From Blastocladiella emersonii ATCC 22665 (Eukaryota > Fungi > Blastocladiomycota): a stretch of DNA of 64,000 bases. Of the stretch, positions 1 through 64,000 are shown one piece after another. Each line of letters starts with the position of its first letter. Positions within the stretch are counted from its first letter, which is position 1. Where the stretch lies: the NCBI GenBank assembly GCA_025594325.1, contig JANHCV010000014.1:1178001-1242000 (forward strand), in the 5' to 3' direction. Made by a program: the position numbers and the translations under genes. The notes below the pieces were generated by a model that had not been told where the DNA came from, searched no databases, and saw only the letters and a list, made by a program, of their open reading frames with translations.

Positions 1-2590
1 GTCCGTGAACGGCGCCGTAATCCACTTGGTCGCCCCACCACCACCTTGACCCCACGACGACGGGCGGCGAGGAGCAACGGTACCGCGTGTCGATGATAGA
101 AGCGGTTCAGCAGCATCATCGCCTGACCCAGAGACATGCTCGATGGCGTCAATCGCACGGTGTAGACTCGGTGAGGCAATCACTTCGAACACAACGTCGC
201 CGCCTGCCGTCAGCCCGCGGCGGCCGACGACGTCCGATGCCTCGCGCCTGAGGTTGCCCACGAGCGACGCCATGTCCGTGTCGGCCTCGGGAAACACGGA
301 TCGGCCGTGGAGGTAGAAGCCGCGCGGGTCATCGCCGTCGAGCAGAATGAGCGACACGTTGGCGACGGTCAGCAGGTCGACAAAGTCCATGGGCGGGTTG
401 CTTGCAAACCGCTCAATTGCGAGAGTGACCACGAGGAACTGCGCCGCGGCAAGCCCAAGAAACGCGAGCGACTGCTGCGCGACGGCGACGAACCAGTTGG
501 GAGCCGCAGGGACGAGGACGGCGACCGCCAGGGCCGTGAGTCCGAGATGAATGCGGCGGTACGTGGCGACCTCGACCAGCTTGCGCGCAACGTGGACGCT
601 TCGCCAAGCGCTTACCGTGCCTGGGACCGCAAGAGCACCCGCGTTCACGCTGCCGTCGGCGCTGATCCGTGGCTTCTCCCAGTCGACGACGTAGACACGC
701 GTTTGACACTGTCGGAGCGTGGTGACGGCGACGTGGAAGGTCTGCACGACGGCGGCCGCCACGAGCGCGCCGAAGAACGCGCCCTCGTCGGCCGATCCGG
801 GCAGCCACATGAACCGCCGCGTCGCCTGGAACGTGTAAAAGACATAAACGTAAATGGCCACGCACAGCGCTGCCGCAGTAACGACGGGCGCCACGACTGC
901 GGCGAGCGCGTCGACGAGGAGGACCAGCGACCACGCGTCCGTCACAAGATCTTGGCGCCGGTTGCGCTGAGCGCGTGCCGTTGCCCCCGCAAGCCATGTC
1001 GCAACAATGACGCAAGCTGTGATGGGTGCCACGATACCGACGGCTGACCAGAACCGCGCCGTCGACATGATGAAGCGCACCGTGACTGTGGCCGTTGGCG
1101 GCGAGACGGCAAGCGGGGTCAGCGACTCGGCGTGTGTCAGCTTGAGAATGGGATATTGGGTGTCGGATCCGGCCATGGCCGTGGTCAGCGTCGCAGAAGT
1201 GAGCCAGCGGACACCGCCGTTCCCAGAGGAGCGGCCCAGCACGCGGTCGTCGTAGACAAAGAATCGGCGGACACGCTGGCCCCGGGCCACGATGACGGGG
1301 ATAGGCGACCACCGGGGTGCAGCATCCGCAATGTAAACTTCGAAGGTCGCGTCGCGCCACGCTGCCGGATCGATGACACAGGTCAGCGAGGTGCCGCGAC
1401 CAAGAGCGGGAATTGTGACGTTGGAATCGCCCAAACTTGGAGTGCTCGAGACAGAGTTGGGCAGTGTCGAAGGGCTGCAAAGCCGTTGGATCCAGGAGGC
1501 CCAGTCCTCGGCTTGCTCCACGAGTCCGGTCGTCGCCGAGTACCGTACTACGGTTACGTTGAGAGTGCTTGCCGACGATGAGAGCGTCATGGCATCGTCC
1601 TCGGACACGGGCAACATGGCACTCGGCACGGTTGGCGCGCTATTGGCCGAGTACGCGGCACAAATGGGGTGACGCGGGTCGCCGTACACGAGAGCGCACA
1701 AGTTTGCAAGTCGTTGGCATGCAGCAGGCGATATCGTGGCCGTGGTCATCGAGGTAGATGGGGTGGTGGCGCACTGGTAGAGCGCTGGCAAGAACTGTGA
1801 TTTGAGGTAGCTCGATGCCGACGACTGCGCGACAATGCCCCCGGCGTTCGTCGTGACGTTGACGGGCAGCAGATTGAAGTTGGCGTAGGCCGACTCCATG
1901 GACGCGACAAATGTTGAGGGCATGCAAACAGGTGCATCGCCCCCGTCGCTCGCAATGTAACCCGTAGGGCAGGTGCACGAATGCCCGTTTGTCGAGGGCG
2001 CAGCGGTCATGAGAGGATCGGGGCAGGCGACGCATGCAAGCTGGGTCACGGAGGGATAGCTGTTGGATGGGCATGGCCTGCATTCGGCCGTAGTAGATCC
2101 ATTCGCAGATGAGAGCGAGAGTGCTGTTCGGAGGTTGTTAGTTCAACTCACAGCTACGAGGGAGGCGCAACTGTGAACGGTACCTACAGAGGTACTGTGA
2201 GGCGGGACAGGTGCACGCGGCCGACGTCACGTTGTAGGTCGATCCAGCAGGACAAGCAATGCACTCGTTTGTTGCGGTCACAGCCATCTGGTTTGCTCCA
2301 CACGAGGCACACGAGCCAGAGCGAAGGATTGAGCCGGCTTGGCACTGACATCCTTCAGGGGTGACCGCCGCTCCTGCGGGGCATGACGGACACGTCGGCA
2401 GATTGACGGCCCAACCGCTCGCCGAAGCCAACGTGGAAGCGGAAGTAGTGCCCGTGCGGCATGGGGCGATCGACGCGCTGGCCGACGGGGCCGTTCCCAC
2501 GAGGAGGAGCGCGAAGAGAGCGGCTGCCGCGACGGCGGTCGCATATCGCCGCCGTGAATGATAGAAACGCGATGCATTAAGAGATTCCAT
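1..2590 (-). CDS. TMEM67: Meckelin (TMEM67/MKS3), ciliary transition-zone membrane protein; C-terminus runs off the window start; intron 2124-2187
   Basis: Manual minus-strand translation: hydrophobic leader (AVAAAALFALLLVG), Cys-rich CxxC ectodomain, then meckelin-type motifs ACQRLANLCAL, PIPVIV..RVRRFFVYD, VYVVDWEKP, SAWRSVHVA..L.EVATYRRI and DLLTVANVSL...GFYLHGRSVFPEADTDM. The ORF track misses this frame because it has no stop inside the window. Confidence 0.9.
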
Positions 2591-3537
2591 GGCTGAATAA
2601 GCTTTCCGCGATACACGGAGGCGAGGGTAAAGACGACAGGCGCACCGCGGCGGACCGCGGCCACTCTGTGCGCCACTCACGCGGTGGCGCATCGCGTACG
2701 AGGGCCATCATGCTGATCCGGCCGGTTTCCCTGCTCCAGCGTTTGTCCCCGCATGTCGTCCGAGGGTCCGGTCTCACCGCGAATGCTAAATCTAGGCACT
2801 CAGTGAACACGTGGTTTACGGATGTTGTCCCACAAGCGCTCAGGAGACCTTTTGTGGGTTGTCGGCGGCTTTGCGTCAAGCAGCGCGATGGTTCATCGTA
2901 GTTACAGGAGAAGTAGAACAGAAAGAGAGACAGGAGCGGCTCGGCTGAAGCTTGGAGAGAAGTGCCATGACAGGTCGCTTGGCAGATTGGACGCGCTCCC
3001 AAGTGATACGACGCGCCGACGACGTCCGCACGCTCACATCTCCTCATCGCTCATCGCTTGGATCGGGACAGCGACGCCTGCAGTACCTTTGATCCGTGGC
3101 CTCCCTACACCAGCAGCACTCAACCGCCGGGGTGCTGCGGACACGCTCACGGCAGCTGCCTGCGACAAGATCGCGAAGTTCATTTGTGTGTTAGTAGCGA
3201 TCAAGTCAAGTCATATAGTAATGCAAGCGTTTTCACGTTCTATGGCTTTTCTCTGTCTGGCGGCGCAACAACGTGCCACGTTGGCGGCCGTGTCAAACGT
3301 GGTCTACACGACCTGCTTCGCGCACTTGGAGGGACTCCCATTTGCAACGCCAAGGACGAGGTGTTCATGTCTTTCTATTGAGTTGAGTGAACGAGCCCGC
3401 CATATACCCACGAGCCAGGTCCTGCGCGGGACCCCCTTTTACTGCTGCTGCGTCGCAGACGCCGACTCGCCAAGGAGCTACTTACTTTTGGTCACCCGGA
3501 TGCGCAGTTGCCACCGACGAGCTCAGCGACGCGGACA

Positions 3538-3575
3538 GTCGGGCGGTCGGGCGGTCGGGCGGTTGGGCGGTCGGG
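3538..3575 (+). repeat. (GGGCGGTC)n 8-mer minisatellite, about 4.5 copies
   Basis: Direct reading: gtcgggcggtcgggcggtcgggcggttgggcggtcggg. Confidence 0.85.
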
Positions 3576-3771
3576 ACGCGATGCGTAGTCTGCCTGCGAG
3601 CCAACGGCAGCGCCAAGCAGTTGCCAAGTCGTAAGAGACTGGGCCATTCATCTTCACGTTCCAAGTGCTCAACAACGCTTCGAAGACATGCAGCAGGTTA
3701 TGATAGAGTGGGGTTCGAAGATGGGAAACTGCGCTGTGTATTCATTCTCGCCGCTCTATCACACAGGGGCA

Positions 3772-5345
3772 TCAGACGGTGGCGGCGGGTTTACCTGGCA
3801 CCTTCTTGCGCCGGCAGAAACCACACTTCCAACAGACACACGCCAGAAGCGCGAGAAGGACGAACACAATGATACCGCCAATCAGGTACACGGCCTTGTT
3901 GAGGCCGCGCAAGTCCTGCCCACTGTCAATGTCGCGCGAGGTATCAATGGGCTGATCTGCGTAATCCGCCGGGTACGTAAACGAGTTCTTGGTCTCCCGA
4001 ACAATGGAGAAGCCGTTCAGTCGCTGCTTTGGGTACAGGCCTGCAAAGCGAAAGGGTTCGCGGTCGTCCAAACCCATCACAAGCAGGAACGCCCGTCCAT
4101 CCTGCTTCCCAGCGGCCGTTGAGACAACCAGGGTTGGGGTGCGAGTGCTGCCCTTGGACGTGAAGGCGTCGTCACGGGACGATCCGTCATTGGAGCCAAA
4201 TCGGAACGACTCGCTGCTGGTGACGGAAACCTCGCCAGAGATGGTGGTGGTGCCGCCAACGGTGATGATGAAAACCTTGGAGCCGTCGCCGGATGGGTCG
4301 TACGCGACCGACTGGTGGTACGCGCGCGGCGTGTTCATGACCGTCTGCGATTTCTCCCACTCGTTGCGGGTCAAGTCGAATGTCCAAATGTCCTTGAAGA
4401 ATGAGGTGCCGTTCCGCCCGCCGGTGAGAACGAGGTGCGAGGCACCGACTCGAGTGAGGGCGCCGTTCATGCGGGGTTCTGGGCGCAAAAACTTGGAGGT
4501 TTGGGTCGGGACGAGTTTGATGCGGCCGTCCTGACCGTTTAGGCGAAGCAGCGTGACGGGTGTGCGTTAGCGAATAGCTGGTGTCGTTATCTAAAACAAG
4601 TGCGTACCGCATCGATCGAGTACAGCTCGCCACCCTTGTCAAGAACGTAGGCCGTGTTGTCGGCTGCTGTTGACCAGCGCGCCGACTTGCTCGCGCTCAC
4701 GGTGGCCCAGTCAATGGCCGCGGGCTGAGCCGCGCCACCGCCACCACCGCCGCCATCAACGCCACCGGCCGCGCCGTTGGCGGCGCCACTACCGGCGGCA
4801 GAAGTAAACTTGGCCGACCCTGCGGCGTAGTCGAGACCGCCAAGGATCCCAGCGGAATCGCCGGCGTTGGTGGTGATGGCGGGAATGTTGCTGAATAAAC
4901 GGACGCGGTCAGGCGTGGCCGAGCCAGCGGAGAAGAAATGCGGCAGGAGCCGCGCAGCGGCGCCCGCACCGCCAAGCGTCCAGTTCAGCGCACGGAAAGC
5001 CGCCGAGGAAGTTGTGGTGGCGTTGGTGTCAGACCGAAGCGTGGCCAGAAGCTTGGCCGCGGTCGAGTTGAGGGTCCACGGAACGCCAAAGTCGAGTACG
5101 GCCGACTTGTTGCCCTGCACGAGGATCACGGCCTCGCCGGCCGTGCCGAGGTTGAAGGCGCCCTTGGGCACGAGGAGGGCGGAAACGTTGGTGAGTCCCG
5201 CCACCATGCCGCGCGGCCACTGCGCAGAATCGGGGGGCGAAGGGCTGCCGCCGCCGCCAGTGGTGGCGTTCTGAGCAAGTGCACCGCCGACGAGAAGGAG
5301 GCCCAGCAAGGCGAGCAGACCGGGCAAGAGATTCATCTGCTTCAT
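3772..5345 (-). CDS. Type I membrane protein with signal peptide, kelch-like repeats and one C-terminal TM helix; intron 4531-4607
   Basis: ORFs 4587-5390 and 3772-4488 join through a GTACGC...CTAAC...CAG intron. Signal peptide (LLPGLLALLGLLLVGGALAQ), kelch-like LVLTGGRNGTSFFKDIWTFD and PRAYHQSVAY, TM (IGGIIVFVLLALLACVCW) followed by basic RRKK. Confidence 0.7.
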
Positions 5346-5701
5346 CACCAAAGACACGAGCGAAGGAGAGAGGAACGAGCGCCTGGGCAAATGACTTCGC
5401 CTGGCTCAAGACGTCGTCGCCGCAGGCAAAGGGCGAACGCCTTCGCACGCGAGCAATCGATGGCGACCCTCGCCCCCGCCGCTGATTCATCCGATTTTTG
5501 TGGCGACCATCACGCTGAAACCAAGGGAGCTGCTGAAACCCGAGCTCGCGCGCGCAAGGGACCAAACGGCGTGGGCAACGTGGGCGCGAGGCAAAAATAG
5601 TCGCTTGCAGCTCCGGACCCACGTGGGCAACGCTGATCATCACGTCATGCATCAGCGTTGTCTGGCGGACGAGGCGCGAACGAGACGGTTATCGATCCCT
5701 T

Positions 5702-5755
5702 CGCCCAACGCCCAACGCCCAACGCCCATCGCCCATCGCCCATCGCCCTTCGCCC
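5702..5755 (+). repeat. (CGCCCA[A/T])n 7-mer minisatellite in the divergent intergenic region
   Basis: Direct reading: cgcccaacgcccaacgcccaacgcccatcgcccatcgcccatcgcccttcgccc. Confidence 0.85.
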
Positions 5756-5977
5756 GCCAACCAGCTAAAAGGCAGCGCCCTCCCCGCCTCCCTTCTCCCC
5801 TCTCCTCCCCTTGCCCATCCGCCTGCTGCGGAGCGTAGACACTTCGACACCCCGGCACCAATTCTCCAACGCTTCCCTCAAGCCGTAATACGTTTCCTTG
5901 CCACGCCCGCTCCGAGTTCTGCCTCTTAAGCGGTCCGTGACCCGACCTCGCGCTCTTCCTCTCCCCTCCTCGCCACG

Positions 5978-8876
5978 ATGCGCCCTCCTCTTCGTCTGGG
6001 ATCCTGGCGCTTTGTCGCTCTTCTCGGGATCGTTGCCTTGCTTTGCATTTGGGCGCTCCCCGTCGCTCGCGGTGCCGAGGTTGTGGTATCGGGCAACAAC
6101 TTCCTCAACTCTTTTGGCAGCGAGATCGCTCATCACGGCTCCATGGCCAATTGGCAGGTCCTCTCCAACGCCCAAGGCAACGGCAAAGGGATCGAGATGA
6201 CGATTCGCGACAGCAAGTCCTACGCTTACACGACCTTTAGTTGCCGCGACTTCTTGCAGCACAGTGGGGTCAAGCTCTTTATGACCGCCCCGGCGGGATC
6301 CTCGTTCAAGTTCACGATCCAGCACGCTGGCCCCGGATGACATGGCAAGGGGGCGGGCTTCTCGAAGCGCACCGACGACTTAATTACCTTCCATGGCCAA
6401 GGTCCGCAGGAGGTCCCCATTAGTTTCGACTACTTCTCTATCTTTGAGCCCTCGCGTACTTGGGCCATGATCTTCTCTGATTTCACAAACGCGGGCCAGC
6501 GGTTTGTCCTGCATCGCGTTGAGTTTGACAACGTCCCACGTCTTCCTCCCAGATGCCCACGCTTCAACGACGCACCCGTTTTTGAATCGTTCAAGTCCCT
6601 TGATGCCTGGGAGGACGACTCGCAGGCCGGCGGCGGTCGGCAGCACTACTCGATTGGCGACAGCTCCTCGGCTCTTACGTTCTCAGTCAACCCCACTTCC
6701 ACGGTCCGCCCCAAGCTCCGCCTCAAGGGTCGCCGATTCTCTGGTCCAGGCCGTCACGAATGGCGCGTGTACACGCCGATGCGCGAGCCTGGTCAGATCA
6801 CCAGCGTTGGTGCATTCCTTTGTACGCTTTTCACTTTGCCACAAACCACGCGAATTTCTTTGCTTCCGGGGCGCGATATGGTTGTGTTGGGGACAACCAT
6901 CATGGTTGCGATCACCGATACGATCACCCATCCTAGGACGGAGCCATTTGTGTTCTTTGAACCAGCGTGCAGACTTTGCAAAACATCGCGCTCACACTAA
7001 CCGGACGAACCATCATTCCGCTCATCGCCTCGCTCACCATCTAGACTTCGATGATTACCATGAAGTGGACTTTGAGATTGGTTACGGGGCCGCAGATCTG
7101 CGGGCCAAACTTGGTGCCCGCGACCACCAGCTTGTGGCGTACATGACGACGCAGGCTACCGATGGCAGCTCATGGATCACGCTGGACGGTAACCAAGTTC
7201 TCATTGATGGAAACGCCTGGCATGACCTTGCAATTGAACTGGAACTCGACAGGTCCGGTACCCAGGTTATCTTCTTGTGGTGGATTGATGGCAGTCGTGT
7301 TTTGCGCCTGGGCCAATCGTGGGGTCCGGCCCAGATTGGCTCAGGCTTCACTTCTCATGTCTCCCTGGAAAATCTCTGGTGGATGGGTCTTGGCCCTGGT
7401 CAGATTGCGAACCCAGGTCCGCCGCAGCCTCGCAGCGATGCGCGTCCCGCCACGGCCGTCTTCGACACTTATCGCTACACGCCCAACACTAATTCTAACT
7501 GCGAGCCGATGGGTGCACCTGGTCCGATTCCCGCGGATATGGGCGACGTCGTTGCTCAGCCAATTTCGAGTCCCATAAAGTGTAACGGTCTTTCCCAAAT
7601 CTGCGACAAAGCTTTCCGCGATGTAGCTTTCCCTGGTGCACACAACGCTGGCACTCAGGATCTCAATTGCCTCAACTCTGTCCGGACTCCTTGCGGAAAG
7701 GACGAATTGTCATCGACGAATTCGCGCGTTGAGCGGCGACTGCCGCGTCGCGGTGCTCCCATTTCAAACGCCACAAGTGACGTGTCCACTGCTCTCATGT
7801 CCTTGCCCAAGAATGCCTCAGCAGCTACTCCTTTCCTGGGCCCGCCACTTCGGCCGCCGCCTTCGCCGTGCAACCCGCTCAAATTTATTTCCACTTGTCA
7901 GACGTTCGGCTTCTCGTTGCCCTGCGCTTTTGGGAACCAGGATACTTCCATTTACGGCCTTCTTGATCGCGGCGTTCGCTGGTTCGACATGGATTTCTGC
8001 GGCCAGCGCTTGAACGACATGAAAACTATTTCCATTTGTCATCACGCTGGCAGAGTTCTTGGTACTGCCTACGGGCCAGCAGCAGTGTCCGTGGTTCGGG
8101 AGGTACGCGTGGATCTACAACCCAATCGATTGAGTGCTCATCATCTAACATACGTTTGCAGCTCTACGATTGGCTTGTAAAGCCAGGAAACCGCAACGAG
8201 CTTGTTGTCGTTTACATTTCCGACCTCAACAACGGCATGACCAACGACAAGAAGGCCGAGCTTGTGAACATCTTCTGGTCGGTCCTCGGCAATTATTTGT
8301 ACTCGGGCAACAATCCCTCCAGCACCAAAGTCAGCGAGCTCATTGCGACGGGGCCTCGAGTCATCCTTACTGGCAAGTTCGCTGAGAGCGACCTGACTAA
8401 CGCTCCCGTCTACCATAAGGTACGCCGCTCACGTGGACGACCTGCGCTGTCAGTTCACTAACATCGTGTCTCCCACCCTGAACCGCAAAAACGATGGAAG
8501 CTCTCCCTTGTCGACTCGTACGACTCTGACGAGACGCTTCCTTCCCAAGAGGAAATCGATAAGACATGTCGAGACGCTGTGGGGGAGAAGCGCGCCTTGC
8601 TCCAGCTCGTTGGAGTTCCGGGCTTCGCGACTGTCAACAAACTGATGTGCAACTCGGATATTCAAGATAACGTACGTTCGTTGATCTTCATGCACGAGCA
8701 AGATCTTCGTGCCTGACAAGTGCTGCACCACCTGCTCTCTACTCTAGGTCGCCGTTTGGGATCGTCTGATCAAGATGCCGCAAGACTGCCGAGTCCAAGC
8801 TGTCATCAAGGACTACGCCCGCAACTCTCAGGGCATGTTTGAGTGGATCGCAATGCGCAACAGTCGCTCCGCCTGA
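5978..8876 (+). CDS. Secreted multidomain protein: putative carbohydrate-binding-like domain + GH16-like domain + PI-PLC X-like phosphodiesterase; in-frame TGA at 6338-6340 (possible pseudogene)
   Basis: Signal peptide (FVALLGIVALLCIWALPVARGA). The frame continues past the TGA into ORF 6467. Intron 6822-7044 creates GAFLYFDDYHEVDFEIGYG (GH16 ExDxE motif). AFPGAHNAG and NQDTSIYGLLDRGVRWFDMD are PLC-like phosphodiesterase motifs. Intron 8103-8161 and further 3' introns; the last exon ends WIAMRNSRSA* at 8876. Confidence 0.7.
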
Positions 8877-8993
8877 CGCTTGGCCTGTCGACTTCTCGGT
8901 TCACGGTTCACGTGTCGCGTGGAACCGCTGTGGGAACCGCTCCATTCTGTTTGCTTTGACACGTAGCGAGCGCAGTTTCTGCTTCAAGTTACT

Positions 8994-9064
8994 CGTTCCT
9001 TGTTCCTTGTTCCTTGTTCTTCCTTGTTCCACCTTGCTTCTTGTCCCTTTTGTCCCTTTTGTCC
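8994..9064 (+). repeat. Pyrimidine-rich (TTCCTTG)n-like low-complexity tract
   Basis: Direct reading of ttccttgttccttgttccttgttc... and tgtcccttttgtcccttttgtcc. Confidence 0.75.
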
Positions 9065-9314
9065 AAGAAATTTATGCAATGCGATTTCAGTTCACCAATT
9101 CGACATCGCACCAGGGGCAATGGTGGTAATGGGTCCGCAACGACAGCTTTGGCGGCGCCAATTGTGTGCAGATCAGAGCGGGCGCTGGCTCACGCGGCCA
9201 ACTCCTTGCGGGCTCAGTTGATTAAGTGAATTCATTCCACGCGTGTGTATTAACTGCTGTGTCCACTTGACAAGGGCCGGCGTCGTGCACGCGTACTCTT
9301 TGACGACGGCGGCC

Positions 9315-10406
9315 ATGACGTGCAGCGGGACCGCAAGCGCGACAGCCATGAACTCGCGCAGGAACCCGGTCCCCGCCACACTATCACCGCCACCTCCCGA
9401 CGTCACGACCAGGAACCCGTGCACGACGAGCTCCGAAAAAGGCGTGGGACGCGACGGGCCGGTGCACTGCGGGCGGCGCGGCGCCAGCGGCCTGGCGCCG
9501 ACTGAACTCGACGTGCGCATCGTACAGCATCTCGAAGGTGGCGACGGGCTTGCCGCACGACGCGAGCACGCGCGACGCGCGACGCGGCGCGTCTCAACCA
9601 CTCGGACTCGCACCTGGGCATCCTCCTCCCGATGCAGATGGGCGGCGTCTTTGGTTGTGGCTTCCACTGACCTGATTGTGCAGGAGGGTGTCGCGGGGTG
9701 ACGTGGGCGTCGCTGCTCGCCCGGTCGAACGAGGCCGACGTGCGTGCGCGCCTCGAGCGCCTCATCAACCCGGGTCTCAACATCGTGCTGCTCCATGACG
9801 TTCGCGGTGCCGGTCATTTCTTTGGCGCTACCATTGACGTCGAGGTCGCTGACGACCGCGTCGTCTCGTGCCACATCAAGTGGTACAGTACAACCCCAAG
9901 CTCGGCGACGACGACGTGTTCCTCACCAACTTTGTCGAGATCGTCGAGAACCTCGCCGGGTGCGCTGTGACGACCAGTCACTACCCGCCCAACTTCTACC
10001 CGCAGGTCGATGGCTGCGAGGACTGCCTACTCTACGTGATGCTGTTCGCCGAGCTGATCGCGTCCGAGAAGGCGGCGGGTGCGCCCTACCCCATGTCCCG
10101 CGAGGCGCCCATGTTTGGTGCCGACCTGGATTGTGCTGGAACGTGGCCGCTGCTCAAGTACGAGTGGTACTTCCGCTCGGATGCGTCGCAGGTCGCTCGC
10201 CGCCGCGCGTTTGCGCGCGTCCTCAACGTACGTTGTCACCCACGGGCGCGCACATTGGCCTGATACTGACACGACTCACTCGCTCCCTTTTGTTTCTCTA
10301 GCTTCTGGCCGTTGGGCTCCACGAACGTCAGATGCAGCGCAAGCTCGGCGAGGACGTTCCCATTCCGCCCAGCGCTGTCTCCCTCATGTACCGCAAGATA
10401 GACTGA
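9315..10406 (+). pseudogene. Disrupted gene, possibly a divergent CE-clan (Ulp1/C48-like) cysteine protease
   Basis: GC3-rich coding-like frames switch near 9440, 9590 and 9880, with an in-frame TGA at 9668-9670. Stitched protein has IVLLHDVRGAGHFFGATIDV (His), VVQYNP and PQVDGCEDCLLYVMLFAELI (Gln/Cys pattern). GTACGT...CTAG intron before the last exon, which ends MYRKID*. Confidence 0.45.
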
Positions 10407-10740
10407 TTGCGTCGGCGCTGTGCTTTTGCGGTGTGCAGTTGGCGGCGTCGTGCGGGCTCGACCTGGTCCTGAGGACCGTGTCGTGAGTTCCGTGCTTGGC
10501 CATAAATGGCATCGGATGCGTGATATCGTTCCATGAAGTAATTGCGGAGAGAACGCCTCGCCGCGAGGCAGGAACTCAAGTTGCGGAGTGACTTACGAGT
10601 TAGTCAAAGGAGGTCCGCCGTCACATGAGCTCGATGCGTGCAGTACCCCTGAATCGAGTCCACTGCTGCGACTGCTTGCTTACCCTTTGACATTCTACCA
10701 GAATCGTGGTCGCTTGCCCTCCTTCCCCACACCACCCGCC

Positions 10741-11610
10741 ATGAATTTCAATCCGTCCTTCGCAATCCACGACTCGCCCTTCGGCCTGCCCACCGTCTCG
10801 GCCAAGGACGCAATCGACTCGATCTTGTCCTCTTACGGCCGAGTTTCGAGACTCTCCCTGAGGCTTACGGAGGAACAGCGTGTCATTCATGTCTCGCGCT
10901 ATCTGGTCGATGTGGTAGAGTATGAGCATGCCCAGGTCCTCGGCCTAGAGGACGCGTGGTCCATGGCCACCGCCACCGCGCCTGGGCCTCATGCCCAGCG
11001 CCGCCTCGTCAACCTCAAGGCTGCACTCGACACGTTCATCCTGGCCACCCGGCTCTACTGCCGGCCGGACCTGGACAGTTTCAATCCGGCGCTCGCGTGT
11101 GCGATCCACAAGGTCATCGGCCGCGATATCATTACCAACGCCGGGCAGTACCACCAGCGCGAAGCGCTCCCGGCTGGTGGCCACCGCGCGTACGCACCGC
11201 CCGAAGTGATCGCGTCCTCGTTAAAGAAGCTGTTTGCCGGCACGCGTGAGGCCTTGCGTGCTGTCCCCTCGCCGATCACAACGGCCGATCATGTCCAGTC
11301 CGTGGTGCAGATCGCGACCAGCTTCCTTGCTGTCTTCCTATATATTCACCCCTTCTCAAACGGCAACGGGCGCACGGCCCGCTTGCTGCTGTCGTGGATG
11401 CTCACGGAGCTCTCGCCCGTTCCAGTGTCGCTCCACGGGATTGGCGGGCAGTACACGCGCGAGCACTACATTATTGCTTGCGCGAGCGCCTACGAGGGCC
11501 CCGAACATCTTGGTCGCCTGGTTGCCGACAGCATTCGCCGAACGCTCTTCTTTGTCCTTGAGCATCTCGGTGGTATGCCAGCCGAAGACGAGAGCTTGGC
11601 ATCTGAGTAA
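10741..11610 (+). CDS. Fic (Fido) domain protein, intronless
   Basis: Motif HPFSNGNGRTAR (Fic consensus HxFx[D/E]GNGRxxR), with AIHKVI...AGQY and FLYIHP context. ATG at 10741 lies inside ORF 10588-11610. Confidence 0.85.
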   Translation: MNFNPSFAIHDSPFGLPTVSAKDAIDSILSSYGRVSRLSLRLTEEQRVIHVSRYLVDVVEYEHAQVLGLEDAWSMATATAPGPHAQRRLVNLKAALDTFILATRLYCRPDLDSFNPALACAIHKVIGRDIITNAGQYHQREALPAGGHRAYAPPEVIASSLKKLFAGTREALRAVPSPITTADHVQSVVQIATSFLAVFLYIHPFSNGNGRTARLLLSWMLTELSPVPVSLHGIGGQYTREHYIIACASAYEGPEHLGRLVADSIRRTLFFVLEHLGGMPAEDESLASE

Positions 11611-12365
11611 ACCAGCAACAGTCAGCGTATTCGCCACCTTTTTCCGGACTCAAATAAATCTATGACCTAAGGGCGAGTGTGTTGGGCTAGATCAACGGAA
11701 GGATTTGTCGAGGATTCGAGTTGCTCACAGGCAGAAAAGTTCCGCGTCTCGAAAGGTAGCGATGACTGCGACGTTTGAAGTGAGGCTCTCATGACAACTC
11801 CGTCTCGACTCTCATGCCTCCAGACAGCGGCATTCCGACGGCCCAACTTAGTTATACAAGACTTGCTGCAAGCGAGCCAGAAACTTCATTCAGCGCCGTC
11901 AGCAACGCACTTCCTCCAGAGGACGCACGAGCTTGTGTGCGCCATGTCCGCTGTTGAGAAACCGCTCTTTGTCACGGCTGCTGACCGGTTTACGTCCGAG
12001 AATGTATTCATGTATCGTTAGTACTTTGAAGAAGGCCAGGTAGTGGCCACCCGCCGGCCGGGCAACCATGCAATACTGGAGCCGGTTCTGCGGGTGAAGC
12101 GTTTGAAGAGGAGGTCGCTGATTCACGAGACTGCAATTCAAGAGTTGTTAGTCGAGCTTGAGCACAAGTGCCTCCTCATCGAAAGCAAGAGCTTTGCTGG
12201 CGACGGGGCTCGGGCAAACGGCGGTGACCCCGCGTAGCAGCTCAAACTAACCGCCGTGGCCTGGATTATCGGGGCGACATCACACACAAAGTATTCGGAG
12301 GGCGTAACATTGTCGGTGAGCCAGCGTGGGCCGAAAACGCCGGGGGCGGTGCGGCGCGAGACAGC

Positions 12366-14293
12366 GTGAGACGCGCTCGGAAAACAGGTGACGGCACGTG
12401 GGCAGCTGGGGCCGACCTTTCGCGTCTCGAGCGCGGCGTCGCCGACGGTATGCGACCCCCGCGCTGCCCCCGATGGATCCCCTCACGTACGCCGACCGCC
12501 TGCACCGCTCCGTGTGAGCCGCCGACCATGCATCTGACACCGCGCAACACCATGGACTCTGCAGGACCGGTGGCTCGCACCACCGCGCCGCGACCGATGC
12601 GCCCTGGTCCGCGCCGCCGCTCGCCCGGGGCTACGGAGCGCTCGCCGGCACCGGCTCCGAGAACTACGACGGCGCTGACAGCGAGGGCAGCGAGGATATC
12701 AACATCCTCGACGACTCTGACGACCAGACCGGCCTCGACGATGCGACCGGCGGAAGCTTGAGCCGGCCGCTCTCCCGCGCCAACAGCGTCTACTCGAGCA
12801 GCGACCTCGGTAGCCACCTGCTCGGCGCGGCGGCTCACTACAACACCGTCGGGCTTCACCCTGGCGGGTACGCGCACGGCTTCACCGATTACACGAGCGA
12901 CGACGATGATGCCGTCAGCGACCTTCCGGGTCTCGATATCGACGAGTCGACGCTTACGCCCGAGCGCTACCGTGCTCCGAGTCGTGGCGAGGGGCCAGTC
13001 GCGCCGAAATCCGTGGCTTCGACCCCTGCTCAACCGCTCTCAACCGCTGCTGACCAAGCCCGTCCCCCGCGCCGTGCAGCTGCCATCGCAAACACGCTCG
13101 TCACCAATGTCCGTGCACAGTTCGCGGGCGACTTTGCCGACGACACGTCGAACTTCTCGCCGCCCGCCGCCGCCGGCCCAAACGGCCGCCGCCGAAAGCG
13201 GCGCGACCTGTACAACACGCTTTCGCGCGCCATGGAGACGATGATGCGGCGTGACTCGTACGGCTTCTTTACCGCGCCCGTCAACGCGTCCGAGGTCCCC
13301 GAGTATCTGACCATCATCGAGCAGCCCATGGATCTCGGCACCATGCGCGATAAGATCCGCGCGCGCCTTTACACGTCGCTTGACCAGTTTGAGGCCGACT
13401 TCCGCCTCGTTGTCGACAACTGCAAGACGTTCAACGCGCCCGACTCGGTGTACTGGAAGGCCGCCGACAAGCTCGACGCGTGGGGCTCGCCGTGGTTTGC
13501 GAAAGAGGCGACGTACGAGCACACGATTGACGAGCACGGTACCACCACCGGCGTCGCCGCAGCCCGTATCGCGGCGATCGGCAGCAACTCGCCGAGCGGA
13601 TCTTCGCTCAGCAAACGGTCTTCCGCTCGGTTACGCTCTCAAAACGTGGCCACCGCGTCGTCTCCCGCCCCCGATGCCGCCACACCCAGCGATACCTTCC
13701 GCGGGATCCCGGCCGACGAATGGAAACCGCGCACGGCCGAGCTCTCGCTCGATCCGCCGTACCACTTTGCCGCGGACGGAAGCTGGCTGCCGACCGACGC
13801 TCCGCCGCACCCGCTTCCCGTCGCGACCCCGCGGGGCGGCGGCGGCGTCCCGCGCGGCTTCCCACCGCTACTTCAACCCGCGGTTGCCACGACACCGGCT
13901 CCCGCCGCCGCGCCCGCCTCGCTCACCGACTTTGGCACCTTTGCCTACTCGTCCACGACGCCCATTGACCGCGACCCGGCCACGTTCCGCGCCAAGGACG
14001 CACCGCTCGCGCGGCTGCAAGCAGCCGTGTGGGGCGGCCCACTCGGCGCCGCGTACGCGGCCTCGCTTGCCCAGTTCGTCACGGGCTTGCCGGCGCCCGT
14101 CAACCAGTGGGCTTGGGCCCGCATGGAGGCGCTCAGTTTGAACTCGGCCTCGGTGGCGGCGTTCGCGGCGGCACGGGCGGTTGGAGCGCGGGTCCCTGAT
14201 TACGTCCTTGACGCCGAGGGTGGTGGGGATACGGCCGAGGAGATGGACGTGGACCACGACGACGACGACGACGCCGAGGACGAGTGGGAATAG
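12366..14293 (+). CDS. Bromodomain protein, BRD7/BRD9-like; 5' exon and start uncertain (probable intron about 12448-12564)
   Basis: RRDSYGFFTAPVNASEVPEYLTIIEQPMDLGTMRDKI...Y.SLDQFEADFRLVVDNCKTFNAPDSVYWKAA is a canonical bromodomain. C-terminal DFGTFA...Y..SLAQFV resembles the BRD7/9 C-terminal region. Confidence 0.85.
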
Positions 14294-14516
14294 TAGTAGC
14301 CAAACCGTGTGCGAGACGTAAGAATGGATATCTGTCTTCATTTCTAGCTCCTGGCGGCGATGGGCCCTGAGGCCTGGCGACGAGTATTCTTCCACAGAGA
14401 CGAGCAGCTCGCGGGTCGTGGAAGGCCCGACAGCGACAAAGACGGAGAATGTTAAGGATGATTCAGATGGCTTCTAGCAAAAGGGGGAATGCACAACAAA
14501 ATGATAGACTCGAGTC

Positions 14517-16487
14517 CTAGTCGGACTTGACCTTGACAGCCGCCGCCGCATCCGCGGTAGCGGCGTTGCGAGCGGCGATCGCGGACAGCGTGCGCGGTGC
14601 GCCGCGCAGCTCGTACCAGCACAGCGGGCCGATGACGTTGACGGCCTTAGCCATGACGCGCGCCTGGCGCCAGAGGGTGCGCGGGAGGGCCCAGATCGGC
14701 TCGCTGCGCAGGAGGTGCCAGGCGCCGTAGGCGGCGACCTGGAAGAAGTGGCGGACGAGGAGCAGCGGCTCGGGCGAGAGGCAGGCGAGGAGGCGGACGG
14801 GCGCAGCGGTGCACTCGCCGCCGAGGCGCAGGTAGTCGAAGGTGGCGCGGCGCAGGTAGCCCATGATGCGGTCGTCGCCGGCCGAGAAGAGCGAGTAGAG
14901 GGCGTTGGCGAGGATGTTGATGACGGACGACAGGCGCTTGCGCTCCCAGTACCACGAGGCGAGGGCGGCGCGGAAGGCCGCGTTGTGGGCCGGGGCAAAG
15001 GTCGGGAAGTCGGCCTTGTTGAGCAGGCGGCGCAGGATGACCACGTCGTTGAGCGCGACCGACATGCCGCCGCCGGTCAGCGGGTGGCGCATGTTGTGGG
15101 CGTCGCCGAGGAGGAGCAGGCCGGGGGTGTCGCCCTGGCGCGAGGGCGGGAGGTACGGGTTGGGCATGATGCGCAGGCGCTGCGACTCGAGGGCGGCAAA
15201 GAAGGCGGGCTGGACCGAGGCGGGGAGCTGCGGTGCGACGTGCGAGCGGAGGTAGTCGGAGAGCTCGCCGTTGCGGTTGGAGGGCAGCTTGGATCCGGGC
15301 ACGTCGACGAGGATGCGGGTGTCGTGAGTGCCAATCTGGTAGAGGAGGATGGGCGAGGGGTCGGCGAGCACGACGTGGCCGTGGTTGGGAGCCGGGAGGG
15401 GCACGTCGTGCAGGATCAGGCCGACAAAGTGCGAGGGCGCCTGCATGGCGGTGCCGAGGGCCTCCTTGCGGAACTTTGAGAAGCAGCCGTCGGCGACGAC
15501 GGTGAGCGGGGCGAGGAACTCGAGGTGGCGCTCGGTGGCGGCGGCAGCGGGTGCCGGTTCAGAGTCGGACGAGGCGGGCGTAGAGGAGGTGCCGCGGGCG
15601 ATGGCGTGGACGCCCAGGATGCGGGGCTCGGTGAGGTCGCGGATCAGGTCGGTGGCGGTGGCCTGGACGACGGAGATGTTGGGGTGTTCGAGGCACTTGC
15701 GGCGCAGGTTCATGATGAAGCGGCCGTGGTGGAACGACTTGCCGCGCGCGGGGAGGGGATCCGCGGAGCCAGATGGGGAGGCGGCGGCAGCGCTCGGCAG
15801 GTCCGGGTAAACGAGGTGGCACGTCTCGTCCTTGTCGACGACGACGTAGCCGTGCACGTCGATGGCGTCCATGTTGTCGAGGGTGTCGGCGAGGCCGAGC
15901 TTCTCGAGGGCGAGACAGCCGCCGGGCTGCATGAGCTCGCCGACGATGCGGTCGGGCTCGGAGAGGTCGCGCTCTGTGAGGCGGGCGGGGGTCGGCGGTT
16001 AGCAACTGGCTTGTCCGAGAGGCGATCCGCGAGACGCGACGCGATATCGCGTGACCGCGGGCGTCGAAGCGGGCCACGTGGGCGGAGACGCGTCGCGCCG
16101 AGCGATCGGCGGCCGGGGCAGAGGCGATGCGGCGTGCCGTGCATCGCATCCAGCGCAGGCGAGGTCCACGCGCACGCAGGACCCCGTACCTGCGACCTCG
16201 CTCAGGAGTGCAACCACCCACGGTCAGCGATCAGTCAGTGGAGGAGGAGCGTACCAAGGAGCGCGACGTTGCGGCCGTCCTCTGCGAGCGCGTAGGCGAG
16301 GGCGGATCCGGCGACGCCGGCGCCGACAATGACCACGTCGTGAGACGACTAGCGGCGGAGCGCGCGGATCAGGGCGAGATACGCGATCAGGAGCGAGGCA
16401 AAGCGGGCGTGAGCGCTACGGCAAGGATCAGAGCTACGGGTAGACGCGTACGGCGTGGTACTCGGGCGTAGTTGCGGTCGGTGCCAT
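14517..16487 (-). CDS. ERG1: Squalene epoxidase (squalene monooxygenase), three exons
   Basis: Small exons give HDVVIVGAGVAGSALA (FAD-binding GxGxxG) and ERDLSEPDRIVGELMQPGG. The main exon has GKSFHHGRFIMNLR, TVVADGCFSKFR, SHFVGL and LLGDAHNMRHPLTGGGMSVALND. Confidence 0.97.
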
Positions 16488-17707
16488 GGCGAGTGGGTGG
16501 TGATAGTGGGTTTCGGGTCGGTTGAGCAGAGGAGCGAGTCGGTCGAGTCGGCAAGTCGGTGCAGTGGGTGAGGGAGGTTGCGCGAGGCGAGGAGCGAGAG
16601 GGATCGCCGAGAAGGTTGTTGGACTTGTCGGCGGGGGAGGGAGGAGAGCGCGGGAGCGGCGACGGGCGGCGGCGCGGGGGAGGATGAGAGCGGGATTCAC
16701 GTGTGCGCGCGTCGAGCGCCAGAGCGCCACAGCGGCAAACTCAACTCATTTTTCGAGTTGGCGGCGGCGATGGCGGCGGGGTCGAATCAGGGTCGGATCC
16801 GGCGACGGAGAACAGGTCGAAGGTGCGCGAGGGTGACGCGCGGCGCGTCAGGGCGCGTCACGGCGCGCCGGCAGCCGCGTCAAAGGGGCACTCGACACGC
16901 GTGGGAGCGCGCCCGCCGCGCCCTGCCATCAAAGCTAAACGCTGCTCGGCTCTGCTCGGGAACGCAGGGGCAGAGGGGAGGCGAGCGACCAGCGGCCAGC
17001 GCAGCGACCAGCGCGGATTCGGCGGCAGCCGTGGCCGGCGTGGCGCAGCTGACTCTCGCCCGCCGCTCCCGCTCCCGCCAGCGCTCCCGCACCGCCCAAT
17101 GCTGCTTCTCCACCGCCCTCCCTCCACCCACCCTCCCACCGCCCAGCACTCCCCTCCTCTCTCGGTGCATCGCGAGCGCAAGTGCCAACCACCCCCGACT
17201 CCTAGCTGAGGTGCGTCCGCCCCGCCCCGCCCCCAACTCGCTCGCCGGCGCGCCCGCGGATGGATGGAACGCCGACATGGACTGGGCCTGCCCCCGAGCG
17301 CGCGGCTCGATGACTGTTGCTCGCTCGCTGCGGCCGCGCCCCAGCCTTGGCGCGCGCCTTGTTCAGTCGACCTGGGCGCCCGCCGTGGCCTTGGCGGTGA
17401 CTGCGATGCCCGTCGCCAACCATCTGCTGCGTGGTGCCCGCCCTGCCGCCGCCGCCCGCTTCTCACCCCACGCGCGCGCGCCCGCCCACCACTGACGCGC
17501 TTCGCCCCTCCCTCCCGCTTGTAGCTGCTCCTCTCCCCTCCCGCACTGCTGCTCTGCTCTGCCCTGCACTCCTCTCGTCCATTGATTGATTGCACACGTC
17601 TCGTCTCTTGTTTCGTGTCGACTGCTCGGTTCCACGCGCGCCAACTCTCGCTCGCCCCTCCTCCCCCACTCCCCGCGCCGATCATCACTCGCCGTATCAC
17701 CCCCACC

Positions 17708-19159
17708 ATGACCGCGCTCGACGTCTCCACCGCCGATCGCGTCGTCGCCGACACGGCCACCACCGAGTCCAGATCCGGCCCCGCCGAGTCCTTCATTGCA
17801 CACACCCCCGACACGCTCTACGCCCGCATCCACGGCAAGTGGTACGACCTGCGCGAGTTCCGCGACCGCCACCCCGGCGGGCCCGTCGCCATCGGCCTCG
17901 TCTCGGGCCGCGACGCCACGGTCCTCTTCGAGTCCTACCACCCCTTTGCCAGCCCGACCGCCATGGCCGCCACCCTCAAGCGCTACCTCGTCGCCGACGC
18001 CGACGCCGCCCGCCTCCGCACCATCGAGGAGGAGGCCGGCCTGCCGCCCGTCGACGACCTCTTCGACTGGCCCGAGGGCGGCTCGCCGTTCGCCCGCGAC
18101 CTCAAGGCCGCCGTCCGCGACTACTTTGACGCCGAGGCCAAGCGCCGCGGCGTGTCCTTCCGCCAGGCCATGAAGGGCACCCCGCTCCGCCACGTGCACC
18201 TGGCGCTCCTCGCCGCCACCACCATCGCCTCGATCGCCTTCATGGTCCGCGGCTCGGTCCTCGCCATGTTCGTGACCCCGCTCGCCGCCTGGATCACCGC
18301 CGCCAACGTGTTCCACGACGCGTCGCACTTTGCCCTCGCCAAGTCGCCCCTCGTCAACTGGCTTGCCTCCTACGGCTTCCCCTACTTCTCCTCGCCCACC
18401 ACCTGGGGCCTCCAGCACATCATCGGCCACCACGCCTACCCGAACCTCGCCTACCTCGACCCCGACGTCGCCCACACCCGCCACCTGCGCCGCGACCACC
18501 CGAAATTCCCCTGGGCCGAGCCCCACCGCGAGCAGGGAAAGTGGTACCGCATGGCGCCCCACATCTTCCTCGCCACCACCTTCGGCATGAACATCTCCAA
18601 CGAGGTCGAGACTGCCGTCGCCGACAGCTACAACGACGCGGTCCCCGTCGGCCCGCGCACCCTGCTCCGCAACCTCGTCCACTTTGCCGGCCGCGCCCTC
18701 ACCATCACCACCATGCTCGGCTGGCCCTTCCTCGCCCTGCCCAACGAGTCGGTCGGCCTGCGCCTCGCCTTTGCCCTCGTGCCCTCCTTCCTCTTCTCGT
18801 TCCTCTTCATGGTCAACACCCAGGTCAACCACCTCACCCCGGACCACATTGACGCCTACTCGCGCGACTGGTTCAAGCACCAGGTCATCACCGCCCAGAA
18901 CTTTGGCCCCGGCTCCGCCTTCCACTTCTGGATGTCGGGCGGCCTCAACCACCAGCTCGAGCACCACCTCTTCCCCGGCATCAACCACATCCACCTGCGC
19001 GCCCTCCAGCCCCGCGTCCTCGACATCTGCCGCAAGCACGGCGTCAAGTACACCATGGCCTCGGGCTACGTCGAGGCCGTCAAGAACTACATGGCCCACA
19101 CCTTCAACATGGCCGTGCAGCCAAAGGACATGGTCGACGCCAAGCTCAAGGCCGAGTAA
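17708..19159 (+). CDS. Cytochrome b5-fused front-end fatty acid desaturase (delta-5-like), intronless
   Basis: b5 heme motif HPGG; histidine boxes HDASH, QHIIGHH and QLEHH (Q-variant third box typical of front-end desaturases). ATG at 17708. Confidence 0.92.
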   Translation: MTALDVSTADRVVADTATTESRSGPAESFIAHTPDTLYARIHGKWYDLREFRDRHPGGPVAIGLVSGRDATVLFESYHPFASPTAMAATLKRYLVADADAARLRTIEEEAGLPPVDDLFDWPEGGSPFARDLKAAVRDYFDAEAKRRGVSFRQAMKGTPLRHVHLALLAATTIASIAFMVRGSVLAMFVTPLAAWITAANVFHDASHFALAKSPLVNWLASYGFPYFSSPTTWGLQHIIGHHAYPNLAYLDPDVAHTRHLRRDHPKFPWAEPHREQGKWYRMAPHIFLATTFGMNISNEVETAVADSYNDAVPVGPRTLLRNLVHFAGRALTITTMLGWPFLALPNESVGLRLAFALVPSFLFSFLFMVNTQVNHLTPDHIDAYSRDWFKHQVITAQNFGPGSAFHFWMSGGLNHQLEHHLFPGINHIHLRALQPRVLDICRKHGVKYTMASGYVEAVKNYMAHTFNMAVQPKDMVDAKLKAE

Positions 19160-19385
19160 GCGTGCCCCCCGCGTGTGTCCTCGCACCCTCCTCATCTACC
19201 CTACCCCTCGTCCTCGCACCTCTGTCGTCGCGCGCGCGCTAGTCGCACGCAGTTTTGGCCAATCCCCTCCCCCCTTCGCCACCCTGCCTGCCTCTCTCGG
19301 CCCCGATCTGTCACGCACATTTTACTTTTCTACATAGAGACCTGACCCATTGTTTGCACACACACACTCTCCTTCGTTCGTCACC

Positions 19386-20231
19386 TCACAGTCCACCACC
19401 ACCTCGTGCCCACCCGTCCCGGCCGGGCGCGTCGCCGCCAACCCGCGGGGCCCGCGTCGGTGCCTGCGTGGCCAGCACGCCGAGCGCCTTGAGCTGGAGT
19501 CGCTGCAGCTCGGCAACGTGGTCCAGGAGCTCGGCGTTCAGCGTCGCCGCCTCGGTGAGCCCTGGTGCGCGCGGTGAGGTGGCGGCCGACGCGTACATCT
19601 CGAGGTCGTGAAGCGTCATGGTCAGCGGCGTGATCCCCGGCATCGCGCTGGGCAGCCGAGGCGCGCGGTGCGGGTGGTCGCTCGGGTTTGGGTGTGGGAT
19701 GGTGAGGGTAGGCGGGCGCGGGGCGCGATCTTTGACGGCTTCTGCACGGCTTGTTCTTTTCGATGGAGAGGTCGCGAGGATACTCTGCTCGAGGCCCGCG
19801 GCCGCTTCGAGTACGCCGAGCCGACTCTGCGCGAGCTGCAGCTGGCCTTCAGCCCGCTCACGCGCCTGGACCTCGCGCTCGTACTTGAGCTTGAGCTCGT
19901 GGAACTCGTCCACTGCCTTGCGGACGGCTGGCCGGGTATGGAGGTCAGTAAGTGCCCAGGCGACCTTGCTCGCACACGCGTGCGTACCTGTCGAGATCCG
20001 CTGGAACATTTCCTCCTTAGACCGGAGCCGGTCCGTAAGCCGCTCATTGTCCAGGCGCAGTGTAGCGACCTCATTCTGAAGCGCTTCGCACTTGGCGGCG
20101 CTCCCGGCCGCGGCCTCCTGGAAGGCAGAGCTCCGCTCGTACGCGGCACTCGAAGCGCGCTGCAGCGCCTCGAGCGTCTTGACCAGGCGCCGGTTCTCCT
20201 CCTCGAGCTGGGCCAAGGTGTGATGGCTCAT
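19386..20231 (-). CDS. Hypothetical coiled-coil protein (probable in-frame intron about 19928-19987)
   Basis: 281-aa ORF with ATG start and heptad-rich segments (LAQLEEENRRLVKTLEAL, KCEALQNEVATLRLDNERL). GTACGC...CTGAC...CAG intron-like segment. Confidence 0.6.
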   Translation of the reverse strand: MSHHTLAQLEEENRRLVKTLEALQRASSAAYERSSAFQEAAAGSAAKCEALQNEVATLRLDNERLTDRLRSKEEMFQRISTGTHACASKVAWALTDLHTRPAVRKAVDEFHELKLKYEREVQARERAEGQLQLAQSRLGVLEAAAGLEQSILATSPSKRTSRAEAVKDRAPRPPTLTIPHPNPSDHPHRAPRLPSAMPGITPLTMTLHDLEMYASAATSPRAPGLTEAATLNAELLDHVAELQRLQLKALGVLATQAPTRAPRVGGDAPGRDGWARGGGGL

Positions 20232-20508
20232 GTTGTTCTCATGTGTTTATCATCTAGTGCAAGCTCGATCAGGGAGGGAATGCAGCGCGCGAACTGCCTC
20301 CGCGGAGCTGCGAGACACGCGAGACAGTCGCGTGTGGCCGTCACCTGATCGCGGCGCTCCACGCGTCGCGTCGCGTCGCGTCGCGCGCTCGCGCACCTCC
20401 CGTCGCTGCCAAGTCTCGATCACGCATCAAAGCTTCTCGCACAACCACTACCACTCCACGCAAAGCTCATGTAAACTGCCGACGGACCGGCTCACGCGCC
20501 ACCTCAAC

Positions 20509-21324
20509 ATGCCAGCCCCTGCTCCCGCGCCAGCCCCCGCGGCGCCGTCAGACTTGAAGATCATCCTGCTGGGCGATTCCGCCGTGGGCAAAAGCAAGCT
20601 CATGGAGCGATTTCTCGTCTCCGGCTACTCGCACGTCACGTCGTCGAGTACGGACCGCCAGTGACCTGGAGCGTGGGAGCCCGCCAGCGACGCGGCGCTG
20701 ACCATGCTGCACCCACTCGTAGCGTATGCGCTCAGTCTATTCAAGTACACGACAACGCATCCTGCAACGGGGAAGCCGCTCAACATCGACTTTTTCGACA
20801 CGGCCGGTCAGGAGCGGTTCGCCAGCATGCACGCGAGCTACTACCACGGTTCGTACACCCACCTCCCTCGCGCACGCTGAGACCCGATAAACTGACCCGA
20901 TTGCTTGGCTGTTACATCTAGGGGCCCACGCCTGCCTGCTCGTGTTCGACCTGATGCGGAAAGTGACGTACAAGAACCTCGAGAACTGGTACCACGAGCT
21001 CCGGCAATACCGCCCATCCATCCCCGTCATCATCCTCGCCAACAAGGTCGACGCGCAGCCCGAGATGGCCAAGCGCGACTTCAAGTTTGCCGTGGACAAC
21101 GGCCTCGACCTCAAGTTCGTCAGCGCAAGGTACGCCTTCCTTCCTTCTTGAGTTCGCTGCTCAAGCACGTCACTGACGCTGCGCTACGATACAATAGTGA
21201 CGGAACAAACGTCGTGGAAGCGTTCCAGGACATCATCCAGCGCGCGGTCGCGTACAAGGAGAGCGACCAGCGCGACTTCATGGACGACGTCCTGGAACTG
21301 ATCCGCGACGACGCGCCCCATTGA
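20509..21324 (+). CDS. RABL2: Rab-like GTPase RABL2 (ciliary), multi-exon
   Basis: KIILLGDSAVGKSKLMERFL, YALSLFKY, DFFDTAGQERFASMHASYYHGAHACLLVFD, RKVTYKNLENWYHELRQYRPSIPVIILANKVD: RABL2-type signature segments separated by introns. Confidence 0.93.
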
Positions 21325-21475
21325 GGGCAGCCGGAATATACCAACTTCTGCGACGTGCGCGCCTAGTTCCCAATTCAAGCCATGACATGGGTAACGGAGA
21401 AATCAAACGTTCATTGTGTAAATCGATAGCCCCGCTCAAGGACGTCCGCAACGTGGCTGCTCGACGCGCAAGCAC

Positions 21476-24400
21476 CTACGACGCGCCATTGGACCCGTTT
21501 TCAGGCTTCACACGCGGGACGTTTCGAAGGTCGAGGCGATCAAAGAAGCCCTCGATGATCTTGCGCGCGCTGAAGCGGTAGCTGAGGTTGCTCAGGATCG
21601 TGCTGACGTGCAGGTACAGCGTCCCGCTCTGGAAGTGGCGCGCATGCTGCTTGCGCAGGCTACAGTCGGGAGTTTGGGTTAGCGCCACGCGGAGATCTCA
21701 CCAAGGACGACGAGAGTTGCGCGTACCGAGAGAGGGTCTGGAGGTTCATGTTGATGAGGACATGGTTACACACATTGGACACGGCGTCGAGGATCTCGCG
21801 CGACACGGGGTCCAGGAGGGCGACGTCGAGGAGATCGCTGGGCGCGCTCTGGATCACTGGCTCGGAACCCTTGTAGTGCCAGTCGGGGAGCAGCAAGAGA
21901 TCGTCGAGATCGTCGGGGAGGCAGAACCCGTGCTCTGCGTCGCATTCCCAGCCGTGAAGATCAAGGACGTCGCGGCCGCGGGCCGTCTTGGCCACGAGAC
22001 CCAGAGCAAAGAACGCTGTTCCGCGCACCGACAAGACGGGGCATCGGCTCGCAACGTCACAAACGGCATCGATGACGTAGATCTCCTCCAGGTAGATGAT
22101 CCCCGCCTTGGTGCAACCCACATGGCCGATCGCCCATAGAATGGCCTTGAGGTGAACGGGATCCTCCTCCGCGAGCGAGGACCACTGCCGGAGCTGAGCG
22201 CAAAGGTCGCTGAAGTGGCCCTCGTCACACAGCATCCGGCATCCCTCGGGGGTCTTGGCGAGCTCGCCAAAGAAATGCGGAAGGGTCCACCCATCATCTC
22301 TAAGGGAAAAAGAGATTTGGTCAGATTTGGTCAAGCGAGCATGTGTCGCGTGAATCGGGTGAGGAAATTGGCGTACCCGTCGTCGCCGTGGAAGAGAATG
22401 TCCTCGTACTTGCCCCGCTCGAAAGGAGACGAGTTGCGCAAAGTCTTGGCAACCGAGCGGTAGTAGGAGGTCTCCATTCGCTCAACGTAATGTCGATAAC
22501 CACCCTACCAGAGACAAAGAGTCAATGGATACGTCTGATGGGGTTGTGCCAAGTATCCGTACCGTGCACCACCTGCGATACTCGCGGTCAACGTATCCCG
22601 TCGATTTGAGGTACAGGAAGCCCTCGGATGTCGACAAGAGTCGCAGGAAGAGCGGGTTCCCAGTCTCGCCCAAGTGATCAAGCGTTGGACTGAGTTTCAC
22701 GAGGGCCGCCTTGATTAGCTCATTGGCACAGGCTGCGTCAAGGATGGTCACGGCGATTCGGTGGACCTGGACCGACGGGTCGTAGAGCTGGGTCGCAAGC
22801 AGCGGGACGATCCATTCAATGGACTCGGGCGCCGGCGTTCCCTTGAGCAAAGTTCCCAAGTGGCAAGTCGCGAACATGCGCACGTCGGGAAGGCCGCAGG
22901 TGAGAAATTTGGACAGCAGGTTTCGGCAGTGGCCCTCTCTAGAAGCGCGGTAAGAAATAGGCAAAATGTGCGTTAGTCGATAGAGTGCTGGTAAAATTCC
23001 CAAACGTACTTGGAATAGTCAAGGGACACGATGAGGACACGCATAATGTCGGGGCGGGCCGTGATCTCGCTCAGGTGGTAAAAGAGGGTGAAGAACCGGA
23101 AATGGCCGAGGAGGAACACGCCGGCATCGTGTTTGGCCATGGAACCGACCATGGTGAAGTATCCCATGGTCAGCGTCTTCTCCAGCCGACTGACAGCCAG
23201 CATTTGGTGGGAGCTCGAGCCCTCGCGGTTCTACACATTGTGGCTGTGAGGATACACGCCGGCAAGAGGCGTGACCGACTCGGCCGGGCTTGGCTATCGG
23301 CTCACACCACCGAGTATTGTGAAAACGCACCGGATCCAGCCCTGCAAGCGCAGAGGCGATGTCATGGAGCAGCATATTGTCCTGGAGGAACCGCACGCCC
23401 TCAGCAGACACGAGTAAGCAGGTTACGAGAAGGGCACCAATCTTGATGAAACGGACGTTGGCCTTGTTGATGGGCAAATCGCAGAAGAGTCGCTTCGATG
23501 GTCGGTAGAAGCTGCAGAGCCGCTTAAAGAATTTGGTCGTGCGCAGCGTCTCCTCAAGCCGCCGAGGCGCGAGGAGCGGACCCTGGAGTAGCTCGCACAC
23601 GATCGCCCAATCCCACTTGGTGTACTCGCGGGACTTGGCGCCAAACACTCCGCTGTCCTGGAGCATCACGCGAAACTGCGAGTCCTCCATGGCGAGCCCC
23701 ATCTGTACCTTGACCTGGTCAGTCCGGTATTTTGACGGCCGGGGGATCGCGTCAATGCCGCCGGAATCATCGATGTGCGCGAGAGCTGTAATGGCACGGT
23801 GGCGGACCTGCTCCTGCTGCCTGAACTGAGAGGCAAGATCGAAGAGGCCAGGAAGCGATTGAACCTCGACGGCGAGGTGTTCGGGAAGGAGCTGATTGCA
23901 CAGGTCGATCAGGTAGCCAATGAGAGACGTGGCTCGGTCAACCACTTCGGCCGACGAAGATCCGATGAGGTCAATCAGCGCTTCAAAGAGGCCGGACTTG
24001 ACGAACACCAGCAGTTGGAGCGCCATGTAATGGCCCGCAAGATCGAGCCGTTCCGACTTGGTCATGTAGTCCTTGGGTTCGTCGACGCGGAAGAGCGCGT
24101 GGAGCAGCTTCAGAACAGAGAGCTACATAGGAAATGACGAAGGTGAGATGACAGGTACTATCATCCTTCGTGAAATAAAATCGAACCCTAATCTCGTCCA
24201 TAGGGATCCGAAGCGAGCCGATGATTGAGCGGATGACGCGACGATCGCTCTGGGACAAGTAGAGCAGACCAGTCCAGTGCCGAAGTAGGGCGAGAATGGC
24301 GCGGGAGGCGGCGGCAAGCTTCTCGTTGAAGGACGGGCCTTTGCTATACGCATCCGAAAAGACTGCTGAGACAGTCTAAAGGCAGGCAGGATCGGGCGCG

Positions 24401-25966
24401 AATGCAACGTTAGCCCAATGTCGTGCCTGAGTGCAGTAATCAGAAGCGCACAGTACCTCGATATCGACGCCAGGCCGAACGTAGGCTCGTGTTGATGGTT
24501 TCTCGACGAGGGAGAGCAGCGCCATGGCAATGAACTCACTAGCATCCCGTGGACAGTCAAGGAGTCCAACACAGAGCGAGCGAACCCCGTCTGCATGAGC
24601 GAGAGCAGGGAGAATGGGCGAGAGTGCGAGCTCGCAAAGGGTTTGAATTGCAAGGAGGCGCAGCTTGTCCTCGGGGTGCTCCGAAATCGCGACCACAATG
24701 CGGACAAGACTCATGCGAAAGATGGTGCTCGATGCGGGGAGCTCGATCCAACGCCGGAGAAGCTTGAAGCACTGTTCCTTCTCGGGGAACCCCTTAGACT
24801 CGCGTGTGAGGGTCCTGTACAAATTGAGCGTGGCAAAAAGGTCAGGAACACCAGTTTACGCGGAGATTCGGGGGGAAAAGGTCGCAACGAACCGGAGCAC
24901 GTGGAGGTCAACGCGGTAATTGAGCATCATTTCGACGGCCGCAGTGCTGGTGCTGAGGTACCGGAAGCAGCGGTAAGCTGCTGCTCTCGTGACGCCGCTG
25001 GAAGACGAGAGGAACGGGAGAAGACTGGATTAACGAGATGGAGAAACAAGTAAGCACGTCTTGTTAGTGACCAGGGATGTGGGAGGCGAGATAGAGCAAC
25101 GTACGCGGCAAGCTTTTCGTCCATTGGCACGGCCATAGCCTGTCCGGGTGACTGGCGGTGCAGCCGAGCAAAATTGTCCAACGCCTCAAGCTGTGCCACT
25201 TCATTCGTTGGCTTTGCTGCTAGAGTCCCGATGACTTCCTGGATTGAAACATGTAGACCTAGGAGCAGTGAGGAGACGTGTCAATACATCGACCGACAAG
25301 GGGCCTGCACACGCAGCGGGCAACCGGTGACGTACGACGAAGCGCAGCCTTGTCCTCGTGATGGCGCGACCGGTGCGATTGCTGCTCGGGAGGCGCACTG
25401 CGCCTGCGATGAGGGTCAAGGTGATCTGCGCTGGGAACCTTTCGCAGGGCATGATGGTGGGCAGTCTCAAGAGTTTCGGAAGGCGTCGAGTCCGCACGGT
25501 TACGAACGCGACCCGCTACAAGGATTCATGCCAGTTAGCGCCCTGTATCGTGTTAGACGAAACCAGTTAGATTGACAGGTTACCGACGGGATTTTCCTTC
25601 AGCTGCTTGAGGTGCTCGTAGTAGTCGACCTGGGCGCTCAACTCAGCAATCCGCTGGTTGGTACGAGAGAGTTGCGCAAGCACGTCCTGCTGTGGGACCG
25701 TGGTTCCCTTGGTCCCCGAGTGGGATACCTGCAGCATGTTCTCGGCGCCGATCTTGATCTTGGTCTCAATCAGAAGCTCGTGGTTGAGCCCAGCAAGCTA
25801 GGTACAGTTTCGGGTCAGCGAATCGTCGTGAAGCCTGCTCGCGAATGGGCAGCAGCTGCGATCCAGAGCACTGGTCCCAAATTCACGAGTAAGAGAATTC
25901 GAGGGCACTTACAATCGCATCGTAATCGTTTGGGTCACGCTGTGCAGGCAACGGAGGCGGCGCCAT
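21476..25966 (-). CDS. RICTOR: Rictor (TORC2 subunit, Ste20/Avo3 type) with N-terminal HR1 domain; many introns
   Basis: HR1 (ELLIETKIKIGAENML), VTRAAAYRCFRYL, EKEQCFKLLR, KFFKRLCSFYRP, ATCHLG, QLYDPSVQV, LKAILWAIGHVG, VLSVRGTAFFALGLVAKT and LYLHVSTILSNLSYRFSARKII, read across exon ORFs. Confidence 0.93.
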
Positions 25967-26501
25967 GGCGGCGGAGACTGGCACGGATTGCACGGCGTGC
26001 TTTCGGCTTGAAAAGTGTGTGAAGCAAGTAATGGGCGGCTATTGCATGAAGTTACGTTGTTCGTTCATGGTTGAGCACACCGGTCGGGCGAGGAAAGGTG
26101 GGCCGTGTGGCGCGTCGCGGGCTCACCGAGCGGGGAAGCCGGCGGGCAAGCTCACGCTTTGACTTGTCCGCACATAAATATATTTCCACCAATCGATTAT
26201 GGCCAAAATATCAATTTTAATCTCACTTGTGAGGGCTACACCAATAATTGTTGGCGAAAGCGTAATCCTGCGGAATACTGGAATAGAGGGAACCATCAGC
26301 TGATCTCCCCGCCAGAGCTATCGGATCTTCGCCCCGCTCCACCTCCCGGAGAGGCTGGCCGTCCGACGACCCTCGCTCGTCGTCATCGTCTCCCAGGCCG
26401 GCTCCCTGTCTTGCAACACTACGCCGACTACCTGCAACGCGTCCTACACGATGCCCACGCGCGGTTTAGTGCCCCTGCGCACGGCCCGCCCGACGACGAG
26501 C

Positions 26502-29418
26502 ATGACCAACCCCGACGCAGCCGTACTCGTACCAGAGGATGAGCCCATGACCGAGGCCGAGCTTGTGGGTTCCGATTTCCCGGTGGCCGCACGCGCCGGG
26601 CCTGCGGGTAGCGAGGTCAACGGCCATGCCTGGACCAGCGATCGTGACGCCGACCCCGACGCAGCTGGGCCCATCGCCGACTTGGCGGCTGGCGATCGTG
26701 CCTCGGCCGTTGACCGAGACCTTGCGATTCGCTTCGCCGAGGCGGTCCAAGGTCGGACGGCCGATTACTTTGGCGAGAACGGCATGCTCGTCACTTATGC
26801 GACCATCTGTGACGCAGTGTACGCGATCCTCTTCTCACCCCGGCCCTGCGTCCCAGACCTGTGTTAACACCTCTTCGACGAGCTTCTAGTTCGACCGATT
26901 TCGCGGAAACCGACACGCGTCACAGTTCGGACGTGGGGGTCCAGGACTCGGTATCCCTCGTTCGCACGGAGGCCCTTTCGTGGCGCCTCCTCCACATGTT
27001 CCTCAGGTACATCATCTCTTTGTCTCTGAACTCGTTGTTTATCTTTTGCCAATGCTGACGACTTGTACCCCGACCCCACGTGTCTGTAGCCGCCACCACC
27101 TCCCTAACCTCGCAGCCGACGCCAACTCTCTCTCCGTCAATGCGCCTTTTCTTTCGGATTTCGCACTGGAGCGTGCGCTGGTAGCCAGTGACAAATCCCT
27201 TCTTGATCTCAAAGTACGTGAAATGCGCCACGCTGCCTACGGAAACCCGAATCTCACCCTCGCACCTTGCTCTAGCTTGTGATTCGATGGCTCGAGGACC
27301 ATTTTTCGCTGCATTCGGGGAAGTCTCAGCACAGCGAGCTGCTCAAGTCTCACCACCGTTCTCCGCTTGACGATCTCTTTCTCAGTGCGCCGAATTCTTC
27401 CTCGCCCGTCACCACGACTCCTCGCGTGGCTATCAAGTCTGATCTCTCATTTTTCAACGCCCTGCTCTTGCTTCTGCGCTCTGGCCGAACTGAGGAGGCC
27501 ATGGAGTACGCTCGACTTTGTGAGCGCCCAGGCGTCGTCGCAATTCTTGCTGGCAGATCTCGTCATCATCCCGAGGCAAATGGTACGAGATAAGCCACAG
27601 GAGAAAGTTTTCAGCATGTCCACTCACCTACCTTCAAACTGCATGTAATAGGAGAGTGGTCTAAGCTTGGCCGAGTGACTGGAAACGTCAATTTCCGGCA
27701 GTGGCGTGAGACGGTCATGCTCTTGGCCAAAAACGAGATCCTCTCGGTTCCAGAGCGGGCGGTCTATGCTCTCCTCTCGGGCTACTTACCCGGCCTCCTT
27801 CCTGCTTGCAACTCGTACGAGGACGCCCTCCACGCGTTTGTCACTTGTGTCTATGCCGCCAAGCTCAACCGTTGCCTTCCCAACGACGCCGCCTTGTTCT
27901 TCGAGCACTTGAAGATTTCAAATCACATCAAGTCGAATGCTCATGCTAGCACGGTCGAGAGTGGACATGACGTCTCGCTCCAGTCGTCCCTCGCGTCCAT
28001 GGATCTTCACCACGTGTTTCTTGCGCTGCAAAATGGGGTTGCATGGCTTAACATCCCTGCCCACATCAAAGCCCAAGCGCAGTCGTTCCACGCTGGCGTC
28101 CACGCTCGCATCGTCACACAGTCGCTTCCCGAACTCGTGACTTGGCTTGCTGACCGCGCCTCGCGCGAAAAGCTAACGATGAGCCAAACCCGGTTTGCCG
28201 CTCACGCGCTTCTCGCAATCCATGTGACACGTTCAGCCGCCCGTAGTTCTCTTATGGACCCCATGGACCGCATCGTTCGATTCTACATGCGCCAGCTGCT
28301 TGCGGTTCGCGGCCTAGACCAAGCCGTCCCCGTGTACGCCCTTGCCATTCCGCAAGAGTCCCGTGCCGACGTTTACGCGGCGGTTCTTGCAAAAATCCAT
28401 CAGCATTCATGGCCGGCGTGCATCGAACGCGCCAAGCAGCTCGGCCTTGATGTTCCCGCCATCGCCGTTGCGGTCGCTGACGTCCTCTGCACCCACTTCG
28501 GCCCCGACCAGCGCAACTCGGCAAGCACCGTAACGGATGATGAGCGGGAGGAAACCGCGGATAAGCTTTTTCACGCGGTTGACCTCCTCCATCGGAGTCA
28601 CTTGCTTGTGAACGGCGGACTTGGAAACGAGGATGTCGTGGTACCTGCGATCAATCGCATACTTCGGCTTCTGCTCTGTACGCATTTCATGGCCACTCGG
28701 CCTCGAGCATTTTCCAACTCACTGACTCGATTTTCCTTAGCACGCGCAATGTGGGATCACGCACATCGGGCGGCGCAGCTGCTTGCTCCCCTTGCCGAAA
28801 GGGCGACATCGGTCTCCACTCCCAGCCTCGGTGTTTGGAAGGAGCTCATGGACTACACCAAGTTCCTTACATTTTTCCGCGGCGGGCTTGATCGTATCCA
28901 CGTACGTGTTACTTCGACTGGAAATTGCCAGGAAGCTGATCTAACCTGCGCGCGTCCACGCTCAGACGGACAACGGAGCCCATGATTCGCTGGCCCTGGG
29001 CCTCGGGCTACTTGATGGCCAATGGCTACGCCGTGATCGCAGCGACACCGAAGTTGCAGACCTTTACAAATTCCTCGCACCCAAGGTGATGAGCAAGCTC
29101 GCCACGATCATTGCAGACACGGGGTACGTCGCGACTACCACTCACCCGCCATCGCCTACATTTCAATTGGGTCACGCACCAGGAACGCTTACAATTTCCT
29201 GTCGTCGCATTAGGAACATCCGTGAGTCCCGATTCTTTGTCGCAACCATGGCAGCTCACGCGCCCCTGCTCGCCGAATCGACGGTAACCCCATTTGGGCT
29301 CTCTGGTTCCGCTAAGCTTGTCGCTTCGAGTGTCTTGGATCATGACCTGCGAATCTACCGTGACTTTGGAGCCCTCTTCGCCCAGCCAGGCTCCGCCCGC
29401 TTACCCGACGCGTCCTGA
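26502..29418 (+). CDS. NUP107: Nucleoporin Nup107/Nup84; multi-exon, start uncertain
   Basis: EALSWRLLHMF, VIRWLED, LLRSGRTEEAMEYAR and GNVNFRQWRET...PERAVYALLSGYLPGLLPACNSYEDALHAF match Nup84/107 motifs. C-terminal IYRDFGALF. Confidence 0.85.
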
Positions 29419-30087
29419 GTATGAGGCATGGTCATCTGACATGTTCTTTGTATTTGAATTGAATCTGTTAGTTTCCAACAACGAGAGGCGCCGCCCGTGT
29501 ACACGTCCCATACAAAGCCTGCACCATAAACCAGCTGGGAAGGATGAAACGTCGCTGGACTGACAGCAGCCCCCGAAGTCAGGCCACTCACTCATTGGAC
29601 ACGTTAAGTCTATGTAAGTCAGTCGCCCCGGCCACCACGCACCACCTACCGCATACCGGTAACTCGAGGCGCTCACGTATCGGCGCAATTCGAGGGAAAG
29701 CAGTACGCGTGGACTTCCATCGCGGAAAGCGCTCTAGGAGAACTGCCAATAATTTGGCCTCGAGTTGTTGCTGGCGACCACGCAGTTGACTGGAGCAACT
29801 GGGAGCACCAACAACAGCGCCTCATTAACTCCAGTACGACTACCGCGATTTTACGTTGGTCCTGTGATGCGCTCAAACCCTTGCTCAAATCGCGCGTGGG
29901 CCTCGACATCCCTACTCTCATTGTGCCTGCGGCACAATTTGGTCGCGCTCAAGCTCGTGCACAGCCTGCTGCTATCGGAAAGAAAAACCTATGACTTGAT
30001 GTTGACGGGCACGTTGGCTTGCTGATCACGGCTGGGCCAATACTGCCGTCGCGCAGGTCGGTCCGCTCGCCGTTCTGATCGCCTGGT

Positions 30088-30932
30088 ATGGGCCGGCTGC
30101 TATGCAGGGCCCTCTCACGCGCCACGCCCCTGTCGTACTTGAAGGCATGCTTGGGCAACACTGGAGCGACTGTACAAAGTGTGTCCTTTCGTGGTTCCAA
30201 TATTGTCTGTCTGTCCTCAATCACTCCTACCGCGTTTGCTGTTATCCTCGAACACGGCTTGCTTGACACCGACTGCTGTGAGTGGGTGAGTCTCGTCCTC
30301 GCGGGAGCCTTGCAGAATGGTTTTGGGTGCTTCAAACTGATTCGCGCGCGCCTTGGCAAGGAGAGATGCTCGCAACAGTTACCAAGTGTGCCGTAATCAT
30401 GGCTGGCACCCTTGCACTCGCTGCTAGTTACTGCGTAAGTTTACACCGTCACTCAGACGAAAATGTAGCGATTCGCCGCTTGCTTGCAAAGCCACGATTT
30501 GACCCATTCGAAGTCACATCCTTTATTGCCTCAACTATTCCTCAGGAGCTCGTCCGCTTTGCGCGCGACTTGGCACTCGACAATTTCGTGGACGGGTTTG
30601 CTGATTCCATCCTCAACTGCCCGAACGCGAACGGAGACTCGCCAATGCTTGCGCTCAAGCGGTTCCTTGGTCAGGGCGTATTCGCCGACTCAATCGACGT
30701 TCTCACCTTCACCAGCAAGGTCCTGCAGCGTGTCGGATACGAGACTGACAGCCTGCCCGCCAGCTGCTCGAACGCGAGAATGGTTGAGTCAACCATTCTC
30801 GCGTTCGTTGCCACCACGGTTATCAGCTCAACCGCGACGCGTACCATGGAGCGCGACCGCGGCGTTCCTGGCGGGGTCTTTGAGCAACCTCATGCACTCG
30901 CCTCCAACTCGGCAAACGCTGAAGGAAGCTGA
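30088..30932 (+). CDS. Hypothetical protein (spliced; boundaries uncertain)
   Basis: Overlapping ORFs 30088-30396 and 30282-30932 with protein-like composition and GTGAG/GTAAG donor sites; no recognisable motif. Confidence 0.35.
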
Positions 30933-31402
30933 ATTGTTGACGAGTACTCGCGCACCTAATGAATTGACTAACTGACTTTTCTTTGGGTGCATTCCAGGTC
31001 TAGAACTGCCGTCACACCCGTGCACGCCGCGGCAAGTACCGTACTGCGACTGTTCCAATCTTGGCCCGCTTTGTGGGACAGCGAAACTCATGAAAAGGAC
31101 AGTTTGGAGCGCTGGCGGGCGGGAGCGCAAACAAACCTGTCCATCCCAAGTTGTGCCCTGACCGACGCCTGCAGGATGCTTTGAGAACTAACTAGGTGGC
31201 AACCATGTAGTAAGCAAGCAATCCTAAACAAAGTGTATTCGAGTCTCATCATTGCAACAGTGGTCTTCAGCGCCTCCATGTCCCCTCCCCCCTTCTATCC
31301 ATACAAAGTCGCCCGTCATTGCCTGTTCTTTTTTTTTTTACCCGGAGCCATAACCTTGAGCCACGCGCACACGCATGCGCGCCCGATACGGCTGCTTGTC
31401 GA

Positions 31403-34365
31403 TTACATCGGCAGGACCCCACTGTTTCGCATGTGGTCGCGGAGGATGTACAGGTCGTCGACCACGGCCTGCCCGCAATGCGCGGTGACGTGCTGGAGGA
31501 GCATGAGTCGCGGTTGATCGCGGGCGTGCTCGTGGGCGGTTCCTGCAGTGATGGCGTCCTCTAGGGCCATTTCCGACTGACACAACGCCAAGAACCCGGC
31601 AAGGGCAGCCGCGGCCGCACTGAGGCACCCGCACGGTTGCCGAAGCCACCCGTTCGTGCGGAGCGTGTGCGCAAGGTCCGCGCGGAGACTGCGCGGACGT
31701 GAGCGCGACGCTGCACCTGCAGAACCCGGTGCCGCGAAACACGTGAGGACAAGTACACGCTTTTTCTCAGGCGCTTCGATGTAGCTGGCGAGGTCGCGCG
31801 TCGCCTGCGGAGCCATGAAGCGGAACGCGTTGCCCGTGTTGTGAACGAGGACCTGCACGGAGAACAAGAACGACGGCTGCTGGAGCAGCGGGCAACCGCT
31901 TGGACACATTTCGTAATGCTGGTGGCCAGGCGTGATGGACCCAATGCGCGGCATTGGCACCGGCGTGCGCATCCCGTCGATTCCGTAGCACGCCGAGACC
32001 ACGCTTGACAGCAGCAGTGGGAACGCGCCGTCGTCCTGGTCGCCGGTCCGCCAGCCATCAATCTCGGCGAGCATCGCGTGCCATCGATTCGGGTACAGGT
32101 GCGCAGCGCCGACGACCATTATTACAGCCCAAGCTAGCGACTTGTTGGCAAGGAGCGCGTTCCCAATCTCGCGCTTGGCGTTGGCAACACGTGCACGACG
32201 GTCGGCGGACTGTTCCGATGCGCGGATCGCGGCGCGCTCGGCGGAGGCGGGACCTGCAATGTCGTGACCGTCGCCAGCTCCCTCCTCCAAGTGGTCCTCA
32301 TCGCCGTCGTCGCTAGTAGAGTCAGCCGCTGCAACAGCTCCCACCAGCGCCGCCGTATTAGCCGCGGCTGCGAAGTCGGCCATGGCTGCGGGATCCCGAA
32401 ATATCGAGAGCGCAAGGAGGACGAGGACAAAGGGGCCGACCCGCGGGCCCGCGAGCGAAGCCTCCGTCAGCAGATAGTCGTGGACCTCGGAGAAATTGAG
32501 CGTGAACGGCTCCGGGGGCGCGAAGAGAGCAGCTAGCCGCCTTGACAGGTCCACGAGGGAGCAATCTGCCGCCGTCGGCCGCGCCCGTGCAAAAACGGCC
32601 ACACATTCGGGGGCGCCGAGCATGCGGCCAACAAACTGGAAGGCGCGCTGCGCAATGAACGGGTACTTGGACGCGGAGAGGATTGCCATCCGGAGAACTG
32701 TATAACGTGAGCGTCGGCGATGGCCAGGGATGTGCGGGCGAGTGCGGACGCGAGCGAGTGAGTTACAATGGAGAACCCACATGGCAGTGTACACGTACGT
32801 TTGAGCATAATCTCGCCGACCTGGTCCACGTCGGTGATGCGCCGCATCCACGACGCCCTCATAATGCGGTGTCGGAGCGGCGAGGGCCGTCCGTCGGGGC
32901 TCTGGGCACTGAGAACGACCCAGATCGCGCCCGGTGCTGACTGCGGGCCGATCACGGCAAGACACGGCGCGCTGGCATTTTGCTGGAGGCGGTACTGACG
33001 AAGCTGGGCTTCCGCAAGGGTGAAGAGGCGCTGGAGGTGCGTGATGTCCGTGGCCATAGCCGTGTCGACCTTGACATGATCTTTGGGCGAAAGCTCGGAG
33101 AGAAACACGGAAAGGGCGGGATATTTTTCAAGAAACGAGGTAAGGGAGTCGGATCCGGGCGCGGCAGCGAGGGCGGTGGCGATGGCGGCAACCACGGACA
33201 TGCTCATGGGCTCAACGACTTCCGCAACGGGATTCGGCACCCACGTGCCGGTCGCGAGAAGATGCTCGGCAGCTTCAAGAACGGCCGTGGGCGAGGGCCG
33301 GGCCGTGGCAATGCGCCGTGCAATCGGAATCGCAAAGCGGCTAGCCGAGAGTATGTCCCGGCACAGGCTCACAAGGTCGACTCGCACTAAAGCTGGCAGG
33401 CGCGGTGTGGTCGCGAGCGTCATCATGGCGGTCCGGTTGCACCCGGCGCCAGCGAGCAGACCCAGAAAGGACATCAGCGAGATGGCATGCGGGGCAAGAT
33501 TCGCTACCGGCGCCAACCCGGGCCCAAGCCCGTGAGCACGAAGCCTCTCCTCGTTCACGTACGCTTCCGGGGTGAGCGTCGTGACCCACTTCAGTACTAG
33601 ATTAAAGCATCTTGGCAAGATCTCGTACGTCACCCCGAGGAGCCCGTCGAGGAGCGCGCTTGTCCGATCCGCCAAGGCGCAAGTGGCGAGCAAGGTCGTG
33701 TGTAGCACCAAGCCCATGAGCTCGCGCGCCGGTAAAGGTGGCGGCGGCGGGATGTTGCCAAAGTCGCACGGATGGTCTATGTCCATGAGCTCCTTGCACT
33801 TGCTGCACGTACATGCCACGGCGCTAGGGCGAAAATCGGCCGGGTAGTCGAGATTAATGAGAGGTCGGTCGCGGCCGATAGCCGAGACTTGCGCCGCAGC
33901 CCAAAGGATTGCTGCGGCGAGCTCGTACTGAAGCCGGTTGCACAGGGCGGCCTCGGCCATGGCGTCCTGCAGCAGCTGGTCTCGCAGCCAATGAGGTGCC
34001 AGGCGGCTGAGGTCGGCGAACCGCTGCCGAGCTGACTGCTGTTGTTGCTGCTGGTCGTAGTCGATGGCGGGCGCGGGGTTGCTGACAGCGGCCATGAAAT
34101 TCTCGGCGACCTTGAGGACGTGCCAGACGACCAGTTCGCCGTCCGTACTGGCCGTGACCCCAGCTGCGCGAGCTGCGGAGACGGCCTCCGTGTAGAGCGC
34201 CTGCATCGCGTCGCGATACATGACGTCGTTGATGGCGGCGGGCGCTGTGGTCATGGCGGCGCTGGAAAACGTGCTTGCTGCCAAACCCGAGGGTGCCGTC
34301 AAAGTCAAAGGTGTCGTCGCCGCGCCCAGAGCCGATGCCGTCGTGGGTACCGACATCCCGTCCAT
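31403..34365 (-). CDS. Large hypothetical helical protein (about 950 aa, one intron about 32700-32800), possible TPR-like helix and Cys cluster
   Basis: ORFs 32533-34365 and 31403-32965 join through a GTACGT...CAG intron. Contains CTCSKC and AKREIGNALLANK segments. Confidence 0.6.
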
Positions 34366-37236
34366 GATGCTTCTACGGCGCGTGAGAGCGCGCGCGCGCG
34401 AGAGAGAGTCACCATGTTACCATGTCGAGGCAGAAAACGTCCGCCGTCGCTCGGGGACGAGAGGGTTCGCGCGCGCACTCCGACGGGTCGACGGGTCGGG
34501 GAGCAAGCCAATATCCTTTGACAAACCCGTTGCGGTTCGTTGCTTAGTGTAGCAGGGTGCGCCGGCAATGCAAGTACTTGGGTGGATGGTGGAGTGCTCT
34601 ATCGTTGCGTCCGAGCAAGGGCATGGAGGAAGGAGGGCGCGTGCGCTGAGTTGGCAGAGCGGTTGCCGCGGGTTGGGTCGCGTCGCGTCGCGCCGCGTTT
34701 CTGCCGGCACACGTGAGAAACGCGTGCGTGTCTCCCATGCACGTCTCCAGGTCGGTAATTGGTCGCACGCTTCCTTCAATTTCTCCGATCTCGCTGGCGG
34801 CCGCGTGCGACCCTGTCCATTGGGGCGAGGGAGGAGTGATGTACTGCAGTAATATAGTATATAGGATCAAACCGAGCGAGGAAGCAAGCCGCGAGGAATT
34901 AGTGGAAGCAACACAACACGGTGCCCGACGCCGTCGTTTGAAACCCGTGGCACTCGAGGAGCTAGTTGGCGGCAGGCGAGAAGATTGCAGGTGCCACGCT
35001 AGGACGTCAAGCAAGTTGAATGTATCGCAAGGGAACTCGGCCGGCGATCTGGTCGAGTTGGGCCAGGCATCGCGAGCGCCGCAGTGACAGCGCGAGGCCG
35101 GATTCGTCGTGGACGGGCACCGAAAGCGAGAGCAGCAGGCTTCCTAAGTAATTTTGACCCGGCGAACTGCATCGCGTGAGCACAATGCCGCGACGAGCGG
35201 ACTACGGGTGCCCATGATCACAGCGGATGCCGAGGTCCACAGGATCCCAGTGGGGCCGTGCGGCGGTGCCGAGACCGACGACGGTGTCTAGCTCCAGTGG
35301 AGACCCCATGCATTTGGAACACGATAGCGACGATCGTGGCTGCGACCACGCCGACTGCGATAGCGATGGCGACTCCAAGGACGACGGCGGGCCGTGGCTC
35401 CGCTGCCGTCCGCGCCGCCCGCGCCGTCGGCCGTCCCCGCTGTCGACACGCAACTCACCTCCCGGCTTGCCCGCTAGCTCGCCCGCCCTACCTCCCGCCC
35501 GGACGGCCTTCCTGGAGCCGCGCGCCCGCTGGTCGTCGCCGCGTCACGGGCGCGCGCCCTCAGCCTGCTTCGGTCTCGGTTCGGCGCCGTTCTCAGCTTC
35601 GGGCCGACCGCATGCGCCGTGGCAGCGGTCGCCATCGCCTCCCGACCTCCCGTGGCGTGCGCGTCCCGCGTCCCGCGACCCGCACGAGCTGGGCGCGCGC
35701 CGCGTCTCGTGCGCTGGCTTCGCCGCCCACCAACGCACGCCCGCATCCATCCTCGGCGCCCAGCCTGGCGTGCCGGCCCGGTACCCGATGCTGCTGCTGC
35801 TGCTGCTGCGGCGACACCGGCTCGCCACGCGCGTCCATGCCCGTGGTCCGCTTCTCCACCGCTCGCCCAGGCCGGATCAGGAACGGCCACGGCTGCACCG
35901 GTCGGCATGCTCGGGCCACACCGTCGTCGTGCGCTACCCTATTGTGACTTTGTCTATTATAGCCCCTCTCTCGACTCGATCAACGTACTACTCGATTGAG
36001 CCGCCTGCCTGTCTACGTCCTATCCTGCTTCTTCGACGGCGGCTGCATCGGGGGGACCGCCCAGTTGGCGTCGGCGTCAGTTGCAATCATCAGCCGCGCA
36101 CGCACACCGACCATCGGGCTCGCCATCCGGCTCGCAGTCCCCCATGGCCGATTCTGGCGCAACTGACGTCAGGTCGACGGCAATCCATTCTCGAGTCACG
36201 CGCCTTGGCCGCGATCGCGAGTGCGAGACACGCACGGGTCGCAAACCGACTGTGGCGCCGCTGAGCGTAACGCGACGATTCCCATCGCCCGCCTCGCCCC
36301 GGCGGCCGTGCTCCGAGCCCGCCGGGAGGGACCCCCAGCTCTCCTCTCATCTCGGTTGCCGCCGCCGACGACGACGACGACTTAACGACAAAGGTCGCTC
36401 CGACTTCCCGCGCATTCGTCACCCGTTAGAACCCGCCACACACAGACACACACGCGCCGTTGCTCCCCATGAATTCCATCAGCGCCGCGCGCCGCGTCCC
36501 CTTTTCGATCATCGAGCAGATTCTCGTCCGCGCCGTCTACCTGCACCGCGGCCGCGAGTGCGACGACCTGCACACGCTCGCGCAGTACGCCCGCGTCCAC
36601 CGCTTCGAATGGATCCCAAGCGTGCAACGCGCCATCCTCCATCTCGCACCTCGTCTTGCCTTGGACGCCGCGGCCAAGGTCGGGAACGTGGCGGCTTTGG
36701 AACGCCGCGTCGCGTGCCACCTCGAGGTGCCGTCGCCGACCATCACCCAGGTCCTGGCCGCAGTGGACGCTCGCCACCTCGCACTCCTCGAGTTCTGGCT
36801 CCGTCGAGGCGGGTCGGTGCGCGAGCACCTCCTCACGCAGGCGCAGAATCTCTGTTTGACGCGCATTGAGGACATGCTTGGAAAGTTGTTCAAGGGCATG
36901 TACAACGGGGACGGCTTCTTGAATATGCCCGGGGTGCGCGTCTCCATCAACTATACCTTCCTTGCTCTGACCCGTTCGCTCACCCATCCCTTTTTACTCT
37001 TTCAGATCACAGGCAGCACCGCCAATACGGGCCTACGCCTCGCGGAGGTCTACCGCAAGGCCGTGTCCGAGGGCGCGACCAGCGTTGTATTTCGCTCGCT
37101 GTTCGCCAGCCACGACGACGTGGCCGAGCTCAACCAGGCCGTGCTCGAGACCGCGGCCAGCGCGACACAGCACGCCTCGCTCGACACGGTAATTTTCGAC
37201 CGCTGCGCGCTCGACCTGCCCCGCGTGTGCGCCCTC

Positions 37237-39013
37237 CGCCTGCCCAACACGGCCTTTTTTTTGGAACCTTTGATTTATTCCTTAACAGCGGTTGTAACCT
37301 GCAAGCAGAGTATCCACTGTACGACAGGCGCCGGCCTTTTCTGGCCGAGCTGCAATTCAGCAAGGCCTGGACCACGCACGTCGAGGAGCAAAGGGGAAGC
37401 AGTGAGGGAAGGAGAGAAGATAGGACAAACGGACGGAGCAAATCAGACCAGTAGCGTCAAACGAGCAGTAGCGAGAGAGAGAGAGCGAATGAACAATAAT
37501 CGAGACCGAGCAGGGCGACATGCTGGGCTGGCCAGCGAGAGAGCGAGGGCACGCCAGAAAGCCAGTAGCAGTACTGTGGCTTTGGCCGTGGCCCGAGAGG
37601 AATGTCAGTTTTTCTTTTTCTTCTTCTGTTTTGTCTTTTCTTCTTCAGTTTTGTCTTTTCTTTTCTTTTCTTTTGTGTCAATCAATGCACCGATGGGCAT
37701 GATTCAGCGACGACCACGCGGTTCCTTTGGACTTGTCACTTCAGGATGTGCCTTGGGGAGCCGAGCAGCCAAAGACGGACGGAGGGATCTGCAGCAAGAG
37801 CCGCCTGGGCCGCAGTGGTGGGCGGGCACACGGGCGGGTCTTCTTCACGCCCAGAGGGGTTGGGGGCGTGGGAGTGCATCGAGTGCAAGCACCGCGTGCA
37901 GTAGTGGTGTTTGTTGATGAACTTGAGGGTGGCCCTGTGTTGACCAAATGGACGTCGGACGCGTGCGCTCGCCTCGCGGGGCGGAGCGTCGGAAAAGTTG
38001 AGCGGGTCGACCTCGGCGCACCCAGCGGCGTGAGGGAGCCAGCCGAGTCGCCAGAGGGAGCGCGAGGCCACGGAGGTGATGGCCGCGAGGACGGGCCGGG
38101 TGAGGGCGCGGTCGAGTTGGAGGGCCCGCGAGCCGAACGATACGTCGCGGACGCGTAGAACGCAGCCGGCGAGGCGGGAGAGGGCGTCGGGGTCGCGCCA
38201 GATGGAGGCTGCGAGTCGAGTGCCAAAGTTGTGGAGGGCGTCAGTTGCGCCAGCAATGGACTCGCCGACCATGGTGTAGCCGGGCGTGCTGAGGTCCTCG
38301 CCTTGGATAGGAGAGAGAGGCGGTGGTGGTGCAGATGGGGGTGTAGGTGGAGTGGGCGCATTTGGTGCTCGTGCAGTGGAGGCGGCGGCGGCAGTAGCGG
38401 CGGCGGCGGCAGTAGCGGCGGCGGCGGTGGCAACAGAGGCAGCGGCGCGGCGAGCATAGCGCTCAATGGACTTTTGGGCAGAGCCCAGCGCGGCGCACAC
38501 GGCCGCGGCGTTACGGGTGCAGATCATCCAGTGGCTTCCGTCGTCAATGGCTACTTGGCACCTAGGACACACCGGTGAAGTGACTACAGTAGGATGGCGG
38601 GCGTGCAGAAGTGAGCGAGTGGGTGTGATCCCAAGGAGGTGGCGAACGCGATAGACGATGTCGCGGTTCGCAGCGCTGGAGGTGCGCTTATCGAGCGGGC
38701 GGGAGCCGGAGCCAATGGCCAGTGAGGTCGCAAGCATGTCAGGGTGCTCATCGGGGTCAGGGGAGGTGTGGAGGGAGGAGAGGAGGGCGGACTTGGAGCG
38801 CAGGGTCGCATCGCAGCGTGCAGTGGACAGGATCTTGAGGAATGCAGTGGAGGATGTGGGAACGGGGACGTCATCAAAATACAGCGCATGCTGAACATCT
38901 AACCGGATCTGTTTGGCGAAGGGGGGAGCGAGGACGAGCTCTTGGGCCAGATTGACCCCGTCAGCGGCGAGCCCGTCAGCGATCTCGTTCCCCTCAACGC
39001 CTGCCCAACACGG
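37237..39013. other. 16-bp target-site duplication CGCCTGCCCAACACGG (37237-37252 and 38998-39013)
   Basis: Exact direct repeat flanking the minus-strand LINE fragment. Confidence 0.95.
37253..38997 (-). mobile_element. 5'-truncated non-LTR retrotransposon (family A): RNase H tail + CCHC zinc finger, 3' UTR and poly(A)
   Basis: Open frame 38995->37736 begins EGNEIADGLA (RNase H C-terminal motif) and contains TPTRSLLH...CPRC...H..C. AATAAA at 37279-37274 (minus), A8 tail at 37262-37255, 16-bp TSD. Confidence 0.92.
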
Positions 39014-40362
39014 TCAAGGTGGCGTCTCTAACGCTGTACTGGCTCGCGCCGACTGGGTCGCCGCAACTGCCGTCACCGGGCAGAGCCGCCTGCTGGCCGG
39101 CGTCTCTCGAGTCGCTGACGCTGGGCGACTGCGAACTCGGCATTACCAGCTCGCTGATCCGGCACCTGATCCCGAGCAACGGCCACGGCGGTGTCGGCAA
39201 CACCGCTCCACTCGCGACCCTCACCACTTTGCGCCTCTTCGACTGCGACATCCTCGGGTGCTCGGCCGCGCGCACGCTCGCCGAGTTGCTCCCGCCTAAC
39301 CTCAAGGACCTGACCCTCAGCAACGCGGGGCTGCACGGCGACTCGCTGGCCGCGCTCCTGGCCGCGATCCCCTCGTCGGTCACGCTGTGGTCGCTAGACC
39401 TGAGCCGCAACGACCTGCGGTGCCTCGAGCGGGTCCTCCTGAACCTGCCTGGCCAAGCCCCGTGCTTCGTTATCGCAGGCCCCACCGAGGATGGGGACGC
39501 GGCAGACGTGGTGGCGTCGGCGCACCTGGTCGACGGCGACGCGTGGCCGCTGCCGCGGACGCTCCGGAACCTCGACCTGACCGGGTGCACCCTCGGTCCC
39601 CGCGCGACACGCGGGCTCGCAGCTGGCCTGCCGCCGCACCTGCGCGAACTTGTCATGAAGAACTGCCTCATAACGGAGCAGGCTCACGTGGTGACGGCGC
39701 CCGTCACCGAGGCGCAGTCGGCCCTCTTCCTTGCGCTACCGCCCACCCTGCTCGTGCTCGACCTCAGCGGCGAGACGTGGACCGCGTCGGCCATGACCGC
39801 GCTGATGGCGTCGCTTCAGCACTATCATCACCACCACCACCAGCAGCTCAAGGTGCTCCGGCTCGCGGGGTCCTCGCTGCCGCCCGGGGCGACCGCGGTC
39901 GTGGTCGCGCACCTCCCGCCTGCCCTGCGCATGCTCGATCTGCAGGGCTTCGTGTTCACCGCGCAGCATGCCCAAGTGCTGGCCGCCTGGCGCGTGGTTC
40001 GCGGTGCTGCTGCTGCTTTGAACTTGCAGCTGGACGTAAGCCAGCGGACCGCGCCCGTCTCGGCTGCCCTCGCAGCGGCGCACCCACCGGTTGTCATTGG
40101 CTAGACTCTCCTCATTGTTGTATATTGAGTTTGTTGCACCGCTCCCTTCCTTCCCCCTTCCTTCATAGCTCATAACCATACCATTGCATATCGCTGCCTC
40201 GAGCTCTGGTCCTTCAACCCACAAAGTCGCTGTCGTATCGTGTCGGCGTGGCACAGCGAGCACTTCAAGCCAGAGACGGCGTTCTGATGCCGACCCTCAT
40301 CCCACGCGAATCTGAAACGCGACGCGGCGCCACGGGTGGCGCAGTTGGCCGCGTCTCGCTCA

Positions 40363-43300
40363 CCTCCGGAAACGACTTCTACTCGTTCTACTCGAACGAC
40401 GTAGCCGTCTCGCGCATTGACGGGGTCTGGGCCTCGAGCGCTTTCATCCCGCGGTGCTTGTCCGCGACAATTGCACATGACCTCCGTGTCCTGCTGGACC
40501 ATGCGCCGGTTTTTGCCACCTTTGATTTCGAGGACCACCTGGACCGCACCATCACCGCCAGGGAGGCGCAGGCCATGAGCGAGATGGGCCGCAGGTTGGC
40601 GGACTGGACCAAGATTACCGAGCGGGAGCTGGCAGCTTTTGCCCTGCTGCTTTCCTCGCTGATCCTCAAGTGCCCGAGCCTCAGGGCGTCCCGCGTCTTT
40701 GCCTCGGCTGGCGACGTGCACGATGCTGCCCGCGCTTGGGTTGCCCGCATCGTGAAAGCGATGCAGCAGTCCCTCCCGCTCCGTCACGTTGGGCAGAAGC
40801 GCAAGTCCCGGCCTGCGGACCCAACCGACCCGACCTTAGCCGTGATCGGTTTACTGCGCCACGCCCAGGTCGCGATCAAGCGGGGCTCCTACGCTTCGCC
40901 CATGGACGCGCTCCTGGCTATCCGCCCTGCCTACAACGCCGAGATTTCGCCAGAGCCCTTCCCGGACTCGGCCGCGACCATGGACGAGGTGAGCGCGGCG
41001 ATCCACGGGCTTCTGTCGGACCACATCGGTGCTTTGCAGGCGCGGCGCGCGGCTGACGTTCGCACTCGGATTTCCGCTGCTGTTGAGAGCCGGGCCGGCT
41101 GGCTTGACTCGGCGCCCGGCGCCCTCCTTCGTTCTGCTCTTGGCGTTGAGCGCTCGCGCGCTGAGATCAACATCGCCGCCCTGCCGCAGGGCGAGGACGA
41201 CGCCACGGGCGCGCAGGCCCAATCACACACGCGCGATCCCGACCTGGTCAAGTCGGCGCTCGCTGGCCAGCTGCAGTCCATGTTTGCAGAAGGCGCTGAT
41301 CCGCTTCCGCTTAACTCGGCACGTCCGGGTTGGGCCAACATTTTCGCTCCGCTCTCGCACGTCCCCGACGACGCGTACGAGGGCCTCATGGACCCGCCTT
41401 CCATGGAGGAATTGCTCGACGCGCTCTCAGCTTCCGGCGGGACCAAGGCCCCCGGCCCGTCCAGGATCCAGACAAAGCTGATCCTCGAGTCGGGCGACGA
41501 GTCGCTCGAAGCCCTTCACCGCATCGTCTGCGGGTGCTTCACCTTCCGCACCATGCCACCGGCGTTCAAGGAGTCCCTCGTGGTCATGATCCCAAAAACC
41601 AGCGACCCCTTCTCTGGCGACTTGAGCCAGCTCCGGCCTATCACGCTGCTTGAGGTGATGCAGAAGGCGATTGTCCGAATCTTCACGAGGCGTCTCACGG
41701 CCACTTTCCTGAAGCACAAAGTCCTTCGCGGCGCGTGTGACAGCGTACTTCCTGGAACGAGCTCAGACGGAATCGTCAGCGCTGTGAGCGCCATTGTCAC
41801 GTGGGCTAACGCGGAGCCTGGACGCGAAGCTTTCATGTACTTCGAAGACAAGAGCAAGGCTTACGACTCCATCGGTTTCGAGGTGGTACGGCGTGCCTTG
41901 CGCCGGCTCAAAGTCCCCGAGCCCTTCGTCGAGTTCTACGTGACCCACGTCCTCAGCTCTCGCTCAGTCTCGCTCTTGACAGATTTTGGTCCGACAAACG
42001 CGGTGCCCATTGGCCGCGGCCTGCCTCAGGGCGGCGTCGAGTGCCCGCTCTTGTGGGACGTAGTGTACGACCCGCTTCTCTGCGCGCTCAAGGAGTGGAC
42101 GGCGGGAGTTGAGATTTCTGTCGACCCGCCCGCAGTGCACCCGCGCTCAGGCCACGCCGTCGCCACGCCGCCGCCGCCGCCGGTGACCATGCGTGCCCAC
42201 GCCTTTGCTTTTGTCGACGACCTCACTGTGGTCGCGAGCTCGCTCGAGGAGCTTGGCCACGGAGCCGCGATTGTCTCCGAGTTCAACGCTCTCAACGGCC
42301 TCCGCGCAAACCCAAGCAAGGGCATGGTCCTGCGCGCGGGACAGTCGGCCAGCGACGCCAAGGTGTTCAAGGTGGGCGACGAGGAGGTCCGCATCCTTGG
42401 GCCAAAGGAGCCAGCCCGCCTTCTCGGCGTGTGGTTCAGCGGGAACGGCAGCAACGCGGCCACATTTGAGGTGATCCAGCGCGAGAGCCAGGCTGTGCTC
42501 GACGCCATGGAGTTTCGGCGCCTCACGGCGCGATCAGTGGTGTACGCCCTGAACGCAGTCGGCATCCCGCGCGCGCTGTACCGGGCAAAGGCCGCGATCC
42601 CGCTCATTACCCAGCTTGAAGGGCTGGATGCCAAGTTCCGCGGCCTCGTCCGCCGAAAACTCCGTGTCGCTTCCAGCTCGCCCTCGGCGCCGCTTCACTC
42701 GACGGTTGCCCTTGGCCTTCGCTCAATTGTGGACTGCCTGGTAGAGCAGCAGGTGACCGAGATCACGATTGGGCTCTCGACAGACGGTCTCCTTGGCGAC
42801 GCAAGCCGGGTGCTCCTGGCGCTGCTGCAGCGGCATCTTTGGATCCCGGTCTCTCCGCTCGAGGTGCCAACTGGCGAGCGCGTCTTCCCGTCGCAGCACC
42901 CATGGGGCCAGCTCACGTCTCTCATGCACGACCGTGGCCTCTCGATTCGGGACGAGCACGGCTTGTTCCGCTCGAACCAGGGCAGCTTGCCGCTGGTCGA
43001 GGTGCTCCCGTGGTCTCTGCTGGGTCCGCTCCGCAAGTCGCTCAAGCACTACGGGATCCTCTTCGCTTCGCAGCTGGTGGGCCCAGGTGGCGACGTCCTA
43101 GCCAACCTTGCTTTCTCGCGCGCTCACGGCCTGGCAACCGCAAGAACGAAGTGGTTCCCACTCGTGAACACGGCGCTGACCGCGACCCTCAACGCGTCGC
43201 CAGCCCTGCGCTTGGAGGCCAGCAGGAAGTCCATCGCGTGGAGTCTGCCCGGCGACAACGGCGCAGCCCTCGGGCTGCTGGATCGGGCTGCGGTGACGGG

Positions 43301-45668
43301 TGGAGGCCTTTTTGACTTCGCTTCCGCGAGCGGGGTGCCCTTCCATGGCCGCGTCGTCATGGCGCCCAACATAGTTTCCTCGGCCGCTGTGCTCCTGGTC
43401 AACCACGTTCTCACCGGCGACGATGGCGCCGTTGCGGCCTGCAGTGGGTGCGACTTTGTAACCCCGATCCCCGCTCGCTCGCCTTCCGGCAAGGAGTACA
43501 GCGGGGTCCCGCGCTTCATGCGGGGCCGGGGAAGGTGCTGGCACTACGCCAAGCTGGCGCCTGCTGCGGGTGCGCACCCAGTGGACGCCCGCGCCGACCT
43601 GGCCGCGCTTCGGCTGATCGACCTCTCGACGCTCTCTGATCCAGTGGAATTCGCGCGCCTCGCGCTTTCGCTTGAGCTTCCCGAGGACTTTGTGGGCGTC
43701 GGCTCGGGCGAGATATTCTCAGATGGCTCGCTCAAGGGCGCGGGCACCGAGGCCGTGGCTGCTGGTGCAGGCGTCTGCACGGTCGACCGCGAGGAGGACT
43801 TTGAGAGGAGCTTCGCAGTCCCTGCCAGCAACCACTCAAGTTTCCGGTCCGAGCTCTGGGGCGTCATCGCGGCTGCCTCGGTGGCCAGACGCGGGGCCTC
43901 GCTCACCATCACTTTGGACAACAAGGGTGTGGTCGACACTGCGGTCAAGATGCTTGCGCCCAGCGCGCGCGTCAAGATCCGCGCAACGTGCTCGCTGGAA
44001 TGGGCCGTGCTCCGTTGGATCGTGGAGGCGCGCAACCTCAAGATAGCTTTACAGTGGACGCGCGGGCACGTCGGCACCAAGGGCAACGAGGTGGCGGCCG
44101 GCCTGGCCAACGCAGGAACGCAGCCCGGCGTTGCCCCCCTCGCCATCAATCCAGCAATCCGCCGGCTCTTTGATGCGCCCTTCACGGTGATGTGGCGCGG
44201 CCAGGCCATCAACACGGACCCGCGGCGCTTTGCGCGCGGCCTCAACAACGCGCGGCACAGCGCCGTGCTGACAACCGTGACCGCGGCCAGCGTCACGCGC
44301 GCTCCCGTCGACATCCCCGCGACCGCGATCGCGCTGCGCGGCGGGCCCCGTCGCGTCCGCGGCAGCGAGTCCTTTTCGGCCAATGCTACCCTGAGCTTCC
44401 AGCTCAAGGCCCTCGCCGGCCAGCTGCCCACCCGCCATCGCTTGCACTCATGGTGGCCGCACCGCTACCCGTCCGAGGACTGCGTGGAGTGCTCGGCCCT
44501 CGGCCACTCCATCCCTGACACGCAGGCGCATTTCTTCGCGTGCCCAGCCTCGCTGGCCCGTGTGCCCGAGGCTGCGGAGGCGGCCTTCCCTTATGTCGCC
44601 GGCACTCTCAAAACAATCGACGACGACACGCACGCTGACCCCACGCTGCGCAGGGCCGCGCGCGAGATGGTCATGGAGCTTCTGCGCGACGGCCGCATCG
44701 AGCGCACCGCAGCAGGCCTGGTGGACTCGTCGCTCGTCGGCTGGTTCCGCAGATGCTACGGTCACATGCGGGGCTTCCCGTCCGCCCGGCTAGCACTCTC
44801 CGCTGCTGCGGCTGCCTGCTCGACCGCGATCCGCAAGGAAGTGTGGCTGCCCCGGTGCCAGGCGGTGGCCGAGGCCTCGCCAGTCGTGCACGGCCCGGCG
44901 TTGCCGCCGCCCGCCCGGCCTGATCCGTCGCCGCCGCGGCGGGCGCCCCTCACCCGCGCGAAGCGCGCGGCCGATGGCTACGCGCCGTGCTGCCTCGCCC
45001 CGCTCGCTGACCCTGACGATGGCTGCTGCGCCGCGGGAAACCCGCGGCGAAAGGCAGTGGCCCTCGCTGACGCAGCGGTGGCCCGCCGACACAACGGCGG
45101 AACCCTCGCTGCGCACCCGGCCCTCCGACCAGTATTCGGGATCCCCGTCAACGACGACGGCTCCCCGCCAACCGTCGGGCCGGCCCTGACCCTTTTTGAC
45201 CCCCTGCATGGCTCGTGGATCGACGCCCGCGTCGCCCCGCGACTCGGCGACTGGCAAGTCGCTGAGGACCCTGGCTTCCCGCCAGGGCCGCCGTAGCGCA
45301 TCCCTGCACCACCGGGCGCGTCTGGACTAGGCCTAGTCTAGCTCGCGCCTGGAGGGTGTGCGGCGACATGCGCTGAGCTGCGGAGCACGCTCACACGCTC
45401 CGCTACCGCCAGGTGGGTCGAGATTTGGGGCAGCCGGGTTGGAGGGTTCTCGGCCTCGGGCCGGTCTCCCTGCCAGCCTCCCTGCCTCCGCGCGCGCCCA
45501 GCCCCATAGGTTTTTCTCCTGTTGTGCTGCCGTTCGTGAGCTCTGTTTGGTGACTGTGTGGTGACGATGAGTTGTTTTTGTCTTTCCTTTGCATTTTTCC
45601 TCCTCTAGCACGTGAATACACCTGGGCGAATTTTCAAAAAAAAAAAAAAAACCTCCGGAAACGACTTC
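40363..45668. other. 17-bp (18 with the flanking A) target-site duplication CCTCCGGAAACGACTTC (40363-40379 and 45652-45668)
   Basis: Exact direct repeat; the second copy immediately follows the poly(A). Confidence 0.95.
40380..45651 (+). mobile_element. 5'-truncated LINE (family B): end of APE, RT, RNase H, CCHC zinc finger, 3' UTR and A16 tail
   Basis: Uninterrupted ORF to 45296. SRIDGVW...DHAPV (APE C-terminus only), LRPITLLE, EDKSKAYDSI, GLPQGGVECPLL, AFVDDL (RT), FSDGS/SELW/LDNK/GHVG.KGNE (RNase H), LPTRHRL...CVEC...H..C. Poly(A) at 45636-45651 and a TSD. Confidence 0.96.
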
Positions 45669-45896
45669 GCAATCCGGAACTTGCTCATCCATCGTATCCG
45701 ATTCCAACGTCATGTTCGCACCGTATACCATTCTTCGTCGCGACAAAGGCACGGAGGACGACCAAGACTTGAGAATTGACTCGCTGAACAGGCGTGAGCT
45801 AGACTAGGATTAGTCCAAACGCGCCCGGTGGTGCAGGGATGCGCTACGGCGGCCCCAGCGGGAAGCCAGGGTCCTCAGCGACTTGCACCTCGCCGA
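45244..45896. repeat. 108-bp inverted repeat pair (45244-45351 and 45789-45896), about 92% identical, each arm able to form multiple hairpins
   Basis: Manual alignment: 9 substitutions and no indels in 108 bp; flanks do not align. Confidence 0.92.
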
Positions 45897-46349
45897 CCCT
45901 CTTTCTCACCCAAAGTAGGGCCCTTGTGCAGCTCGTTGTACGATAGAGCCTTACCAGCTTCGTATCGACGATCAAGTTGTCCCAACCATCAACATCCGCG
46001 AGGCCTTTAGCGCAGGCCTTCAAGTCAAGCAAATTCCGAATCAGGTGGGCCAGCTGAGGACGGCGTCGGGTCATCCCGCGTTGGAGCAGGCGTGTGATTC
46101 CCGACAATTGGTGTTCGTCTGTCAGCGCGCGTCTAGCCTGGCGGAGCCTCTTCTATGCGGGCCGAGGCGCGCGCGATCGCGGTCGCGGTCGCCGCGGCAC
46201 CACCGCGCTCGCGGACCCACATCTACTCTGGCTCTCAGGCTGTCATTGCATCCGAGTCGGCCATCCGCGACCTATCGTTTCATTCCTCCTCTTCGTCTGA
46301 TTCTGGCTTTCCTTCTTCTCTCAGTTCTACCAACGCATGGTCGCTTGCA
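45669..46349 (-). mobile_element. Probable decayed 3' portion of an older related non-LTR element (minus strand), whose 3' UTR was the insertion target of family B
   Basis: ORF 45844-46107 ends RVGEVQVAEDPGFPLGPP*, versus RLGDWQVAEDPGFPPGPP* in family B, and shares the 108-bp block. The upstream frame has a stop. No tail or TSD identified. Confidence 0.45.
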
Positions 46350-46732
46350 GTGTGTGACGCCGGCGTGGCCGTTTGCGCCGTGTGCGCAGCGCGTGGTGCG
46401 TCGGGCGCTGTGCGGTGTGCGCGGTGCGCGGTGCGCGGTGTGCATCCGTCAGCGGGTGAGTGGTTTCACGCCGAGGGAGAGCGGAGCTGCTCGTAACCCT
46501 CCCTGGCCCATCATCACGCAGGACTTGGAGCTGACAGCAGAGCCGGCAGCAAGGAGGAGACCAGCCGTATATTGCCTGACGAACACCTCTCAGACCACCT
46601 ACGAGATAGATAAGAGCAACTGACTGGGAGCTGGCAGGCTGGCAGTCTGCCAGGCTGCCAGGGCTCATCATTCATTCCTTTGTTTGCAGGGACGGCAACC
46701 AGAGTGTGCGGGCCCACCATGGCTTGAGATGC

Positions 46733-46835
46733 GGCGTGGGTGGTTGGTTGGCTGGTTGGCTGGTTGGCTGGTTGGCTGGTTGGCTGGTTGGCTGGCAGGT
46801 TGGCTGGTTGGCTGGCAGGTTGGCAGGTCTGGCAG
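46733..46835 (+). repeat. (GGTTGGCT)n / GGCAGGTT G-rich 8-mer microsatellite in each array unit (first copy given)
   Basis: Direct reading; two 8-mers are missing in the second unit. Confidence 0.9.
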
Positions 46836-46992
46836 GTTGTCTTTTGGCTCGTTGATTGGACCGTTCGCTTTGCCGACGGGTTCAATAATTGGAGGAGGAT
46901 CGAAGAGTTGGATAGTGGAGTGTGCGCAAAGTGGTAGATTTGGACATCTGCCGGTCTGGGTGCTTGCCCACCTGGACGTGAGGGTATTCGAA

Positions 46993-47930
46993 GATCTGAA
47001 GATGGTTTGTTTGAGTACCATGACAATAATCAGCGTGGCGAGTTTGATACAACCGGAACATCAGATACTATGTTGTTGGTTCGATACTGTGATTTATAGG
47101 TCCTTGCCCACCAGATCATGGGGGGTGTGCGAAGATTTGAATATGGTTTTGTTTTGGTACTATGACGATTACCTACGTGGCTGGTTTACTATATTCCCAT
47201 GGTCAGATAATTCGTTACGTCGATATTACGATTTATTGGTCCCCAACCAGCTGGACATGCAGGAAGTCAAAGACTTGAACATGGTTTTGTTTGAGTGCTC
47301 TGACAATTATCTGCGTGGCTTGTTTATTATATTCCCATGTTCAGATATTTTGTTGAGTCGATATTACGATTTATGGGTGCCTGGCTAGCTGGTCATGCGG
47401 GTGGTCAAGGATTTGAATATGGTTTTGTTTGAGTACCATGACAATTGTCGGAGTGGCTCGTTTACAATATTGCTCTGCCCAGATTCATGGTTGCTTCGAT
47501 ACTGTAATTTATAGGAGCCAGGCTAGCTGGACATGCGGGAAGTCAAAGATGTGAGTACGGTTTTGTTTGAGTTCTCTGACAATTATCTGCGTGGCTTGTT
47601 TAGTATATTCCCATGTTCAGATATTTTGTTGAGTCGATATTACGATTTATGGGTCCCCAACGAGGTGGACATGCAGGAAGTCAACAACTTGAATATGGTT
47701 TTGTTTCGGTACTATGACAATTACGTACGTGGCTGGGTTACTATATTCCCATGGTCAGATATTTTGGTGGTTCGATACTGTGATTTATGGGTTCCTGGCT
47801 AGCTGGTCATGCGGGTGGTCAAGGATTTGAATATGGTTTTGTTTGAGTACCATGAGAATCATGTACGTGGCTGGTTTGGTACATCCCAAACATCGGCTAA
47901 TTTGTTTCGTGCATGTTGCGATTTGTGGGG
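46993..47930 (+). repeat. Seven diverged 138-bp AT-rich monomers in each unit (first unit given)
   Basis: Monomer starts at 46993, 47134, 47272, 47410, 47548, 47686 and 47824 (141 bp, then exact 138-bp spacing). Conserved ATGGTTTTGTTT and CGATA(T/C)T..GATTTA boxes. Monomer 5 hand count is 57/138 = 41% GC. Confidence 0.93.
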
Positions 47931-48344
47931 GGTCGGATTGGGCCGGACGTTGGCTGCAGCAAGGTCCCTCGGTCAAAATTCGACACAGTTGCTCCCCCTC
48001 CCTCTCTGTCATGCAGATAGTGGGTGGTGGCCGACCCATCCTGACCGCGCGCGGCCCGTATGAAGGTCCGCATCCACCCATCCATCCATCCATCCATTCA
48101 TTCAACACTCACTCCATCACGCACCTTTTCACTTGTGTTGTTTGCCAGCCAGCTAGACAGCTAGCCAGGTAGCCAGGTAGCCAGATCCTGCTGCTGCTAC
48201 CTACCTACCCTGCCTCCAACAACGCCCGCCGCGTCATGAGCCAGGCAGGGCCGTGCCGCGACAAATGGCCGCGGCAGGCGTGTACGGTAATTGTACCTGT
48301 ACCATACTTTCCATGGCCGCCCCGCCACCCTGACTTGGTCCTTG

Positions 48345-48411
48345 TATGTCACTTGGTCACCTTGGTCACCTTGGTCACTTGGTCACTTGGTCACTTGGTC
48401 ACTTGGTCACT
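48345..48411 (+). repeat. (TGGTCACT)n 8-mer microsatellite in each array unit (first copy given)
   Basis: Direct reading; two extra 8-mers near 58600 and 61180. Confidence 0.9.
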
Positions 48412-51400
48412 TTGCGCGTGTGATGGTGGACGAGTGAGTCCAGGCATGCACGCACAAAAGCCCGCACGCCCACGTGTACTCCTGCCAGGAGCGCCTGGTG
48501 TGGGTCATTCACCCACCATTCAGTTAGTAGTCCCTAGCACTCCTTGGCCTTGGTACTGTCTCCTGCAGGAGGAGCCCTGCCGCGTTAGCCCTCTGCAGCC
48601 CTCTGCAGCACTCTGCAGCACTCTGTCGCCGTACGGCCGCTGCCCTGTTTGCAACGTACGTTGGCCAGGGCGAGGCAGGTGCTGTGTTGTTGCTTGCCAC
48701 TTGGCTGCCACCAAGTGCAGGCGCACCCATCGCAAAGCGTTCTGATGGACCCCGCGGCCATGAAAGCATGGGGCAGCACTGGACATGAATGAATCAAGCA
48801 ATTGATGGCACTCGGAGGGCAGGCAGGCGCACCCGTTGGCGCAAGCAGACCTGGAGGATGGATCATTCTTGAGTTCAGGAAGCCTTGCCTGCCCGCCGTT
48901 CATGCGAGCGTGTGTGTGACACCAGCGTGGCCGTTTGCGCCGTGTGCGCAGCGCGTGGTGCGTCGGGCGCTGTGCGGTGTGCGCGGTGCGCGGTGCGCGG
49001 TGTGCATCCGTCAGCGGGTGAGTGGTTTCACGCCGAGGGAGAGCGGAGCTGCTCGTAACCCTCCCTGGCCCATCATCACGCAGGACTTGGAGCTGACAGC
49101 AGAGCCGGCAGCAAGGAGGAGACCAGCCGTATATTGCCTGACGAACACCTCTCAGACCACCTACGAGATAGATAAGAGCAACTGACTGGGAGCTGGCAGG
49201 CTGGCAGTCTGCCAGGCTGCCAGGGCTCATCATTCATTCCTTTGTTTGCAGGGACGGCAACCAGAGTGTGCGGGCCCACCATGGCTTGAGATGCGGCGTG
49301 GGTGGTTGGTTGGCTGGTTGGCTGGTTGGCTGGTTGGCTGGCAGGTTGGCTGGTTGGCTGGCAGGTTGGCAGGTCTGGCAGGTTGTCTTTTGGCTCGTTG
49401 ATTGGACCGTTCGCTTTGCCGACGGGTTCAATAATTGGAGGAGGATCGAAGAGTTGGATAGTGGAGTGTGCGCAAAGTGGTAGATTTGGACATCTGCCGG
49501 TCTGGGTGCTTGCCCACCTGGACGTGAGGGTATTCGAAGGTCTGAAGATGGTTTGTTTGAGTACCATGACAATAATCAGCGTGGCGAGTTTGATACAACC
49601 GGAACATCAGATACTATGTTGTTGGTTCGATACTGTGATTTATAGGTCCTTGCCCACCAGATCATGGGGGGTGTGCGAAGATTTGAATATGGTTTTGTTT
49701 TGGTACTATGACGATTACCTACGTGGCTGGTTTACTATATTCCCATGGTCAGATAATTTGTTACGTCGATATTACGATTTATTGGTCCCCAACCAGCTGG
49801 ACATGCAGGAAGTCAAAGACTTGAACATGGTTTTGTTTGAGTGCTCTGACAATCATCTGCGTGGCTTGTTTATTATATTCCCATGTTCAGATATTTTGTT
49901 GAGTCGATATTACGATTTATGGGTGCCTGGCTAGCTGGTCATGCGGGTGGTCAAGGATTTGAATATGGTTTTGTTTGAGTACCATGACAATTGTCGGAGT
50001 GGCTCGTTTACAATATTGCTCTGCCCAGATTCATGGTTGCTTCGATACTGTAATTTATAGGAGCCAGGCTAGCTGGACATGCGGGAAGTCAAAGATGTGA
50101 GTACGGTTTTGTTTGAGTTCTCTGACAATTATCTGCGTGGCTTGTTTAGTATATTCCCATGTTCAGATATTTTGTTGAGTCGATATTACGATTTATGGGT
50201 CCCCAACGAGGTGGACATGCAGGAAGTCAACAACTTGAATATGGTTTTGTTTCGGTACTATGACAATTACGTACGTGGCTGGGTTACTATATTCCCATGG
50301 TCAGATATTTTGGTGGTTCGATACTGTGATTTATGGGTTCCTGGCTAGCTGGTCATGCGGGTGGTCAAGGATTTGAATATGGTTTTGTTTGAGTACCATG
50401 AGAATCATGTACGTGGCTGGTTTGGTACATCCCAAACATCGGCTAATTTGTTTCGTGCATGTTGCGATTTGTGGGGGGTCGGATTGGGCCGGACGTTGGC
50501 TGCAGCAAGGTCCCTCGGTCAAAATTCGACACAGTTGCTCCCCCTCCCTCTCTGTCATGCAGATAGTGGGTGGTGGCCGACCCATCCTGACCGCGCGCGG
50601 CCCGTATGAAGGTCCGCATCCACCCATCCATCCATCCATCCATTCATTCAACACTCACTCCATCACGCACCTTTTCACTTGTGTTGTTTGCCAGCCAGCT
50701 AGACAGCTAGCCAGGTAGCCAGGTAGCCAGATCCTGCTGCTGCTACCTACCTACCCTGCCTCCAACAACGCCCGCCGCGTCATGAGCCAGGCAGGGCCGT
50801 GCCGCGACAAATGGCCGCGGCAGGCGTGTACGGTAATTGTACCTGTACCATACTTTCCATGGCCGCCCCGCCACCCTGACTTGGTCCTTGTATGTCACTT
50901 GGTCACCTTGGTCACCTTGGTCACTTGGTCACTTGGTCACTTGGTCACTTGGTCACTTTGCGCGTGTGATGGTGGACGAGTGAGTCCAGGCATGCACGCA
51001 CAAAAGCCCGCACGCCCACGTGTACTCCTGCCAGGAGCGCCTGGTGTGGGTCATTCACCCACCATTCAGTTAGTAGTCCCTAGCACTCCTTGGCCTTGGT
51101 ACTGTCTCCTGCAGGAGGAGCCCTGCCGCGTTAGCCCTCTGCAGCCCTCTGCAGCACTCTGCAGCACTCTGTCGCCGTACGGCCGCTGCCCTGTTTGCAA
51201 CGTACGTTGGCCAGGGCGAGGCAGGTGCTGTGTTGTTGCTTGCCACTTGGCTGCCACCAAGTGCAGGCGCACCCATCGCAAAGCGTTCTGATGGACCCCG
51301 CGGCCATGAAAGCATGGGGCAGCACTGGACATGAATGAATCAAGCAATTGATGGCACTCGGAGGGCAGGCAGGCGCACCCGTTGGCGCAAGCAGACCTGG

Positions 51401-54400
51401 AGGATGGATCATTCTTGAGTTCAGGAAGCCTTGCCTGCCCGCCGTTCATGCGAGCGTGTGTGTGACACCAGCGTGGCCGTTTGCGCCGTGTGCGCAGCGC
51501 GTGGTGCGTCGGGCGCTGTGCGGTGTGCGCGGTGCGCGGTGCGCGGTGTGCATCCGTCAGCGGGTGAGTGGTTTCACGCCGAGGGAGAGCGGAGCTGCTC
51601 GTAACCCTCCCTGGCCCATCATCACGCAGGACTTGGAGCTGACAGCAGAGCCGGCAGCAAGGAGGAGACCAGCCGTATATTGCCTGACGAACACCTCTCA
51701 GACCACCTACGAGATAGATAAGAGCAACTGACTGGGAGCTGGCAGGCTGGCAGTCTGCCAGGCTGCCAGGGCTCATCATTCATTCCTTTGTTTGCAGGGA
51801 CGGCAACCAGAGTGTGCGGGCCCACCATGGCTTGAGATGCGGCGTGGGTGGTTGGTTGGCTGGTTGGCTGGTTGGCTGGTTGGCTGGTTGGCTGGTTGGC
51901 TGGCAGGTTGGCTGGTTGGCTGGCAGGTTGGCAGGTCTGGCAGGTTGTCTTTTGGCTCGTTGATTGGACCGTTCGCTTTGCCGACGGGTTCAATAATTGG
52001 AGGAGGATCGAAGAGTTGGATAGTGGAGTGTGCGCAAAGTGGTAGATTTGGACATCTGCCGGTCTGGGTGCTTGCCCACCTGGACGTGAGGGTATTCGAA
52101 GGTCTGAAGATGGTTTGTTTGAGTACCATGACAATAATCAGCGTGGCGAGTTTGATACAACCGGAACATCAGATACTATGTTGTTGGTTCGATACTGTGA
52201 TTTATAGGTCCTTGCCCACCAGATCATGGGGGGTGTGCGAAGATTTGAATATGGTTTTGTTTTGGTACTATGACGATTACCTACGTGGCTGGTTTACTAT
52301 ATTCCCATGGTCAGATAATTTGTTACGTCGATATTACGATTTATTGGTCCCCAACCAGCTGGACATGCAGGAAGTCAAAGACTTGAACATGGTTTTGTTT
52401 GAGTGCTCTGACAATTATCTGCGTGGCTTGTTTATTATATTCCCATGTTCAGATATTTTGTTGAGTCGATATTACGATTTATGGGTGCCTGGCTAGCTGG
52501 TCATGCGGGTGGTCAAGGATTTGAATATGGTTTTGTTTGAGTACCATGACAATTGTCGGAGTGGCTCGTTTACAATATTGCTCTGCCCAGATTCATGGTT
52601 GCTTCGATACTGTAATTTATAGGAGCCAGGCTAGCTGGACATGCGGGAAGTCAAAGATGTGAGTACGGTTTTGTTTGAGTTCTCTGACAATTATCTGCGT
52701 GGCTTGTTTAGTATATTCCCATGTTCAGATATTTTGTTGAGTCGATATTACGATTTATGGGTCCCCAACGAGGTGGACATGCAGGAAGTCAACAACTTGA
52801 ATATGGTTTTGTTTGGGTACTATGACAATTACGTACGTGGCTGGGTTACTATATTCCCATGGTCAGATACTTTGGTGGTTCGATACTGTGATTTATGGGT
52901 TCCTGGCTAGCTGGTCATGCGGGTGGTCAAGGATTTGAATATGGTTTTGTTTGAGTACCATGAGAATCATGTACGTGGCTGGTTTGGTACATCCCAAACA
53001 TCGGCTAATTTGTTTCGTGCATGTTGCGATTTGTGGGGGGTCGGATTGGGCCGGACGTTGGCTGCAGCAAGGTCCCTCGGTCAAAATTCGACACAGTTGC
53101 TCCCCCTCCCTCTCTGTCATGCAGATAGTGGGTGGTGGCCGACCCATCCTGACCGCGCGCGGCCCGTATGAAGGTCCGCATCCACCCATCCATCCATCCA
53201 TCCATTCATTCAACACTCACTCCATCACGCACCTTTTCACTTGTGTTGTTTGCCAGCCAGCTAGACAGCTAGCCAGGTAGCCAGGTAGCCAGATCCTGCT
53301 GCTGCTACCTACCTACCCTGCCTCCAACAACGCCCGCCGCGTCATGAGCCAGGCAGGGCCGTGCCGCGACAAATGGCCGCGGCAGGCGTGTACGGTAATT
53401 GTACCTGTACCATACTTTCCATGGCCGCCCCGCCACCCTGACTTGGTCCTTGTATGTCACTTGGTCACCTTGGTCACCTTGGTCACTTGGTCACTTGGTC
53501 ACTTGGTCACTTGGTCACTTTGCGCGTGTGATGGTGGACGAGTGAGTCCAGGCATGCACGCACAAAAGCCCGCACGCCCACGTGTACTCCTGCCAGGAGC
53601 GCCTGGTGTGGGTCATTCACCCACCATTCAGTTAGTAGTCCCTAGCACTCCTTGGCCTTGGTACTGTCTCCTGCAGGAGGAGCCCTGCCGCGTTAGCCCT
53701 CTGCAGCCCTCTGCAGCACTCTGCAGCACTCTGTCGCCGTACGGCCGCTGCCCTGTTTGCAACGTACGTTGGCCAGGGCGAGGCAGGTGCTGTGTTGTTG
53801 CTTGCCACTTGGCTGCCACCAAGTGCAGGCGCACCCATCGCAAAGCGTTCTGATGGACCCCGCGGCCATGAAAGCATGGGGCAGCACTGGACATGAATGA
53901 ATCAAGCAATTGATGGCACTCGGAGGGCAGGCAGGCGCACCCGTTGGCGCAAGCAGACCTGGAGGATGGATCATTCTTGAGTTCAGGAAGCCTTGCCTGC
54001 CCGCCGTTCATGCGAGCGTGTGTGTGACACCAGCGTGGCCGTTTGCGCCGTGTGCGCAGCGCGTGGTGCGTCGGGCGCTGTGCGGTGTGCGCGGTGCGCG
54101 GTGCGCGGTGTGCATCCGTCAGCGGGTGAGTGGTTTCACGCCGAGGGAGAGCGGAGCTGCTCGTAACCCTCCCTGGCCCATCATCACGCAGGACTTGGAG
54201 CTGACAGCAGAGCCGGCAGCAAGGAGGAGACCAGCCGTATATTGCCTGACGAACACCTCTCAGACCACCTACGAGATAGATAAGAGCAACTGACTGGGAG
54301 CTGGCAGGCTGGCAGTCTGCCAGGCTGCCAGGGCTCATCATTCATTCCTTTGTTTGCAGGGACGGCAACCAGAGTGTGCGGGCCCACCATGGCTTGAGAT

Positions 54401-57400
54401 GCGGCGTGGGTGGTTGGTTGGCTGGTTGGCTGGTTGGCTGGTTGGCTGGTTGGCTGGTTGGCTGGCAGGTTGGCTGGTTGGCTGGCAGGTTGGCAGGTCT
54501 GGCAGGTTGTCTTTTGGCTCGTTGATTGGACCGTTCGCTTTGCCGACGGGTTCAATAATTGGAGGAGGATCGAAGAGTTGGATAGTGGAGTGTGCGCAAA
54601 GTGGTAGATTTGGACATCTGCCGGTCTGGGTGCTTGCCCACCTGGACGTGAGGGTATTCGAAGGTCTGAAGATGGTTTGTTTGAGTACCATGACAATAAT
54701 CAGCGTGGCGAGTTTGATACAACCGGAACATCAGATACTATGTTGTTGGTTCGATACTGTGATTTATAGGTCCTTGCCCACCAGATCATGGGGGGTGTGC
54801 GAAGATTTGAATATGGTTTTGTTTTGGTACTATGACGATTACCTACGTGGCTGGTTTACTATATTCCCATGGTCAGATAATTTGTTACGTCGATATTACG
54901 ATTTATTGGTCCCCAACCAGCTGGACATGCAGGAAGTCAAAGACTTGAACATGGTTTTGTTTGAGTGCTCTGACAATTATCTGCGTGGCTTGTTTATTAT
55001 ATTCCCATGTTCAGATATTTTGTTGAGTCGATATTACGATTTATGGGTGCCTGGCTAGCTGGTCATGCGGGTGGTCAAGGATTTGAATATGGTTTTGTTT
55101 GAGTACCATGACAATTGTCGGAGTGGCTCGTTTACAATATTGCTCTGCCCAGATTCATGGTTGCTTCGATACTGTAATTTATAGGAGCCAGGCTAGCTGG
55201 ACATGCGGGAAGTCAAAGATGTGAGTACGGTTTTGTTTGAGTTCTCTGACAATTATCTGCGTGGCTTGTTTAGTATATTCCCATGTTCAGATATTTTGTT
55301 GAGTCGATATTACGATTTATGGGTCCCCAACGAGGTGGACATGCAGGAAGTCAACAACTTGAATATGGTTTTGTTTGGGTACTATGACAATTACGTACGT
55401 GGCTGGGTTACTATATTCCCATGGTCAGATATTTTGGTGGTTCGATACTGTGATTTATGGGTTCCTGGCTAGCTGGTCATGCGGGTGGTCAAGGATTTGA
55501 ATATGGTTTTGTTTGAGTACCATGAGAATCATGTACGTGGCTGGTTTGGTACATCCCAAACATCGGCTAATTTGTTTCGTGCATGTTGCGATTTGTGGGG
55601 GGTCGGATTGGGCCGGACGTTGGCTGCAGCAAGGTCCCTCGGTCAAAATTCGACACAGTTGCTCCCCCTCCCTCTCTGTCATGCAGATAGTGGGTGGTGG
55701 CCGACCCATCCTGACCGCGCGCGGCCCGTATGAAGGTCCGCATCCACCCATCCATCCATCCATCCATTCATTCAACACTCACTCCATCACGCACCTTTTC
55801 ACTTGTGTTGTTTGCCAGCCAGCTAGACAGCTAGCCAGGTAGCCAGGTAGCCAGATCCTGCTGCTGCTACCTACCTACCCTGCCTCCAACAACGCCCGCC
55901 GCGTCATGAGCCAGGCAGGGCCGTGCCGCGACAAATGGCCGCGGCAGGCGTGTACGGTAATTGTACCTGTACCATACTTTCCATGGCCGCCCCGCCACCC
56001 TGACTTGGTCCTTGTATGTCACTTGGTCACCTTGGTCACCTTGGTCACTTGGTCACTTGGTCACTTGGTCACTTGGTCACTTTGCGCGTGTGATGGTGGA
56101 CGAGTGAGTCCAGGCATGCACGCACAAAAGCCCGCACGCCCACGTGTACTCCTGCCAGGAGCGCCTGGTGTGGGTCATTCACCCACCATTCAGTTAGTAG
56201 TCCCTAGCACTCCTTGGCCTTGGTACTGTCTCCTGCAGGAGGAGCCCTGCCGCGTTAGCCCTCTGCAGCCCTCTGCAGCACTCTGCAGCACTCTGTCGCC
56301 GTACGGCCGCTGCCCTGTTTGCAACGTACGTTGGCCAGGGCGAGGCAGGTGCTGTGTTGTTGCTTGCCACTTGGCTGCCACCAAGTGCAGGCGCACCCAT
56401 CGCAAAGCGTTCTGATGGACCCCGCGGCCATGAAAGCATGGGGCAGCACTGGACATGAATGAATCAAGCAATTGATGGCACTCGGAGGGCAGGCAGGCGC
56501 ACCCGTTGGCGCAAGCAGACCTGGAGGATGGATCATTCTTGAGTTCAGGAAGCCTTGCCTGCCCGCCGTTCATGCGAGCGTGTGTGTGACACCAGCGTGG
56601 CCGTTTGCGCCGTGTGCGCAGCGCGTGGTGCGTCGGGCGCTGTGCGGTGTGCGCGGTGCGCGGTGCGCGGTGTGCATCCGTCAGCGGGTGAGTGGTTTCA
56701 CGCCGAGGGAGAGCGGAGCTGCTCGTAACCCTCCCTGGCCCATCATCACGCAGGACTTGGAGCTGACAGCAGAGCCGGCAGCAAGGAGGAGACCAGCCGT
56801 ATATTGCCTGACGAACACCTCTCAGACCACCTACGAGATAGATAAGAGCAACTGACTGGGAGCTGGCAGGCTGGCAGTCTGCCAGGCTGCCAGGGCTCAT
56901 CATTCATTCCTTTGTTTGCAGGGACGGCAACCAGAGTGTGCGGGCCCACCATGGCTTGAGATGCGGCGTGGGTGGTTGGTTGGCTGGTTGGCTGGTTGGC
57001 TGGTTGGCTGGTTGGCTGGTTGGCTGGCAGGTTGGCTGGTTGGCTGGCAGGTTGGCAGGTCTGGCAGGTTGTCTTTTGGCTCGTTGATTGGACCGTTCGC
57101 TTTGCCGACGGGTTCAATAATTGGAGGAGGATCGAAGAGTTGGATAGTGGAGTGTGCGCAAAGTGGTAGATTTGGACATCTGCCGGTCTGGGTGCTTGCC
57201 CACCTGGACGTGAGGGTATTCGAAGGTCTGAAGATGGTTTGTTTGAGTACCATGACAATAATCAGCGTGGCGAGTTTGATACAACCGGAACATCAGATAC
57301 TATGTTGTTGGTTCGATACTGTGATTTATAGGTCCTTGCCCACCAGATCATGGGGGGTGTGCGAAGATTTGAATATGGTTTTGTTTTGGTACTATGACGA

Positions 57401-60400
57401 TTACCTACGTGGCTGGTTTACTATATTCCCATGGTCAGATAATTTGTTACGTCGATATTACGATTTATTGGTCCCCAACCAGCTGGACATGCAGGAAGTC
57501 AAAGACTTGAACATGGTTTTGTTTGAGTGCTCTGACAATTATCTGCGTGGCTTGTTTATTATATTCCCATGTTCAGATATTTTGTTGAGTCGATATTACG
57601 ATTTATGGGTGCCTGGCTAGCTGGTCATGCGGGTGGTCAAGGATTTGAATATGGTTTTGTTTGAGTACCATGACAATTGTCGGAGTGGCTCGTTTACAAT
57701 ATTGCTCTGCCCAGATTCATGGTTGCTTCGATACTGTAATTTATAGGAGCCAGGCTAGCTGGACATGCGGGAAGTCAAAGATGTGAGTACGGTTTTGTTT
57801 GAGTTCTCTGACAATTATCTGCGTGGCTTGTTTAGTATATTCCCATGTTCAGATATTTTGTTGAGTCGATATTACGATTTATGGGTCCCCAACGAGGTGG
57901 ACATGCAGGAAGTCAACAACTTGAATATGGTTTTGTTTGGGTACTATGACAATTACGTACGTGGCTGGGTTACTATATTCCCATGGTCAGATATTTTGGT
58001 GGTTCGATACTGTGATTTATGGGTTCCTGGCTAGCTGGTCATGCGGGTGGTCAAGGATTTGAATATGGTTTTGTTTGAGTACCATGAGAATCATGTACGT
58101 GGCTGGTTTGGTACATCCCAAACATCGGCTAATTTGTTTCGTGCATGTTGCGATTTGTGGGGGGTCGGATTGGGCCGGACGTTGGCTGCAGCAAGGTCCC
58201 TCGGTCAAAATTCGACACAGTTGCTCCCCCTCCCTCTCTGTCATGCAGATAGTGGGTGGTGGCCGACCCATCCTGACCGCGCGCGGCCCGTATGAAGGTC
58301 CGCATCCACCCATCCATCCATCCATCCATTCATTCAACACTCACTCCATCACGCACCTTTTCACTTGTGTTGTTTGCCAGCCAGCTAGACAGCTAGCCAG
58401 GTAGCCAGGTAGCCAGATCCTGCTGCTGCTACCTACCTACCCTGCCTCCAACAACGCCCGCCGCGTCATGAGCCAGGCAGGGCCGTGCCGCGACAAATGG
58501 CCGCGGCAGGCGTGTACGGTAATTGTACCTGTACCATACTTTCCATGGCCGCCCCGCCACCCTGACTTGGTCCTTGTATGTCACTTGGTCACCTTGGTCA
58601 CCTTAGTCACTTGGTCACTTGGTCACTTGGTCACTTGGTCACTTGGTCACTTGGTCACTTTGCGCGTGTGATGGTGGACGAGTGAGTCCAGGCATGCACG
58701 CACAAAAGCCCGCACGCCCACGTGTACTCCTGCCAGGAGCGCCTGGTGTGGGTCATTCACCCACCATTCAGTTAGTAGTCCCTAGCACTCCTTGGCCTTG
58801 GTACTGTCTCCTGCAGGAGGAGCCCTGCCGCGTTAGCCCTCTGCAGCCCTCTGCAGCACTCTGCAGCACTCTGTCGCCGTACGGCCGCTGCCCTGTTTGC
58901 AACGTACGTTGGCCAGGGCGAGGCAGGTGCTGTGTTGTTGCTTGCCACTTGGCTGCCACCAAGTGCAGGCGCACCCATCGCAAAGCGTTCTGATGGACCC
59001 CGCGGCCATGAAAGCATGGGGCAGCACTGGACATGAATGAATCAAGCAATTGATGGCACTCGGAGGGCAGGCAGGCGCACCCGTTGGCGCAAGCAGACCT
59101 GGAGGATGGATCATTCTTGAGTTCAGGAAGCCTTGCCTGCCCGCCGTTCATGCGAGCGTGTGTGTGACACCAGCGTGGCCGTTTGCGCCGTGTGCGCAGC
59201 GCGTGGTGCGTCGGGCGCTGTGCGGTGTGCGCGGTGCGCGGTGCGCGGTGTGCATCCGTCAGCGGGTGAGTGGTTTCACGCCGAGGGAGAGCGGAGCTGC
59301 TCGTAACCCTCCCTGGCCCATCATCACGCAGGACTTGGAGCTGACAGCAGAGCCGGCAGCAAGGAGGAGACCAGCCGTATATTGCCTGACGAACACCTCT
59401 CAGACCACCTACGAGATAGATAAGAGCAACTGACTGGGAGCTGGCAGGCTGGCAGTCTGCCAGGCTGCCAGGGCTCATCATTCATTCCTTTGTTTGCAGG
59501 GACGGCAACCAGAGTGTGCGGGCCCACCATGGCTTGAGATGCGGCGTGGGTGGTTGGTTGGCTGGTTGGCTGGTTGGCTGGTTGGCTGGTTGGCTGGTTG
59601 GCTGGCAGGTTGGCTGGTTGGCTGGCAGGTTGGCAGGTCTGGCAGGTTGTCTTTTGGCTCGTTGATTGGACCGTTCGCTTTGCCGACGGGTTCAATAATT
59701 GGAGGAGGATCGAAGAGTTGGATAGTGGAGTGTGCGCAAAGTGGTAGATTTGGACATCTGCCGGTCTGGGTGCTTGCCCACCTGGACGTGAGGGTATTCG
59801 AAGGTCTGAAGATGGTTTGTTTGAGTACCATGACAATAATCAGCGTGGCGAGTTTGATACAACCGGAACATCAGATACTATGTTGTTGGTTCGATACTGT
59901 GATTTATAGGTCCTTGCCCACCAGATCATGGGGGGTGTGCGAAGATTTGAATATGGTTTTGTTTTGGTACTATGACGATTACCTACGTGGCTGGTTTACT
60001 ATATTCCCATGGTCAGATAATTTGTTACGTCGATATTACGATTTATTGGTCCCCAACCAGCTGGACATGCAGGAAGTCAAAGACTTGAACATGGTTTTGT
60101 TTGAGTGCTCTGACAATTATCTGCGTGGCTTGTTTATTATATTCCCATGTTCAGATATTTTGTTGAGTCGATATTACGATTTATGGGTGCCTGGCTAGCT
60201 GGTCATGCGGGTGGTCAAGGATTTGAATATGGTTTTGTTTGAGTACCATGACAATTGTCGGAGTGGCTCGTTTACAATATTGCTCTGCCCAGATTCATGG
60301 TTGCTTCGATACTGTAATTTATAGGAGCCAGGCTAGCTGGACATGCGGGAAGTCAAAGATGTGAGTACGGTTTTGTTTGAGTTCTCTGACAATTATCTGC

Positions 60401-63400
60401 GTGGCTTGTTTAGTATATTCCCATGTTCAGATATTTTGTTGAGTCGATATTACGATTTATGGGTCCCCAACGAGGTGGACATGCAGGAAGTCAACAACTT
60501 GAATATGGTTTTGTTTGGGTACTATGACAATTACGTACGTGGCTGGGTTACTATATTCCCATGGTCAGATATTTTGGTGGTTCGATACTGTGATTTATGG
60601 GTTCCTGGCTAGCTGGTCATGCGGGTGGTCAAGGATTTGAATATGGTTTTGTTTGAGTACCATGAGAATCATGTACGTGGCTGGTTTGGTACATCCCAAA
60701 CATCGGCTAATTTGTTTCGTGCATGTTGCGATTTGTGGGGGGTCGGATTGGGCCGGACGTTGGCTGCAGCAAGGTCCCTCGGTCAAAATTCGACACAGTT
60801 GCTCCCCCTCCCTCTCTGTCATGCAGATAGTGGGTGGTGGCCGACCCATCCTGACCGCGCGCGGCCCGTATGAAGGTCCGCATCCACCCATCCATCCATC
60901 CATCCATTCATTCAACACTCACTCCATCACGCACCTTTTCACTTGTGTTGTTTGCCAGCCAGCTAGACAGCTAGCCAGGTAGCCAGGTAGCCAGATCCTG
61001 CTGCTGCTACCTACCTACCCTGCCTCCAACAACGCCCGCCGCGTCATGAGCCAGGCAGGGCCGTGCCGCGACAAATGGCCGCGGCAGGCGTGTACGGTAA
61101 TTGTACCTGTACCATACTTTCCATGGCCGCCCCGCCACCCTGACTTGGTCCTTGTATGTCACTTGGTCACCTTGGTCACCTTAGTCACTTGGTCACTTGG
61201 TCACTTGGTCACTTGGTCACTTGGTCACTTGGTCACTTTGCGCGTGTGATGGTGGACGAGTGAGTCCAGGCATGCACGCACAAAAGCCCGCACGCCCACG
61301 TGTACTCCTGCCAGGAGCGCCTGGTGTGGGTCATTCACCCACCATTCAGTTAGTAGTCCCTAGCACTCCTTGGCCTTGGTACTGTCTCCTGCAGGAGGAG
61401 CCCTGCCGCGTTAGCCCTCTGCAGCCCTCTGCAGCACTCTGCAGCACTCTGTCGCCGTACGGCCGCTGCCCTGTTTGCAACGTACGTTGGCCAGGGCGAG
61501 GCAGGTGCTGTGTTGTTGCTTGCCACTTGGCTGCCACCAAGTGCAGGCGCACCCATCGCAAAGCGTTCTGATGGACCCCGCGGCCATGAAAGCATGGGGC
61601 AGCACTGGACATGAATGAATCAAGCAATTGATGGCACTCGGAGGGCAGGCAGGCGCACCCGTTGGCGCAAGCAGACCTGGAGGATGGATCATTCTTGAGT
61701 TCAGGAAGCCTTGCCTGCCCGCCGTTCATGCGAGCGTGTGTGTGACACCAGCGTGGCCGTTTGCGCCGTGTGCGCAGCGCGTGGTGCGTCGGGCGCTGTG
61801 CGGTGTGCGCGGTGCGCGGTGCGCGGTGTGCATCCGTCAGCGGGTGAGTGGTTTCACGCCGAGGGAGAGCGGAGCTGCTCGTAACCCTCCCTGGCCCATC
61901 ATCACGCAGGACTTGGAGCTGACAGCAGAGCCGGCAGCAAGGAGGAGACCAGCCGTATATTGCCTGACGAACACCTCTCAGACCACCTACGAGATAGATA
62001 AGAGCAACTGACTGGGAGCTGGCAGGCTGGCAGTCTGCCAGGCTGCCAGGGCTCATCATTCATTCCTTTGTTTGCAGGGACGGCAACCAGAGTGTGCGGG
62101 CCCACCATGGCTTGAGATGCGGCGTGGGTGGTTGGTTGGCTGGTTGGCTGGTTGGCTGGTTGGCTGGTTGGCTGGTTGGCTGGCAGGTTGGCTGGTTGGC
62201 TGGCAGGTTGGCAGGTCTGGCAGGTTGTCTTTTGGCTCGTTGATTGGACCGTTCGCTTTGCCGACGGGTTCAATAATTGGAGGAGGATCGAAGAGTTGGA
62301 TAGTGGAGTGTGCGCAAAGTGGTAGATTTGGACATCTGCCGGTCTGGGTGCTTGCCCACCTGGACGTGAGGGTATTCGAAGGTCTGAAGATGGTTTGTTT
62401 GAGTACCATGACAATAATCAGCGTGGCGAGTTTGATACAACCGGAACATCAGATACTATGTTGTTGGTTCGATACTGTGATTTATAGGTCCTTGCCCACC
62501 AGATCATGGGGGGTGTGCGAAGATTTGAATATGGTTTTGTTTTGGTACTATGACGATTACCTACGTGGCTGGTTTACTATATTCCCATGGTCAGATAATT
62601 TGTTACGTCGATATTACGATTTATTGGTCCCCAACCAGCTGGACATGCAGGAAGTCAAAGACTTGAACATGGTTTTGTTTGAGTGCTCTGACAATTATCT
62701 GCGTGGCTTGTTTATTATATTCCCATGTTCAGATATTTTGTTGAGTCGATATTACGATTTATGGGTGCCTGGCTAGCTGGTCATGCGGGTGGTCAAGGAT
62801 TTGAATATGGTTTTGTTTGAGTACCATGACAATTGTCGGAGTGGCTCGTTTACAATATTGCTCTGCCCAGATTCATGGTTGCTTCGATACTGTAATTTAT
62901 AGGAGCCAGGCTAGCTGGACATGCGGGAAGTCAAAGATGTGAGTACGGTTTTGTTTGAGTTCTCTGACAATTATCTGCGTGGCTTGTTTAGTATATTCCC
63001 ATGTTCAGATATTTTGTTGAGTCGATATTACGATTTATGGGTCCCCAACGAGGTGGACATGCAGGAAGTCAACAACTTGAATATGGTTTTGTTTGGGTAC
63101 TATGACAATTACGTACGTGGCTGGGTTACTATATTCCCATGGTCAGATATTTTGGTGGTTCGATACTGTGATTTATGGGTTCCTGGCTAGCTGGTCATGC
63201 GGGTGGTCAAGGATTTGAATATGGTTTTGTTTGAGTACCATGAGAATCATGTACGTGGCTGGTTTGGTACATCCCAAACATCGGCTAATTTGTTTCGTGC
63301 ATGTTGCGATTTGTGGGGGGTCGGATTGGGCCGGACGTTGGCTGCAGCAAGGTCCCTCGGTCAAAATTCGACACAGTTGCTCCCCCTCCCTCTCTGTCAT

Positions 63401-64000
63401 GCAGATAGTGGGTGGTGGCCGACCCATCCTGACCGCGCGCGGCCCGTATGAAGGTCCGCATCCACCCATCCATCCATCCATCCATTCATTCAACACTCAC
63501 TCCATCACGCACCTTTTCACTTGTGTTGTTTGCCAGCCAGCTAGACAGCTAGCCAGGTAGCCAGGTAGCCAGATCCTGCTGCTGCTACCTACCTACCCTG
63601 CCTCCAACAACGCCCGCCGCGTCATGAGCCAGGCAGGGCCGTGCCGCGACAAATGGCCGCGGCAGGCGTGTACGGTAATTGTACCTGTACCATACTTTCC
63701 ATGGCCGCCCCGCCACCCTGACTTGGTCCTTGTATGTCACTTGGTCACCTTGGTCACCTTGGTCACTTGGTCACTTGGTCACTTGGTCACTTGGTCACTT
63801 TGCGCGTGTGATGGTGGACGAGTGAGTCCAGGCATGCACGCACAAAAGCCCGCACGCCCACGTGTACTCCTGCCAGGAGCGCCTGGTGTGGGTCATTCAC
63901 CCACCATTCAGTTAGTAGTCCCTAGCACTCCTTGGCCTTGGTACTGTCTCCTGCAGGAGGAGCCCTGCCGCGTTAGCCCTCTGCAGCCCTCTGCAGCACT

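What the first reader, a model, noticed from the sequence alone, without database searches (positions are those of the whole stretch)
45244..45896. Conserved 108-nt structured RNA element spanning the RT stop codon, repeated in inverted orientation
Seen: 45244-45351 and the reverse complement of 45789-45896 differ at only 9 of 108 positions, while both flanks are unrelated. The sense strand folds into GGCGA/UCGCU, CCCUGGC-uuccc-GCCAGGG and a long GGGCGCG..CUGGACUAG/CUAGUCUAG..CGCGCCU hairpin. Three substitutions convert Watson-Crick pairs to G-U, five fall at hairpin apices and one disrupts a pair. This pattern suggests selection on RNA structure on that strand. Candidates (inference): an undescribed cis element shared between retroelement families (RT recognition, 3' processing or termination, or a novel self-cleaving ribozyme), or a small separately mobile unit. 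The inverted pair could also form a dsRNA hairpin that triggers RNAi against the family.
Basis: partly seen in the sequence, partly recalled or inferred. Interest (0 to 1): 0.75.

Follow-up and report, generated by a model that had tools for sequence, protein, structure and literature searches.

The report
LINE tail hairpins plus orphan inverted fragment
The repeated 108-base block is the end of the gene and the start of the tail of a recently inserted jumping gene (a LINE), and its inverted twin is a stray, decaying scrap of an older copy; the block does fold into three hairpins that a sister LINE subfamily also keeps, which is an ordinary kind of feature for LINEs.

Summary
In detail: 45244-45351 and the reverse complement of 45789-45896 match at 99 of 108 positions, and their flanks are unrelated. 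The left arm lies inside a young poly(A)-tailed LINE ('A', 40380-45651) with a 17-bp target-site duplication and an empty paralogous site on contig 21. Four other 5'-truncated A copies carry the same block. The right arm is the only solo copy in the genome. It lies antisense between unique DNA and a pseudogenised RNase H scrap of another LINE family (B'), so it is not the end of a second element.

Random substitutions damage the fold as much (P about 0.3-0.5), and three of the nine 'substitutions' are B'-derived junction sequence.

Selection on a sense-strand RNA structure gets moderate support from other evidence. Sister subfamily A2 has three hairpins in the same order around its stop codon. 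A covariance model built from A2 alone hits the A block at 26.4 bits, against 3.6 bits for a sequence-only model and at most 7.3 bits background. The reciprocal model was not significant.

Rfam gives no ribozyme match, no other family carries the module, and there is no sign of separate mobility. This is a new member of a known kind (LINE 3' cis-structures), of modest interest.

The parts
40380..45651 (+). LINE 'A' insertion (5'-truncated APE-RT-RNase H type non-LTR retrotransposon), ending in a poly(A) tail
   Evidence: The empty paralogous site on contig 21 joins window 40379 directly to 45652. Four other copies are 5'-truncated at different points and all run to the same 3' end. RT domain PF00078. 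Relatives carry APE, RT and RNase H domains.
40363..40379 (.). Left copy of the 17-bp target-site duplication CCTCCGGAAACGACTTC
   Evidence: Exact pattern found only at 40363 and 45652; present once at the empty site on C21.
45652..45668 (.). Right copy of the 17-bp target-site duplication
40248..45296 (+). Long ORF (1682 aa) with RT. It starts 132 nt upstream of the element's 5' end, in flanking DNA, and its stop codon TAG is at 45294-45296.
45243..45266 (+). Hairpin 1 of the module, inside the last 18 codons (CUCGGCGACU/AGUCGCUGAG)
   Evidence: MFE fold; local-fold scan z = -4.1; maps on hairpin 1 of A2 in the model alignment; pairs 11-20 and 12-19 are compensatory between A and A2.
45266..45289 (+). 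Hairpin 2 of the module (CCCUGGC-uuccc-GCCAGGG), inside the last 10 codons
45313..45351 (+). Hairpin 3 of the module: a two-tier 16-bp hairpin in the 3'UTR, starting 16 nt after the stop codon
   Evidence: Seven pairs changed on both sides between A and A2 while staying paired. The equivalent A2 hairpin is the most stable 40-nt fold in its 1-kb locus.
45545..45562 (+). Conserved 3'UTR box GTTTGGTGACTGTGTGGT, 74-91 nt before the poly(A); the only 3'UTR stretch that BLAST aligns between A and A2
45636..45651 (+). Poly(A) tail, 16 A
45652..45788 (.). Non-repeat DNA that continues window 39005-40379 across the LINE insertion. Its paralog on C21 (97%) stops matching exactly at 45788.
   Evidence: an LRR-like ORF lies in 39019-40101.
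45789..45896 (-). Orphan inverted fragment of an A-lineage LINE (module only). Positions 45789-45886 are surely A-derived (6 transitions in 98 nt); 45887-45896 overlap the B' fragment.
   Evidence: scores -2.2 bits on the A2-built model.
45889..46352 (+). Pseudogenised RNase H-domain fragment of a different LINE family (B'), with stop codons, coding sense on the + strand
   Evidence: 75-88% DNA identity to B copies; the B ORF has RT and RNase H; frame-3 translation matches B but has stops.

Best explanation
The two arms are alike because both descend from one LINE lineage ('A'), not because this locus keeps them alike.

The left arm is the native ORF end and 3'UTR start of a recent, poly(A)-tailed, TSD-flanked A insertion. 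The right arm is a 98-108-nt relic of an older A-lineage copy. It lies antisense at a junction between unique DNA and a scrap of a second LINE family, just before a satellite array, and it is decaying by transitions.

At the level of the family, the block is a three-hairpin module on the sense RNA. Two hairpins lie in the last 18 or so codons and one long hairpin lies 16 nt after the stop. Sister subfamily A2 keeps the same arrangement with many paired double changes.

Inference, not shown: the module is a cis-acting RNA structure of the LINE transcript. Most likely it is a binding or loading site for the element's own protein as translation ends (cis-preference, RNP assembly). The conserved box near the poly(A) would then mark where reverse transcription starts.
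For: Origin of the arms:
- The genome holds 6 copies of the block. Five are parts of A copies whose homology runs on to the poly(A).
- TSD and empty site on C21.
- The flanks of the right arm are identified.
- No other A-like DNA lies in the window.
- All six sure differences are transitions, and five of them are C:G to T:A if A is taken as ancestral.

Structure:
- Sense fold z = -4.3, antisense z = -2.7. In A2 the sense fold is -72.9 and the antisense -59.3 kcal/mol.
- A covariance model built from A2 only matches the A block over its full length at 26.4 bits (E about 7e-7 in 1.4 kb, 4e-5 in 94 kb).
- A sequence-only model from the same alignment gives 3.6 bits.
- The best background is 4.7 bits nearby and 7.3 bits in 13 kb of other LINE 3' regions, filters off.
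- On the model alignment 89.5% of cells are paired, against 76% in shuffles and 29-47% when partners are slid. Fifteen pairs have double changes, against 1-4 when slid.
Against: - The reciprocal model, built from A, does not recover A2 above background (9.9 bits, E 0.9).
- Only two or three independent lineages exist, so 'covariation' is essentially one A-versus-A2 comparison on an alignment fitted to the structure.
- Within A2 the older copies mostly break pairs, as expected for dead copies, and the covariation term is +1.5.
- Hairpins 1 and 2 lie in coding sequence whose amino acids (LG..W..AE.P) are conserved. This alone explains part of their conservation.
- Other equally strong hairpins lie upstream in the ORF tail, so the 108-nt limits are not the limits of the structured zone.
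- The module is 285-400 nt from the 3' end, unlike known RT-recognition stem-loops.
- How the orphan fragment arose is unresolved.
- No expression or binding data exist.
Confidence: 0.7

Rival explanations
1. One reading: both arms are kept alike by selection because the block is a cis-element shared by different retroelement families.
For: 92% identity with unrelated flanks. Three of four stem changes give G-U pairs.
Against: The pattern of differences does not differ from random (P 0.33-0.52). The right arm is not attached to any element on its strand. It scores -2.2 bits on the structure model. Family B and 12 other LINE 3' regions lack the module.
Confidence: 0.07
2. The hairpins have no function. 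They are a by-product of GC-rich, partly palindromic sequence in the poorly constrained ORF tail and 3'UTR, and A and A2 share them only through common descent.
For: The last 750 nt of A are generally hairpin-rich. The reciprocal model is not significant. There is no covariation within A2. Shuffle z-scores for A2 blocks are only about -1.9.
Against: About 23 bits of the A2-model score on A come from pairing terms. Eleven or so pairs changed on both sides between A and A2 and still pair. The sense strand is favoured through G-U pairs.
Confidence: 0.3
3. The orphan fragment was made in one step by a polymerase or reverse-transcriptase template switch (a twin-priming-like event) when the B' copy integrated or a break was repaired. 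It was not made by two later cuts in an old full insertion.
For: It is inverted relative to the adjoining 5'-truncated B' fragment. A and the B' antisense share 7 nt (TCGGCGA) at the junction. Its other end falls on the last base of hairpin 3. No other A-like DNA is nearby. Twin priming with microhomology joins is described for L1 (PMC2837659, listed).
Against: In twin priming both pieces come from one RNA, whereas here they come from two families. No TSD can be defined because B' is cut off by the satellite. The switch point sits 3 nt away from the shared 7-mer. The coincidences could be chance.
Confidence: 0.3
4. The inverted pair acts as a hairpin-RNA locus. Read-through transcripts from LINE A fold into a duplex of about 100 bp that feeds RNAi against the A family.
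For: The MFE of 45200-45940 pairs the arms (100 inter-arm pairs; duplex -232 against -108 kcal/mol for the local folds). Four Piwi-domain loci are in the genome.
Against: It needs transcription past the element's own poly(A) site. It is a single locus formed by accident. No expression or small-RNA data are available.
Confidence: 0.1
5. The block is a self-cleaving ribozyme or another known RNA family.
For: None beyond its being a compact multi-hairpin RNA in a retroelement.
Against: No Rfam 15 match at gathering score in the window, and none at E <= 10 in 45000-46000 except a chance miRNA hit outside the block. The block is internal to the transcript, not at the 5' end where LINE ribozymes act (my own knowledge).
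Confidence: 0.03

Closest known systems
3' tail stem-loops of stringent-type LINEs (zebrafish ZfL2-1/2, eel UnaL2), bound by the cognate ORF2 protein (PMC4176376, read)
   Same: A hairpin structure in the 3' part of a LINE RNA, kept within a lineage, and a plausible site of recognition by the element's own protein.
   Different: Those stem-loops lie at the very 3' tail, where reverse transcription begins, and binding was shown by assay. Here the module straddles the stop codon 285-400 nt before a poly(A) tail, has three hairpins, and nothing has been shown experimentally.
Conserved 3'UTR stem-loop proposed for human L1 and Alu (PMC5135761, listed)
   Same: A poly(A)-tailed LINE with a computationally inferred conserved stem-loop in the 3' region.
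   Different: That structure is shared with a SINE partner. No non-autonomous partner carrying this module was found here.
R2 and SART1 3'UTR RNA determinants for protein binding and TPRT (PMC11194090 and PMC7265360, listed)
   Same: Structured 3' RNA needed in cis by a non-LTR element's protein.
   Different: Those are site-specific elements of other clades whose structures lie wholly in the 3'UTR. There is no sequence or Rfam relation.
Twin-priming inversions of L1 insertions (PMC2837659, listed)
   Same: An inverted LINE piece abuts a direct 5'-truncated LINE piece, with shared bases at the join.
   Different: The two pieces come from different families, and no TSD can be defined.

Membership tests
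Non-LTR (LINE) retrotransposon insertion (left arm's host) | RT-encoding ORF | tested here: met
   PF00078 at E 5e-15; relatives have APE, RT and RNase H domains.
Non-LTR (LINE) retrotransposon insertion (left arm's host) | 3' poly(A) tail, target-site duplication and an empty site | tested here: met
   A16 at 45636-45651; 17-bp TSD; the C21 paralog lacks the insert.
Non-LTR (LINE) retrotransposon insertion (left arm's host) | Copies 5'-truncated at varied points with a common 3' end | tested here: met
   Copies of 597, 775, 842, 2224 and 5272 nt all end at the poly(A).
LINE 3' RNA recognition stem-loop (stringent type) | Hairpin conserved across related elements with compensatory changes | tested here: inconclusive
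   The A2-built model hits A at 26.4 bits against 3.6 bits for sequence alone, and 15 pairs have double changes. The reciprocal model is not significant, and only 2-3 lineages exist.
LINE 3' RNA recognition stem-loop (stringent type) | Lies at the 3' terminus next to the tail, where TPRT starts | tested here: not met
   The module ends 285 nt before the poly(A).
LINE 3' RNA recognition stem-loop (stringent type) | Bound by the cognate ORF protein and required for retrotransposition | not testable with these tools
   Needs binding and mobility assays.
Self-cleaving ribozyme families in Rfam (HDV-like, hammerhead, twister and others) | Match to a family covariance model | tested here: not met
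   No match at gathering score in 64 kb, and none at E <= 10 over the block.
Independent small mobile unit (SINE or MITE-like) | Several solo copies, each with its own insertion hallmarks | tested here: not met
   One solo copy in 32.6 Mb, with no TSD and no tail.
Twin-priming LINE inversion | Inverted and direct segments of the same element within one pair of TSDs, joined at microhomology | tested here: not met
   The segments come from families A and B'. The TSD cannot be defined. Seven nt are shared near the join.
Hairpin-RNA (inverted-repeat) RNAi source locus | Inverted repeat able to form a long duplex, in a genome with RNAi genes | tested here: met
   100 inter-arm pairs in the MFE; four Piwi-domain loci.
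Hairpin-RNA (inverted-repeat) RNAi source locus | Transcribed through both arms and yielding small RNAs | not testable with these tools
   No expression data.

The most novel reading that the evidence does not exclude
A fungal APE-RT-RNase H LINE lineage carries a three-hairpin RNA module that straddles its stop codon and is kept by compensatory evolution. The module couples the end of translation to loading of the newly made protein onto its own RNA. This would be a structural basis for cis-preference that is separate from the site near the tail where reverse transcription begins. The orphan fragment, whose 3' limit falls exactly at the foot of hairpin 3, could then be a captured cDNA of a protein-protected or processed piece of that RNA.
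Probability: 0.25. Interest if true: 0.5.

Novelty: new member of a known kind. Interest (0 to 1): 0.3.

Why it matters
The inverted repeat is explained by ordinary transposon history: a fresh LINE insertion next to a relic of an older one in a rearranged zone beside a satellite array. It needs no new biology.

What remains of interest is modest. It is a candidate cis-acting RNA structure in a poorly studied fungal LINE lineage, placed unusually across the stop codon. If protein binding were shown there, it would add a case to the question of how LINE proteins choose their own RNA.

The work also gives a dated, TSD-defined LINE insertion with an empty paralogous site, which is useful for annotating this genome's repeats.

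Tried and rejected
- A minus-strand ORF upstream of the right arm, as the end of a second RT gene. Rejected: it is the antisense of a + strand RNase H pseudogene fragment.
Rejected: 45652-45788 continues 39005-40379 and has an uninterrupted paralog on C21 that is not LINE sequence.
- Protein relatives of the ORF's C-terminal 530 aa, sought to fetch orthologous 3' ends from other species. No hits. The RT part has only relatives at 33% identity or less, too distant for an RNA comparison.
- Search for more lineages carrying the module: a genome-wide covariance-model search and a filters-off search of 12 more distant LINE 3' regions. Nothing beyond A2/A3.
- Reciprocal model built from A. Not significant; the model is in effect a single sequence, and A2 needs about 40 nt of insertions.
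- Covariation within A2. Uninformative, because the older copies are decaying.
- Stop-codon read-through role. Rejected by reading the sequence: the downstream frame is not kept among A2 copies, which differ by a 1-nt indel just after the stop.
- For the null model, the majority base of the five A copies was used at one position (88) of the 108-nt block as the baseline. No other consensus was built.

Full report
**1. The observation**

The repeat finder reports one strong inverted repeat in 43000-48000. Its arms are 45244-45351 and 45789-45896, 108 nt long, 92% complementary and 437 nt apart. The nine differences are at block positions 8, 9, 10, 40, 41, 79, 87, 88 and 102.

The left arm spans the stop codon (45294-45296) of a 1682-aa ORF with a reverse-transcriptase domain. 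None of 200 dinucleotide shuffles folds as well (z = -4.3). So the repeat and the fold are real.

**2. What the left arm belongs to**

The genome (32.6 Mb, 21 contigs, a eukaryote) holds six copies of the block. Five are in one orientation within longer homology that starts at different points and always runs to the same end, window 45651.

That end is a run of 16 A (45636-45651), followed by CCTCCGGAAACGACTTC. The same 17-mer also occurs at 40363-40379 and nowhere else in the window. Contig 21 carries a 97-98% identical paralog in which window 40379 is joined directly to 45652 with a single copy of the 17-mer.

LINE 'A' is therefore a target-primed insertion at 40380-45651, with a TSD and an empty site. 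Its ORF begins 132 nt outside the element, so this copy is 5'-truncated. Relatives of the RT part are APE + RT + RNase H proteins at 33% identity or less. The named ones come from Linnemannia and Rhizophagus. The C-terminal 530 aa have no relatives at all.

**3. What the right arm belongs to**

To the left of the right arm, 45652-45788 is the continuation of 39005-40379. This is an LRR-like, non-repeat segment found only here and on C21. The C21 paralog stops matching exactly at 45788 and runs on into unique genic DNA.

To the right, 45889-46352 matches dispersed copies of another LINE family (B) at 75-88%. In B the coding strand is the window's + strand. The B ORF has RT and RNase H domains, and the matched part is the RNase H domain. 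The window's + strand translation shows that domain with stop codons.

The apparent minus-strand ORF that runs into the right arm is thus an antisense artefact of GC-rich DNA. The first ten bases of the right arm (sense TCGGCGAGGT) match B (TCGGCGAGAT) better than A (TCGGCGACTG). The three 'substitutions' at positions 8-10 are therefore most likely junction sequence. A and the B' antisense share the 7-mer TCGGCGA there.

The surely A-derived part is 98 nt with six differences, all transitions. No other A-like DNA lies in the window, and no other solo copy lies in the genome. The right arm is an orphan relic at a join in a zone of LINE debris that ends in a 2.57-kb satellite array from 46350.

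**4. Does the arm-to-arm pattern show selection?**

No. Nine random substitutions with the same transition/transversion mix break on average 4.1 pairs, against 3 observed (P = 0.33). They cost 13.2 ± 5.9 kcal/mol of MFE, against 11.2 observed (P = 0.35). On the fixed structure they cost 15.0 ± 4.6, against 15.1 observed (P = 0.52).

For the four stem transitions, three G-U outcomes are expected 5 times in 16. The three stem differences among the young A copies (in the C9, C6b and C4 copies) are all G-to-A changes that break pairs on the sense strand, as expected for neutral decay after insertion. The right arm itself scores -2.2 bits on the structure model of section 5.

**5. Is the block a maintained RNA structure at the family level?**

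A protein search of the genome with the ORF tail found a sister subfamily, A2, about 55% identical at the C-terminus. A2 has about 14 loci, including older A3-like copies on contig 3.

The A2 ORF ends in ...RLGGWRTAEGPAEGELGAPSQLV* and the A ORF in ...RLGDWQVAEDPGFPPGPP*. The two 3'UTRs end alike, with a shared box GTTTGGTG.CTGTGTGGT shortly before the poly(A). A2 has hairpins in the same order as A: two in the last codons and a long one after the stop. The long one is the most stable 40-nt fold in its locus.

- I built a covariance model from six A2/A3 copies only, with a hand-set structure of 34 pairs. It matches the A block over the full model at 26.4 bits (E about 7e-7 in 1.4 kb, 4e-5 in 94 kb).
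- A sequence-only model from the same alignment gives 3.6 bits over a third of the block, no better than noise. About 23 bits therefore come from pairing.
- Background with filters off is at most 4.7 bits nearby, the antisense strand included. It is at most 7.3 bits in 13 kb of other LINE 3' regions.
- On the model alignment 89.5% of cells pair, against 76% in shuffles and 29-47% when partners are slid. Fifteen pairs carry double changes, against 1-4 when slid. Seven of the fifteen are in hairpin 3.
- G-U pairs make the sense strand fold better than the antisense: -60.1 against -57.5 kcal/mol in A, and -72.9 against -59.3 in A2.

Caveats:

- The alignment is fitted to the structure.
- The comparison is in effect one split (A against A2).
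- Hairpins 1 and 2 overlap conserved codons.
- There is no covariation within A2.
- The reciprocal model built from A fails to find A2 above background.
- Other strong hairpins lie upstream in the ORF tail.

I put the chance that the module is a selected sense-RNA structure at about 0.6.

**6. What it is not**

- Rfam 15 gives no match at gathering score in the window, and none over the block at E <= 10.
- Family B's true 3' end has no such module.
- A genome-wide search with the model returns only A2/A3 copies.
- Twelve further LINE 3' regions are negative.

The module is therefore not shared between families and not a separate mobile unit, and there is no sign of a ribozyme.

**7. Mechanism**

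Shown:

- The arms are copies by descent.
- The left arm sits in a young insertion.
- The right arm is an isolated, decaying fragment.

Inferred:

- The module is a cis-acting structure of the LINE RNA. Because it brackets the stop codon, the most economical role is capture of the newly made protein by its own RNA, giving cis-preference. The terminal box at 45545-45562 would be the likelier start signal for reverse transcription. Known LINE stem-loops bound by ORF2 lie at the tail (PMC4176376), so this would be a positional variant. I give the functional claim about 0.35.
- The origin of the orphan fragment is open. It may be an old copy cut twice, or a one-step template switch. For the second reading, note that it is inverted relative to the 5'-truncated B' piece, that a 7-nt shared string lies at the join, and that its other end falls on the last base of hairpin 3.
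- If a transcript ran through both arms, they would form a duplex of about 100 bp, and the genome has Piwi-domain genes. An incidental RNAi effect cannot be excluded.

**8. Verdict**

The 'shared between families', 'mobile unit' and 'ribozyme' readings are not supported. This is a new member of a known kind. Interest 0.3.

Noticed in passing
window 45545-45562 (and L057:753-775): The box GTTTGGTGACTGTGTGGT, 74-91 nt before the poly(A), is the only 3'UTR stretch that BLAST aligns between LINE subfamilies A and A2 (91%). It is a better-placed candidate for the reverse-transcription start signal than the stop-codon module.
   Followed up: partly
window 44907-44946, 45021-45060, 45438-45477: Further very stable local hairpins (down to -28 kcal/mol per 40 nt) cluster in the last 750 nt of LINE A, inside the low-complexity ORF tail and the 3'UTR. 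The structured zone is wider than the 108-nt block.
   Followed up: partly
window 40248-40379: The long RT ORF begins 132 nt upstream of the LINE's 5' end, in flanking LRR-like DNA.
   Followed up: partly
window 37255-40379 plus 45652-45788; L054 (contig 21) 1819-5048: A 3.3-kb segment (the 3' part of a B-family LINE plus LRR-like DNA) is duplicated at 97-98% between the ends of contigs 6 and 21. Both lie next to the same 2.57-kb satellite, but the segment is oriented oppositely relative to it.
   Followed up: partly
window 46350-64000; contig 2 1678275-1722272: The 2.57-kb satellite unit shares a 264-nt piece at 88% with a 3.12-kb tandem array on contig 2.
   Followed up: no
window 40248-45293, ORF residues 1150-1682: The C-terminal 530 residues of the LINE A ORF have no relative at E <= 1e-5 in the 5.8-billion-protein search, although they include an RNase H-like part and a C-x2-C...H-x4-C knuckle that align to family B.
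   Followed up: partly
G000 contig 17: 1404132-1405055 and 1586553-1587476: Two Piwi-domain loci with identical scores and open-frame lengths lie 182 kb apart, which suggests a recent segmental duplication of an Argonaute-like gene.
   Followed up: no
L065 (contig 2: 1351277-1351838): An A2 copy has an internal deletion that joins hairpin 2 directly to the last 110 nt or so of the 3'UTR, so it lacks hairpin 3.
   Followed up: no

What the first reader, a model, noticed from the sequence alone, without database searches (positions are those of the whole stretch)
46350..64000. Uncharacterised 2.56-kb higher-order tandem array: candidate satellite centromere or subtelomere in an early-diverging fungus
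Seen: about 6.9 near-identical head-to-tail units with no rRNA, tRNA, snRNA, transposase, poly(A) or terminal repeat recognised. Each unit combines an AT-rich block of seven 138-bp monomers with a GC-rich spacer of microsatellites ((GGTTGGCT)n, (CCAT)n, (AGCCAGGT)n, (TGGTCACT)n, (CTGCAGCA..)n, (CGCGGTG)n). Diverged monomers inside homogeneous multimers is the organisation of primate alpha-satellite HORs, which I do not know to be described for zoosporic fungi. Alternatives (inference): a subtelomeric block, an amplified non-autonomous rolling-circle element, or a tandem ncRNA locus.
Basis: partly seen in the sequence, partly recalled or inferred. Interest (0 to 1): 0.75.

Follow-up and report, generated by a model that had tools for sequence, protein, structure and literature searches.

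The report
Candidate satellite centromere, water fungus
A real, non-coding 2.56-kb repeat array lies well inside a chromosome of the water fungus Blastocladiella emersonii; it is one of seven chromosome-specific arrays that are the best candidates for repeat-based centromeres, a type not reported in fungi, but no experiment shows this yet.

Summary
From window 46350 the sequence is a head-to-tail array of 2546-2578-bp units, 99.7-100% identical. Each unit has seven diverged 138-bp AT-rich monomers plus a GC-rich spacer full of microsatellites. The array runs to the end of contig C6 (11.9 units). Its only other copies are four units at the end of contig C21, in the orientation expected for a join. 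So it most likely sits 1.2 Mb and 1.7 Mb from the far ends of its two contigs, not under a telomere.

The genome (very probably Blastocladiella emersonii ATCC 22665) holds seven such arrays, about 0.98 Mb in all. Each has its own unit variant, each breaks the assembly, and no contig carries two. One LINE family sits at nearly every array edge. The units show no coding signature, no Rfam match and almost no copies outside the arrays.

Best reading (about 0.55): satellite-type centromeres, which reviews say fungi lack. Main rival: a non-centromeric macrosatellite. The subtelomere and transposon readings are not supported.

This scan had already reached the same reading on other arrays of this genome. 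I re-derived the map independently, and it adds the C6-C21 pair.

The parts
46350..64000 (+). Tandem array C, 6.9 units in the window. Unit starts: 46350, 48912, 51458, 54020, 56582, 59160, 61738. It continues to the end of contig C6 (11.9 units, 30.5 kb).
46989..47958 (+). Monomer block of unit 1: seven 138-bp AT-rich monomers, 60-88% identical to each other. The same block recurs in every unit.
46382..46440 (+). (GTGCGCG)n microsatellite at the unit start. The first 150 bp of the unit are 81-89% conserved between arrays.
46631..46677 (+). Near-perfect dyad made of inverted CTGGCAGG-type octamers, followed by a 31-nt single-copy stretch. This is the best-conserved non-microsatellite part of the unit (94% across seven arrays). 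I used it as a one-per-unit marker.
46737..46854 (+). (TGGTTGGC)n microsatellite; copy number varies between units (12.8 or 14.8 copies).
48078..48097 (+). (CCAT)5 microsatellite.
48147..48184 (+). (AGCCAGCT/AGCCAGGT)n microsatellite.
48348..48412 (+). (GTCACTTG)n microsatellite; 7.9 or 9.9 copies depending on the unit.
48587..48625 (+). (AGCACTCTGC)n minisatellite.
45789..46349 (+). 561-bp piece that abuts the array's left edge. Its right 300-460 bp (45889-46349) are 75-88% identical to sequence that, at other array edges, lies just 5' of the terminal 1.7 kb of LINE-B.
40380..45650 (+). LINE-A: a 5.3-kb non-LTR retrotransposon insertion. It has a reverse-transcriptase domain (ORF 40248-45296), a poly(A) end and an 18-bp target-site duplication (40362-40379 = 45651-45668). 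It is absent from the duplicate flank on C21, so it inserted later.
37253..38997 (-). LINE-B: the terminal 1.7 kb of a second LINE family, with its poly(A) end at 37253. Copies 91-97% identical lie at nearly every array edge in the genome.
37255..40379 (+). Left copy of a 3.25-kb direct repeat (with 45669-45788) that brackets the array. The right copy, 98% identical, abuts the array's other edge at C21:1,732,047.

Best explanation
The array is one of seven chromosome-specific satellite arrays that mark, and probably are, the centromeres of Blastocladiella emersonii.

Shown:
- A 2.56-kb non-coding composite unit (seven 138-bp AT-rich monomers plus a GC-rich spacer rich in microsatellites) is repeated head to tail and kept near-identical within the array.
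- Neighbouring units share variants.
- The seven arrays differ by 3-23%.
- One LINE family is concentrated at array edges.

Inferred:
- The C6 and C21 pieces are the two halves of one internal array.
- Unequal exchange and gene conversion within each chromosome homogenise the array.
- CENP-A/CENP-C chromatin assembles on part of it, most likely on the monomer blocks.
- LINE-B inserts preferentially into array chromatin. Its copies survive only at the edges, or become part of the unit as in arrays D and E.
For: Array and pairing
- The array is real and homogeneous.
- A 32-mer specific to this variant occurs only in C6 (12 times, + strand, at the contig end) and C21 (4 times, - strand, at the contig end). 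The C21 period is 2574 bp, the same as the last C6 units.

Genome map
- One-per-unit markers give 221 + 96 in-array hits, in seven arrays:
  - A: C2 end + C5 start
  - B: C7 end + C4 start
  - C: C6 end + C21 end
  - D: C11 end + C10 end
  - E: C17 end
  - F: C20 end + C19 start
  - G: C9 end + C16 start
- In all six pairs the strands fit a head-to-tail join.
- No contig has two arrays.

Distance from chromosome ends
- Telomere repeats (TTTAGG)n occur only at the C2 and C11 starts, 1.68 and 2.81 Mb from arrays A and D.

Unit evolution
- Units are 99.9% identical within an array and 77-97% between arrays. The first and last monomers are orthologous across arrays, so the composite unit predates the split.
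- No coding signature: no third-position excess, no conserved ORFs, indels mostly not multiples of three.
- No Pfam match reaches its family cut-off. No Rfam match.

LINE-B at the edges
- Copies 91-97% identical lie within 0-3 kb of 11 of 13 mapped edges and about 6 kb from a 12th (array G on C9). Only two such copies lie elsewhere.
- The poly(A) end touches, or lies 75 bp from (C16), the array at the three edges checked at base level.

Kinetochore and literature
- A CENP-C cupin gene is present.
- Pericentromere-specific LINEs and scaffolds that end in centromeres are known from Mucor.
Against: - There is no CENP-A, kinetochore, Hi-C or cytological data.
- No array is spanned by a single contig, so the internal position rests on pairing contig ends.
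- Array E has no partner contig.
- Five large contigs (C1, C3, C8, C15, C18; 11.9 Mb) carry neither markers nor high-identity LINE-B copies, and their ends are unresolved. 'One per chromosome' is therefore compatible with the data but unproven.
- Genes lie within 4-10 kb of the array on both sides, so there is no pericentric gene desert.
- The monomers show no excess dyad symmetry.
- 60% of the unit is GC-rich spacer, unlike classical centromeric satellites.
- A survey of 49 fungi found no satellite centromeres.
Confidence: 0.55

Rival explanations
1. Non-centromeric macrosatellite family: chromosome-specific blocks of a selfishly amplified or heterochromatin-forming repeat (like D4Z4/DXZ4-type macrosatellites or knobs). 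They are kept homogeneous by unequal exchange but are not the site of kinetochore assembly. The centromeres lie elsewhere and are inconspicuous.
For: The unit size (2.5-4.1 kb) and GC-rich, microsatellite-laden spacer resemble macrosatellites more than classical 100-400-bp centromeric satellites. Genes lie right next to the array. 11.9 Mb of contigs have no array. Fungi surveyed so far lack satellite centromeres.
Against: Seven arrays of one family, never two on a contig or contig pair, and none anywhere else, is the centromere pattern. Knobs and macrosatellites are usually present on only some chromosomes or several times per chromosome. The edge-specific LINE family parallels centromere-associated retroelements.
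Confidence: 0.3
2. Subtelomeric satellite: the array ends the chromosome under an unassembled telomere.
For: The array runs to the end of contig C6. The assembly has few telomeres.
Against: No (TTTAGG)n lies in or after the array. The same variant ends exactly one other contig, in the opposite orientation relative to the contig end, as do the other five pairs. The two assembled telomeres carry none of the family's markers nearby and lie 1.7-2.8 Mb from arrays on the same contigs.
Confidence: 0.03
3. Amplified mobile element (Helitron or other rolling-circle element) or integrated extrachromosomal repeat circle with no chromosomal function.
For: The array is bracketed by a 3.25-kb direct repeat at 98% identity. 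Integration of a circle by homologous recombination would produce this.
Against: No Rep, helicase or transposase ORF is present. There are no single units with target-site duplications elsewhere: 317 of 318 marker hits lie in the seven arrays, and the one exception (C9:158,851, 1 mismatch, opposite strand) lies just outside array G and was not examined. The unit architecture is shared by all arrays and diverged in place.
Confidence: 0.05
4. Tandem array of a non-coding RNA gene or a hidden spliced protein gene, one per unit.
For: One short stretch per unit is 94% conserved.
Against: No Rfam match even at E<=1. No Pfam match reaches its family cut-off. ORFs open in this array are broken by stops and frameshifts in the other six. 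No 3-periodicity of substitutions in any of 33 windows, and indels are mostly not multiples of three. Conservation is flat along the unit.
Confidence: 0.05

Closest known systems
[quoted passage not shown]
   Same: Diverged near-nucleosome-length AT-rich monomers (here 138 bp, 60-88% identical) sit inside multimeric units that are about 99.9% identical within an array. Variants are chromosome-specific with graded relatedness between chromosomes. Neighbouring units are locally homogenised. Retroelements sit at the edges.
   Different: Only about 38% of the unit is monomers; the rest is a 1.6-kb GC-rich spacer of microsatellites and unique sequence. Arrays are 41-283 kb, not megabases. No CENP-B-box equivalent is known. 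Centromere function is not shown.
Mucor circinelloides mosaic centromeres with pericentric Grem-LINE1 (bioRxiv 10.1101/706580)
   Same: It is also an early-diverging fungus. A LINE family is confined to the neighbourhood of the (candidate) centromeres, and scaffolds break there.
   Different: Mucor cores are about 200-bp AT-rich sequence plus a motif inside 15-75-kb gene-free regions, with no tandem satellite. Mucor lacks CENP-A, whereas this genome has a CENP-C cupin gene. Here genes lie within 4-10 kb of the array.
Human macrosatellites (D4Z4, DXZ4)
   Same: Kilobase-size (about 3 kb) GC-rich units in chromosome-specific tandem arrays of tens to about 100 copies.
   Different: Those occur at one or two loci, not once on each of many chromosomes. 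They lack an internal AT-rich monomer block. D4Z4 carries an ORF. This comparison rests on my own knowledge, not on a tool result.
Drosophila centromeres: retroelement islands (G2/Jockey-3) within satellite arrays (PMC6516634, listed)
   Same: A non-LTR retroelement is associated with satellite arrays at (candidate) centromeres.
   Different: In Drosophila the retroelement islands are the CENP-A core and the satellites are simple. Here LINE copies sit at array edges or as fragments fixed inside the unit (arrays D and E).

Membership tests
Satellite (tandem-repeat) centromere | Long homogeneous tandem array of non-coding units | tested here: met
   11.9 + 4 units at 99.7-100% identity, with no coding signal
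Satellite (tandem-repeat) centromere | Exactly one array per chromosome, at an internal position | tested here: inconclusive
   There are seven arrays, never two on a contig or contig pair. Internal position is inferred from the six pairs. Array E has no partner, and 11.9 Mb of contigs without arrays are unplaced.
Satellite (tandem-repeat) centromere | Occupied by CENP-A/CENH3 and kinetochore proteins | not testable with these tools
   No chromatin data are available. Only the presence of a CENP-C cupin gene was shown.
Alpha-satellite-type higher-order repeat | Unit composed entirely of an integer number of diverged monomers | tested here: not met
   Seven monomers make up about 970 bp of a 2562-bp unit; the rest is unrelated GC-rich spacer.
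Alpha-satellite-type higher-order repeat | Monomers much more diverged than the multimeric units; chromosome-specific multimers | tested here: met
   Monomers average 72% identity against 99.9% for units. There are seven array-specific variants.
Subtelomeric satellite | Adjacent to telomere repeats, with the same orientation relative to chromosome ends | tested here: not met
   No (TTTAGG)n lies next to any array. Paired ends have opposite orientation relative to the contig end in six of six pairs.
Helitron or other transposon-derived tandem amplification | Dispersed copies with defined termini or target-site duplications, and an element-encoded protein somewhere in the family | tested here: not met
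   317 of 318 marker hits lie inside the seven arrays; the exception (C9:158,851, 1 mismatch) lies just outside array G and was not examined. No ORF has a significant family match.
rDNA intergenic-spacer-derived satellite | Sequence similarity of the unit to the species' own rDNA spacer | not tested
   rDNA (17.4-kb unit) was located at the C17 start, but its spacer could not be fetched. The 150 bp at the C17 start do not match the units.
Tandem RNA gene array (5S, snRNA, SL RNA and the like) | Match to a known RNA family in each unit | tested here: not met
   No Rfam match at the gathering score or at E<=1 on two units; no tRNA

The most novel reading that the evidence does not exclude
These arrays are the functional centromeres of B. 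emersonii. That would be the first tandem-satellite, higher-order-repeat-like centromeres in the fungal kingdom, with chromosome-specific composite units and a LINE family that targets or is retained at their edges. It would imply that satellite centromeres were present, or could arise, early in fungal evolution and were lost or replaced in the Dikarya and Mucoromycota.
Probability: 0.55. Interest if true: 0.85.

Novelty: new variant of a known kind. Interest (0 to 1): 0.7.

Why it matters
Centromeres of zoosporic fungi have not been mapped in any paper I could find. The B. emersonii genome paper does not mention centromeres or satellites.

A 2026 atlas of 325 eukaryotes, including 49 fungi but no chytrids or blastoclads, states that it saw no satellite architectures in fungi. 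It suggests fungi may be unable to make or keep satellite arrays. A second paper makes the same point for higher-order repeats.

Seven homogenised, chromosome-specific arrays in a blastoclad show at least that fungi can build and maintain such arrays. If the arrays bind CENP-A, the 'fungi have no satellite centromeres' generalisation falls. It would also give a small-genome, culturable model for satellite centromere evolution, homogenisation and retroelement targeting. One ChIP or CUT&RUN experiment would settle it.

Tried and rejected
- (TTAGGG)4 as the telomere: absent. The real motif, TTTAGG, was read from contig starts.
- Whole-unit DNA search of the genome: returned only arrays D on C10 and C11, because only the best candidates are scored. 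I replaced it with one-per-unit pattern markers.
- C4 as the partner of C6: rejected, only 78% identity.
- Coding monomers: the 138-bp consensus is open in one frame, but real monomers carry about 0.9 stops each and show no third-position excess. Unit ORFs are not conserved in other arrays. The only Pfam hits are below cut-off, to a low-complexity repeat and a DUF.
- Dyad-symmetry (non-B DNA) enrichment in monomers: none, z from -0.8 to +2.2.
- Known RNA families: none.
- Monomer k-mer in public metagenome contigs: no hit.
- rDNA-spacer origin: rDNA was located, but the spacer could not be fetched, so this is untested.
- Species check through the rhodopsin-guanylyl cyclase against the PDB: not done, for the same reason. 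Species identity rests on matching assembly statistics and the telomere motif.
Full report
**Observation**

Tandem Repeats Finder shows the same set of short repeats recurring every ~2.56 kb from about 46.35 kb to the window end. These are a 138-bp repeat of 5.4 well-matched copies and five micro/minisatellites. Self-BLAST defines units of 2562, 2546, 2562, 2562, 2578 and 2578 bp, plus a cut unit. The array starts exactly at 46350, where homology to the unit junctions begins.

The window is C6:1,178,001-1,242,000 of a 32.65-Mb, 21-contig assembly. C6 is 1,254,856 bp. With the rest of the contig, the array has 11 full units plus 2273 bp and ends at the contig end without a telomere.

- Units are 99.7-100% identical by substitutions.
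- Units 9-12 share three variants (a 4-bp deletion and two substitutions) that units 2-8 lack, so neighbouring units are more alike.
- Each unit holds seven monomers, 60-88% identical to each other.
- GC is 43.5% in the monomer block, 60.2% in the rest of the unit and 62.8% in the flank.

One correction: the unit is composite, not made of monomers alone.

**Which organism**

Contig lengths give 21 contigs, N50 2.02 Mb and L50 6. The telomere repeat is CCTAAA/TTTAGG. The published Blastocladiella emersonii ATCC 22665 assembly has the same contig number, N50, L50 and telomere motif. That paper never mentions centromeres or satellites. Earlier notes of this scan name the same species. I could not make a direct sequence check.

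**Position in the genome**

A 32-mer specific to this variant occurs 12 times on C6 (+ strand, contig end) and 4 times on C21 (- strand, last 10 kb), and nowhere else.

- C21 is 1,742,282 bp, and its array runs from 1,732,048 to the contig end.
- The C21 period is 2574 bp, the same as the last full C6 units.
- The two pieces have opposite strands at two contig ends, as expected if the assembler broke one array.

On that reading the array (at least 41 kb) lies between 1.22 Mb of C6 and 1.73 Mb of C21.

**Genome-wide map**

Two one-per-unit markers give 221 hits. A marker for a seventh variant gives 96 in-array hits, plus one 1-mismatch hit on the opposite strand just outside array G.

| Array | Contig ends | Unit size | Units |
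|---|---|---|---|
| A | C2 end + C5 start | 3124 bp | 85 |
| B | C7 end + C4 start | 2766-2790 bp | 43 |
| C (this one) | C6 end + C21 end | 2546-2578 bp | 16 |
| D | C11 end + C10 end | ~3.3 kb | 25 |
| E | C17 end, no partner | ~4.1 kb | 36 |
| F | C20 end + C19 start | 2.6-3.05 kb | 15 |
| G | C9 from ~161-167 kb to its end + C16:1-358 | 2.2-3.6 kb | 96 |

- Together the arrays cover about 0.98 Mb, 3% of the assembly. This is a minimum, because every array breaks a contig.
- In all six pairs the strands fit a head-to-tail join, the opposite of what symmetric chromosome ends would show.
- Telomere repeats are assembled only at the C2 and C11 starts, 1.68 and 2.81 Mb from arrays A and D on the same contigs.
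- No contig has two arrays.
- C1, C3, C8, C15 and C18 (11.9 Mb) have none, and their ends are unresolved. 'One per chromosome' is arithmetically possible: six array scaffolds each have one open end. It is not shown.

**Unit evolution**

- Aligned units from the seven arrays are 75-85% conserved against this one, evenly along the unit. The peaks are a 31-nt stretch next to a dyad (94%) and one microsatellite.
- This array is the most divergent member: 79-84% in the spacer and 77-80% in the monomers. D, E and F are 92-97% alike.
- The first and last monomers match the first and last monomers of other arrays better than their own neighbours. The composite unit therefore predates the arrays.
- Nothing suggests coding:
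  - about 0.9 stops per monomer in the best frame, with no third-position excess;
  - ORFs of this array are broken in the others;
  - no 3-periodicity in 33 windows, and indels are mostly not multiples of three;
  - no Pfam match reaches its family cut-off.
- No Rfam match even at E<=1.
- Monomers show no excess dyad symmetry.

**Edges**

Left of the array lies a LINE pile-up.

- LINE-A (40380-45650) has a reverse-transcriptase domain, a poly(A) end and an 18-bp target-site duplication.
- LINE-B (37253-38997, antisense) is the terminal 1.7 kb of a second family.
- LINE-B copies 91-97% identical lie within 0-3 kb of 11 of 13 mapped array edges, about 6 kb from a 12th (array G on C9), and at only two other places.
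- By coordinates, its poly(A) end faces the array at 11 edges. At base level it touches the array at the C21 and C11 edges and lies 75 bp from it at C16, at different unit positions. The association is therefore not with one target sequence.
- Fragments of LINE-B are fixed inside every unit of arrays D and E.
- On the C21 side an M16 peptidase gene lies within 4 kb of the array. On the C6 side ordinary genes reach to within ~10 kb.

The array is bracketed by a 3.25-kb direct repeat at 98% identity: LINE-B, half of an LRR-like ORF, and ~400 bp. I could not resolve how that arose.

**Interpretation**

The following features together match the pattern of satellite centromeres in animals and plants:

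- one family of long, homogenised, chromosome-specific, non-coding arrays;
- internal position, inferred from the contig pairing;
- never two arrays per contig pair;
- AT-rich near-nucleosome-length monomers;
- an edge-associated LINE family.

A LINE confined to centromere neighbourhoods, and scaffolds that end there, are known from Mucor. A CENP-C cupin gene is present.

Against this reading:

- There are no chromatin data.
- Placement of contigs is incomplete.
- There is no gene-poor pericentromere.
- The unit is unusually large and mostly GC-rich.

I put the centromere reading at about 0.55 and a non-centromeric macrosatellite at about 0.3. The subtelomere, transposon and RNA-gene readings are low.

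**Novelty**

- No paper in the library links Blastocladiomycota or chytrids with mapped centromeres.
- A 2026 atlas says it saw no satellite architectures in fungi.
- A 2026 methods paper says fungal regional centromeres lack canonical higher-order repeat arrays.
- This scan had already reported sister arrays of the same genome with the same reading. I treated those notes as leads and rebuilt the map, the pairing and the LINE association from my own searches.
- What this report adds: the C6-C21 pair, its exact edges, and its position as the most divergent family member.

Noticed in passing
window 37255-40379 and 45669-45788; C21:1,728,818-1,732,047 (L055): The array is bracketed by a 3.25-kb direct repeat at 98% identity: the LINE-B tail, the second half of an LRR-like ORF, and about 400 bp. 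On the C6 side the same LINE-B tail interrupts the LRR-like ORF instead of touching the array. The origin is unresolved; it could be circle integration, unequal exchange or a LINE-mediated rearrangement.
   Followed up: partly
window 40380-45650: LINE-A is a clean later insertion with a poly(A) end and an 18-bp target-site duplication. It has a 1682-aa open frame that starts in flanking DNA (40248).
   Followed up: partly
G000 C17:3405-6978 and 20769-24342: Two LSU rRNA genes lie 17,364 bp apart at the start of C17: an rDNA array with an unusually long unit, on the same contig as array E but 2 Mb away.
   Followed up: no
Contig ends: C4 end, C15 end, C16 end, C20 start (type X); C21 start, C5 end, C3 end (type Y): Several contigs stop at the same nucleotide of a shared sequence, in the same orientation relative to the end. 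These are likely subterminal sequences or a repeated element at which assembly stopped.
   Followed up: no
G000 C2:1-870, C11:1-95, C11:558,145: The telomere repeat is (TTTAGG)n and is assembled at only two contig ends. One near-match lies inside C11.
   Followed up: partly
G000 C16:633,010-633,261: A CENP-C cupin domain (PF11699, 80.6 bits) lies in a 1644-aa open frame. It is a ready target for centromere mapping.
   Followed up: no
G000 C9:~161,000-443,892: Array G has 96 units whose lengths range from 2.2 to 3.6 kb. That is far less uniform than the other arrays, and its units lack the two markers shared by the other six.
   Followed up: partly
G000 C17:2,062,000-2,209,773 and C10/C11 arrays: Every unit of array E (4.1 kb) and array D (3.3 kb) contains a LINE-B-derived fragment (72-80% identical to the window's copy) that was amplified with the unit.
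   Followed up: partly
C10 start, C13 both ends, C18 start: These contig ends are CTG/CAG runs, so the assembly also breaks at trinucleotide repeats. C10 may continue into C13 or C18.
   Followed up: no
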